64,000 nt of DNA, from the NCBI RefSeq assembly GCF_000143415.4, contig NW_003314363.1, positions 62,001 through 126,000 of the forward strand, written 5' to 3'. A program made the position numbers and the translations under genes. Of this stretch, positions 1 to 64,000 are shown one piece after another; the first letter of the stretch is position 1, and each line of letters begins with the position of its first letter. The stretch is from Selaginella moellendorffii (taxonomy: Eukaryota > Plantae > Lycopodiophyta). The notes under the pieces are model-generated. The model worked only from the letters and a program-made list of their open reading frames with translations, was not told the DNA's origin and made no database searches.

Positions 1-1431
1 TGCCAAGGCGTCCAATCCTTCGTCCGTCACACCCAGAATACCGTGTAGGCTGCGAAAGAACAATCACTTGACTCACAGAACAACAGACAACGAAGAGAGA
101 ATGGCCTCGTTTACCTCAAAAGCTTGAGCGGACAAGTCAGTGCTTTCAGTCCAGCGTCCGTGATCCTCACACACCTGAGGACAGCGAGTGACACCAATGG
201 ATGCAAGCGTATGAAGCTTACCAGCTCAGACACAGGGACTCGAGTTTATGGCACTTTGAAATCGAAACTAAGCAGTTGGATGAAAGTTCCTGCACAAGCA
301 TCACCGCCGGATAAAAGTGCCCGGATGACGTTTCTTGCATACCTGTGCACCAGTTAGCTCCAGGACTTTGAGTTCCTCAAGGTTTCCAATCAGAGCCAAA
401 GATTTGGGAGTGAATCTGTGACGCGAGGCAAGAGAAACACATTCAGGTCCTTGAAAGAAACGAGGCCTTACCCAGAGAGAGCGTATAAATAGAGCTCCTC
501 CAGCTGCAAGCACACGTTCAAAATCTCGCAAAGCCCCTCGTCCGTTAGTTTCACGCACCTTTCACAAGAAGTAGACGTTTAGAAAGGCAATCGAGGCAAT
601 AAACGCATATAGATGCAAACCGCGTGAGGTTCAAGCTTCGTATGGATGGACTGTGCTCCGCAAGGTGGCGCATGCTTTGATCCGTGATACTCTGCTCAAA
701 GAATCACTAGTGAACGTTGCGAACTATGAAAAGGCTCCGAACCTTGCAACCACTGAGGTTTAAAAGCTCCAGCTCCTTTAGATTGGTGACGATGCTTTTC
801 ACGGCAGCATCCGTGACCCTGCATTCATGCCATTATTATATTTACACCAGGCTCAAGAGAATGACAAACCACGACTTACTTGAGGTTCCAGTAGATCTCT
901 AGTTTCGTGATGCTTCTACACTCGGAGACTACTGCCTCGACTCCAGCATCAGTTATCTTCTGGCATGCATTAAGGTTGAGACGCTGCAGCTTCTAAACAA
1001 AGAGTCTAGTAGGGACGAGCAAGAACACAAGAGAATTTCCACACCTTGCACTTTACAGCAGCCAGGTGCTCGTCTTGCACATCCTGTCCGAATTCCAGGT
1101 TGATCTCCTCCACATCCTGGTACCGCGCCTAAGCAAGCTCGCGGTTTGTCAGCCCATGCGCCAAAACGTAGCAACTTTTACCAGCGAGAGAGCAGCCAGC
1201 AGGCGCCTCCCGGCCTGACTCTTGCCTTGCAAATTGATCGCCTTCAAACGAAGAAACAAGGAGCGTCAGTGCAAAGATCGATCGAGGATAGAATCACACC
1301 TTCCAGAGAGACGCGTGAGACAAGAGCACGCCACGGCAGGCGGTGTTGACGCAGAGCAGCGCGCACAGATCGCGCTGCGGGAGATGCGAGCTGACGAGCA
1401 GCATTACCTGCGACACGCGCTCCTTGTCCAT
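1..1431 (-). CDS. F-box/LRR-repeat protein (At3g58530-like); multi-exon, 3' end runs off the window
   Basis: Spliced reading gives MDKERVSQVMLLVSSHLPQRDLCALL (F-box) ... AINLQGKSQAGRRLLAALSL ... PRYQDVEEINLEFGQDV ... VRITDAGL ... SLHGILGVTDEGLDALA (cysteine-containing LRRs). The start codon is tentative. Confidence 0.85.
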
Positions 1432-1480
1432 GAGCAAACAAACGGGCTGGACCTAGGTAGGGCAAAGTCTTGTTATATCC

Positions 1481-2797
1481 ATGGTGCCAGCCTCGACCGG
1501 GAGCGCCATGCGGGTCGCCGTGGCTCAAATGACTTCCACCTCCAGCATCGATCTCAACTTCGCCACTTGCCAGCGCCTGGCCAGAGTAAGAAGAAGAGTC
1601 TCAAGCTCTCCATCGGCTTGCATTGCGTTGGATTGTGAGTGGGCAGGAGGCTGCTGACGCCGGAGTGAAACTGCTGAGCTTGCCCGAATGCTTCTCCTTC
1701 ATTGGTCGCCGAGGCGACGAGGCACTGGCGATTGCGGAGCCTCTCGACGGGCCGATTTTCCGGAGGTATCAAGCCCTGGCGAGGTAGGAAAGGATGGCCT
1801 TCTTCTCCTCGTCGCCTCTAAGCTAGCTGCGTCTCTTGGTAGAGATTTGGGCTTGTGGCTCTCTCTGGGCGGATTCCAAGAGAAGGGGCCGGACGAGGAC
1901 CACGCGTATAACACTCACGTCCTGCTCGACGACCTTGGCTCAGTGCGCTCGTGCTACAGGAAGATCCACCTGTAAGTAGAAAACGTAGAAGTTCTCGTCA
2001 TCTTTCTCATTGCCTGGCTTCCAGGTTTGATGTGGATGTTCCCGGAGGCCCAGTTCTGAAGGAGAGCAATCGCACTGCTCCTGGTGAGTGAGTGATGAGT
2101 GAGCTAGTACTAGTTTACGCAGGTTTTTGGACAGGAACACAAGTGGTTACTGCTCAAACCCCGGTAGGCACACTCGGTCTGACGATATGCTACGACTTGA
2201 GATTCCCGGAGCTGTACCAGCGTCTCAGGTTTGCGGAGAATGCCCAGGTCTGGACGATGCTCTTCCTCACTACCTCGTTTCAGCTGGCTTTTTTGGACAG
2301 GTGCTGCTTGTTCCTTCGGCATTTACTCGCAAGACTGGAGAAGCGCACTGGGAGCTCCTCCTGCGAGCTCGTGCTGTTGAAACGCAGTGCTACGTAAGCT
2401 TTGTTATATCTCTCCTCGTCTTTCCTCACAGTCCGAGCCATAACATAGGTTCTTGCGGCGGCTCAGTCTGGGAAGCACAACGATCTCCGGGAAAGTTATG
2501 GTGATGCGATGATTATTGATCCTTGGGGAAGCGTCGTTGCAAGGTGTCCAGGTTGGATCCTCTACTTCTATGTCTCAAGATCAAGAAAGCTCCGTCGGTG
2601 GTGCAGATAGATTGGTGACGGGCATCGCAGTGGCGGACATAGACGAGGAGCTTCTCAAGACAGTGAGGAGGAACATGCCAATTGCCGAGGTAATACTCTC
2701 GTCTCTTTCGTCTGTGACACACTGGCATGTCCTCTCCTCATTGCAGCATCGCAAGTATAACATATACGGGAGTGACCGCCAACTATCAACACTTTAA
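1481..2797 (+). CDS. NLP2: Nitrilase-like protein, Nit1/NLP2 type (deaminated glutathione amidase); multi-exon
   Basis: MRVAVAQMTS..., CPE, YRKIHLFDVDVPGG, GLTICYDLRFPELY (catalytic E-K-C triad), HWELLLRARAVETQCY, IIDPWG; GT-AG introns. Confidence 0.92.
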
Positions 2798-2831
2798 GGA
2801 GCTCTGGAACGTCTGTAAACAAGTTCTTCAT

Positions 2832-3949
<1,118 letters not shown>

Positions 3950-4061
3950 AGCCCTTCCCGCCAATTACCAGCCTTTGAAACCTTAGGGCAACTAACTTTG
4001 TTTAACAAAAAAGTGTAAGCTGTGATGTCATAAACCCTAGAACGAGGAGGAAGGAGCTGCG

Positions 4062-5745
4062 ATGGCCGTGAAAGCGGAGACACTGGAGTGGAAGAGAAGG
4101 TACGTGTTGCCTGCCTGCATTCCATGAGTCAATGTGGCATTCCCTGTCCAGATCGGTTGTCATTGTCGCGCTCACGGTGCTCACAAGCTCACAAGGGATC
4201 CTGATTGCTTGGACCAAGCGCGCGGGATTCTACAAATACAGTGTCACAACGGCAAATTTCCTGGTCTGTGTTGGGTGAGATTTGCTGCCATTGCTTTGCT
4301 CAATTCCACTTTCTGTCTGCAGGTCGAGCTTCTAAAATGCGTCATTTCTCTTGTGGCTTTGTTCAGAGTGTGGCAAAACGAAGGCGTCACGGAGGATAAC
4401 AAGTAATGCGCAGTATGCATTCTCCACCCACCTCAGAATTTTGTTTGTTTCCTCTTTTCCTTTGCTTGACATTCTTTCTCTTTTCTACTTGTCCAGGCTC
4501 AACACAACATTTGACGAAGTAAAAGTTTATCCGATTCCGGCAATGCTCTATCTCGTCAAGAATCTCTTGCAGGTACTTGAAATACAATTTTTTCGCTTTC
4601 TCTGTGCTCATGCCTTGTGTCTGTTGTAGTATTACATATTTATCTACGTGGACGCACCAAGCTATCAGGTCCTCAAGAATCTAAATATTATCAGCACCGG
4701 TGTTTTGTACTGGCTATTCTTGAGCAGAAGGTAAGTGTCTCAACATTTTTTAAAGAGTGTCAGCATAATAACGTGTTGAATGTTATCAAGGCTGTCAAAC
4801 ATCCAGTGGTGTGCGTTTCTCTTATTGGCTTTGGGTTGTACCACAGCGCAACTTAACCCATCGTAAGTGCCGTTATTCCGACTGCCTTGTTTACCTTCTC
4901 ATTGTTTCCTTCCGATTGGAAGATCCGAGCACGTGTTCCAGACTCATATGGAAGGCTGGACAATGGCTATTGTAAGAACGTTTTCTGTTTGAACACATTG
5001 ACACATTCTTCTCATGTTCGCAGATCATGGCTTTGCTAAGTGGTTTCGCTGGTGTCTACACCGAGGTAGACTTATCTGCTTTTAGTGTCATAGACTACTC
5101 GCGTTCACCATATTGTCATTGCTTGCGCAGGCAATCATGAAGAAGAGGCCATCTCGGAACATCAATGTTCAAAACTTTTGGCTCTACATCTTTGGTGTGG
5201 TTTTCAACTTTGGAGCAATGGTTGTGCAAGACTTCAACGCGATCACCGAGAGGTGAGCCACACTTGCTCAAGCATTTCCTTGTTCTTAGGCCGCATGCTT
5301 GCAGGGGCTTTTTCCATGGATACACCATGAGCACGTTTATTATGATCATCAATCATGCTCTCAGGTGAGCCCTGCAACACATCGGTTTTTTCCAGAGTAC
5401 TAGCTTGTTTCACTTCCAGTGGCATCGCTGTATCCTTGGTTATGAAGTTCGCAGACAACATTGTCAAGGTATAGCGACTATAGAGATTGTTTTGTCAAAC
5501 TCATGCAAATGTCGTTTGTAATTTCTTCTTCTCACAGGTATATTCCACATCTGTCGCAATGCTCTTCACTGCTCTACTGTCGATGGGCCTCTTCGGGTTT
5601 CGCCTGACTCTTCCATTCTGCCTTGGGACAATGTAAGCCGAGTGACACGAGCAAAACCCTTTCGCTTCTCCAACAGGGCGTGCTTGTGATTTGCAGGATA
5701 GTTTCCGTGGCCGTCTACTTACACTCCCAAGGGAAAGCCACATGA
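4062..5745 (+). CDS. Nucleotide-sugar transporter (CMP-sialic acid transporter-like, SLC35A family); many short exons
   Basis: LTVLTSSQGILIAW, YSVTTANFLVE, YPIPAMLYLVKNLLQY, YQVLKNLNIISTG, SGFAGVYTE, MKFADNIVKVYSTS. Confidence 0.9.
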
Positions 5746-5917
5746 ACAGGAGACGAGTTGGGTGTATTTCTATTTGGATTTTTGTTCACATGCATTGCTG
5801 ACAAAGGTGGTGACGTCGAGGAATCTAGTTAACCGACTCTTAGATATTTTGAGAAAAGAGAATGGCGGCCGGTGACGTGACATGACTAGAGTGCAAAACT
5901 GGTGTCCATGCGCTCCA

Positions 5918-5935
5918 CCACGTGGCCGCGGGAAA
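5918..5935. promoter_or_regulatory. G-box (CCACGTGG) adjacent to an E2F site (TTTCCCGC on - strand) upstream of the SMR gene
   Basis: Exact motif matches ~45-60 bp upstream of the ATG; function untested. Confidence 0.45.
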
Positions 5936-5979
5936 AGGTTTAGGATGTCTCTCGCAGGCAGGTGCCCACGGGCGGATTA

Positions 5980-6396
5980 ATGGCGGCCACGACCATCAGT
6001 GGCACCACCATCGCCTCGCCTCGCCCCGGGATAGCGCCGCTCAGCATCCACATTACTGGCGTCCCTGGCGCCGGCGACGACAGTTGGATCCGCGACGCTT
6101 TGCTGCTGGAGAGCCCGGATTCCAATCCCGCCACTTGCTCGGGAGGAGGATTCGAGTACGCGGACGACGATCACGTCGATTTCCCGGCCGCGTCCCCGTC
6201 TGGTTGGAGCTCAGGATCCGTCACCCCGAAGAAGCTCGTGCTTCGGGCGAGCAGCGTCTGCCCGAAGGCACCGCGCAAGCGGAGGGCGGCAGCAGCTATG
6301 AATAGGAGCCAGAGGGAGACGTTTAACTCCGCGGAGCTAGAGGAGTTCTTGTTGGATCAAGAGCTGCGTTTCAAGTCAGACAGGCAGGCTGATTGA
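5980..6396 (+). CDS. SMR: SIAMESE-RELATED (SMR) cyclin-dependent kinase inhibitor, intronless
   Basis: SMR motifs in order: xTP (SVTP), CPxAPRK (CPKAPRKRR), C-terminal FxxxELExF (FNSAELEEFL). Confidence 0.8.
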   Translation: MAATTISGTTIASPRPGIAPLSIHITGVPGAGDDSWIRDALLLESPDSNPATCSGGGFEYADDDHVDFPAASPSGWSSGSVTPKKLVLRASSVCPKAPRKRRAAAAMNRSQRETFNSAELEEFLLDQELRFKSDRQAD

Positions 6397-6577
6397 TTAG
6401 CTAATACCCAAGCTTTTCTTTTCTTTTGCCATTGTGCAAGCTCAAGAGCAGTGCAGCGTAGTATATAAGATATTTACATTGATTCTATGTGATTTCTCAT
6501 GGAGTGACGCTTTGATTTATTGATCAGTGAAGGTTTGTTTGTAAAAGAACAAAACAAAGAAAGCGTTTTTGCCCAGT

Positions 6578-7663
6578 TCAATCATTTGCACGTTGGTTAG
6601 CCTCATACTCTTGCACGAGCTCAGGCGCCACGTTGTCGCTTGGCTCCCACGAGTCCTTTTCCGAATCCGCCCACTTCACCAGGTACTCGATGCTCTCGCC
6701 TTGGACGCGCTTGTCCAAGATCCTCTCGACGATCCCATACTCGAGCCCGGCCTCGTAGTCCTTGATCAAATCGTCCGAGATCTCACTCGCCGGGAGCCAG
6801 CTATCGGGTGTCTCGTCGCTCCACTTGACCAGGTACTCCACCTTGTTCCCTGCCGCCATCCGCTTGTCCAACACCTGATCCACGGACACCGTCTCGTAGC
6901 ACGCCTCGTCCAGCAGCCTCACCACTTGGTCCAGCGCCAGCCGCCGCGCAAACTGCAAAGGATTGGCTTTCGGTGTCCGGTTGAGGAGATCCTGGGCCAG
7001 CTTCAAGGAGCTTCTGCCTTTCGAGTCCTCCACGTCCGGATCGGCCCCCAGCTCCAGCAAAGCCTTGACTACATTCGAGTGTACATAGCCCGCAGCAATG
7101 TGAAGCGCTGTGTAACCGTCTTGATCCTGCCAGTCTATGTCCGCTCCAGCCTCGATCAAACTCCTGACGCAGCTCTCCGATCCCAGCCCCGCGGCAAACA
7201 GCAGCGCCGTCCTCTTGTTGTCGTCGATGGCATCAACGTCCCTGCCCTCGTCCTCGAGCAGCTCCATAAGTTTGCTCTCGTCCGCCTTCTTCGCGCCCTG
7301 CCACCACGGAGTCACATACTCGGACAAGACGTCGCCGGCAATGTTCTCGGCCGGCTCCCATGTGTCCGGATGATCGTCCTTCCACTCGATCAGGTACTGC
7401 ATCTCGCGGTTCACCACCCTGCTTCCCAAGATCCTGTTTACCTCTCCAAAGTCCTCGTGAGGAGCCGCCAAGCTCCCATTGTCTTTCCCGATAGCAAGCG
7501 CTTCCTCTGCTTGGACGGCTGGTTTCTCTTGAACACACCTCAACCTTGTCCTGGGCAATCGCGGCAGCGAGAACCTGCTGGGGACGGCGAGCTGAGCAAT
7601 CCCAATTCCAGGGAGCGCAGCTCGTAGTGTCGCTACTGACAGACCTAGACTGACGCCTGCCAT
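6578..7663 (-). CDS. cpSRP43: Chloroplast signal recognition particle 43 kDa subunit, intronless
   Basis: Transit peptide, chromodomain 1 (YLIEWKDDHPDTWEP), ankyrin repeats (RTALLFAAG, YTALHIAAG), chromodomains 2 and 3. Confidence 0.95.
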   Translation of the reverse strand: MAGVSLGLSVATLRAALPGIGIAQLAVPSRFSLPRLPRTRLRCVQEKPAVQAEEALAIGKDNGSLAAPHEDFGEVNRILGSRVVNREMQYLIEWKDDHPDTWEPAENIAGDVLSEYVTPWWQGAKKADESKLMELLEDEGRDVDAIDDNKRTALLFAAGLGSESCVRSLIEAGADIDWQDQDGYTALHIAAGYVHSNVVKALLELGADPDVEDSKGRSSLKLAQDLLNRTPKANPLQFARRLALDQVVRLLDEACYETVSVDQVLDKRMAAGNKVEYLVKWSDETPDSWLPASEISDDLIKDYEAGLEYGIVERILDKRVQGESIEYLVKWADSEKDSWEPSDNVAPELVQEYEANQRAND

Positions 7664-7939
7664 TCTCTTCAGATCTTACCCCTGCGCTTCTCCGGCTCGC
7701 CGACATCGATCGCCCATCGCCAAGCGCGCTCCATGGATAATGTTTTTCGGAGCAAAGGCCATTAGAGACTCGCCACGTGGCTAAGACTCGCCACGCCAGC
7801 CCTTAGGTTACCAAGACGCCACCTGCTCCAGACGCCCAGTCGCTGCTTGAGAAGTTTATAGCGTCTCACACTTCCCCAATGAAGAAAGGCAATTTTCTAC
7901 CCAGAAACTACCAGCCGTAGTGAAAAGAGGGCCTCAGAT

Positions 7940-8240
7940 GTGAGAATTTCTCACCTTCTGCACATGGCAAGTTCTTCTTGTCCTGTCGTCTACTTGTAGT
8001 AGAGAACGCGTAGGCCGTATCATTCGTATGGTCTCTTGTCATTTTTTGCACTAAGGATATAGCAGTCTACATTGCCCGAGAAGTACAGAATATCTCATCA
8101 AAGCTTGGGTTGATTACTTTGCGTTGTTGACAGTTTTTGTGGCTGATGGCTTCAAACCATCAGACCCTCAGGTCAGCTAAAATCAAACTCTGCTGTCGCA
8201 AGAGAATTGGGAACATGGCTGTGATGCCAAATTTCTAGCT
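7940..8240 (+). pseudogene. Degenerate inverted copy of the last XPD exons and introns
   Basis: tttctcaccttc..ggcaagttc, gcgtaggccgtatcattcg, acattgcccgagaagtacagaa, aaccatcagaccctcaggtcagc and atggctgtgatgccaaatttctag match the reverse complement of ~46130-45653. Confidence 0.85.
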
Positions 8241-8454
8241 GCCAACCAGGTTTTCCGGATTTTGCTAGTATCAGTTTTGAGCATACTTTGAGAATATCGT
8301 CATGTGTTGACATACTCTCCAGACTGGTATTGACGGCAGCGTTAGCTTCCCAAGTAATGAACTTTGGAGGAACCGTTGGCTGCAGTCCAGGACATAAACC
8401 AAATTGTTTATAAGGAAGCGAGCAAGCGAGGCTACTCTTATTCTTCGGTGAAGC

Positions 8455-9345
8455 ATGCCAAGTGTACGTTATTTCTTGCTTTTTTCACTTGCCTGCTGCA
8501 TCATACACCTCTGTCAACCACCAGAAGATGCTACGTTCACGAGAAGGCTTCTTTGTCATGCTTTATCTGTAACTCAAGTCAGAACTCTCATAGATCGCCT
8601 CAAGGTGTATCTGCTGTGGACCATACGACCAGTTCAATGTGGGAAGCACAATATCAATGATGTGGAATGTGGGCCAAAACATGGGCCAGAACGTCTATGC
8701 TCGAGTCACCCTTTCTATTTTCGGGACCCGATTGCACCAGAAACTGGCTTGTGTACCCCACTCCAGACCCTCACGGGTGTGCTAGGAGCCGGCGAGGTGC
8801 TCAACTCAGTGAGGGACATGTGTGATCGGATTCTTGACGAGGTCAGGTATCGAGAACGCTGGTACGGATATGTAACCACGTTGGACTGCCCTACGAGCCC
8901 GTGCCTGAGAACGATGCCAATCTCCTCATCACCAAGGAGGGATCAGAGGCGGATAGATTTGGGAAAGATTTGTTGACAATGATAGGTATGACTGTTGGAT
9001 TTACAGCACGACCTTGCTTCATGAGAGGTAAAATTCCAGGGTCGTATCTTAGGAGCGGCAACAGCATCACTTCTGCTAGTGGGGAGTTCCGCTTGACAAT
9101 GCAAACAGATTGTAACTTAGTGCTGTACAGCCGTGGTAAGCATGTGGTCTGGAGATCTGACACACAGCGACAAAGACTGCTATGTGCTCATGCAAAGGGA
9201 TGGGAATGGTGTCATTTATGGATCCAATGGTGCAGTGTGGGATACAAAGTCCTACTCAAGGCCTTTTGACTTGTATGCTCTCGGGGTCTCCAACCAAGGA
9301 TATGTTGTTATCTATAGAACAAGTAATAGGAAATGTCTATGGTAA
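8455..9345 (+). pseudogene. Frameshifted gene: signal peptide + unknown domain + bulb-type (GNA) mannose-binding lectin
   Basis: QxDxNxVxY motifs QTDCNLVLY and QRDGNGVIY lie in different frames; hydrophobic N-terminus; paralogue at 44693-45488. Confidence 0.75.
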
Positions 9346-9699
9346 TAATCTTTCATGCTTATGTCCAAATGTGAATTCCATTGCTTGAGTTATTCCAGTT
9401 TTCACCTTAATTTTTTGAAATTTATCAAAATAAAAATCTCAAAATAAATAGAGTTATATATATATATATATATATATAAAAGGTTTGTTTATATTCTGAG
9501 ACATGCTTATGATGCTTGTGAAAAATCTCTTCACTAGCAACTGCAGCAGAGGGATGGGATGTACGACAAAGTCCCCTTTGGCAATGGTAGTGTTTTGAAG
9601 TTAAAACAGACATGGTATGTCCCAAAGCTTCTCAAGAATTTGGTGTTGACAGATTAGAGCCTGGATGTTCTTCTCTCCAGAAACATGCTTACCTGATTG

Positions 9700-9815
9700 T
9701 TATGATTCCTTGAGTTAGTAATTTGTATAAGCTGGGTGCGATTAAGGTGGAATTACCTATGATTCCTTAAGTTGGTAATTTGTATGAGTTGGGTACGACT
9801 AAGGAGTGGAATCAG
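9700..9815. repeat. Two-copy ~58 bp tandem repeat
   Basis: tatgattcctt(g/a)agtt(a/g)gtaatttgtat..g.tgggt.cga.taagg..tggaat occurs twice. Confidence 0.7.
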
Positions 9816-11158
9816 GAAAAGAAAGGCTTAGTTTTTTACTTAGTTTCTTAGCAAAAACTATGATAATTGGTTTTTTTGAAATTTGGCTCATAGACCAATA
9901 TCAGTTTTTCAATTTAGAATTTTCATAACCTCTTCCTCCTCCCTTTCTTGCCTCCAACTGGTTGGCATGACAACACCCTGCCCACCAGGGATGAAGTTTC
10001 TTATTTATATTATTATTAATTTTAATTGTAATATAATTATATGTATATATATAAACCTATAATTATTATTATTTATTTATTTTTTAGACATTCTAACATC
10101 TCAAAAGCACTAAATCTTAAAGAGGGTTCTTTATAAAATAGTAAGCTCCAAACCTAGCTTATATACAGTGTTATGAATCCAGCGGGATAATAGAATTTTC
10201 CATAAGGTAAAGAATATTCTTAAAATATTCTTTATTTTAAGCTTAAATCTAATGTATCATTTATAATACTTATAATATAATGATTTTAATTTTAATTCAA
10301 GATTTATATTCAATAGGAAAATCTATTTATGATATTTATATGACATTACTAATAAAATGTATAGTTATTAGTATACCCCACACAACACCAGCGGGGAGTG
10401 TGGTACTAGCTCCTACTTGGTTTCAGCTACTCACTGCACGAGCAACGGAGTGTTAGCCATTCTTCCACGGATTCCCAAATCACTCCCAATCCCCCTCCCC
10501 GGGTTAGACTGGACTAAGGTTCGGCTACACTCCCCGCAAGCACAAGCAGCCAAGCACACCAAGCTTCCAGGTTCCTAACATCCCTTGGTACCACAAGACT
10601 TGATCATGGGACCCTCTAAATCCCAAGTCTTGAGTGCAACATTTGCTTCGGGACGTCGGGGCGAAACACCGTGGCCTAGCGGCCCGGTATGGGTACCTCT
10701 TGCCCCCCACTTCCATCCCGAAGGAAGGCCCAAGCCCCTAGGAAGGGCGAGGACCAATGAGCCGCATGGTACTCAAGTGGGGCACCACTCCACATGAGCC
10801 GGGAGCACCGCAATCGGTTTCCCTTTCGGGAGTGGGAGCTGCTCTTGAGCACTTCCTTGGATGGCCCCTCTGGCACCAGCCAAGTCCATGCTCACTCCCA
10901 CCCAAGGCCCCTCGGTCCCAGTCTCAACCTCAAGTCGGTTTGGAAGCCCAACTGGAGAGTCCCTTCAAAACTGGTTCCTGGACCTCACTATCCCTACTAT
11001 ACTTTTGGAACCCCTTGCAGGCCCCCCCCCCCCCCCCTGGGAGACGCACGCTTTGGGCTTTCACCCCTTGACCCGTATTAGTATTTGGACTTAGTCTCTG
11101 GCTCGATCTCGGACCCGATTTCGGATCCGACTTCGGATTCGGTTTCGGACTCGATCTC

Positions 11159-11480
11159 NNNNNNNNNNNNNNNNNNNNNNNNNNNNNNNNNNNNNNNNNN
11201 NNNNNNNNNNNNNNNNNNNNNNNNNNNNNNNNNNNNNNNNNNNNNNNNNNNNNNNNNNNNNNNNNNNNNNNNNNNNNNNNNNNNNNNNNNNNNNNNNNNN
11301 NNNNNNNNNNNNNNNNNNNNNNNNNNNNNNNNNNNNNNNNNNNNNNNNNNNNNNNNNNNNNNNNNNNNNNNNNNNNNNNNNNNNNNNNNNNNNNNNNNNN
11401 NNNNNNNNNNNNNNNNNNNNNNNNNNNNNNNNNNNNNNNNNNNNNNNNNNNNNNNNNNNNNNNNNNNNNNNNNNNNNNNN
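11159..11480. other. Assembly gap (322 N)
   Basis: Run of n inside the hexamer-repeat part of the 3' LTR of element A. Confidence 0.99.
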
Positions 11481-11499
11481 CCACATCGAACGTCTCTTT

Positions 11500-11765
11500 T
11501 TATCCTACGACTTGTTGACCATGTCTTCGGGGGCATCCCCCCACTTAGCGGTGTGCCTAAGTTAGCCTCCTTGGCCAAGAGCCCATGACAACGGAATATA
11601 GGTGTCCCTATACTCCTCACCTCACCACGCCCTAGTATAAGGTCGGGACTTGAACCCAGCCTTGCTTTACTAGGGGGTTGGGACTCGAACCCAACCTCTG
11701 TAAAATACGTCTACGGATTTGACATCCCCGCAGGGAGTCGGGCGTAGCTCCCTACGCCTGGTCGA
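11500..11765 (-). ncRNA. Putative structured cis-RNA element between pol and the 3' LTR of element A
   Basis: Hairpins with GGAG loop (11741-11758), two TTCRAGT T-loops (11676-11696, 11641-11661) and GACA loop (11594-11615); homologue with compensatory changes at 22781-23195. Confidence 0.65.
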
Positions 11766-11852
11766 CCTAGCTAACCCATGCTAATTAGCTTACCTTCGGT
11801 GCGCCTTCGGGTCCCAACATATGCCATTGCTCAACTTCTCAAATTGATACTT

Positions 11853-14800
11853 TTAATTGAACTTTGCATAAGTATATAGAGTTTTGCCATGCAAAAATTC
11901 CTCCACTAGATCTTGCGCGTTCGCTAGGTTCTCCTCCGGTTCCCATGTTGCTTCGTAGTGTGGAAATCCTTTCCACTTCACATGGAACTCTCTCCCCTCG
12001 CGTCTTTGTCGCTTGCTCTTGCGTGCATTGAGGATGGCCTCGACTTCGTATTCCTCCTCCCCTTGGATAACCTCAGGTAAAGGTCTTACTTGGTCCTTGC
12101 AAAGCGGATCCTCAAAATACGGCTTGAGTAAGTTCACGTGGAACACGGGATGCATCTTCCCCATCTCTCGAGGAAGTTGGAGACGGTAAGCCACTTTACC
12201 GATTCGAGCCTCAATCTCGTAAGGCCCCGCGAACCTGCTTAAGGAACTCAAGATCAATTCATTTACAGGAATACATGCATTTTTACTTTTGGGTCAACTT
12301 CCGGCTGATCCCACTTGGTAGCCTGAGGTTCTTGGTGTTCAGCCACACCTTCTCCTCAGCTTGGAACTCCACATCCCGACGCTTTTGGTTCGCGTACTTA
12401 GTTTGCCTTTGTTGAGCCCGTTCCAAGGAATCCCTCACTAGATTCCAAATGTTGAGTCTTTCCGCCGTGAATGCCTCCACTACGGGCAACTCTCCATGAT
12501 ACTCGGCCACGCCGAGTTCCACAGGACCTTCAATAGCTCGCCCATTGATGACTTCCCATGGACTCACCCCGATGCTCGAATGTGGTGAGTTGTTATAACA
12601 CATTTCCGCAAGTCCCAAATAACTTACCCAGTCGGTCTGGTCTCCCGAGACATAGCATCGCAAATAATCCTCCAGCTGCCTATTCACCCTTTCCGTTTGT
12701 CCGTATGTCAAGAAGTGTTAGTGCCATCAATCTTGACTCAATACCCATTACCTGTCTGTGGGTGATAGGCCGTGCTGAATTTCAACTTGGTGCGATACTG
12801 TTCTAGGAGTGTCCTCCAGAACCTACTGGTGAAGATCTTATCTCGATCTGAGATAATCTCTTCCGGCCTTCCCCGCACTCGAACCACTTGTTCGAAGAAC
12901 AGCTTCGCCACACCTTCCGCATCCACATCCGTTGTGGTGGGTATGAAATGTGCCATCTTTGAAAATCAGTCCACCACCACGAATATCGCATCGAACCCCT
13001 CGCTTGGGGGTAGTCCCGTGATGAAGTCCATCGTGAGACATTTCCACGGACGATCTGGAATGGGGATGCTTTGCAACAAGCCCCCACTAGCCTTTGTCAC
13101 GGCTTTGACCTGCTGACATGTTGGACATGTCTTTACATAGTCTTGGACGTCCTTAGCCATATCTGGCCAGTGATACTTCCTTTTGAGTAAGCCCATCGTC
13201 TTGGGCACTCCGCCGTGTCCCGCGAGAGGTCCGTCATGACACTCTTCCAAGGCTACCTTCCTTAGTTCCCCTTCTGGAACATACACCCTCGTTTGCTTGT
13301 AATATATGAGTCTGTTGCGTTCCGCATAGCCTGTTTTCTCTTCCGTTTGCAGCTCACTTCTCTGGTGAGCTTCCCGCGCCTCCAGATTCCTCAGCAACAC
13401 TTCTTGTGCTAGACCATCACTCTCGTATGCGGTCCGCACATCGTCCCAAAAGGTTGCTGTCGCGCTAGATATCGCCAACTTCAAGCTCGCTTTTCGACTT
13501 AGCGCATCTGCCACGATGTTGCTCTTCCCAGGCTTGTACAGGATCTCGCAATCAAACTCGGCCAAAGCATTGGCCCACCGACCTTGTTTTCCCCTTAGGT
13601 CGGGCTGTGACAAGAAGTGTTTCGTTGCCACATTGTCCGTGTAAACCTTGAAGTGTCTCCCAAGGTAGTGTCGCCACTCCTTGAGCGCCTTGACCACCGC
13701 AAACAATTCCTTCTCGTGGGCAGGCCACTTCCGTTGAGCCTTGTCCAGCTTCTTCGAGAAGAACGCTACTGGATGGTTGTCTTGCTTCAAAACTGCGCCC
13801 AACGCAAAGTCCGAAGCATCCGTGTCTACCTCAAAGTCCTTACCAAAGTCTGGTAATGCCAACACCGGAGCCTTCCTCAACTTCCCTTTGAGGTGGACGA
13901 ATGCCGCCTCGCATTCCGCTGTCCATACCATCTTCCCTTTTCCTGTTTGGTCCGTTAAGGGCAGGGCTACTCTCGAATAGTGTCTGATAAACTTTCGATA
14001 GTAGTTGCATAGCCCCAGGAACGCCCTCAACTCATGTACATTCGATGGTCGTTCCCATTCCTGGATCGCTTGGACCTTCTCCGGGTCCACCTTGAGCCCG
14101 TCCTGGCCCACCACATGCCCGAGAAACTTTACCTCTTGTTAAGCAAAGTCACATTTGCTCTCTTTAGCATACAGTTTGTGTTCCCTTAGTTTCTCAAACA
14201 CCTTCGCCAAGTGTTCGGCATGCTCCTCTAGCGTCTCGCTATAGATCAGGATGTCGTCAATATAGACGACCACGAAGCGATCCAGATAGGGTACAAAGAT
14301 GTGGTTCATCAACGCCGAAAACGTTGCCGGCGCATTGCACAGCCCAAAGGGCATCACCAGAAACTCAAAGCTCCCATACCTCGTTCGACAGGTTGTCTTC
14401 TCGACATCTTCCTCAGCTACCCTGATCTGGTAGTATTCTGACCTTAGGTCAATCCTCGAGAAGTATTTTGCCTTTCCCAACCTATCGAACAGGTCCTCGG
14501 TCCTTGGCAAAGGGTACTTGTTCTTCTTGGTATACTTGTTGAGCAACCGGTAGTCTATGCACATGCGCATAGATCCATCTTTCTTTTTCACAAATAGCAC
14601 CGGCGCCTCATACGGCGACTTGCTCAACCTAACATACCCTTTGTCCACCAACTCCTCTAGTTGGCTCTTGAGCTCCTTGAGTTCTTTTTCGTTCAATCGA
14701 TAGGGTGGACGAACCACCGCCTCAGCACCCTCGACCAGCTCAATCTTATGTTCTATCAGTCGTGCGGGGGGCAACCCCGCCGGTAGCTCCTCCGGCATCG

Positions 14801-16625
14801 TATCCTGGAATTGGTCCAGCACCTGCTGGATCACTAAAGGTACTTCTTCCGTTCTTGTCTTTTTGTTACTCTTCACCGAGAGTAAGCACAAAAAGGCTGC
14901 CTTAGTTCCTTTAGTGAGTTGTCCTCTCGTGGACACCAAGTTTAAGCATGACTCTTTGGCCTTGCTTTGCCCTACCTTTAGATCCTGGGCCTCCACCCTA
15001 GATCTTCTTCCTTGGGCATTCGCCAATACCACAAGGTTCTTACCTTGTCCATGCAGAGCTACCACGAACCGATTAAACTAATCCATTCCGAAGATCACGT
15101 CAAATCCCGCCATGTCCAAGACGGTGAAATCCATGTCCACTTTCCATGTCCCCACTTCGACTCTCGCTTGTCGAAGTACCTCATCGGTGCTTTGGCTACC
15201 TTGAACAAACTCTATAGTCCTTGGTTCGCCTAGCCGCTGCACCGTTAGTCCGGCTTGCCGGACTATGTCTGCAGCCACAAAATTATCCGAAGCACCCGTG
15301 TCAATAAGGATCTTAACAAAGCTATCTCCGAGCTTCCCTCGGAGGGCTAGTAGATGTCGCGAACGACTTTCTACCAAAGTTGCTCGTGTAATGAGTAACT
15401 TTGAGTTAGGGACTGGATCACATACCTCAGTTTGGACTTCACCCGACTTGATGGCCATATTGGCTCTGGCCTTATTCGAGTAGGGACATTCCCTCGAGAA
15501 GTGTCCCGCTTCGCCGCAGTTGTAGCATACGTTGTTTCCCACGCTGCTATATGATTTGACCTTCTTATCCGTGGGTTTGTCTTTTTTCGCTTGACTCCCC
15601 CACGTACTCGCTCGCTGGCCACCGGATTTGCCTTTCCGGAACCCCGAGGACTCATTCTTAGAGAAACTCTTTTTGAATTTCCCTTTGCTATATGTTCCCC
15701 TTGGTTTGGCCCTTTTGCTAAATGTGGATCCCGACCCCGTCGTGTTCCCCTTTCGCAGGCTATCGTTGAAATGCACCTTGATGGCCGCATCCAACGCTTC
15801 CTTGTAGTTGGTCGGGTTCCACCGCATCACCTCACCGCGAGCCCAGGTTTGCAAACCTGATATGAAGGCATGGAACGCATCCATATCCCCCATGTCCGTG
15901 ACAAGTATCCTCTTTGCCATGAACCCATTCACGTATTCCTGGATGGTTCCAGTCTGCTTCAACCTACTCAGCTCATCTCTCAGATGCAGAGTGGCATTCG
16001 GAGGAACGTATGTTGCGCGGATCCTCGCCTTCATCATGTCCCAAGTGGCCACTGGTCCTTCGTTGGCCTCCGTCGTTCTCCACCAAGACTTGGCATTATC
16101 TGCCAAGTATGGTTTTGCACATGGGACCTTCTCCGAGCTCGGTAACCGCAACGCTCGGAAGTAATCCTCCATATCGTAAAACCAATCCTCCACCACCTTA
16201 TAGTCGTTCACTCCCTTGAAGACCGGTGGGGGCTTTGGTTTGTACTTGGGAACTGCCTGAGGGACTGATTCTACTTCGGTCTGTTCGACCTTGTCTGGTT
16301 TTGCCTCAGTCCCGGCCGAAAGATCCGCACCTTCTGCGCTGCCAGCATCCGCAGTCTTTTTCTTTTTCTTCCGCCTCTCGTCACGCTTGAGCTTGCGTAC
16401 GAGAGTTTCCAGCAGGGCATTGGTCTGTGCCAACTGTCCTTCTAGCACGTCGAATCGAGCCTTGGACGACCGAACCTCGCCACCGGACTCCTGTTTGGAA
16501 GTTTCCTCACTAGAGTCCTCCTCATGCAAGGATTCCTCATCCATAGCCTCTTGTTCGACCGGAGGCTCCAGCTCCGGCGGAGGTTCCGTCTCCGCCTGGG
16601 TTCGCTTACGCCCTGCCCTTGCCAT
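11853..16625 (-). pseudogene. gag-pol polyprotein of element A: three premature stops and two intron-like inserts in the integrase
   Basis: CYNCGEAGHFSREC zinc knuckle, LIDTGAS protease, YIDD RT, DTDASD..ADALSR RNase H, HH-CC and D-D-E integrase, GPY, chromodomain (YEVEAIL..VKWKGFP..ATWEP). Stops at 15078, 14139 and 12966 are in frame. Confidence 0.93.
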
Positions 16626-16668
16626 CTCCCAGCAATCCGCCTCTATCCTTCGCTAGAACTGAGATAAA

Positions 16669-16681
16669 GGCTCCGATACCA
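16669..16681 (-). promoter_or_regulatory. Primer binding site (tRNA-iMet type) of element A
   Basis: TGGTATCGGAGCC lies 3 nt after the LTR end ...CTTACA. Confidence 0.9.
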
Positions 16682-17890
16682 AATTGTAAGCCACAAATTT
16701 TTCCCTTTCCAATTTGCCAGCTTACCTCGTCTATCCGTCCAACACTGCCTTGGCTTTTGCTAAGTTCCCTTGCCAAGGTTCTCGCCTATGGTATCAGCTC
16801 CTACTTGGTTTTAGCTACTCACTGCACGAGCAACGGAGTGTTAGCCATTCTTCCACGGATTCCCAAATCACTCCCAATCCCCCTCCCCGGGTTAAACTGG
16901 ACTAAGGTTCGGCTACACTCCCCGCAAGCACAAGCAGCCAAGCACACCAAGCTTCCAGGTTCCTAACATCCCTTGGTACCACAAGACTTGATAATGGGAC
17001 CCTCTAAATCCCAAGTTTTGAGTGCAACACTTGCTTCGGGACGTCGGGGCGAAACACCGTGGCCTAGCGGCCCGGTATGGGTACCTCTCGCCCCCCACTT
17101 CCATCCCGAAGGAAGGCCCAAGCCCCTAGGAAGGGCGAGGACCAATGAGCCGCATGGTACTCAAGTGGGGCACCACTCCACATGAGCCAGGAGCACCGCA
17201 ATCGGTTTCCCTTTCGGGAGTGGGAGCTGCTCTTGAGCACTTCCTTGGATGGCCCCTCCGGCACCAGCCAAGTCCATGCTCACTCCCACCCAAGGCCCCT
17301 CGGTCCCAGTCTCAACCTCAAGTCGGTTTGGAAGCCCAACTGGAGAGTCCCTTCAAAACTGGTTCCTGGACCTCACTATCCCTACTATACTTTTGGAACC
17401 CCCTGCAGCCCCCCCCCCCCTGGGAGACGCACGCTTTGGGCTTTCACCCCTTGACCCGTATTAGTATTTGGACTTAGTCTTTGGCTCGATCTCGGACCCG
17501 ATTTCGGATCCGACTTCGGATTCGGTTTCGGACTCGATCTCGGACTCGATCTCGGACCCGATCTCGGACCCGACTTCGGACTCGACCTCGGACTCGGTCT
17601 CGGACCCGATTTCGGATCTCGGACTCCGTCTCGAACTCGGTCTCGAACTCGGACTCGAACTCGGTCCCCGAGTCGGTCTCGGACTCGATTCCGGACTCGA
17701 TCTCGAACTCGGTCCTAGAGTCGGTCTTGGACTCGATCTTCGACTTGGTCTCATCCGATGAACTCTTTGTCATTTTGGTCATGCTTTTGGGGTTCCTTTA
17801 GCCTACGACACCTCGGCAAGTTGGTTCCTTACACGTAGCCGTACATTTGGCCTTCACATCATTCCCTCCTCTCGGAATAATGGAAGGTTA

Positions 17891-18722
17891 TCAGGGTTTT
17901 CTTGTAGATGGGCCGGGATCTGGAGGAACGTCAGGAGGAGGCATTGGCGGATCTGTAGACGGTATTAATTGCTCCTGATCCCTTTGTATGAAGCGTTTCA
18001 ACAGCTGCACATGCACAATCTCCGGAGGATCGGCCTGTTGAACGTCATGCCGAACCTCATAAACTTGCGGTCCAACTTGCCGCAACACCCGATATGGTCC
18101 TTTCCACTGTGCAAGGAGCCCCTTAGATAAACCACGTACTGTAAGATGGGGAAAACGGACTAACACCAAATCATCCACTTTGTACTCTGCAGGTGGACGA
18201 TGATGGGAGTTGTAGTGCCGTTGTTGTCCCACTTGTACGCGGCCTAAGTGTTCGGCAGACTCTGCTCGGACAAGTGGAAGAATGCTCGTCAAATATTGAT
18301 CCCATGACCTAGCATCAGGAGCTCGTGGCAATTGCAAAGGTAAACCCAGCTCCGTTGGTAATATTAGATCATGACCATATAGAAGTTTATATGGTGAAGC
18401 ACCAACAGAACTCTGCACCCCTGTGATATAGGCATACCGAAGAGACGGCAAATAACCATCCCAATTCGAATGCTGAAAGTTCACATACTTCGCAATCATC
18501 CCTTTGAATGTCCGAACGAGCCATTCTACCAGACCGTCTGATTGTGGATGATAAGCACTCGTAAAAGTGTGGCGTATCCCCAACCGAGACGTCAAAACAT
18601 GAAATATCTCAGCCATAAATGCAGAACCATTATCCGAAAGAATCCGCTCTGGACAATAATGCTGGAACACCACTCGATTGAGGAGGAAGTATCCAATAGC
18701 AGTTGCAGAGGCACTAGCAAGA
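17891..18722 (-). pseudogene. Integrase core and C-terminus of element C
   Basis: ILSDNGSAF, TSAYHPQSDGLVE, WKGPY; rejoins WVEVGAL (29339) in frame when element B and one TSD copy are removed. Confidence 0.9.
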
Positions 18723-21700
18723 TGTGACACAAAATCCCTAGGCCCCAAAGTGGAGCCAAAAGGGTGCCACGTGGTAGTGGTTGAAGTGAAAGCCAAACGA
18801 GCATAACACATTTGGACTAAAAGCTCCGACTTGAAAAGGTCAAGAGTGGGAGTGGGACTCCCAACGAAGTGCTCGAGGAATGAGCACGAAGCGAGCAATA
18901 AGCAAGGCTCCAAAAAGGGACCCAAGTTGGAGTCCAAAGTGGAGTCCAAGAAGGACCCCGAGATGGAGTCCGAGGTGGAGTCCGAGATGGACCCGAGATG
19001 GAGTCCGAGGTGGACCCGAGATGGATCCGAGATTGAGTCCGAGACGGACCCGAGATGGATCCGAGATGGAATCCGAGATGGAGTCCGAGATGGAGTCCGA
19101 GCTGGACCCGAGATGGAGTCCGAGATGGACTCGAGATGGACCCGAGATGGAGTCCGAGATGGACCCGAGGTGGAGTCCGAGATGGACCCGAGATGGACCC
19201 GAGATGGAGTCCGAAGTCGAGACCGAGACCGGGACCGAGACTGGGACCGAGACCGAGACCGAGATCGGGACCGAGATCGGGACCGAGACCAAGGCCGAGG
19301 TCGAGACCGAGCCCGAGCCCGAGTCTGAGTCCGAGTCTGAGTCTGAGTCCGAGTCCGAGTCCGAGTTCGAGTCCGAGTCCGAGTTCGAGTCTGAGAGGGT
19401 GAAAGCCCAAAGCGTTCGTCTCCTAGACCCTGGGGGGTTTGGTGAGCTCCAAAAGTATAGTAGGGGGGAGGACTGCAGTGGAGCCAGTTTGGCCAGGAAA
19501 GGCCAGTTTGGCCTAGGAAGGCTGGACCCAGTGTTGGGTGATGAGCTGCCCACTGGGAAGTCCAAGACTAGAGTGAACACAAACCGACAAGCGGGGTAGC
19601 TTGGTGAAGTATTCAAGAGTCGGGTCTAGTTCCCCCGGGAGATCGACTGGCCGATGCTCCCAGTCCAAGTGTGGGTGGCACTACCTACTTGGATACTAGG
19701 TGTGGCTCAACGGAACCTCGCTCTAAGCCCATGGCTAGAGCACCCAAAGGCGGAAGGCAGGGAGAGTACCCACGAGGCTTGCGTAAGGCCACGATGTTCT
19801 GAAATGTTGTCCCAAAGGCCCAGACTATGGAAAGGAAGAGGAGTAGTCCTCTGGTGTGGTGACAAAGGACACGGTCACCCAGTGAGGAAGTCCCAGAGAA
19901 CAGTTGGACTTAGAGGTCGGGCCTGCTGGCCTTGATCCAGTGGCAATGTTGGTGAACACGGCCATCGACAGAGAGGGACTTGATGGGGACCGGAAAAGAG
20001 ATATTGGGGAAGGTTATTCCCTAAGTCTGCAAGCATCCTAAGGATGCTAAGGAGTGGATCTGGGATGATCACTCATGGATGGATGGCCTAGTCTATGAGA
20101 GATGGGATTGCAATGTAGGTGGTGTTGGACCACCGGTGTGACCAAGGTGAATAGGTATATCCTCAGCGTAATAGGCTGATATGTCGGTGGTACCTTGGGG
20201 TGTCGATCATGGGATCGGACATGTGGAGAACTTAGACCAAGTGCAAAGGTTGAGTGGCATGGATGCCATTCTTGGGGCTAGCAAGCCCCAAGTCCTAACT
20301 GGGACTTGTGGAGGTTGTGAATGAGACTCCTCCAAGTGGTCGGAGGTGTGGTTAACTGACTAAAGTAAAATGGAAAAATTAGTCGTTTACAACTTGGTAT
20401 CGGAGCTATTCCTTAGTCCGACTTTTATTGGTGCTCAAGTATATCACCACTAGTGTTGGCATCGGAAGGTCCGAGGTGTGGGCCTATCCTTGAGGAGTAG
20501 CAGGTTAGGAAGACATGGCTCTCCATTACAGTTCATGTGTGAACTTGTAGACAAGGTGGTGGATAGAAAAGGGCCAATAATGGAACGACTTTGGGATCTT
20601 GGGAACAGTGCAAGGTTTTCCTCATTGAGTTGAGGAGGTGATCCAGATGAGCGTTTGACTCACCAAACTGGCTAACGTAGTTATGGTAAACAACTATAGT
20701 TGGGATCACGGGAAAGATGTAGACTCCAAAACAATAAAGGAGTCACAAGATTACCCTCATATAGTTGAGGCTGGTGCTCATAACTTTGAGACCAGAATTA
20801 ATGACCATGGGAAGTCAAATACAGAAGAGGACACAAGTCTTTAAAATGGTAGCCGGGGCCCTAAAGGGCAAAAGGTTGCCCCAAGAGAACAAATCAAGTG
20901 TCGGAGTAACACTTGCAAAGATGGTCCTTGTGAGCAGGAACTGAATACAAGAAGTTGTATTCTAGCGAGTTAGCACCTCGAAGACTAAAACCTCGCAGGT
21001 CGTTGGATTAGCAAAGTCTAAAATGCTGGATGACTCAAGTGGAGTCAGGGAATGGTCCTAAGGGATTGGTTGAAACATTTGGACTGAGGTGTATGGTGCC
21101 CTATAAGGTATGGGGAGGATCATAAGATCCAAGCATGAGAGGAGTGTGTATCTCATTGATGGCAGAAGGTGCTATGCTAAAGTCGTGGGAAGGAGTTTAC
21201 CGGAAGAAAACAACTTTGACGCAAAGTTGTGCGTGAACTCTATGATGCAGTGCTAATGGATAATTAGCATAAGAGACAACCATATTGGTCTTGGCAATAA
21301 GACCTAGACACCAGTAAGAAGTGTCATAAAGGTAGGCTCGTGGAGCCGATGGTGTGGAGACACTGAATGTGCCAAGGCATGCTGCCTTGAGGTCAAGTTG
21401 GCAGGTTTATGAGAACCCATTCTAAAGGAATCCCAATGGAAATGGGAATAGCATAGCCTATGCTGGAAGGCATGCGGTTAGAGTGTGGTGACCCAGATAA
21501 TGATGGAGGTGTGGAAGCACCAGCAATGAGTTGTAGGATTTGACAACTATTAGGCAACTAAGAAAAAGGTGCAAAATAATTCGTTAAACTGGTAAAAGGC
21601 AACTATCTAAGACTTTTTATTGGGATAAGGATGTTAGATATACCCTTATGGGGGATAAATTGCTTATGTTACAATATAGTAAGTCAATGTCAAAAGAGGA

Positions 21701-22780
21701 ATGCTCATTGTCAAAGAAGCCATCATTGGGACACCCAAACACTCTAGAACACCAGAAGGTGGTGTTTGGTGGCATGAGGGTAACGGATAATGCCCAAGGG
21801 ACAAAGTCTCTAACAAATGATAGATAGGAGGTGCTATCCAAATGTCCAAGGTTGCGGTGACGGGAGAAGTCCGTCTACCCAAATCGGACAAAGCCAACGA
21901 CGGGATTTTGGCGGGGCCAGTGATGGGCATATGAAGGCCCATAAGTAGCAACGGCAATCCTAGTATAGGGGATTACAAGGTGAGCAAACTCGGATTGAGG
22001 AACCACTCCCTAGGTGGTCGAGTAGGTTCATCTTTATGAATACTTGCCAAGGCATGGTAGAAAGTGCAAAGCTATCTTCCTAGTCTAGAGGAGAATAACC
22101 GAAGGAAATGTATGAGGCCAAAAAGCAAGTAATATAAGGATAGAACCGAACCATAGGAATTGACAGGCATGACCAAGGGTGGTTATGCAAGTTGGGAGTG
22201 GAGAATCAAGTGGGTGCTCAAGCATGTTGTTACTAGCGGCCGGGATGCCATGGAGAGTCTAAAGTATGGGATTGTCCATGTTAGAATATATGGTAATTGG
22301 AAAGTTTGCGAAAAGAGAGACCTTAGCAAGCTAAGGAACAGAGTTCCTTGAACGTTCCCCTAGGTAGATAAGTACCTAGTCGGCCAAGTGTAAATGGTTC
22401 ATAGAACGTGCGAAATCAGAGTGGCACAGCAGAAGCGTGGTCTTGAAGCTTGCCATGAGGCGAGGCTAGCAAGATTAGGGAAGTAGTTCCTGAGTGTTCA
22501 AAAAGAGGGCTTTGAACGAAAGTCGATGGTTAAGGACTTTCACGCTTATGTATAAACCATGTTATGGTGGCCAGATGACTTGCTAAGTGAGATTGGCAAG
22601 TCGGGGGGGAACGAATACCCTAGTTGAAGGAGCCAACTTCAAAGGGGTGGCCCATGGGGCCGAGCATGGAGGAGTCCATGCATGATTACAGGCTTATCAA
22701 GTGAGAGGACTTGGCAGTGCGGAGGAACTAGGTTCCTAAACTGTGATCTGTAGCGCGCTTTAAATATAAATTGGTGCACT

Positions 22781-23195
22781 GGCGTGGGGAGTCACGCCAG
22801 TCATCCTGTGTGATGCCATTCGTAGATGCATATACGGAGGTTGGGTTCAAGTCCCGACCCTCTAGTGCTTGGGTTCGAGTCCCAAATCATTAGGGCGTGG
22901 TGATGGTTTGGAATATGAGGACACTCATATTTTGGTGGTCATGGACTCTCAATGGGGAGACTGGTTTGGGCACACCGCCAAGCGAGGGATGCCTCGGAGT
23001 CGTGATGCACGGTTAGATTGCTTAGTGTGAAAGCTCGGCATATCTAACTTGAACGCTTTGGTGCAAGTGGCACTAAGGACATGGTGAGTGAGATGGGGAC
23101 ACCTAATCTCAGTTGTTATGGACCCTTGGCCGTAAGGGCTGGCTTGGGTGTACTGCCAAGTATGGGGGATGTCCCTGGGGTTATGGTCAACAACT
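22781..23195 (+). ncRNA. Homologue of the structured cis-RNA element in element B, with its 3' half tandemly duplicated
   Basis: GGAG hairpin 22781-22798, T-loop hairpins 22839-22859 and 22869-22885, GACA hairpins 22911-22932 and 23089-23111. Confidence 0.65.
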
Positions 23196-24085
23196 TGAAG
23201 GTCTAGAAGACCAAATACCTCTTGGCAACTCTGTTAAGGTGCCAAGGTGAGATCACTAGGTGATCTTATGGCCAAATGAGGACAAGGTCCTTGGTTGGCT
23301 AAGGAAGGAAGTTCCTGGTTCAAAATGTTGATTTGAACTATTTAAGATGGTGTGGCTTGGTCAAAGTGATCAAGTGGGAAGGGCACCTAAGGGAAATAAG
23401 TTGTGTCCGTGCGATGGCATAGTGAGTCCAAGGAAAGTAGTCTTTATAAGAGACCCATGGGAGGGTCATGAAGTTGGGCCGTGGATAGAGCATATAGCAG
23501 AAGATGCTAAAGAAACGTACTAGGAGTGAACATCCTCCGGACTTGGCAAAGAAGAGTTTTTTCTATGGAACCGAAGGGATACCTCGAAAATGGAGGTAGC
23601 CATCTTGTGTTGCTGGGTGCAACAATCAAGGATAGGAACAAAGGACTAGTGGCCAAGTTTGGGCCATGGAATTTAATGGAAGGGATCCAAATGGCAAAGT
23701 TAGCCAAGGAACACTAATGTGTTTGATGCTAACGGCTTGTGGGAAAGGAAGTGGACTTCCAAGGATGGATTCCTAAGTGCTCTAATTTGGCGAAGTAAAA
23801 GCTCCAAGTGAGGGAGCGGCAAAGTAGCCAAAAGATAGGGCCATGGACAGCCCTAGCACAAATTATGATAACCGGAACTTAGTGCCAAAGGTGGCACGAA
23901 ATCGAAGAGAGGATGATAATGTTGCCCTCGAGTAGAGGACTTCCTAGGATGGGGAAGTGGAGTTGCACAATATGTGCAATGCAAGGTGTCAAAGACACCC
24001 AGGAAATTGACTTCGAGAAGTCAAGATTTAAAAGTTCCAAAGTGCAAGGGTTATATCGATGGAAAGTGAGACCACTCGAGAATGT

Positions 24086-25863
24086 TGTAAGCGACCAAAT
24101 TTTCCATTCTACTTTAGTCACTTAACCACACCTCTGACCACTTGGAGGAGTCTCATTCACAACCTCCATAAGTCCAATCCAGGACTTGGGACTTGCTAGC
24201 CCCGAGAATGGCATCCATGCCACTTAACATTTGCACTTGTTCCAAGTGCTCCACGTGTCCGATCCCATGACCGACACTCAAAGGTACCACCGACATAGCA
24301 GCCCGTTACGCTAAGGCCATGCCCAATCACCTTTGCCACACTGGTAGTCCAATACCACTTGCATCACCATCTTGGCTCTCCAAGACTAGGCAAACCATCC
24401 GTGAGTGGTCATCTCAGATCCACTCCTTAGCATCCTTAGGATGCCCACCGACAAGGGGAATAGCCTTCCCCAATATCCCTCTGTCAGTTCCCACTAAGTC
24501 CCTTTCTGCCCCTGGCCGTGTTTGCCAACACTGCCACTGGATCGAGACCCACAGGCCCGACCACTAAGTCCCCCGGTCCTCTGGGACTTCCTCACCACAC
24601 GACTGTGTCCTTGGTCACTACCCCAGAGGACTGCTCCTCTTCCTTTCCACAGTCTGGGCCTTTGGGACAACATTTCGGAACACCGTGGCCTTACGCGAGC
24701 CACCTGGGTACTCTCCTCGCCTTCTGCCTTTGGGTGCTCTAGCCATGGGCTTAGAGCGGGTTCCATTGAGCCACACCAGGTATCCAAGTAGGTAGTGCCA
24801 CCCACACTTGGACTGGGAGCATCGGCCAGTCGATCTCCCGGGGGAACTAGAGCCGGCTCTTGAACACTTCACCAAGCTACCCCGCTTGTCGGTCTGTGTT
24901 CACTCTAGTCTTGGACTTCCCAGTGGGCAGCTCATCACCCAACACTGGGTCCGGCCTTCCTGGGCCAAACTGGCCTTTCTTGGCCAAACTGGCTCCACTG
25001 CAGTCCTCCCCCCCTACTATACTTTTGGAGCTCACCAAACCCCCCAGGGTCTGGGAGACGAACGCTTTGGGCTTTCACCCTCTCAGGCTTCGGACTCGGA
25101 CTCGGACTCGGACTCGGACTCGGACTCGGACTCGGACTCGGACTCGGACTCGGACTCGGACTCGGACTTGGACTCGGACTCGGACTCGGACTCGGACTCG
25201 GACTCAGACTCGGATTCGGACTCGGACTCGGGCTCGGCCTCGGTCTCGGCCTCGGCCTCAGTCTCGGTCTCGGTCCCGATCTCGGTCTCGGTCTCGGTCT
25301 CGGTCCCGGTCTCGGTCTCAACTTCGGACTCCATCTCGGACTCCATCTCGGACTCCATCTTGGACTCCATCTCAGGTCCATCTCGGGTCCATCTCGGACT
25401 CCATCTCGGACTCCATCTCGGGTCCATCTCGGACTCCATCTCGGACTCCATCTCGGGTCCATCTCGGACTCCACTTCGGACTCCAACTCGGGTCCATCTC
25501 GGGTCCACCTCGGACTCCACTTCGGACTCCATCTCGGACTCCATCTTGGGTCCATCTCGGACTCCACTTCGGACTCCAACTCGGGTCCATCTCGGACTCC
25601 ACTTCGGACTCCAACTCGAGTCCATCTCGGACACTCCCACGTGTCATGTGTTGGTCCTTTTGGGTCCCTTTTTGGAGCCTCGCCTTTTGCTCGCTTCGTG
25701 CTCGTTCCTCGAGCACTTCGTTGGGAGTTCCACTCCCGCTCTTGACTTTTCAAGTCGGAGCTTTTGGTCCAAACGTGTTACGCTCGTTTGGTTTTCGCTT
25801 CAGCCACTACCACGTGGCGCCCTTCCAGCTCCACTTTGGGGCCTAGGGATTTTGTGTCTCACA
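24086..25863 (-). mobile_element. Solo LTR, family B, TSD AATGT
   Basis: Full LTR-B in reverse orientation; AATGT at 24081-24085 and 25864-25868. Confidence 0.93.
25089..25230. repeat. (GGACTC)n hexamer array inside an LTR; similar arrays occur in the other A and B LTR copies
   Basis: More than 20 near-perfect units here; shorter arrays at ~19315-19393, 28255-28340 and 35780-35845, followed by 12-mer GGACTCCATCTC-type repeats. Confidence 0.95.
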
Positions 25864-26050
25864 AATGTATAGTGGGATCGAGTTAGAGAAGGTGTTTCTA
25901 ACAGGTTTAGTGAGAACTAAACCAATAAAAGGAGAGAACCACCACAAGTGGTCGAATGACCCTCTAAGTCGGGGAGGCTATGCTCTTTAGGCTCACCAAA
26001 GGCATGGTGAGCCTTTGGTGTCAAACCATAGACAAATATTGGCTGGGTGC

Positions 26051-27203
26051 TGTAAAGAACCAACTCGCCGAGGTGTCGTAGGATAAAGGAACCCCGAAAG
26101 CATGACCAAAATGACAAAGAGTTCATCGGATGAGACCAAGTCGAAGATCGAGTCCAAGACCGACTCTAGGACCGAGTTCGAGATCGAGTCTGGAATCGAG
26201 TCCAAGACCGACTCGGGGACCGAGTTTGAGTCCGAGTTCGAGACCGAGTTCGAGACGGAGTCCGAGATCCGAAATTGGGTCCGAGACCGAGTCCGAGGTC
26301 GAGTCCGAGGTCGGGTCCGAGATCGGGTCCGAGATCGGGTCCGAGATCGAGTCCGAAACCGAATCCGAAGTCGGATCCGAAATCGGGTCCGAGTTCGAGC
26401 CAGAGACTAAGTCCAAATACTAATACGGGTCAAGGGGTGAAAGCCCAAAGCGTGCGTCTCCCAGGGGAGGGGGGGGGGGCTGCAGGGGGTTCCAAAAGTA
26501 TAGTAGGGATAGTGAGGTCCAGGAACCAGTTTTGAAGGGACTCTCCAGTTGGGCTTCCAAACCGACTTGAGGTTGAGACTGGGACCGAGGGGCCTTGGGT
26601 GGGAGTGAGCATGGACTTGGCTGGTGCCGGAGGGGCCATCCAAGGAAGTGCTCAAGAGCAGCTCCCACTCCCGAAAGGGAAACCGATTGCGGTGCTCTCG
26701 GCTCATGTGGAGTGGTGCCCCACTTGAGTACCATACGGCTCATTGGTCCTCGCCCTTCCTAGGGGCTTGGGCCTTCCTTCGGGATGGAAGTGGGGGGGTA
26801 GAGGTACCCATACCGGGCCGCTAGGCCACGGTGTTTCGCCCCGGCGTCCCGAAGCAAGTGTTGCACTCAAGACTTGGGATTTAGAGGGTCCCATGATCAA
26901 GTCTTGTGGTACCAAGGGATGTTAGGAACCTGGAAGCTTGGTGTGCTTGGCTGCTTGTGCTTGCGGGGAGTGTAGCCGAACCTTAAGTCCAGTCTAACCC
27001 GGGGAGGGGGATTGGGAGTGATTTAGGAATCCGTGGATGGATGGCTAACACTCCGTTGCTCGTGCAGTGAGTAGCTGAAACCAAGTAGGAGCTGGTACCA
27101 TAGGCGAGAACCTTGGCAAGGGAACTTAGCAAAAGCCAAGGCAGTGTTGAACGGATAGTCGAGGTAAGCTGGCAAATTGGAAAGGAAAAAATTGTGGCTT
27201 ACA
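26051..27203 (+). mobile_element. Solo LTR, family A, TSD GGTGC
   Basis: Reverse complement of 16685-17833; GGTGC at 26046-26050 and 27204-27208. Confidence 0.95.
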
Positions 27204-29338
27204 GGTGCCAAGGATGGAAATGGTAACATGTGCGGGTGTTACTTTATGAAAGGGTTTACTATTCGATGAGGACATCGAACTTCGTCTATGGGTGGTGGAG
27301 TTGTGAGACACAAAATCCCTAGGCCCCAAAGTGGAGCCGAAAGGGTGCCACATGGTAGTGGTTGAAGCGAAAGCCAAACGAGCGTAACACGTTTGGACTA
27401 AAAGCTCTTACTTGAAAAGGTCGACAGTGGGAGTGGGACTCAAAACGAGTGGGAGTGGGACTCCATGCTATCCTCCGGGACAGAGGGAAGCTCAAGAGGC
27501 TCGAGGAGTGGCAAAAAGCATGGCTGCCATGTTTTGGTAGAGGAGATTCGTTGGAGATGGCGCCCCCCGGAGTCGATCTTGCGGTCAGCACGAAGGGGGG
27601 ATATGGATCTGGACGTGATACGACGGAGACGACCGCAGCCGCTTCTACTACAGGCCTAGTCTCACTTTAGATGAGGGAGATCACCACTAGGTAGCATGAG
27701 CTTTGGGCAGCATGCCCAGTTTTTGTATTAGTCCCTACGGGACATTGGGGAATGTACATACACGTTTCATCAAAACGAAGTGCTCGAGGAATGAGCACAA
27801 AGCGAGCAATAAGCGAGGCTCCAAAAAGGGACCCGAGTTGGAGTCCAAAGTGGAGTCCGAGAAGGACCCCGAGATGGAGTCCGAGGTGGAGTCCAAGATG
27901 GACCTGAGATGGAGTCCGAGGTGGACCCAAGATGGATTCGAGATTGAGTCCGAGACGGACCCGAGATGGATCCGAGATGGAGTCCGAGCTGGAGTTCGAG
28001 ATGGACCTGAGATGGAGTCCGAGATGGACTCGAGATGGACCCGAGATGGAGTCCGAGATGGACCCGAGGTGGAGTCTGAGATGGACCCGAAATGGAGTTC
28101 GAGATGGAGTCCGAGATGGACCCGAGATGGAGTCCGAGATGGAGTCCGAAGTCGAGACCGAGACCGGGACTGAGACCGGGACCGAGACCGAGACCGAGAT
28201 CGGGACCGAGACCGAGATCGAGACCAAGGCCGAGGCCGAGACCGAGCCTGAGCTCGAGTCCGAGTCCGAGTCCGAGTCCGAGTCCGAGTCCGAGTCCGAG
28301 TCCGAGTCCGAGTCCGAGTCCGAGTCTGAGTCCAAGTCTGAGAGGGTGAAAGCCCAAAGCTTTTGTCTCCCAAACCCTAGGGGGTTTGGTGAGCTCCAAA
28401 AGTATAGTAGGGGGGAGGACTGCAGTGGAGCCAGTTTGGCCAGGAAAGGCCAGTTTGGCCCAGGAAGGCCGGACCCATTGTTGGGTGATGAGCTGCCCAC
28501 TAGGAAGTCCAAGACTAGAGTGAACACAAACCGACAAGCGGGGTAGCTTGGTGAAGTATTCAAGAGCCGGGTCTAGTTCCCTCGGGAGATCGACTGGCTG
28601 ATGCTCCCAGTCCAAGTGTGGGTGGCACTACCTACTTGGATACCAGGTGTGGCTCAACGGAACCTCGCTCTAAGCCCATGGCTAGAGCACCCAAAGGCGG
28701 AAGGCAGGGAGAGTACCCACGAGGCTTGCGTAAGGCCACGATGTTCTGAAATGTTGTCCCAAAGGCCCAGACTATGGAAAGGAAGAGGAGTAGTCCTCTG
28801 GTGTGGTGACAAAGGACACGGTCACCCAGTGAGGAAGTCCCAAAGGACAGTTGGACTTAGAGGTCGGGCCTGCTGGCCTTGATCCAGTGGCAGTGTTGGT
28901 GAACACGGCCATCGACAGAGAGGGACTTGGTGGGGACCGGAAAAGAGATATTGGGGAAGGTTATTCCCTAAGTCTGCGAGCATTCTAAGGATGCTAAGGA
29001 GTGGATCTGGGATGATCACTCATGGATGGATGGCCTAGTCTATGAGAGACGGGATTGCAATGTAGGTGGTGTTGGACCACCGGTATAACCAAGGTGAATA
29101 GGTATGTCCTCAGCGGAACGGGCTGATATGTCAGTGGTACCTTGGGGTGTCGATCATGGGATCGGACACGTGGAGAACTTAGACCAAGTGCAAAGGTTGA
29201 GTGGCATGGATGCCATTCTTGGGGCTAGCAAGCCCCAAGTCCTAACTGGGACTTGTGGAGGTTGTGAATGAGACTCCTCCAAGTGGTCGGAGGTGTGGTT
29301 AAGTGACTAAAGTAAAATGGAAAAATTAGTTGCTTACA

Positions 29339-31560
29339 CAAGAGCACCAACTTCCACCCAACGAGTCAAGTAGTCAGAAGCAATAATAACATACTCATTG
29401 CCAGCAGTCGACCGTGGAAAAGGTCGCATAAAATCAAACGCCACCAACTCAAACAGACGGGAAACTGCAATTGACTCCAACTGTCCTTCCACAGCACAAG
29501 GGGGAGTATTACGAGCTTGGCACCAAACGCAGCTACGCACATACCGGATAACATCACGTCGCATCTCCGGCTAATAGAAAGACCTACGCAGCTTCTCAGT
29601 CATACGACAGTGTCCCATATGCCCACCTAGAATAGGAGAATCATGGTAGGCATGGAGAAACCGCGGAATAAAGATAGAAGGTACCACCAGCTGTAAAGGA
29701 TCATCAGGATCCGTCCCCACAAAATAAAGGAGGCCATCTTCAAGACGATATTGAGAATGTAAATGCCGAAAATGCAAGTCATCAGCAAGTGATGTAGGAT
29801 TCTCAAATGCATCTCGAAGCCTTCGAATCCACGGCTCAATCTTTTGAGCCTCACGAACCTCATGAAGAGAAGGTAGATCTTGCGGACACTGAACGTCAAG
29901 TACAGCAACCGCTGATGGCACAGAATCCTCGTCTAGAAAATCCACAGATGCTGGAACAACAGGCTCATAAAAAACATGAGAAGGGATCAGAAGATAGGTC
30001 AAATTCAAAGAGATCAGAATACTCCTTCATGAGCCGATCAACAGCTGCAACACAAAGATCTTCGGAGGGATCGGAAAAGGGAAGAGCAGAACAAGATGGA
30101 AACATAGGAGGAAATAGTGGGGAAACAAAAGTAATAGAAGCAAAGGTAGAAGTAGAGGGACGAAGAGGTACGGAAGTGAGAGGAATGGATAAAACATAAG
30201 GAAGTATGAGACAAGGGGGAGAAGCCTCAAAGTCATGATTGCGCTGCAACCAATCCATACCAAGAATGAGGTCAAAAGCTTGACTCGGCACCACCCGCAA
30301 CGACTGCAACTCAAGCTCGAGATTGCCCACACATACAACCAGGTCCGCCTCATCTCGTGCACATGCATGTGTACAGCCGTTGCCATAAAGAATGAAAATT
30401 GGATCCGCCGCACAACGTAAATGTAGACAACAATGTGTGGCAACAGGTCGAGCAATAGAAGATAAACTCGAATCTGTATCAACCAACACGGAGAGAAGAA
30501 TAGGAAACCTCTTGTTATAAAACTGAGCTTGGAAAGTAAACATTGGATGAACCAGTGCCGAGTGAACCCCTTGATGATACTCTCGAAAGAAAGATGGAGG
30601 GGTCATTAACTTATTCGCGTAAGGTCCCTTCGTTACTCGTGCGACTCCTCGTTTCCCGAATGCACCTCAGTGTCCAAACCTTCCACCGCAGCAGCACCAA
30701 TAGGACGTTGCTGACGCCAAGGTCTCCATCCAGGAAATGGAGGTCGCCAATCCGGAAAGCGTCGACAACGCCAATAAGTATGACCAACTTCATCACACGC
30801 CCAGCAACGAACATCACGGCCACGACCACGTCCGTGCCCTTGTCCGTGGACTCGAGTAGCAGCAGCATCAACCTCCATTGGAACAGGACTATCACTTATA
30901 GGAAGTGGAGCTGAAGGACGTGCAGTGAGAAATGGAAGAGGCAACGTCTCATAATGTTGTGCCAAGCGAAGAGCATCGTCAAGGGTGGCAGGAGCAAGTG
31001 CATGCACAAGGCCGACAAGATCTTGACAAAGTGCTGGCCACAACATTCCTAGCTTGATCCGCTCCGACATATTAAGCTCCGCACGAAGCAAAAGACTTCG
31101 GAAACGAACGCCAAATTGCATCACCAACTCAGATGGCCCTTGGCGAAGACGATGCAATTGTTAGTAGGCATCGTCACAATTGTCGGCATGTCCGACGGCG
31201 CATTTGAAGACGTCTGGAAGAACACTCCAATCCCCACAAGTGGTCGCACTCAATCCATTGTACCACTACAACGCCGTCCCTTGAAGACACGTGGGAAAGC
31301 AAACATCGAGCATCATCCCAAGAATGATATGTGGCAATCACCATGAAGTGATCGAACCAATGGTACACATCATCCCCAGGATTCCCACGAAAGAACTCCG
31401 GCCGAACGCGAGGATTGGCACCAAGAGCAGGAGGAGTTGGACAACGTGCCGTGAATGCCGCCATCAATTGAGTTTGGTTGTTCAATTGCAAGCGCATAGC
31501 ATCAAGCAATTGAACCAACTGCTGCTCTAGAGTCAAAGGAGGAGATTGCGGATCGGCCAT
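29339..31560 (-). pseudogene. gag, protease and integrase N-terminus of element C (frameshifted)
   Basis: RPEFFRG gag start, LRQGPSE, zinc knuckle, LVDTDSS..FDLILGMDWL, HDSPILGGHMGH..CVWC..FDFMRPF. Confidence 0.88.
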
Positions 31561-32294
31561 GAAGATGAATGAAAAAGAAAAAGCAAAAGAAGAGAAATGA
31601 CAAAAAGCTGGAAAGAAATGGTAAATCTAGACAATGCAAAAAGCTAGATCTAAACCAAAATTCTGAAAGGAAAGAACAAAAGAAAGGAAATGGAAAAAGC
31701 TAGACTTAGACAATGCAAAAGCTAGATCTAAACCGAAATCCCAAATCCAAGCACTCCCCAGGGACAATCAAAGGTGCCCCTCTCCTCCACCAATGTGAGT
31801 GCATGGAATATGGAAAGGGAATACAGAAATGTGCATATCAATTAGCCCAAAAACCCTAGCTTATATACAAGAGCGAGTGGTCCGGATTGAAACCAATCCG
31901 ACGGCTACCAAAATCCCACTAAGCTAATATTAGTATACGGCATCGTAGCTGTACACTTGGCCCTCACATATATATATATATATATATATATTGTCATTAT
32001 TATTAATAAGTTTAAGTTCAAGTTGTGAGTGCTCGGGATATAAGAATAAGTATATTAATTGGGGTTTAGACCTTTTCTTATATACAAGAATGGATGGATC
32101 AAATTCAGTCCCAAAAAGATAGTTCATATGCTATAGTACTATAATTAATGTATTACCTAGCTAAAGTAATATATATTATTACTATATATTATTACTTTAT
32201 AATAATATAGCGTTCGTAATATATTACCATATTATGGAGTGGTAATATGGTTTAGGGTTTAGGTTCTTTGCTTATGAACCTTTATTGATAGTTT

Positions 32295-32492
32295 ATGGTT
32301 ATCAATACCTTTATTGATAGTTTTGTGGGAGTTTCAGATTTTTATGGTAGTTTATAATTGCCTAACAGAAGCCCTAGATGTTCCACCTAATTTATTATCA
32401 TCACCTGGTCCGGATTGAAACCAATCTGACGGCTACCAAAATCCCGCTACGCTAATATTAGTATACGGCATCGTAGCCGTACACTTGGCCCT

Positions 32493-32534
<42 letters not shown>

Positions 32535-32810
32535 AAAATATATTTTTTGTCATTATTATTAATAAGTTCAAGTTGTGAGTGCTCGGGATATAGGAATAAG
32601 AATATATATTCTTATATATATATATATATATGTATATATATACACACACACACATGTATTTATAAACCTTACACCATCCTCCCCTCTGGAAGATGAAAAG
32701 GTGGTGATAATAAGTTAGGTGGAACATCTAGGGCTTCTGTTAAGTGATTATAAACTACCATAAAAATCTGAAACTCCCACAAAACTATCAATAAAGTTAT
32801 TGATAACCAT
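32295..32810. repeat. ~110 bp inverted repeat (32295-32405 / 32700-32810) surrounding a duplicated LTR-C half, a (TA)n tract and the start of LTR-E
   Basis: ttttgtgggagtttcagatttttatggtagtttataa..gttccacctaa versus its reverse complement; 31878-32050 is duplicated at 32406-32600. Confidence 0.85.
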
Positions 32811-34052
32811 GATTGAAATAAAATCCAAAGCCATGGCATAAGTATTAATTAACTATAGAACCTCGATAAACCAATTGCAACTCCATATGCAACTCCTAAA
32901 TGCTTAAACCAACCACACAACCATAAATTTGAATTGGGGAGGTCGGATTCGCTCTATTCGTCCTTTACATTTTCTTTATCCCCTTCTCAAAGGAAATTTT
33001 TTTTAAAGCACTAGCTCCATTTAGACTCATTGCACTTGTCCTCATTCCACCATCTATGTCCGGCCTCACTCCAATATTACATCCATTCAGTTTCACTACA
33101 TCAAAGTTGGATGTTTTTTTCGGATTTGCTATACTCATCCTCACTCCATAATTCATATTGTTTGCCTTCGCTCCACTATCGTATGCGTTCGTCCTCACTC
33201 CATTGTTGGGGCCGGACTCCCGTCTGTCCCCTCTACCCCCTCCTTCGAGGAATTTTTTTTTTTAAGTGTCAGGGCAAAAAGGAGAAAATGAGAAAAATTG
33301 AGGAAAAATAATTGTGGAAGAAGAAAAAGTAAATAAAGAAGCATCGGAAGAGGAATTTGCAGCAACTAACAATACAAAAATGGGGAAATCAAAAGAACAT
33401 TTACTTAAAACTTGGAAAATAGAGGATTTCCTATCATAAAATACTTCAGCAACTACAATATAAGCAAAAGATTCACACTGTTCAACTCCCTCAACACATA
33501 ATTTAACACTTGAGACAGGAAAATTAATAATAACATCCACACTCTCAAGGGAATATATAAACTCTTTAGCAGTAATAGTAAAGCAAGGGCTCTCAGTGGC
33601 ACTCATAAGTGGGGACTGTAAGTGACTAATTTTTTCCATTCTACTTTAGTCACTTAACCACACCTCCAACCACTTGGAGGAGTCTCATTCACAACCTCCA
33701 TAAGTCCCACTCAGGACTTGGGGCTTGCTAGCCCCGATAATGACATCCATGCCACTCAACCTTTGCACTTGGTCCAAGTACTCCACGTGTCCAGTCCCAT
33801 GACCGACACCCCAAAGCACCACCAACATACCAGCCCGTTACACTAGGCCATGCCCAATCACCTTGGTCACATCGGTGGTCTAACACCACTTGCATTGCAA
33901 TCCCGTCTCTCCAAGACTGGGCCATCCGTCCATGAGTGGTCATCCCAGATCCACTCCTTAGCATCCTTAGGATGTCTGCAGACATGGGGAATAGCCTTTC
34001 CCAATATCTCCTTTCTGGTCCCCACCAAGTCCCTTTCTGTCCTTGGCCATGT

Positions 34053-35208
34053 TGTAGTGCACGTGGTTTTGACCCTTTATCCTATGGTGGTTTACCATAG
34101 GATAACACCACGAAGCGGAACCTAAACCCTCTTTGTGCCACGTGACAGATGCCACGTGTCACATGCCACGTGTCTATGCCACGTGTCCATAGGAACCCGA
34201 GGTTTAGGGCCTTGGGCCACTGAACGAAGGAACGGTGCCAAACTCTCAAGCATGGAGCCAAGGAGTGATAGAACCGAACCACGGAGCAACTCCCGAGCAT
34301 AAAGCCCAAGGAGCGAAGGGACAAGGGCCCGGAGCGACTTGGAACAGTCCTAGAGTAACCAGCATCCCAATGCCAGGGCCAGCATGCAAAACGGAGCCAA
34401 ACGAGGTCTGGCGCTATTTCGGCATACCGGTGGCCTAACGTGAGGACATGGGTACTCCACCAGCTAGCATGGAATGGAACTTGGGCTTAGACCCAAGCCG
34501 GACGCAGAACAAGGACAGGCACGCAAGTGGGAGCTAGACTATACCTCAGGTTGGTTAGCCATGCCCAACCTACCCACTATCCTTACTATACATTTGGAAC
34601 CCCCCCCCACAGCCCCCCCCCCCCCCCCCTTGAGGAACACACACTTTGGGCTTTCACCCCAAGCCTCCCTTAGTATCAGGAGTTAGTCTCTGGGACAAGC
34701 TCGAAACTTACTAAATATGGAATGTCCCTAGATTGCGAATTTGGACACGGGACGAACACCATTGTGTTCAGGAAGATCTCTACATTCCGTAGATATGCCA
34801 AATGAGCAAATCTAGACACTTTCCATAAATAGCATTTGGGACCGAAATGAGACTAACACAAAGGGCATGATAGCGAGGGTGTTTGGCAGACACGGTAAGC
34901 TATCATGTAGCGATATTGAGGGACTAATCTCAATACACGAGGGTTCTTGTCACTAGCCAGTGCAAGACATAACGAGACGGGAACTCCTTACCGGGCTAAG
35001 TATGCTTAGCTAATAACACGTAGGAATTCTGTCCTTATGCTCGTGCGGTCTAAGTACACTCGAAATGCCCAGTTAACTCCACTAGCACAAGAGGGACTGA
35101 TAAAGGGTCCAGCAATACCGACCTCCTGCCATCGTGGCAGTAAAGTAAGAGTGTCCGTAAGGACTGGTTGACAGGTAACTTTCAATACCCGAAGTCACAT
35201 TCGCGACA
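34053..35208 (-). mobile_element. Solo LTR of a further family (D), TSD CATGT
   Basis: TGTAG..GACA termini, CATGT at 34048-34052 and 35209-35213; shares the tactatac.tttggaacc..tttgggctttcaccc block with LTRs A and B. Confidence 0.88.
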
Positions 35209-35931
35209 CATGTTCGCCAACACTGCCATTGGATCAAGGCCCACAAGCTCGACCACTAAGTCCTACAGTCCTCTGGGACTTCCTCACCGCATGACTATAT
35301 CCTTGGTCACTACACCAGAGGACTACTCCTCTTCCTTTCCACAGTCTGGGCCTTTGGGACAACATTTCGGAACACCATGGCCTTACGCAAGCCTCGTGGG
35401 TACTCTCCCCGCCTTCCGCCTTTGGGTGCTCTAGCCATGGGCTTAGAGTGAGGTTCCGTTGAGCCACGCCTGGTATCCAAGTAGGTAGTGCCACCCACAC
35501 TTGGACTGGGAGCATCGGCCAGTCGATCTCCCGAGGGAACTAGAGCCGGCTCTTGAACACTTCACCAAGCTACCCTGCTTGTCGGTCTATGTTCACTCTA
35601 GTCCAAGCTTGGACTTCCCAGTGGGCAGCTCATCACCCAACACTGGGTATAGCCTTCTTGGGCCAAACTGGCCTTTCCTGGCCAAATTGGCTCCACTGCA
35701 GTCCTCCCCCTACCATACTTTTGGAGCTCACCAAACCCCCCAGGGTCTGGGAGATGAACGCTTTGGGCTTTCACCTTCTCAGACTCGAACTCGGACTCGG
35801 ACTGGGACTGGGACTTGGACTCAGACTCGGACTCGGACTCAGACTCGGCCTCAGTCTCGGCCTCGGCCTCGGTCTCGGTCTTGGTCCTGATCTCGGTCCC
35901 GGTCTCAGTCTCGGTCTCGGTCTCGGTCCCG

Positions 35932-37482
35932 TGTAAGCGACTAATTTTTTCATTTTACTTTAGCCACTTAGCCGCACCTCCGACCACTTGGAGGAGTCTT
36001 ATTCACAACCTCCATAAGTCCCAGTTAGGACTTGGGGCTTGCTAGCCTCCATGCCACTCAACCTTTGCACTTGGTCCAAGTGCTCCACGTGTCCAATCCC
36101 ATGATCGACACCCCAAGGTACCACCGACATACCAGCCTGTTACGCTAGGCCATGCCTACTCACCTTGGTCACATCGGTGGTCCAACACCACCTGCATTGC
36201 AATCCCGTCTCTCCAAGACTGGGCCATCCGTCCATGAGTGGTCAGCCCAGATCCACTCCTTTGCTTCCTTAGGATGCCCATAGACATGGGGAATAGCCTT
36301 CCCCAATATCTCCTTTCCGGTCCTCACTAAGTCCCTTTCTGTCCATGGCTGTGCTTGCCAACACTGCCACTGGGGCAAGGCCTATAGGCCTGATTGCTAA
36401 GTCCCATGGTCCTCTGGGACTTCCTCACCATATGACTGTGTCCTTGGTCACCACACTAGAGGGTTATTCCTCTTCTTTTCCACAGTCTAGGACTTTGGGA
36501 CACTATTTTGGAACACCGTGGCCCTACGCGGGCCTCCTAGGTACTCTCCCTGCCTTCCGCCTTTGGGTGCTCTAGCCATGGGCTTAGAGCGAGGTTCCGT
36601 TGAGCCACGCCTGGTATCCAAGTAGGTAGTGCCACCCACACTTGGACTGAGAGCATTAACCATTCGATCTCCCGGGGGAACTAAAGCCGGCTCTTGAACA
36701 CTTCACCAAGTTACCCCGCTTGTTGGTCCATATTCACTCTAGTTTTGGACTTCTCAGTGGTCAGCTCATCACCCAACACTGGGTATGGCTTTCCTGGGCC
36801 CAATTGGCCTTTCCTGGGCCAAACTTGCCTTTCCTGGCCAAACTGGCTCCTTGGGCTCCGACCCCCACACTCTCCCTACTATACTTTTGGAACCCCCTGC
36901 AGCCCCCCCCCCCCCCCCCCCCTAGGGGACAAATTGCTTTGGGCTTTCACCCAACTGCCTGTATTAGTATTTGGACTCGGACTCAAGCTTGAACTCGGAC
37001 TCGGACTCGGTCTTGGTCCCGGTTTCGGACTCGGACTCGGTCTGGGTCTCGGTTCCATCCCGGATCCATCTCGGACTCCATCTTGGGTCCATCTCGGACT
37101 CCATCTCAGACTCCATCTTGGGTCCATCTCGGGTCCACCTCATACTCCATCTCAGGTCCATCTCGGGTCCACCTCAGACTCCATCTCGGGTCCATCTCGG
37201 ACTCCAACTCGGACTCCATCTTGGACTCCATCTCAGACTCCATCTTGGACACTTCCACGTGTCATGTGTTGGTCCTTTTGGGTCCCCTTTTTGGAGCCTC
37301 GCTTATTGCTCGCTTCGTACTCGTTCCTCGAGCACTTTGTTGGGAGTTCCACTCCTGCTCTTGACCTTTCCAGTCGGAACTTTTAGTCCAAATGTGTTAC
37401 GCTTGTTTGGCTTTCGCTTTGGCCACTACCACATGGCACCCTTTCAGCTCCACTTTGGGGCCTAGGGATTTTGTGTCTCACA
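35932..37482 (-). mobile_element. Solo LTR, family B variant, TSD TCCCG
   Basis: tgtaagcgac..tgtctcaca termini; TCCCG at 35927-35931 and 37483-37487. Confidence 0.92.
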
Positions 37483-39911
37483 TCCCGGTCTCGGTCTCAG
37501 TCCCAGTCTCGGTCTCGACCTTGGACTCCATCTCGGGTCCTTCTCGGACTCCATCTCGGATTCCATCTCGGGTCCATCTCGGACTCCGTCTTGGTCCATC
37601 TCGGGCTCCATCTCGGACTCCATCTTGGACTCCGTCTCGGTCCATCTCGGACTCCATCTCAGACTCCATCTCGGATCCATCTTGGACTCTATCTCGGACT
37701 CCATCTTGGACTCCATCTCGGGTCTATCTCGGGTCTATCTCAGGTCCTTCTCAGACTCCATCTTGGACTCCATCTCAGACTCATCCACGTGTCATGTGGT
37801 GGTCCTTTTGGGTCCTTTTTTGGAGCCTCGCTTATTGCTCGCTTCGTACTCGTTCCTCGAGCCCTTTGTTGGGAGTTCCACTCCCGCTCCCGACCTTTCA
37901 AGTCAAAGCTTTTGGTCTAAACGTGTTACATTCATTTGGCTTTCGCTTCGGCCACTACTACGTGGCACCCTTTTGGCTCCACTTTGGGGCCTAGGGATTT
38001 TGTGTCTCACAAGGACATACATTCAACCCGAAAGTCTGGCCAAAGTGACTTAACACTAGAACTAATCAAAGACTCTACTAATGAAACAAAAGCAAGATTC
38101 TCAACTTCATGGATACACTCAACATCCAAATTAGTATAAGGAGGATAGAAAATACTCAACTCAACATTAGACTAAGAATGAGAATCATGAGAGTCACAAA
38201 TGATTGATGTGCCAGGAGAAGAAAACACTACAGATGAGGAATAAATACTAAGAACATGAGAAAGTGGCTCAAGCCGAGAAATAAAAAAAAGTTAGGAAAA
38301 AGAAAAAGGGAAAGAAAAAGGATCAAATGGCAAATTGAAATATTGACACCTACCCTGTGAAATCTTCACTTCATCTCCAAAGCTATTTCCATAATAATCA
38401 AGCTCATCATCACACTTTAGAATCCATTCAAGCTTGTACACGTCGTCTTCCCATAAACTTGATCCTCGAACATTCCCTAAGAATTGGATTGCATCATCCA
38501 TAACTCGCCAATTAATATCACGATCACACTCCACATCAATAGGAGATGGCAGAACACCAAGAATAGGACAAGCTGTGTAATCACGTCCCTTAAAAACTGG
38601 AGACGGCAACACACCAAAGATGGGCGCAACACCAATATCATCACACCCCACAGCACCAAAATTTCAATTCAACGGAGCAGCATTAGTAGCTTCAAGTGAC
38701 ATACTCCTTGATCAATGACGGCGTGGCATGGTGGAAGAAGGGGAATGCAATGAAGACTAGAAGAAAGAGTAGATCTAAGCACAACAATAGTTAAATTTTA
38801 GATCTTGCAAAAAGCTAATACAGATCTAAATCTAAAAGAGAATGAAAAAATAAAAACAAAAAAAGCACAATCTTGAACACTAGAGCAAAGCACTACCAAA
38901 AAGCTTTGCCCTTCAAAAATAAATTACGCTGCCCTTTCCACCAATGTGAATGTTCGGGATATAGGAATAGGTATATTAATTGGGGTTTAGTCCCCTGCTT
39001 ATATACAAGAATAGATGGACTAGATTTAGTCCCAAATAGACAGTCTATATGCTATAGTATTATAATTAGTTTATTACCTAGCTAAGGTAATATATGTATT
39101 TACAAACATTACAAAGTTAAATATATAATATAGTTATAAATAATAAATTAAAATATTTAACAAAGAATATAAAAATCTAATATAAAAACTAAGGTAATAA
39201 GTTTTTTCCTAGTTCAAATAGGTTTTATGACGAAGTTTTTCTATAGATTTTCTAGTGAATCAGAATTATCTTTAGAACTCACTTTGCATGTCAACAGAAT
39301 TATATAAGACATTTAGCCATACAATATTCCACTTATCAAACATATGCTTAAACTAAGACAAGTTGACAATCTAGAATAGAAAGGGAGGTAGCATTGATTC
39401 TTTTTGTTTTGGATGTCTAACATACATGGATCAAAGGCAATTCGCTCAAACTCTTGTGGAGATGGATCATTGATATTGAAGAACTCTAAGGCTATGAAGG
39501 TGCTAAAGAAAATTCAATGTATAACCTCGTGTATCCAATATATGAGCTATGTTTATAGATAGCTTTTTGTCATGCTAGAAACATCATGGATGCTAAAGAA
39601 GTTTTAGTTTGAAGTAGTTTATATTACTCTACAAATTCAAAATCTTCTCCCTCACTTAACAAGCCAAGATAAAACTCAAAATAAGCATAGATAGTAAAAT
39701 GTTAGAGCTTCATTATATAAATATGGATGTTTTTTTTGTAAGCAAACTGGATTCTAGAAGCAAGCTTAAGGCTATGAACCATGAGTTAAAGGGTATAGCT
39801 TTTGGTGGGCCCAAATGCAAAACAAAAATATAAATGTTTAATAGGGATCTCTCAAGCTAGTTGGCCATTCTTTACTATATATTTAAAACCCTTTATATAA
39901 AAGCATGCTAT

Positions 39912-40498
39912 TGTAAACAAACAAAGGGAACAATTCGAAAGACGATCCATAGGGGTTCAAATATAAAAGGAAAGGGCCCATGAATAAAAGTGCACCTCCT
40001 TTTTCAATCGGTTAAGGGTTTTGGGATATTTGGGGTTAAGCGTCCTTTGGTTTAAATAGTATTGGGTTGGATGACCTCTCAGAAAATCCAAACTCAGAAG
40101 CTTACATTTGGTATTAAAGGGGTCTCGGGTTTGACTTTGTTGGTTGGCTAGGGGAATCACACCACATGTTGATTGACATCTGGCAAGGGTTCAATATGCT
40201 CCGATAGGGTTTGACCCGAGGGGTAGGGTGTCAAGAGAGCAGGCTCTTGGGAGAGCTGTGGTTTTCAGCTTCTGTTTATAAGGGTGTGAACTTACAAGGA
40301 AGCATGGTGAATTATAAACAACCAAAAGCAACGACTCAAAAGACGATCCATAAAGGTTTAAATATAGAGGGAAAGGGCCTATGAATAAAAGTGCACACCT
40401 TTTTTCAATTGGTTAAAAGTCTTGGGATATTTGGGGTTAAGTGTTTTTGGGTTTGAATATGGGTGATCTCCCGAGAAGTCCAAACTCAAGAGCTTACA
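39912..40498 (+). mobile_element. Cassandra-like TRIM with 5S rRNA-derived LTRs (39912-40106, 40313-40498)
   Basis: ~190 bp direct repeats ending GCTTACA, PBS-like TGGTATTAAAG, ~200 bp non-coding interior, TSD GCTAT/ACTAT. LTR segment gttaagcgtcctttgg..tagtattgggttggatgacctctcagaaaatcc resembles the plant 5S internal control region. Confidence 0.82.
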
Positions 40499-40844
40499 AC
40501 TATGACCTTTTAGCTTAGTCCCAAGAATTATAGTCTCTAAGATAATCTTGAAAACTTATTATATATGAAATGGTGTTAGATTGCAAATTTGTAAGCCAAA
40601 ATAACACTATCATGTTTAGAACAATCTCTATATTTCATAGATATGCCCAATTAACAAATATAGGCACTTTCTATAAATAGTTAAAAGGACTAAACAAGAC
40701 TAATACATGCAAAATGATAACTAGAATGTTTCACAAACATGATAAACTATCATATAGTGATATTAAGAGATTAATGCTTAATAAGAGTTATTGTCAAAGC
40801 AGTGCAACAACTAAAAGCAAAACTGAGTATACTCAACAAGAAAC

Positions 40845-41008
40845 ACATAATAACTAAAAAGAATAACTTGAAAGATGATCTATTGAAATTTGAATATAGA
40901 AAGAAAGAGCCATAAATAAAAGTGCACACTTTTTACCAATTGGTTAATAGTCTTGGAATACTTGATATTAAATGTCCTTGGGTTTAAGTAATATTGAGTT
41001 AAATGTCT
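40845..41008 (+). mobile_element. Older degenerate LTR fragment of the Cassandra-like family
   Basis: aataaaagtgcacactttttaccaattggttaa matches the LTR core of 39912-40498. Confidence 0.65.
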
Positions 41009-41910
41009 TTTGTTGGAAATTATACCATATGTTGGCATTTGGCAGTGTATTGAGGAACGAGGGGAAGAGAAAGTTCTAGGTAGGGGACACATGGAACCCC
41101 ATCCAATATTATATTACAAGACCAATATTGTTATATTGTTGAGCTTTACCAATCACCCCTTCATGCAAGAAAAAAGGAATAAGTAATTACACTATAAGGC
41201 TATATTCTTAAGCTTTACCAATCGCAAGAAAAAGGAATAATTAAAGTGTAAAACATGATAAAAAGATCTAATAATTTATCTCTGATATAGCTCTAAACTA
41301 AAAATAAAAAGAAAAAGACCATAAAATAGAAACTTTTGGGAGTGCCACTATAAGTTATTGCCAAGATCTAGGTAGTCTTCCTCATATTATAGCTTCTACA
41401 TCATGAATCCTCCACCTCAAGCTTGCCATACCTGTTATAGCAATGTTTGGTCATGGTTGTTAGACCTCTAAACTAGCACCTCACTATAGCTGTAGTAGTA
41501 TCATGGTCGCTATGGTCGTGAACCAAGAAATGCTGTACTTGCTATGGTAAAAAGTGCTATGGCTAAATGTACCACATGTAGTTATAGAAAATATATTATC
41601 ACTTAAAATATCAAAGGATAAATAAAGATAAAATAGCCACTAAAAGCTCTTTTATTATGCAATTACATTTTTTAAATTGGCTAAAGAGAAGAGAGATAAA
41701 AGTGTGCTACACTAAGCATTAACTATAACTAGAGTGATATATGCAATCAAGAAAGAAGCAATACCAAAGAACCTAGTTAAGATGCATTTTGCTCTTGCAA
41801 TCACCAAGACTCAAAAGCTTAGCTAAATCTCAAAACGTAAAAATCATTAATGTTGCTTTCATATGAAATATGAACTTATGAACATACATATCCTAACATT
41901 GGGAAGCTAA

Positions 41911-43605
41911 TGTGAGACACAAATCCTAAAGCCCAAAGTGGAATTGAAAGTGTGCTACATAGCAATGGTTAAAGTAGAAGTTCAACAAGTATAACCCGTT
42001 TAGACCAAAAGCTCTAACTTAAAAAGTCGAAAGTGGGAGTGGAATTTCAAACGAAGTGCTTGAGGGATAAATGAGCCTTTAGAAAGGGACATGAGAAAGA
42101 CTGACATATGGCAAGTGTCATGACACATGGAAGTGTTAAGACTGAATATGAGATGGAGTTCCAAACAGGCATCTGAGAAGGAGAGATGGAGTCCATGATG
42201 GAATCCAGAAGTCTACCAAGCGTAACATGTTTGGACCAAAAGCTCCGACTTGGAAAGTCGAGAGCAGGAATGGAATTCCAAACAAAGTGCTTGAGGGATA
42301 AATGAGCTTTTAGAAAGGAACACAAGAAGGACTGACACATGGCAAGTGTCATGACACATGGAAGTGTTGGGACTGAATCTGAAATGGAGTCTAAGAAGGA
42401 GTCCAAAAGAAAGTCCGAGAAGCAGTCTAAGATGGAATATAAAATGAAGTCCAAAGGAGTCCGAGATGGAGGCTAAGGTTGAATTTGAGATGGAGACCAA
42501 GACTAGGTCTAAGACCAAGGCTGAGATTGAGATTGAGAATAAATCTGAAATTGAGATTAAGATTAAGATGAGACTGAGATTAAGATTAAGACCAAGATCG
42601 AGTCCAAATCCAAATTTGAATACTAATATAGATCAAGGGGAAAGAGATTGTACCCTGGGGGGGAGGGGGGGAGGGAAGGCTAATATGACCTGGTGAGTGA
42701 TGATATGACTATTGAGGAATCCAAAACTAGAGTGAATATAAACAAACAAATGGGGTAATTGGGTGAAGTGTTAAAAAACCTACTCTAATTCCCCTAGAAG
42801 ATCAAATGGTCAATGCTCTCAATCTAAGTGTGGGTGATATTACTTACTTGGATACTTAGTGTAACTTATTGGAACCTCACTCTAGCTATATGGCTAAGGC
42901 ACCTAAGGGCAGAAGGTGGGAGAGTACCCATGAGGCTTGTGTAAGGTCACTATAGCGCATGTGATCATGGGATGAAATTTAGATATACTGTCACCGTGGA
43001 TCCTTGGAACCTTAAGGGATAAATGGGGATAAAATAGCCAATTAGTCAATAGTCAATGAGGACATTGACATCTCTGAAGGGGGGGTGAATGTAGTGCATG
43101 TGATTATGGGATGAGATTTGGATATACTGTCACTGTGAATCCTTGGAACCATGAGCTTTAACTCTGTGGCAATGTTGAACGAGCACTACTGTGAATAAAG
43201 TGGGACTTAGTGAGGACTGAAGAAAGGATATTAGGGAAGAGTGTTCTCATGTCGTCAGGCATCCTAAGGGTGGTGTTGTCAAGGGATAACCACTCATAGA
43301 CAAATAGCCCAATTCATAGGAGACAAGTCTGTAGTATGGGTGGTCTTGGATTACTAATAAAATGAAAGTGAATGAACATAGCCTTAACGTAAGGGGCTGA
43401 TATATCTGTGGTATCTTTATGTGTCTATGTTGGGATTAGACATATAGAGCATTTGGACTAAATGTAAAGGCAAAGTTGTATAAAGGCCATTCATAGGACT
43501 ATCAAGTTCCCAAGTTAGAAATAGAATTTATGGAGGTTGTGAGTGAAATTCTTTCAAGTGGTCAAAAGTGTGATTAAAGTATAATGGAAAAATTAGTTGC
43601 TTACA
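41911..43605 (+). mobile_element. Old, AT-shifted solo LTR of family B (TSD GCTAA/ACTAA)
   Basis: tgtgagacacaaatcc..aaaaattagttgcttaca termini, eroded hexamer arrays, internal duplication at ~41990-42380. Confidence 0.85.
42951..43190 (+). mobile_element. Miniature LTR-element remnant nested in the old LTR-B
   Basis: ~60 bp direct repeats (42951-43010, 43090-43150) separated by a spacer ending in PPT gaagggggggtgaa followed by TGTAGTGC. Confidence 0.6.
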
Positions 43606-44321
43606 ACTAAATCACTTTTGTCAAAATTTCAAGATCACTTAATGATTTAAGATAAGAACAAGATCAACAAATGAATTAATGCCCAATACATACAATTTCA
43701 ATTTAGAGGTAAAAATATACCTTACTTAAAGGTATATTATATTTTAAATAACTTGTGCCATTTGCTCTGTAACGCAATTTATCTCTCTCATCTTAACCCA
43801 ATTAATAAAGAGATAATCATTTTATAAGAAAAACTATTTTATGCCTATTTATACCAAAGGGAACTAACAGTTTTGCTGCTGAACTACCTGTTAGATACAT
43901 CAATCTGCACAACTAATATTAATATACAACATCATAGTCGTACACTTGGACCTCACATAACTAGCTTTTTTTATTCAAATACAACACATTGTATTATTAT
44001 ACATTTCCATATCTTTTTCTTTTCATCTCAAACCATATATTATATACAGCAATCCAATGCCTCTCAGTGTTTTGCAGTTACATGCAAGAACATGAAAGTA
44101 TTTAAAATTGACAAGCTCAAATTTTGTATTATTTTTGAGTGGAAAACCTGGCTAGCAAAAAGTTCTGTTGGGACACACACATTAATCCTGCAAACTAAAT
44201 TAAAGAATATTTGAAATAACCTTACAATAAAAAAAAAACACTTTTTTTTGCAGCTATTCCTGAACTCCTGTTAAACTTTCTAGTGGAAAGACGAGGCCTG
44301 AAAAGGCTGCGCATTTAGTAT

Positions 44322-44432
44322 TCACTTGCTCAGTGAACATTATAACAAGCTGTTGATCAAAGTCAATACCTTCTACCTAAAGTAGTTTCCTGAGTTTCGA
44401 TGAACACCAACTTATGCTGCATAGCCTCCTGA
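44322..44432 (-). pseudogene. Internally deleted XPD fragment
   Basis: [28 protein letters not shown] and LSK pieces are collinear with 46510-46238, with large gaps. Confidence 0.8.
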
Positions 44433-44692
44433 ATGAACTTGGAAAGAAAAATAGCACCTGATATCTCGTTCCAGCACTCTAATTCTCGCAGCCAAGAATG
44501 CCAAGGTCTGTTCTCCAAGTCCGATGCCAGCAAAATTTCCTTGATTTCAAGGCTGTGAGCGTGTAGCGGAATTCTAATGTGTGTCTGGTGTGCATGCAAC
44601 GAGGGTCGTAGAATTCGCCATCAGGCTAGGACTTCCCAGTGGAGGAAGTTGGTGTTGTGCCGTCAGTATTGAGTTGATATAATAGAGACCAG

Positions 44693-45488
44693 TTAGTTTG
44701 ACTGCCACAAGCGCTTTCTAGTACTCGTTCTATAGATTGCAACGTACCCTTCGTTGGAAACCCCGAGAACATACGCCTTGGGTAGGACTTGGTATCCCAC
44801 ATGGCACCAGATGATACTATCCCCGTCCCTGTACATGATCACGTAACAGTCCTTGTCGTGCCGGTGTATGTGAGATCTCCTAGCACGGCCGTACAGCACT
44901 AAGTTACAATCTGTTTGCATTGTCAATCGGAACCCTCCACTGACAGAAATGATGCTGTTGCCACTACTAAGATACGATGCTGGAACTTTACCTCTCAGGA
45001 AGCTACTCACCAGGGTCGTCATGTAGATCTAGCAGTCGTGCCTATCATCGTCAACATGTGGCTTGAATATATCCCAAATCTATCCGCCTCTAATCCCTCT
45101 TTGATGACGAGGACTCCTCGTCATTGTTCTCGTCGGGGTCGGGCACGAGCGCCTCGTGGCGAAGTCCAACGTATCGCAGTGCAATGGTTACCAATCCGTC
45201 CGACCCCTGACCTCGTCCATAAATTCGATCACACATGTCCCTTGCTGAGTTGACGACCTCGGTGGCTCCTAGCACACCCCCGATAATGGAAAGCGTGACT
45301 CGAGCATAGACGTTCTGGCCCATGTTCTGGCCGAACTCCACATTATCCAACAGATACTGCCCGAGGCGATCGACGAGAGTTGTGACTTGAGTTACGGATA
45401 GAGCATTGTAAAAAATCCTTCTCGTGACCAGGCGACGCTTGACAATGATGTATGGTGCAGCAGGCAGGACATAACGTACGCTTTGCAT
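44693..45488 (-). pseudogene. Second degenerate copy of the unknown-domain + bulb-lectin gene
   Basis: SYLSSGNSIISVSGGFRLTMQTDCNLVLY, ALSVTQVTTLVDRL and RDMCDRI match 8455-9345; the indels differ between copies. Confidence 0.78.
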
Positions 45489-45652
45489 GCTTCAAGAAGC
45501 CTCGCTCGCTCGCTTCCTTTCAAACCATTTGGTTTGTGTCCTGGACCGCAGCCCCAAAGTTTTTGCTTTGGGAAGAAAAGACTGACGTGAATACCAGTCA
45601 AAACATCAAAATAGACTGATACTAACAAGATCCGAAGAAACCTGGTTGGAAG

Positions 45653-48473
45653 CTAGAAGTTTGGCATCGCAGCCATCTTCTCCAGATCTTCTTGTGACAG
45701 CAGTGTTGATTTGCTGACCTGAGGGTCTGATGGTTGAGCCATCCGCCGCAAAAACTGTAAAATGAAAAGCATTCAACCCACGCTTTGATAATATTTTCTG
45801 TACTTCTCGGGCAATGTGGACTGCCATATCAGTACTCAGGTTTAGGTGCTCTTCCCGTAGCTGAGATTGAATCCACTGCGGCAACTTGTTTCGTTTGTTA
45901 GGAAGGTTATACCTGTTTCAATGTCAACAAAATTAGAAAAAAGAAAAGGAAAAAAAGAAAAAGAAACGACAGGGGAAAACCTCTTGTCTGCAAATATCAT
46001 CATTCCGTAATCTGCTTTTGAGCGAATGACACGGCCTACGCATTGAGCAGCTTGTCTCTGGTACAGGTAAACGAATAAGCGGAGAACAGAACGTAAAGAA
46101 CTTGCCACAGCATCGAAGGTGAGAAAGTCTCCCTCCTTTATCTGAAATGTATCTCGCAAATACTCCAGGCGCGCATTCAATATTCTGGGAATCGAAAAGA
46201 GGGAGATTCATCGTTTTGGATATGCGTGTACAACTTACTTGCTCAGTGTATACTGAAACGGCACCCCAAACATTATGACAAGGCGACCATAATGTCGATC
46301 GAAGTCAATACCTTCTGCAACTTTCCCCCTACATAGAACAATGTTTTTACCAAGTAAAAGGTGCCAGAAAAGCTAACAAACCTAGCGACTGAGAAAAATA
46401 CGGCTCCACGGCCACAATCACAGGCTTGACGGAAGTTCTCCAAGGCCAAAGTAGTCTCAACATAGTCTTGCGTTTCTATGAACACCAACTTATGTTGCAT
46501 AACCTCCTGAAACCAGCACTTGCACGTAAAGGAATGCCAATAACCTGAAAAATCTCACCTGTAAGATTCCCATCTCATTCCAGCTGTTGATTATCCCGTC
46601 CATGTATGAATAACTTACAAAGAAACATACCACTCCATCCGGGACAGTGGCCACCATTTCGAGCAAGAGGCGTCCATAATTTCGGACGACACCAGGGTCG
46701 CTCCGCATATCAAACTTTGAGCTCACTGGAAGTTGATCACTGTAAACAAGTCCTGTGAGATACTCACGACAGCGAAAACAAAATAGTACCTTCCTCGCGC
46801 GAGGATCATCGGACACAAGCAGTCCCTTGTCAGAGTCATTGTGAAACTGTGGATAATGACCGGGTTAAAGTTAAGCAACCGCGGGTAGAGATCGATGGGA
46901 CTTAACGTTCCTGAAGTTATTACCACGGACTGAAAACGGTCAAACACGGGTTTGATGGCGAGAGACGCATCTAGACAGCTTAGCTGCAACCAAACAAACC
47001 CGAGGCGTTTGGTCCGAATGATCGGAAAAACGAAGCAGGAAAACACGTACTTGCAAGACTGGATCTGGAATATGAGGCATACGCTCGTCATAAGGTTCGA
47101 TGATGATGGAGAAACCGCGAGTGTAGGTGCCAACGAGAGTAAGGAAGTTGCAGACGGTTTGTACATGCAGGAACTCGTCAATCTCGGTCACCTCCAGCGT
47201 CAGCAAAAGGGAGTGCAAGCGGTCGTAGCAAAACTTGAGCGCTTTCTGGTCCAGCCCCGCTGCAGTGCTCATCGTAGTCGTGAAAGAAACAGGACCCTCT
47301 TTCACTACCGTGTCCGTGTCCAGCCGCTCGCGGAGGTATTGTACCGCTCTCTGTAAAAACGCTACGAAGTGTTCTGCTCGTCGTATGTTCCCTGGCACAG
47401 CCTCACGCAGAATGTCTTCTGGGAGAACGGGGTTGGCAAGCCAATTATCCGAACCTAAAGAACGAGCGAAGAAAGAAAGGAGCCTTTAGCAAACTTCGTT
47501 GTTTCCAACATTACCATGGAGATTTCCTTGCTGCGCCAGACCTTCTACGAGCCTGTTATACTCCTGCCGCAGACGGTTGGCATCGGTTTCCTTGAATCTG
47601 GAAGACACGACAAGATAAACATGGTTTCACAGGGAAAAATCGGAAAAAGAAGAAAAACCTGGAGATGATTTGGTTGAGCTTGTGTATGTTCCTGCTGGCG
47701 CCATCGAGATTGTTTTGCCGCAAGTTGACGCTGAGCGCCTCGATGCAAACGTTGTCAATGTTATGAGCCTCGTCAAAGACGACGATGCACTCCTTTTGCA
47801 TCTCCTTGGAGATGATCCCCGACACCTTGGGGTCGAGGAGGTACTGATAGTTGTACACCACCACATTCGCAAACTGGATCATCTGCCTGGCCAGAAAGTA
47901 TGGACACCAGCCGCGCTGCCTGCCATACACTCGGAGGTCGTGAAGAGTGTAGACGCCGGGAGGCAATGGCTGCTCGCTGCCTTGCTTCTCATATCCCTGG
48001 TAGAAGGAGCACGTCTCAATGTCGGGGTTGGTCTCGGCGGCGGCTCTCACCCACGACGCCGTCAACTTTCGGCAGCCGGCGTCGACGCTCTCCCTGGAGG
48101 TCTCGCTGCTCACCACGGGATGGATGCACAGGTTCTTCCGGGAGCTCAAGCCCAGCGCCAGGATCTTGGCCCGGCTGCTGCCAATCTCCTTCTCCTGGTA
48201 GAGGTGGAGGCGGCGGAGCTCGTCCAGCACCTTCTCCATCTCGTGCACGGTGCGCGTGCAGTAGATGAGCTTGGCGAGCGAGGGATTGGCGAGCTGGTAG
48301 CTGGTGATGAGGGAGAGGAGCGTGATCGTCTTACCCGTGCCCGTCGGCATCTCCAGGAGGCAATGGCCGCGGGCGTCGAGCGCGTGCTTGAGCTCCACCA
48401 TGTACGCATACTGCTCGCGATAGATGAACTCATAGGGGAAGTAGACGGTGAGCCCCTCGATCACAAACTTCAT
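45653..48473 (-). CDS. XPD: TFIIH helicase XPD/ERCC2/RAD3 (UVH6); multi-exon
   Basis: [23 protein letters not shown], Fe-S cysteines, [40 protein letters not shown]. Confidence 0.97.
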
Positions 48474-48654
48474 AACTCTCAAGAACCCTAACAAAAACCC
48501 CCCTCTATTTACTGGAAAATTACATAACAGGCTCTATCCTCTTCTCTTGCTTTCACTGATCCGCAAGCACTGCATTGCTCCAAGACAGGACGAAATCCCG
48601 AGCAGCCGCAGGGATTCCTGCTCAGAAGATAAGAAACAAATATCAATAGCTACT

Positions 48655-51292
48655 TTATGTTGATCGAGAGATCACAAACCTTGCAAGACATCGAGAGCCA
48701 ATGCAGCTGGATCCAAATCTTTCTCGACCAGCCGGTAGACGTCCAGAACCTGCAGCAACCCAAATCTCATTATTCAGGAACTCCACTCCATCGTGAGTAG
48801 AGAGAGCATCACTCACTTCGTCAACATGAAGCCTCGAGTCCTCGGTGAAAGCCAATAGGAGCTGGCGCCGGATTTCGGGATCGGTGATGACAACTCTCAC
48901 ACCGTCTTTGATGGTGTCTGTGAGATCGAGCTTGGGAACCTGGCCTTGAGAAGCCGTGGCAGACCTGCAGCAGCACAAAACATTGAGCTTCTAATCCGAT
49001 GGAAAAAAAGTGACCTTGCTTTTGACTTCGGACGCTGGGGTTGCGACTCATCATCGCTACTTGCTCTCTGGCAAGCATGATCAAGTTCTCCAGCCGATTC
49101 CACTGAAACATGCCATCCTTGAACAGCACCTAGATAACAAATGTGAGAGTTACTTTAGAATCTCGCAAACATCTAGAGATGAGATTTTCTTACTTGCAGC
49201 AATCTCTCCCGCAGGTATGGCTCGGGATCAGTCAAGAGTCTCTTTGCTACGTATGGATAAGCTACCTGAGTTTTTTTTTTTTTTTTGTTGCGTGTGAGTT
49301 GAAGATAGAAAAAGTGAAGAGAAGCTTACCTCGAGAAACTTAAAATCTGGCTGGAGCGTCAAACAAATTCCTTCCTGTGTTAGTAGCGAGCGGATGACTA
49401 GCGAATACTTCTCAGGTATACGAATAGGATACTGGTACACAAGCTCATTGAATTGTTCTGTGAACAAAAGCAAAAGAACCACATCAAGAATCACGAGAAA
49501 GAAAAGCTTGCATACTTGTAACAATGCGGAAGTTAAAATCCGCGAGACCCTTCCCCATTGAGTTTCCCCAGATCGCCTCCAGAGCTGGAACAATAGGAGT
49601 TATGTCCGTTCCCGGTGCAAGAAATCCAAGTCTAGAGAAATCGTTGGCCATTTCCACGTAGTCTTCGTTAACGGCGTGAACGACCGCATCAATGAGAATT
49701 TGCTTATTTCTCTGCATGAACGACGGCCTGTAAGCAGGATATAATAAAGTGTCTCTGCGAAAAAGATACCTGTGTGAGCTGTGCTACATTGCCAAAATCA
49801 ACGTAAGCAATGCGGCCATCACGCATTGCAAAAATGTTTCCAGGGTGAGGATCGCCATGAAAAAGACCAAACTCAAGAAGCTGCCTTAGAGCTGCGCTCA
49901 CACCAACAGTGATAAAGGCTGGCACGTTGATACCAGCATCAGTTATAGCCTAGAGAGGCGCAACATATAAGCGTGAGGTCGAGAGTCCCTACAAACAACT
50001 AATGACGGACCTGAGGATCAGTGCAGCGAATTCCGTCAATCCACTCCATCACCAAAACACGAGAGCCGGAGAAGCTCTTGTACACGAGAGGGATCTTCAC
50101 GGTCGGATCATTCTTAAAGTTCTTGTAGAAGTCCTCAAGGTTTCGTGCTTCCTGTCTCAGGAAAAAGATTTCAAGAATTAGCAATCAAGAAGAAGACGGG
50201 GAAGGATTTAACTTACAAGAGTGTAGTCGAGCTCTTCTAGCAGCTTCTCTCCAAACTCGTCGACAATCAACTCAGCATTACATCCAAGCTTCTTTGTGCT
50301 GATGCCGTTCAAGAAAGATGCAAGGGTTCTAAACAGAAACAAATCTCTGTAGATTATAGGCTCGATGCCAGGTCTCTGGACCTACAAACCAGCATTTCAA
50401 CTCGTGGAGAAAGATGTAAGCGAGAAAGTTTAAGAAAGGAAGAGAGTACCTTGACGGCGACTTCCTCTCCAGAAAGAAGCGTTGCTCGGTATACTTGACC
50501 AAGGCTAGCTGCGGCAACTGGCTGTGCCGAGATTTTCCGGAAAGCTTTCTCCAGAGGCATGTTAAGGTCGCTCTCGATGATGCTGAATGCAATCTGGCAG
50601 AAGAAAATGAAAACCAATACGAAACAAGCTTAATAGCAAGACCTGGTTTGGGAACGATGGAACGTCATCCTGGAGTGTGCACAACTCGTTCATGTAATCC
50701 TGTCGAACGATATCGGGCCTGTTCGCAAGAACCTGCAAAACAACCGAGTTTCGAAATCCATGAAACACGCAAGAAGTTTTTCATACCTGTCCAGCCTTTA
50801 CAAACGAGGGTCCTAGATCGCAGAGCAAAGTCCTGAGCTGTGCAGCACGAAGGGGGACCATTTCGTCGTCTCTTCCAACCAGACAATCGTAGGAAAGGCT
50901 CGCCCAGTACAGTCCGAGCCTCCATATGATCTCCACGCATCGCCCAACAACGGAGGCGAATGACTCCCTCGACTCAAGCACTCTTTGGCGAACCTGTTTG
51001 CTCCAAACACTAGGCTAAGTACGAAAGAGTCCGCGATCTCGAGCCTTACCAGTTCCGGTGTGTACTTTCTCAAGAGATTGCAAGCTCCTCGCTCCAAGTC
51101 CAGCTCCTCGAGTGCTTCGGTCGAGGGGAAAGCAGTGGCAGAGCCATTGAGACCCGACTTGATTCTGAGCGGAGCTGTAGCGACCCGACAGATCACACAG
51201 CTCCTTCTCCTCGTCCGACCACTGATCGAGTGTGGAGGAACATTTCGGAGCCTGGCACTGCTTCCAATTGCCGGTGTTGCTGCTACCTCCAT
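48655..51292 (-). CDS. ABC1K1: Plastoglobule ABC1-like atypical kinase 1; multi-exon
   Basis: LEELDLERG..RKYTPE, LGPSFVKAGQVLANRPD, AAASLGQVY, VAVKVQRP, FHGDPHPGN, YVDFG. Confidence 0.92.
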
Positions 51293-51484
51293 GTTGGCAG
51301 TGAAAAAGAGCCACACTTTCTGGGCAAAGCATGTCCACGTAGACCCCGTTAAAAAGCCCACAGCCCTTTTGGATCATATCCATTCATTTCTCATCGCATT
51401 TTCTCATCCAGGAAATGCACCACTTGTATGAGTGACAAGGTGGATAGACTCCACCGCCATGGAAGATTTTTGCAACGCTCCTTC

Positions 51485-53254
51485 CTAGCTGGTTGCATCC
51501 ATTTTGAGCGTGTTTTGCATCAGCACGAAACGGGCACCGTCCGACTCCGGCATGACATGGACGCCAGCGGCTTTTGCTGCGAGCTTGGCATCTTTGTGAA
51601 GTTTGCAAGCACTGATCAAAGAAACCCAGCCATCCCTCTCGCACTCGACGGAGTTTAGAAGCAGTTCCTCCGCCTGTTCCAGCAGGCCCAAGCGACCCAG
51701 GAGATCCACCATGGAAATGCAGTGCTCGACGGCAGGAGCAACTCCATAGTCGTGCTTCATGCCCCCAAAGTACTGGCAGCCGTCCTCTGAGAAGCCTCCG
51801 TGGCTGCAAGCCAGCAGAAGAGCACTGAAAGTTGCCTCGTTTGGCTGGTGGATACTCTCCAGCTCCAGTGTCCTGAAAAGCTCGAAAGCTTGGCTTGCTT
51901 GGCCGTTCTTTGCATACCCTGCGACCGCAGCATTCCAAGTGACTATGTCGCGTTTCCTCATTCCGTCGAACACGCTTCTAGCCGCTTCCATGCCTCCACA
52001 CTTTGCATACATGCTCACGAGTCCGTTGCCTACAGCGACTCCTCCTCCAATCTCCATGCCATTGACGATGGAGTGGTGAAAGATCCTACACGCTTCCAGT
52101 TCTCCCAATCTTCCAAAAGCCTCGAGAGCTGCCACGACGGCGACACCGTCTACAGGAACTCCTTCCAGGTCCATGACGCTAAAGAGTCGCACAGCATCCT
52201 TGAATCGTCCAGCCCGGGTGTAAGTTGCGATCATAGCAGTCCACGACACTGTGTTCTTGTGTGCCGCTCTATCGAACACGTCTTTAGCTCGTTCGCTCAA
52301 GCCACACCGTGCATAAGCGCTAACGAGAGCTGCGCTCAACATCGTGTCGGACTCCATCCCCCTGAGTGTGATCTCATCGTGGGCAAGACGAACAAACATT
52401 TCAGCACTGGCGGCGGCCTGGAGAACTGCGACGAATGTCATTCTGTCGGCTTGCACGGTGCCTTCCAAATCCATTGACGCCAGTAGCCGAAACGCAGCCC
52501 CGGTCATTTCCTGTTCTCCATACGCAGCAAGCATCACATTCCAAGAGGCTGTATCCTTTCTGAAAGGCATTGAATCAAAGAGCTTGTTTGCTTGCTCGAT
52601 ATGCCCGTTTTGGGCATATGCCGAGATCAATGCATTCCAAGACACGGCATCTCTCTCGGGCATCTGATCAAAGACCGCCTTGCATCTATCCAAGTCCCTG
52701 AGCTGCGCATAAACCGTTATAACGGTGTTCCAGGAGACCAGATTCTTCATTGGCATCCTGGCGAAGACACTGCAAGCTCTTTCCATATCCCCGTTTCGGG
52801 CATGTCCAGAAACAAGAGCAGTCCAAGACACGACGTCCCGCTGCGGCATTGCGTCAAAGATTTCCCGAGCTTTAACCATGAGACCGTTTTGAGAGTAGAT
52901 CTTCAGCATCACATTCCACACCACTACATCCTTGTCTGGCATCGTATCAAAGAGCTCTCGAGCTTCGACAAGATACCCGTTCTGAGCATATGCGGTGATC
53001 ATGACAGTCCACGAAAAAACATTAGGCCTGTCTATGCTCTCAAAGGCCGCCACCGCGCGCTGAATGCTCCCACAGCTCCCATACATCTGAACGATGAGAT
53101 TGCCGAGGTATCTGTTTCGAGAGTGGTGGTGCGATGCTGCAATTCGGCCGTGAACGAGAGTGCCTTGTGCTAGATCCTTGGCCCGCGCGCATTTTCTAAG
53201 CAGAGAAGCCAAGAGGGCGCATTCGTCTCGAAACGAAGTGTCGACTGTTGACAT
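51485..53254 (-). CDS. PLS-class pentatricopeptide repeat protein (organellar RNA-editing type), intronless, partial E domain, no DYW
   Basis: Tandem 31-aa S-type repeats (FDxMPxRDVVSWxALI), followed by HGG..MVDLLGRLGLL..W.SLISACKLH. Confidence 0.93.
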   Translation of the reverse strand: MSTVDTSFRDECALLASLLRKCARAKDLAQGTLVHGRIAASHHHSRNRYLGNLIVQMYGSCGSIQRAVAAFESIDRPNVFSWTVMITAYAQNGYLVEARELFDTMPDKDVVVWNVMLKIYSQNGLMVKAREIFDAMPQRDVVSWTALVSGHARNGDMERACSVFARMPMKNLVSWNTVITVYAQLRDLDRCKAVFDQMPERDAVSWNALISAYAQNGHIEQANKLFDSMPFRKDTASWNVMLAAYGEQEMTGAAFRLLASMDLEGTVQADRMTFVAVLQAAASAEMFVRLAHDEITLRGMESDTMLSAALVSAYARCGLSERAKDVFDRAAHKNTVSWTAMIATYTRAGRFKDAVRLFSVMDLEGVPVDGVAVVAALEAFGRLGELEACRIFHHSIVNGMEIGGGVAVGNGLVSMYAKCGGMEAARSVFDGMRKRDIVTWNAAVAGYAKNGQASQAFELFRTLELESIHQPNEATFSALLLACSHGGFSEDGCQYFGGMKHDYGVAPAVEHCISMVDLLGRLGLLEQAEELLLNSVECERDGWVSLISACKLHKDAKLAAKAAGVHVMPESDGARFVLMQNTLKMDATS

Positions 53255-53302
53255 CTGTGGCAAGCGAATAGAAAAGATTTCGCTACGCAGTCATCGTGCG
53301 CA

Positions 53303-53350
53303 GTGCGATTCAAAGTTGGCATGGACGTGCGATTCAAAGTTGGCATGGAC
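53303..53350. repeat. Perfect 24-bp tandem duplication in the PPR/GGPPS divergent intergenic region
   Basis: gtgcgattcaaagttggcatggac occurs twice. Confidence 0.9.
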
Positions 53351-53491
53351 GAATGTTTGTTAGCTTCCGGTGACAACGTTGACTGTGTGGCGGACGAGTT
53401 CGTTCCACTCCAGCTCCACTGTTAAAAGGCGAGAATATGTGGAGGGGAATCTCGAGTGAGCTGCAAGCCAAGCGCCAGGAGAGCAATTTAA

Positions 53492-54667
<1,176 letters not shown>

Positions 54668-54779
54668 CCGTGTACCATTTTAGGGCTTATTCTTTATACG
54701 AAAGGAAAGCGTCAAAAAGTTGATCACATTTCTAATACAAGTAAGAAAAACAAACAAACTAGCTTACTTTGCAGCAATT

Positions 54780-54851
54780 TGCTCCCAGTGAGGATCGAAC
54801 TCACGACCTCTCGCTTACGAAGCGAGCGCAATACCACTATGCTATGGAAGC
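54780..54851 (-). tRNA. trnT: tRNA-Thr(CGT)
   Basis: GCTTCCA/TGGGAGC acceptor stem, CTCGC-TTCGTAA-GCGAG anticodon arm, GTTCGATC T-loop, downstream T-run. Confidence 0.95.
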
Positions 54852-54948
54852 CTTAACTTATTCTCGATCCGCTCAGCTTCCTAGAACAATTGATGTGTCT
54901 TCTTGTATTTTCATGTTTACTTGAATAAAGAGCTACCTAGGGCTTGCC

Positions 54949-55693
54949 ATGGCGCTCTCGGGGCTCTCGTCCGTAGCATCCGGAGCGGCGCTGGTGGCGG
55001 CGTCGTCTACATCAGGGCCTGGGGTGAGCTTAAACCTAGCCGCATTTGTTTGATCCATCGCCACAGAGAGATTTCGTCTTGCAGCGGACGAGCGTGAGGA
55101 TTCCTACATTTCTAGCATGGCGGAGGGATCGGAGACTGCTGAGGTGCGATTCCGCCCGCGCCTTGTCGCCTGCGAGTAAGACTGGGGAGGAATCCGCGAC
55201 GAGGAGCGCGGTAGCGGCATCAAAGCCACAAGACCCGCTCAGATCGTTTCCGTGGGACGTGGCCGCCAAGAGATTCGCCGCCAGGCTATCCGACTTGGTG
55301 TGGACGGCGCTCAAGTGGCTCACCATCCCTGTGCTGCTCGTCTCCTCCGCCAGCGAGCTCGCCTACACGCTCGTCCATGGCAAGGCCCTCTTCGTGCCAG
55401 TCTCCATGCTCCTCGGGATTGCGCTCGCGGGGATCATGAACGAGGTTGCGAAAGAAGTGTCTCCAAGTCTCCGGGTACGTGCACGCTTGCGAGCGACTGA
55501 CTTGACGAGTTTTTCTCGCCTCGTTCTCTTGCAGAAGGGATTTCCATTCCACTTGGTGGTGATCGGCGTTGGATTTGGATTGATCAAGATGCCCGGACCC
55601 TCGTATCCTTTCTGGGGACGGATAATTCTTCCACACTTTGCGAATGGCGGGCTGTGGCAGACTTGCTATCTCATCTGGCGTGGGCTGAGATGA
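54949..55693 (+). CDS. Plastid-targeted membrane protein, resembling EMB1273; two introns
   Basis: Ser/Ala-rich transit peptide, several TM segments, motif KMPGPSYPFWGRIILPHFANGGL. The family assignment is from memory only. Confidence 0.7.
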
Positions 55694-55841
55694 TCTTCGG
55701 AGTGTTTTACTACTCTCGAGATATTTGAGGAGGGCATATCCGGCAGGGATCCTTGGAATATCCACTTGGTGCTTCTTTCAAAGTTAGTAGTTCTTCCACT
55801 TCCGCCCTAGGAGAGATTTTTGGCCGCGCCTGCCACTAGCT

Positions 55842-57956
55842 ATGCAGGGCACTCGAGTGCCTCTCCATTGCTCTCCATTCCTTCCGCTCCCTCCGCCACC
55901 GCTTCTGCCACCTCCGCTGCCGCTTTCTCCATTCCAATCCACTCTCGCGAGCAGCTGCTCGTTTCAGTCTCTTCCTCTCGCCTTGTCCCCGCCGAGAAGT
56001 GGTGCTCTGGAGAGCTGTGCTGCTGCGTTCTGGAGCCCGAGCTTGGTGAGAAAGCAGAGGAGGAGGAGATTGTCGAAGCTGGATGCCGTTGCCAATGCTG
56101 TGGAGGAGCGGGAGCGGGAGCGGGACACTGGTACCATTGGGCCTCGCCGAATTGCTCTCTTCGTGGAGCCGTCTCCGTTTGCGTGAGTAGCAAATTTCTT
56201 TCCTCTCATTCTCTCATTGTCTTGCTGGGCACAGCTATGTCTCTGGATATAAAAATCGCTTCCAGAATTTCATTCGCTATTTGAGAGAGATGGGGGACGA
56301 GGTTCGTGCTTTTGCGTGCTTTTCTTCTTGTTCTGTTTATAATCTTTAATCCCAGGTGCTGATTATCACGACACACGAAGGTGTTCCCACCGAGTTTCAT
56401 GGAGCCAAAGTTATCGGTTCCTGGAGGTAATGCTCAATTTCTACGAAGAAAAAACGTTTTTTCTTTTTTCTTTTTCCTTTTGAAACAAGTGTTTTTCTCT
56501 TTTCTCGTGAAGCTTTCCTTGCCCGTTCTACAAACTCGTTCCCCTGTCGCTTGCTCTCAGTCCACGCATCATCTCTGAGGTTGCGCATTTCAAGCCCGAT
56601 ATAATTCATGCGTCCTCTCCAGGAATAATGGTATGGTTTTGATTTTCTTCTACATTTTAATTCTTGATGCAGGTTTTCGGCGCTCTAGCGATTGCAAAGC
56701 TGCTCCACATTCCTATTGTGTTGTCCTACCACACTCATGTCCCTTTGTAAGCTCTTATTGTCTTTTCTTTCACAAAGTTAATGCTTGATCAACAGGTATA
56801 TACCGAAGTACACATTCAGCTGGCTCGTCAAACCAATGTGGCTGATCATCAGTAAAGTTTCACTTTCCCAAGCCAAATCGAATGTTAAATTTAAAAAAAA
56901 AAACTTTTTCTGTCGTGCAGAATTCTTGCATCGAGCTGCAGACCTTACGCTGGTAACTTCCAGTGTTCTTGGAAAAGAGCTCAAAGCAGCTGGCGCAGCA
57001 ACAGGTATAGTGCAATCAATGTTTGTTTGCATCTAATCCATCCCTTTCCAGCCAACAAGATTCGTGTTTGGCGCAAAGGTGTCGACTCGGATAGATTCCA
57101 TCCTCGATATAAAAGTGACGCTATGAGAAACCGGCTCACGTAAGCTTCGGTACATTTTCTCCTTCCGATCTCCATGATCTTGACTGGCAAATCACTTTCA
57201 GCGGCGGGGAACCTGAGCGTCGCCTAGCGATTTATGTGGGAAGACTGGGAGTCGAGAAGAACCTGGAGTTCTTGTACAAGTATGTCAAGAAATACTTCCA
57301 CCGGTTTTCTGTTTTCTCACGTTGCAGTGCTTTTAGAGTGATGCAGAGACTACCCGACGCAAGGATTGCGTTTGTAGGTGATGGACCGTCCAGGTAAGTC
57401 GCTGAATTTCATGGCTAAACTTGTTCTAGCGAGTCCACATCTTTGCAGGAAGGACTTGGAGGAATTGTTCGCGGATTTGCCAGTGGTTTTCACTGGAATG
57501 CTTCAAGGAGAAGAGCTCTCACAAGCCTACGCCAGTGCGGACGTGTTCGTGATGCCATCCGAGTCGGAAACGCTGGGCTTCGTGGTCCTCGAGGCAATGG
57601 CCTCCGGAGTTCCCGTGGTTGCGGCTCGGGCGGGGGGCATTCCCGACATTATCTGCGAGGGTGGCGAGACCGGATTCCTGTATGCTCCTGGCGATTTGGA
57701 CGAGTGCGTGAACAGGGTGCGAAGTTTGTTTGATTGCGAGGAGCTGCGGCAGAGGATTGGAGACGCCGGGCGGAAAGAAGTGGAGAAGTTCGACTGGAGA
57801 GCGAGCACGAGACAAGTGCGGAACGAGGAGTACGGGGCTGCGATCTGGTTTTGGAGAAAGAGGAGGCAGCAGTTTTTGAGAAGATTAGCGTGGGTCATGA
57901 GGAAGCTACACTTGAAACAACGCTGGCCTGGTGGAAATGTTGGAAGTGCAACTTGA
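55842..57956 (+). CDS. SQD2: Sulfoquinovosyldiacylglycerol synthase (GT4); multi-exon
   Basis: PRRIALFVEPSPFAYVSGYKNRFQNFIRYL, IIHASSPG, SYHTH, MPSESETLGFVVLEAMASG. Confidence 0.95.
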
Positions 57957-58022
57957 TTGGACAATATTCTTTACCTTCGGTTTAAGAAACTTAGAAGAGA
58001 CAATGTTCAAGACAGCCTTGGC

Positions 58023-58842
58023 TTACTTCGACTTGCTAATCTCCTTTCTGTCTTTGTCATAGTCTTCTACTAGCTTTCGGACATCCTCCCAAAACAAAGC
58101 CTCTGCAAAAACTCCTTCGCTGGAGAACCTGGGCAGCAAAATTAGTGTGTTGTGTTGGATACAACCGTGACAAACCACACGACAAGCATACCATTTTGTA
58201 ACGCTCTTGGTAAACTCCACCGGCGAATGGGCCGAGATGTGACCCGGATCAGCACTCGCAATGCGTAGAGTATACTTTGGCGAGTGACGGGGGAGCTTGG
58301 ACGATATTGCTAGTCCAGTACTGGTAAACGAGCCCTGCAACACTCAAGTTAGAGTCCTCTCCCGCAAGAAAGAAGAAGAAAAAAACAATCGTGACGTACC
58401 GGGAACGGATACGTGACGACTATGTTGTTCTTCTCCTTGAAGTAGACGATCGCTTGGATGGCGAGATTCAAGACAACATACGTGGGATCTGTGTCAAGGA
58501 AACAAGAAAGGAAACAAAACAAAGATTTGAGGATATAAGGCAATGCAGACGAGTAGAACTGGCTTGTTCTCCGGGAATTTCTTGGGATAGAGCTGCGCTG
58601 CCAGAGCAACGAGGCAGGCTAGAAAGCCAAGGCCCAGCTTCATGTTGCTCACCGTCACATTCTCCTTGAATCCCATGTCGCCGATGACCTGGTAACGGAG
58701 AATCCAGCTCTCAGCTCCCAGATCTAGCGAAATTCTCATGAGCTCCTACCTCGGAGACAGTCTCATCGAGCATGCGCTTGATGGCGAAGTGATCGCTGAG
58801 ATTGACCTTCTTAACCGCGGCCGCGGCCTTCGCCTCCCCCAT
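58023..58842 (-). CDS. SPCS2: Signal peptidase complex subunit 2 (SPC25); includes a U12 AT-AC intron
   Basis: KKVNLSDHFAIKRMLDE, SNMKLGLG, two TM segments around KKFPENK, SSKLPR, FTKSVTKWF..GV. Confidence 0.9.
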
Positions 58843-58955
58843 AGCCGGCGACGGTAAACCCTAAGACTGGATTTCCCGTAATGACATGGATTTATACACG
58901 TCACACTTCTCCTGATATCTCCCGCCCAACGGGCAGCTGCGCATTTAGGGTTCCT

Positions 58956-61900
58956 ATGGCCGAAGCTCCTTCTCCCCGTCCTCTCCCGCCCGAGAGGGAT
59001 CTCTACGGCAAGGATGATCTTCACTACCTCAGTTTCTCGGCGCCAGTGCCGACGCTGCCGTTCATCGACATCCATGACTATGTAAGTGTTTCTTTGAGCA
59101 GTGGAGCGGTTCTAAGCTAGGGATTGTCGAGCAGGATTTACCGTATGGCGGGAAGAACTTCCTGCACGACACTTTTGCGAAATCGCAGACCACGCCCAGC
59201 CCGTTTCAGTTCAAAGGATCGACTGTGAAGAAGGAAGGAGCGAATTTGCTGTCTTGCCTTACTGGTGTCAAGACCGATGTCACGCGCCACAAGCATTGGG
59301 TGCCTGGCTGCGGCCGTGTGCGATGTAAGTACGACCAGCAATTCACCGAAGAGGCTGTGAAGCAGCTGGAGGATTTGCTGGATGGGAAAAAGAAGAGGTC
59401 TTCCAAGTCGGGCTCTCAACGGTCGCGCAGGAGTTATGTCTGCTACATGGTGGACGAGTGCGTGGATACAGGAGATTTGGAGGGGCTGGTTTTCGACTTC
59501 GATGCTGACAGTGATACCACAGTTGCTCAAGGTAGCTCCAGCAGCAGTAGTGACGAGGACGATAGCCCCGAAAAGAAGCCTGGAGTTATGGACAAGTCTC
59601 CGAACGAGTACCTTGCTCTCATCAAGGATTCCATGAGCCGTATCGGTCTGCGAACGCAAATGCTACATGACCTTTCGCTCGGTGAATGTCCTCCGAGAGA
59701 GGCACCGGCGTCAGCTCCAGCTCGATCGCAGGTTCAGGGATCTGCCGCCGCCGCTGCTCAAGAAGCGGATTCACCATATATGTCGCATACAAGCATCAGT
59801 GTCAAGCAAGCCCGAAAGCTAGTAAGTTCAAGCCTGCATGGAGACTCTTTTTTATATTTTTCTTTTGTGCTTTCCAGGTTGGTGCGATGCACACTGATGA
59901 GCAGGCTATCGATTTGAGGGACTTGCTGTCCTGGATGGAACAACTGGGTGGGCTCTCTGTTTATTATTCGTGTTTACGAGAGGATTCCTGCTGTCCAGGT
60001 GCTATGGCTGAAGAAAAGAGCAAAGAGTACGAGTCCCGGCAGAGTTTAAAGCCCGAGTCTACAGAACAGATGAAGTCGAGGCTGCAAAACGTGGGAGGAA
60101 GTGACTGGAGACTTCCTGCCTCTCCACCTATCGCTTTACAGCTTGCGAACGAAGATTTGCAAAATCGACTGGCTAATCTGTATCAAGAAAAGGTTCTCAT
60201 CATCTGGTTCTACGGTTTGTAAACGTTTGGTGATACTATGTTTGTTGACAGAACTTCCTGAATAACAAAATTCAGAGCTTGAGAAAGGAAGACCTGGATG
60301 TAAGTTCGGCTGTAACAGAGAAGAGCGTTCTTATGTCTGTCTGTTAATGCAGGAATCTCAAAACATGCCGCAGGAGTTTATGTCAGCACTACGGTCCTTG
60401 GTGTGTTTCTCCTTCACCAGCTTAAGGACATATCTTGAGTGGTAAATGCACTTGATTCTGAAAGTCCCGTGACAGGATGGGCTTTAAGCATTGTTTACTA
60501 CTTATTCGCAGGAAGAAGACTACGAACTTCTTGGTGACTCAGTGTCGCAAAATCTTGAATCTGCTGAACGTTTGGTACGAAGCCTTCCTTTGATTTCCCA
60601 TTGATTTGAGTTTCTTTGGTTTGTCAGGAAGGACGATATCAGCTACTTGAGCAACAGCTGAATGCAACCGGTAAAGAGTTTCTTATATTCGTTGCTCCGC
60701 TTCTCAAAAGTTTTGTTCTTTGCTGGCAGGAAATAGTGCCGGCAAACATCTTCACGACATGGTGAAAGTGAAAAATCTACTGGGACCAGATGCCGTTGAA
60801 GGGCTTCAAAAATTACCTCCATCAAGACCTGATTCAGCTTTAAGTGAGGCAGAAAAAACTACACGGGAGGTCACAGAAGATCCTAATAAGAAGCCAAGGA
60901 AAAGCAGAAGTCCCGAAGCGATGCGAGAAGGAGGTGAAGGGGCCGCTTCAAAGCCACCGATTCGGATCCAGTCAAAAGTCTACCCAAGGAAGTCACCCAG
61001 CCCGAAGTTAGGCAAAGGAGACGACGACCGGCGTAGTCCCAGTCCTCTATCTGCCTCTGGAAGTCAGACTCCCGACTCGAGGTCGACAACTAGAAGTGAA
61101 ACTGCAAGCCAGGGTAAAAATCTGATACAGATCATCCAGGACGACAAGACGAAGATTATTGAAAGTCGAGATGATGGAAGTGATAAGAGAGTTAGACGTC
61201 CTGCAAGGAAGGATAAAGCTGTTCAAACTGATTCGATTACAGTATCGTCCCTGGTAACTTCATCCTTCTTATATCTTCCTCTGACCATGTTTTAATTTCA
61301 GATGGATGATCATCGTGACTTTGCTGATGAACCACACGTGTCTACGACTCACTTGGAGGTGCGTGATTTATTTGGATTCATTCAAATTAGAAATGTTGTG
61401 TGCACACCAGGTTAAGGCTGCCGAAAAGCCTGAGAAGCCACCCACTCCAGTTCCAACACCCAAACCAACAGTCGCGGACAAAGTTAGTGCCAGACCAGAA
61501 ACACCAACTACAACACCAACTTCAAGCCCAGCAACACCAGCAACAGGAAGTCCTTCAGAGTCTCCTGCGCTGGACGGCGATTCCTCCAAAGTCAACATGC
61601 TTCACAAAGAGCTGGTAAGTCTTAGCTTGGGATCAAAAAAGTTTTTGACGCACAAACCGGGCTTGTTCATGACAGGAAAAATCCAAGAAGCAACTCAACT
61701 ATTACCGTACTCGTAACTGGGCTGAAAAGCACGAGGCTCACGCTGTTCCGATTCCTGTTACTGCGACACGACGCCAAGAAGAACCATTGGCTCCTGAGGG
61801 AGACGTCGGACTTATTTTCGTTTACAACCCAACGTCTGGATTCCATACAATGCTGTCATCGGGCGACGTGGGACAGTCGAAGAACAAAGGTTCACTCATA

Positions 61901-62068
61901 AGAGGATCCACCATTTACCACCACGATAAGCCAATGTCAGCACCAGCGGGACTTTCCAGGTCCGGTATGCCCATGTCAGTGAGCACCAGCAACAGAGTTG
62001 TGTCAGCCAGTCAAGTGATGAAACTTATAGCCAAAAGAAGGGAGCAACAACAAGCAGCAAAGAAGTAA
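58956..62068 (+). CDS. Multi-exon protein of unknown function with Ser/Pro/charged low-complexity regions
   Basis: A chain of open exons with GT-AG borders from MAEAPSPRP.. to ..REQQQAAKK*; no recognised domain. Exon structure is tentative. Confidence 0.65.
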
Positions 62069-62121
62069 AGGTTTGTTTTGGGAGGGACAGATGTAGCAGC
62101 AGAAAACGTGTTTCACGCTGT

Positions 62122-63018
62122 CTATCTTCGCATCAAAAGGACAACCGTGTGTGCAGCAATGCTCCGATTCTCACCGAGGCTGTCAACCTTTTCGTGCGTT
62201 TTGGCCTTGATATTGATTACAGACGGGTGCACTCCGAGAAGACTGCAAAGGTTGGCTCGGATTTCTTCTTTGTGTGGGCTTAACTTTGGCCTTTGCAGGA
62301 TCAAGGTGGCGTCGAGGTTTCCCAGCTCGTATCCGGCTTCATGCATGCGCTTCACCTGAAGATCTCTACGTTTAAATGGAGGCAAACAGAATGACGAGGG
62401 GTTTACCGCTTCTTTCACGAAAACAGAGGAAGCTGCTCCACGCCATCTGGGATCTGTGTCCGGGAAGAGCTGTCCGATATCCGGCAACGAAAGTGCACCT
62501 AGGATGGCGTCCACAACGCAGTGTAGCAACACATCACCTGTGCAGTTCAAAGTTTGAGACAACGAAAACAACAACACCCATGGGTTTAAAAGAACAGGAT
62601 GACAACTCTACCATCGGAGTGAGCTTCGCATCCGCGATCGTGAGGAATGTCTATTCCACCAATCGTGAGGGGCAGTCCGGGTTCCAGCCGATGCAAGTCA
62701 AAGCCGTGTCCAACTCGGAAGGGGAGCACAGGTGCACTTATGGAAGCCGTTCTTCCGGTTTCGACTTCCACGGTCGTCGTTGATGCGCAACAAATGGTTC
62801 CACGAGCTGCTCTGGAAACTCTCCTGCTCAGCTCAACCCTGCTCGGACTACGAGCGAACGATTCAACGCCATCGTAAAACATGCGCTCGCTAGAATGAAT
62901 TCACCACCAAGCTCTCGGAAATTCGGGCTTACCCACAAGGCGCTGGTCGAATTTCCTTGTGCTGGAACAGAGACGAAGCCGCCGCCAAGGACGTCCCTTG
63001 TTGCATCATGGTCGCCAT
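62122..63018 (-). CDS. ISPF: 2-C-methyl-D-erythritol 2,4-cyclodiphosphate synthase (MEP pathway)
   Basis: FRVGHGFDLHRL, EAHSDGDVLLHCVVDAILGAL, DIGQLFPD, KAKTHEKVDSLGE. Start codon is tentative. Confidence 0.95.
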
Positions 63019-63310
63019 TCTCCTGCTCTCTTACCTAGAGAGTCGCGATGCAGCTGCCATGGCTTATAAAAGAGGGATTTTTGGAGCATACGACGACGAC
63101 TGGTTGGAGCACGAGATTCGATCCACGGGGATATTCGATTCCTCGTTTGTTGTTCGACCATCCGCCGGCAACTCGAGGATTTCCGGTTCGTTGTTTTCGA
63201 TTTCTCATAGTTGATGTTGTTTTTATTTTTTTCTTCTCGCAGAACAAGATACCACTTCTATTCGATACCCGAGGATATTCCATATCCCGTTCGTGTGTTC
63301 ATGACTGGTC

Positions 63311-64000
63311 ATGGCTATGGCGCTTGCTAGCTGCGCTCCAGCAGTCTCAGGTTCGCTTTCGTCCGTTAAATGTCCTTTCCTTTTGTCATGTGTTGTGTTT
63401 CTTCTGCATAGGGAGATCCATCACTGCCAGCGGTAGCATTGCATCTCGGAAGAAAAGGTTCCATTGCATGGCTTCGACTGCAGAGGTTTCTAGCTGGGAA
63501 GAATTGTCGGAGAAAGTATCGAGACTGCCGGGATACAATGCAGTGGCAGCAGCTGCCAGGCTCCCAAACGTTCAACAGCGGGATTTTGGTGATACAAGCA
63601 TCGCACAGGTTGTTTTCTACAGGGACAACTCGTCCTGGTGCCCGTATTGCCAGAGAGTGTGGCTGCAGCTTGAAGAAAAGAGGATTCCTTACAAGGTTGA
63701 AAAGATAAACATGAACTGCTATGGACCGAAGCCTGCATGGTATCTCGAGAAGGTGCCTTCTGGACTGCTTCCAGCTCTAGAGCTCAAAGGCCAGCTTTTG
63801 ACAGAGTCTCTGGACATAATGCTGATACTGGAAGAGGCTTTTCCGGAACGCCATCCTCTTTTGCCACCCAAAGGTTCTCCCAAAGCGAACGCCGTGGACG
63901 GCTTGCTGAGACTGGAGCGACTTCTCGCTGGCGCGTGGCTGAGCAGGCTGAGAAGCTTTTGGACGAAACCGGGACAGTTCGAAGGTGCAATGGACGACGT
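63311..64000 (+). CDS. Cys-type glutathione transferase, iota-class-like, with transit peptide; 3' end runs off the window
   Basis: FYRDNSSWCPYCQRVWLQLEEKRIPYKVEKINMNCYGPKP..VPSGLLPALEL..TESLDIM. Confidence 0.8.

Follow-up and report, generated by a model that had tools for sequence, protein, structure and literature searches.

A hairpin module with twin tRNA T-arm mimics shared by a coding chromovirus and a non-coding LTR element of Selaginella moellendorffii, a probable cis-acting RNA signal

Introduction

In HIV-1 psi, the GGAG tetraloop of SL3 binds nucleocapsid and palindromic loops initiate dimers, and in mouse the MTE of MusD lies 3' of pol and is paired with a non-coding dependent element, ETn. 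According to the available text of two accounts, the MusD MTE and the IAP RTE of mouse are structured RNA export elements, and RNA export of plant LTR elements has not been studied directly (PMC12786077, PMC3362945). Packaging and dimer signals are known mostly at the 5' end; in Ty3, both UTRs are needed for packaging and the dimer site is 5' (PMC11381356, available text). Box B of brome mosaic virus, which is conserved with the tRNA T-loop, is described in the available parts of PMC4083346 and PMC5869524 as needed for RNA recruitment to replication and as working when moved. Regarding Selaginella moellendorffii, the accessible text of PMC3350952 describes SM1-Galahad, a chromovirus of the Galadriel clade of which no intact copy was found and in which the chromodomain is in a later frame.

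The locus described here lies in a window (the whole stretch of DNA that was analysed) of 64,000 nucleotides, in which a coding chromovirus (element A) and a non-coding LTR element (element B) carry the same compact module of hairpins. The coordinates of all features are given in Table 1.

Results

Table 1. Positions in the window of the features of elements A and B and of the hairpin module that they share.
Feature	Position	Strand	Remarks
5' LTR of A	16685-17833	-	1149 nt, TG..CA ends, 12-nt G run
Primer-binding site of A	16670-16681	-	tRNA-Met type according to PMC3350952 (available text)
gag-pol of A	11856-16625	-	gag, CCHC, PR, RT, RH, IN, chromodomain
Module of A, whole	11513-11762	-	between chromodomain stop and pre-PPT hairpin; about 250 nt
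H1	11741-11758	-	7-bp stem, GGAG loop (variable in the family)
H2 stem	11697-11717	-	weakened at 11703 and 11699 in this copy; most depth has the pairing letter there
T1, tRNA T-arm mimic	11676-11696	-	7-bp stem, 7-nt TTCGAGT loop; also a perfect Pol III B-box
Base stem capped by T2	11630-11675	-	8 bp; T2 (second T-arm mimic) at 11643-11659
H3	11593-11616	-	long stem, GACA loop
Two-way strand (candidate switch)	11584-11591	-	partner upstream 11629-11622 or downstream 11523-11515
H4	11567-11581	-	GGCC loop core
H5	11543-11562	-	6-bp stem with double changes at two pairs, GCACACCG loop
H6	11530-11541	-	GATG-loop hairpin
Pre-PPT hairpin of A, 5' arm	11481-11492	-	truncated by N gap 11159-11480
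3' LTR of A, readable part	10401-11158	-	98.4% identity to 5' LTR
5' LTR of B	18723-20391	+	TSD CAAGA at 18718-18722
Primer-binding site of B	20395-20406	+	12 letters identical to those of A
B unit 1	22777-23011	+	full module; T-arms 22839-22859 and 22869-22885; H4 loop not GGCC
B unit 2	23055-23192	+	duplicate of the 3' half of the module; T-arm lost, GGCC loop retained
Solo LTRs inserted in B	24084-25861, 26051-27203
Pre-PPT AGGA-loop hairpin and PPT of B	27262-27300	+
3' LTR of B	27302-29338	+	TSD CAAGA at 29339-29343

The two elements

Element A, encoded on the minus strand, belongs to the Ty3/gypsy chromoviruses. Its gag-pol is damaged by premature stops and by loss of the frame in the integrase: the first frame extends over 1295 codons from the first Met to the integrase frame loss, three premature stops being counted through, and the chromodomain is found in a separate later frame. 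The hairpin module fills the 3' non-coding region of 375 nt, and the N gap lies between the module side and the 3' LTR. Element A matches the published SM1-Galahad family, an assignment made by shared features and not by sequence comparison. Both have S. moellendorffii as host, the proteins of two single-exon genes of the window clustering with records of this species; according to the available text of PMC3350952, both are about 7.5 kb long, with LTRs of 1076/1146 nt published against 1149 nt in A, both have a G run in the LTR and a tRNA-Met primer-binding site, and the published 1295 amino acids compare with the 1295 codons of A, with the frame ending in the integrase. The same text of that account mentions neither a 3' structured RNA (the word "untranslated" has 0 occurrences) nor a non-autonomous partner like B (PMC3350952).

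Element B (18723-29338, plus strand) is a complete non-autonomous LTR element of about 7.6 kb once the two inserted solo LTRs are subtracted, and its two LTRs have 95.6% identity. The pol of B had been called almost unreadable in an earlier note on this DNA; it is undetectable altogether, since a chromovirus Pol profile gave no gag-pol match in the interior, where the longest stop-free stretch has 102 codons. The same profile did detect a decayed third element flanking B on either side, at E 5e-40 and 3e-23. With TSD and LTRs present and no gag-pol detectable, B transposed as a non-coding unit. Two LTRs, PBS, PPT and TSD, the absence of coding capacity and a length of >4 kb place it among the LARDs or non-autonomous LTR elements. 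The third element (17834-18724 and 29349-30522, minus strand) is a decayed gypsy element, and B is inserted within its integrase region. Solo or partial LTRs of the A and B families and of another LTR family, 67-75% identical, are found at 24084-25861, 26051-27203, 33617-38012 and 41910-43608, and all of them carry 11-12-nt tandem repeats.

A comparison of the 5.2-kb interior of A with the interior of B by nhmmer returned the module only, twice (E 1.5e-22 and 6e-12), the next match being at E 0.57. Apart from the primer site and the pre-PPT hairpin, the module is the only interior sequence that the two elements have in common; in the LTRs they also share the end and a tandem repeat. Since it is separated from the pre-PPT hairpin by about 20 nt in A and by about 1.1 kb in B, the module is not tied to the PPT. 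Elsewhere in the interior of B, a 27-nt stretch at 22415-22442 (plus strand) occurs once in the window and has no Rfam match. In sense orientation this stretch resembles the 5' part of initiator tRNA-Met, its first letters matching the primer-site letters after TGGT with one exception.

The hairpin module

The five hairpins and the palindrome that the earlier note had quoted are all present, on the sense strand of each element, which for A is the minus strand (H1 at 11758-11741, the GACA hairpin at 11615-11594, the palindrome at 11579-11570) and for B the plus strand (hairpins at 22781, 22911 and 23089). Two T-arm hairpins and one further stem had gone unlisted. The modules of A and B have 71% identity over 232 nt (E 3e-20), and the second copy in B has 73% over 122 nt (E 6e-10). 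In the fold of A, a further helix closes the multi-branch that holds H4, H5 and H6. The T-arms survive in unit 1 of B, where the GGCC loop is gone, and unit 2 shows the reverse. The two-way strand can form both helices in all three copies, with differences of 4.5, 2.7 and 2.1 kcal/mol between constrained folds and a reversed preference in B unit 2. Its two partners resemble each other; a role of strand 11591-11584 as an RNA switch is a lead only, and duplication could explain the pairing.

T1 and T2 are GGGTTCRAGTCCC hairpins with 7-nt loops, present in A and B, and their shape is that of the tRNA T-arm. When a T-arm was defined as a G-UUCRANY-C loop on a stem of at least 5 bp, T1 had 7 bp in both A and B, and the stem of T2 had 5 bp in B and 4 bp plus an extension in A. 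Five T-arm hairpins were detected in the window against 0.5 expected, four in the modules and one in the sole tRNA gene (tRNA-Thr at 54780-54851, the only one found by ARAGORN). T1 and T2 are near-repeats, and one contig record fits both. The four copies of GGTTCRAGTCC are perfect matches to the Pol III B-box. Neither a cloverleaf nor a D-arm was detected in the module by ARAGORN, and its best match in the tRNA clan was tRNA-Sec (E=6). A decayed full tRNA or the head of a tRNA-derived SINE was rejected, there being no cloverleaf and no conservation of the A-box-like letters in B.

Paired changes and folding

With hand-drawn helices, which were chosen with both sequences known, 61 of the 62 pairs of A stay canonical in B unit 1 (null 50.8), and 8 double changes were found against 2.2 expected (p 4e-5). 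In an unbiased test, in which one sequence is folded alone and its fold mapped onto the other, the comparisons of A and B unit 1 gave 5 double changes against 2.1 (p=0.04) and 6 against 1.9 (p=0.008), and of six control comparisons, made between diverged repeats of the window, none reached significance for double changes. The unbiased folds gave no significant result for A against B unit 2 (1 against 1.2; 2 against 1.1) or for double changes between the two units of B. In the three-copy 3' half, RNAalifold found 8 of 40 pairs changed on both sides, a count reached by 5 of 500 shuffles, which is not to be read as a probability. The covariation claimed earlier thus holds for A against B unit 1, where double changes exceed chance, and does not extend to A against B unit 2, three sequences being compared in all. 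Evidence from these three homologous sequences that the structure has probably been selected is good, at a grade below that of R-scape.

Regarding the strand, antisense folds show a like excess of double changes (7 against 2.0 and 7 against 2.1), and double changes alone therefore carry no strand information. Single changes at Watson-Crick pairs in the sense folds went 12 times to G-U and once to A-C from A to B unit 1, with a G-U:A-C ratio of 5:2 from B unit 1 to A; the ratio was 9:7 in the B1-to-A antisense fold and 45:42 in the six controls summed, one control alone having 7:1. As a G-U lean also appears in coding controls when the fold comes from the alignment, the strand argument uses only the single-sequence test, in which single changes lean toward a fold of the sense-strand RNA.

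Folding z was -4.4 for A sense, -2.9 for A antisense, -2.8 for B unit 1 and -1.2 for B unit 2. The interior of B as a whole folds below shuffles, with z of -2.8 to -4.1 in several segments outside the module and -1.4 to -2.6 in the segments of the module, which is therefore not the folding peak of B. Two stretches outside the module (22554-22703 and 23874-24023, plus strand) have fold z of about -4, and further structured parts of the B interior are possible.

Variation among family copies

The families of A and B are both highly repeated in DNA run X1, in which 7903 contigs fell on the stretch of A and 9388 on that of B, depth being no measure of copy number. Variants were taken among the best 40 supported rows for each of the two stretches. 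At sense positions 11571 and 11572, G stands in 98% and 87% of depth; the 10-nt palindrome pointed out earlier is therefore present in A and private to this copy, while the GGCC core remains in the H4 loop of A and also in B unit 2, not in unit 1. Nor is the GGAG loop fixed in the family, as had been stated: A stands at its fourth position in about 12% of the depth of X1 and in about half of that of X4. At six stem positions (11699, 11703, 22820, 22890, 22933 and 23172) the copies in the window have a mismatch or wobble and most depth has the pairing letter, as expected if the window copies decayed after insertion. Stem-breaking variants are also present, at 22929 (29% of depth) and 22955 (13%). 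Parts of the module persist in contigs with 81-86% identity to A (three records), and one contig is without H1 (joint 11714-11773). RNA reads numbered 4 on the module of A in run X22 and 0 on that of B in runs X23 and X24, counts that have no control gene for scale.

Searches outside the window

The comparison with Rfam that had been proposed was run, and no family matched the module at the gathering score or at a meaningful E-value. A self-cleaving ribozyme or retrozyme was rejected for want of an Rfam ribozyme match, which leaves the earlier suggestion of self-cleavage unsupported. A blastn search of both modules against 138 relative loci (80 metagenome, 11 viral, 47 genome) gave a single match, in L131 at E 0.75. 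Covariance models R1 (three sequences) and R2 (two sequences), run against 77 of the 138 loci and the window, recovered only the training copies and one weak match, in L055 (12.7 bits, E 0.31); the proposed search for homologues by covariance model found none in these 77 relative loci, and the module in this form is thus not a clade-wide requirement. An unfiltered covariance scan of the window returned nothing further below E 0.05. A twin-T-loop pattern occurred in 48 loci of viral contigs, none with a retro-pol match, and the contexts listed resemble tRNA arrays of phages or tRNAs duplicated in part. Two more specific sequence patterns and a protein scan with a C-terminal piece of A gave 0 matches each. 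In the literature within the scope of the search, no description of the module was found.

In the closest metagenome family, represented by 12 copies whose best segments reach 44-49% identity in RH-IN, a hairpin-rich non-coding region of 750 nt occupies the same position. No similarity to the module was found in this region, which also lacks T-arms, and its covariation was not above that of coding controls (1 pair with double changes in at least 2 sequences, against 5 and 2). A long 3' region thus recurs in the clade, the module being so far specific to Selaginella.

Further features were observed in the related loci. The copies of the closest metagenome family (L053, L054, L055, L058, L060, L061, L063, L064, L066, L071, L075 and L076) carry, at about 40-790 nt past the chromodomain match, two units of an AGGA hairpin and a PPT-like stretch. 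The first directly follows the pol stop, the second precedes the true LTR, and the 750-nt spacer separates them. A hairpin with an AGGA or AGGG loop and a freely changing stem precedes the PPT at 27262-27279 and 43052-43069 of the window and, by a strict script, in 18 of the 67 relative loci with enough downstream sequence; this pre-PPT hairpin is a general chromovirus feature, likely a signal of reverse transcription or of the integration end. A T-arm hairpin with a perfect 7-bp stem lies in the 3' LTR of a distant gypsy element (L131:4873-4893), and a second motif resembling a T-loop follows it at about 160 nt. Plant-type gypsy elements were present in 47 contigs of prokaryote assemblies (L140-L186), where contamination is likely.

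Discussion

A probable RNA signal and its rivals

The module is retained by a non-coding element, shows paired changes and is free in position, and it thus fits a cis signal read in trans. On our analysis it is probably a cis-acting RNA selection signal, serving packaging, recruitment or export. As to the step, packaging or recruitment by Gag/Pol is favoured and is a tentative assignment, nuclear export or stabilization is rather unlikely, and other steps of the cycle are improbable. The module would fold in vivo on the sense RNA, and the proteins of a helper element, or a host factor serving them, would select the genomic RNA that bears it. Both families would need such a helper, since SM1-Galahad is published without an intact copy in the available text of PMC3350952 and B is non-coding; SM2-Galahad is a candidate. 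The T-arms may act as protein-binding handles, as box B does for the 1a protein of brome mosaic virus, and the GGCC loop and the two-way strand may add dimerization or a switch. A more specific version is doubtful as it stands: the twin T-arm mimics would be an address label for Gag or reverse transcriptase, which gene-less parasites would have copied and duplicated, outcompeting the helper. The available text of 10.1101/202747 reports that T-loop hairpins of the shape of T1 and T2 can be m1A-methylated in human mRNA, and m1A at the T-loops would be expected to hinder reverse transcription, which counts against an RNA signal.

The same hairpins might instead be read by host enzymes as tRNA. 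The T-arms would then receive m1A, pseudouridine or m5U, or be cleaved by nucleases of tRNA processing, and this would tune RNA stability or cause reverse transcriptase to pause near the 3' end and change template. GUUCRA in a hairpin with a 7-nt loop is a substrate of TRMT6/61A in human mRNA (10.1101/202747, available text), and T2 with the base stem beneath it resembles an acceptor-T minihelix; against this, no variant was seen at the A58-equivalent positions among the best-supported variant rows listed, the D-arm and cloverleaf are absent (ARAGORN; tRNA-Sec E=6), and B unit 2 retains the 3' half without a T-arm, which together make this explanation improbable. An element acting at the DNA level is improbable too. 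Its two GGTTCRAGTCC motifs, which make four perfect B-box matches in A and B together, would bind TFIIIC as an internal promoter or chromatin barrier, and the hairpins would be by-products or reflect how a short Pol III transcript folds. H1 does start with the A-box-like letters GGCGTAG, 68 nt upstream in A; these letters are not conserved in B, where the A is G and most depth has C before it, the stems reach past the B-box, most of the module is box-free, and the G-U lean is toward the sense strand. Cassandra, Helenus and Ajax are non-autonomous LTR elements with captured Pol III promoters (PMC10886601, PMC7215508, available text), but Helenus and Ajax conserve only promoter motifs inside the LTRs and not a fold (PMC10886601, available text), in which the module differs.

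The module may also be a passenger that B gained by recombination from a Galahad family, where it had already diverged, and carried without need; local duplications, of T1 and T2 and of the sequences that can pair with the switch strand, would account for part of its symmetry. This is unlikely. T1 and T2 are indeed near enough for one record to fit both, and the rest of the B interior is of obscure origin, with candidate source families outside the sample; yet paired changes would still need selection in the donor lineages, B keeps two versions, the high-share variants mostly keep or tighten pairs, and no flanking chromodomain sequence came with the module into B. For the preferred reading, a cis-acting RNA signal, a non-coding element that shares one compact module with a coding family points to a cis signal and offers a test substrate of 250 nt. 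Of the earlier proposal of a packaging, dimerization or export signal, a selected cis-acting RNA structure stands (retention in B, paired changes, G-U lean), and the specific analogies are weak.

Comparison with known systems

The analogies drawn to SL3-like GGAG and to the palindrome have been weakened, as the loop varies and the long palindrome is private. SL3 and the module share a GGAG tetraloop in A and B, but here the loop varies and the location is 3'; a fixed SL3 mimic was rejected because the fourth letter of GGAG varies in the family. Retroviral psi and DIS lie in the 5' leader and the module lies 3' of pol. Compared with palindromic dimer-initiation loops such as the Ty3 palindrome (PMC11381356, available text), the module has a GGCC core in the loop of A and of B unit 2; a palindromic loop is absent from B unit 1. 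A 10-nt palindromic dimer site was rejected, the palindrome being private to this copy of A.

Regarding non-autonomous elements, B resembles the LARDs described in the available text of PMC7215508 and PMC13570524 in being long and non-coding with LTRs, PBS, PPT and TSD and in having an interior that folds well, and differs in having a discrete module common to a coding family, which is identifiable as a candidate cis signal. Small-RNA-like motifs in non-autonomous LTR elements are common to B and to Cassandra, Helenus and Ajax; as far as PMC10886601 is available, the latter are short elements with promoter boxes in the LTRs and a fold that is not kept, whereas the module is internal, keeps its fold and has no shared A-box. 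B was not classed as a Pol III promoter TRIM of this type, the motifs being internal and both A and B >7 kb.

Like the MTE and RTE, the module is a multi-helix cis RNA in an LTR retrotransposon (PMC12786077, PMC3362945, available text); it has no sequence or Rfam match to them and a plant host. The MTE has a kissing loop together with a pseudoknot (PMC12786077, PMC3362945, available text), whereas the module has T-arm mimics and an export role only by analogy. The feature is real, known from one species and three sequences. It is of an ordinary type, being a 3' cis element of an LTR retroelement that a dependent partner has retained, and unusual in its twin T-arm mimics. The available text of PMC4083346 and PMC5869524 shows that box B of brome mosaic virus is likewise an internal tRNA T-loop motif in a stem-loop, in an RNA virus without reverse transcription and with one box per RNA, against two T-arms in 250 nt here. 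If true, the address-label reading would make the module the retrotransposon counterpart of bromovirus box B and the first defined selection signal of a plant LTR element, and T-arm mimicry would tie the selection of retrotransposon RNA to a trick of plant RNA viruses.
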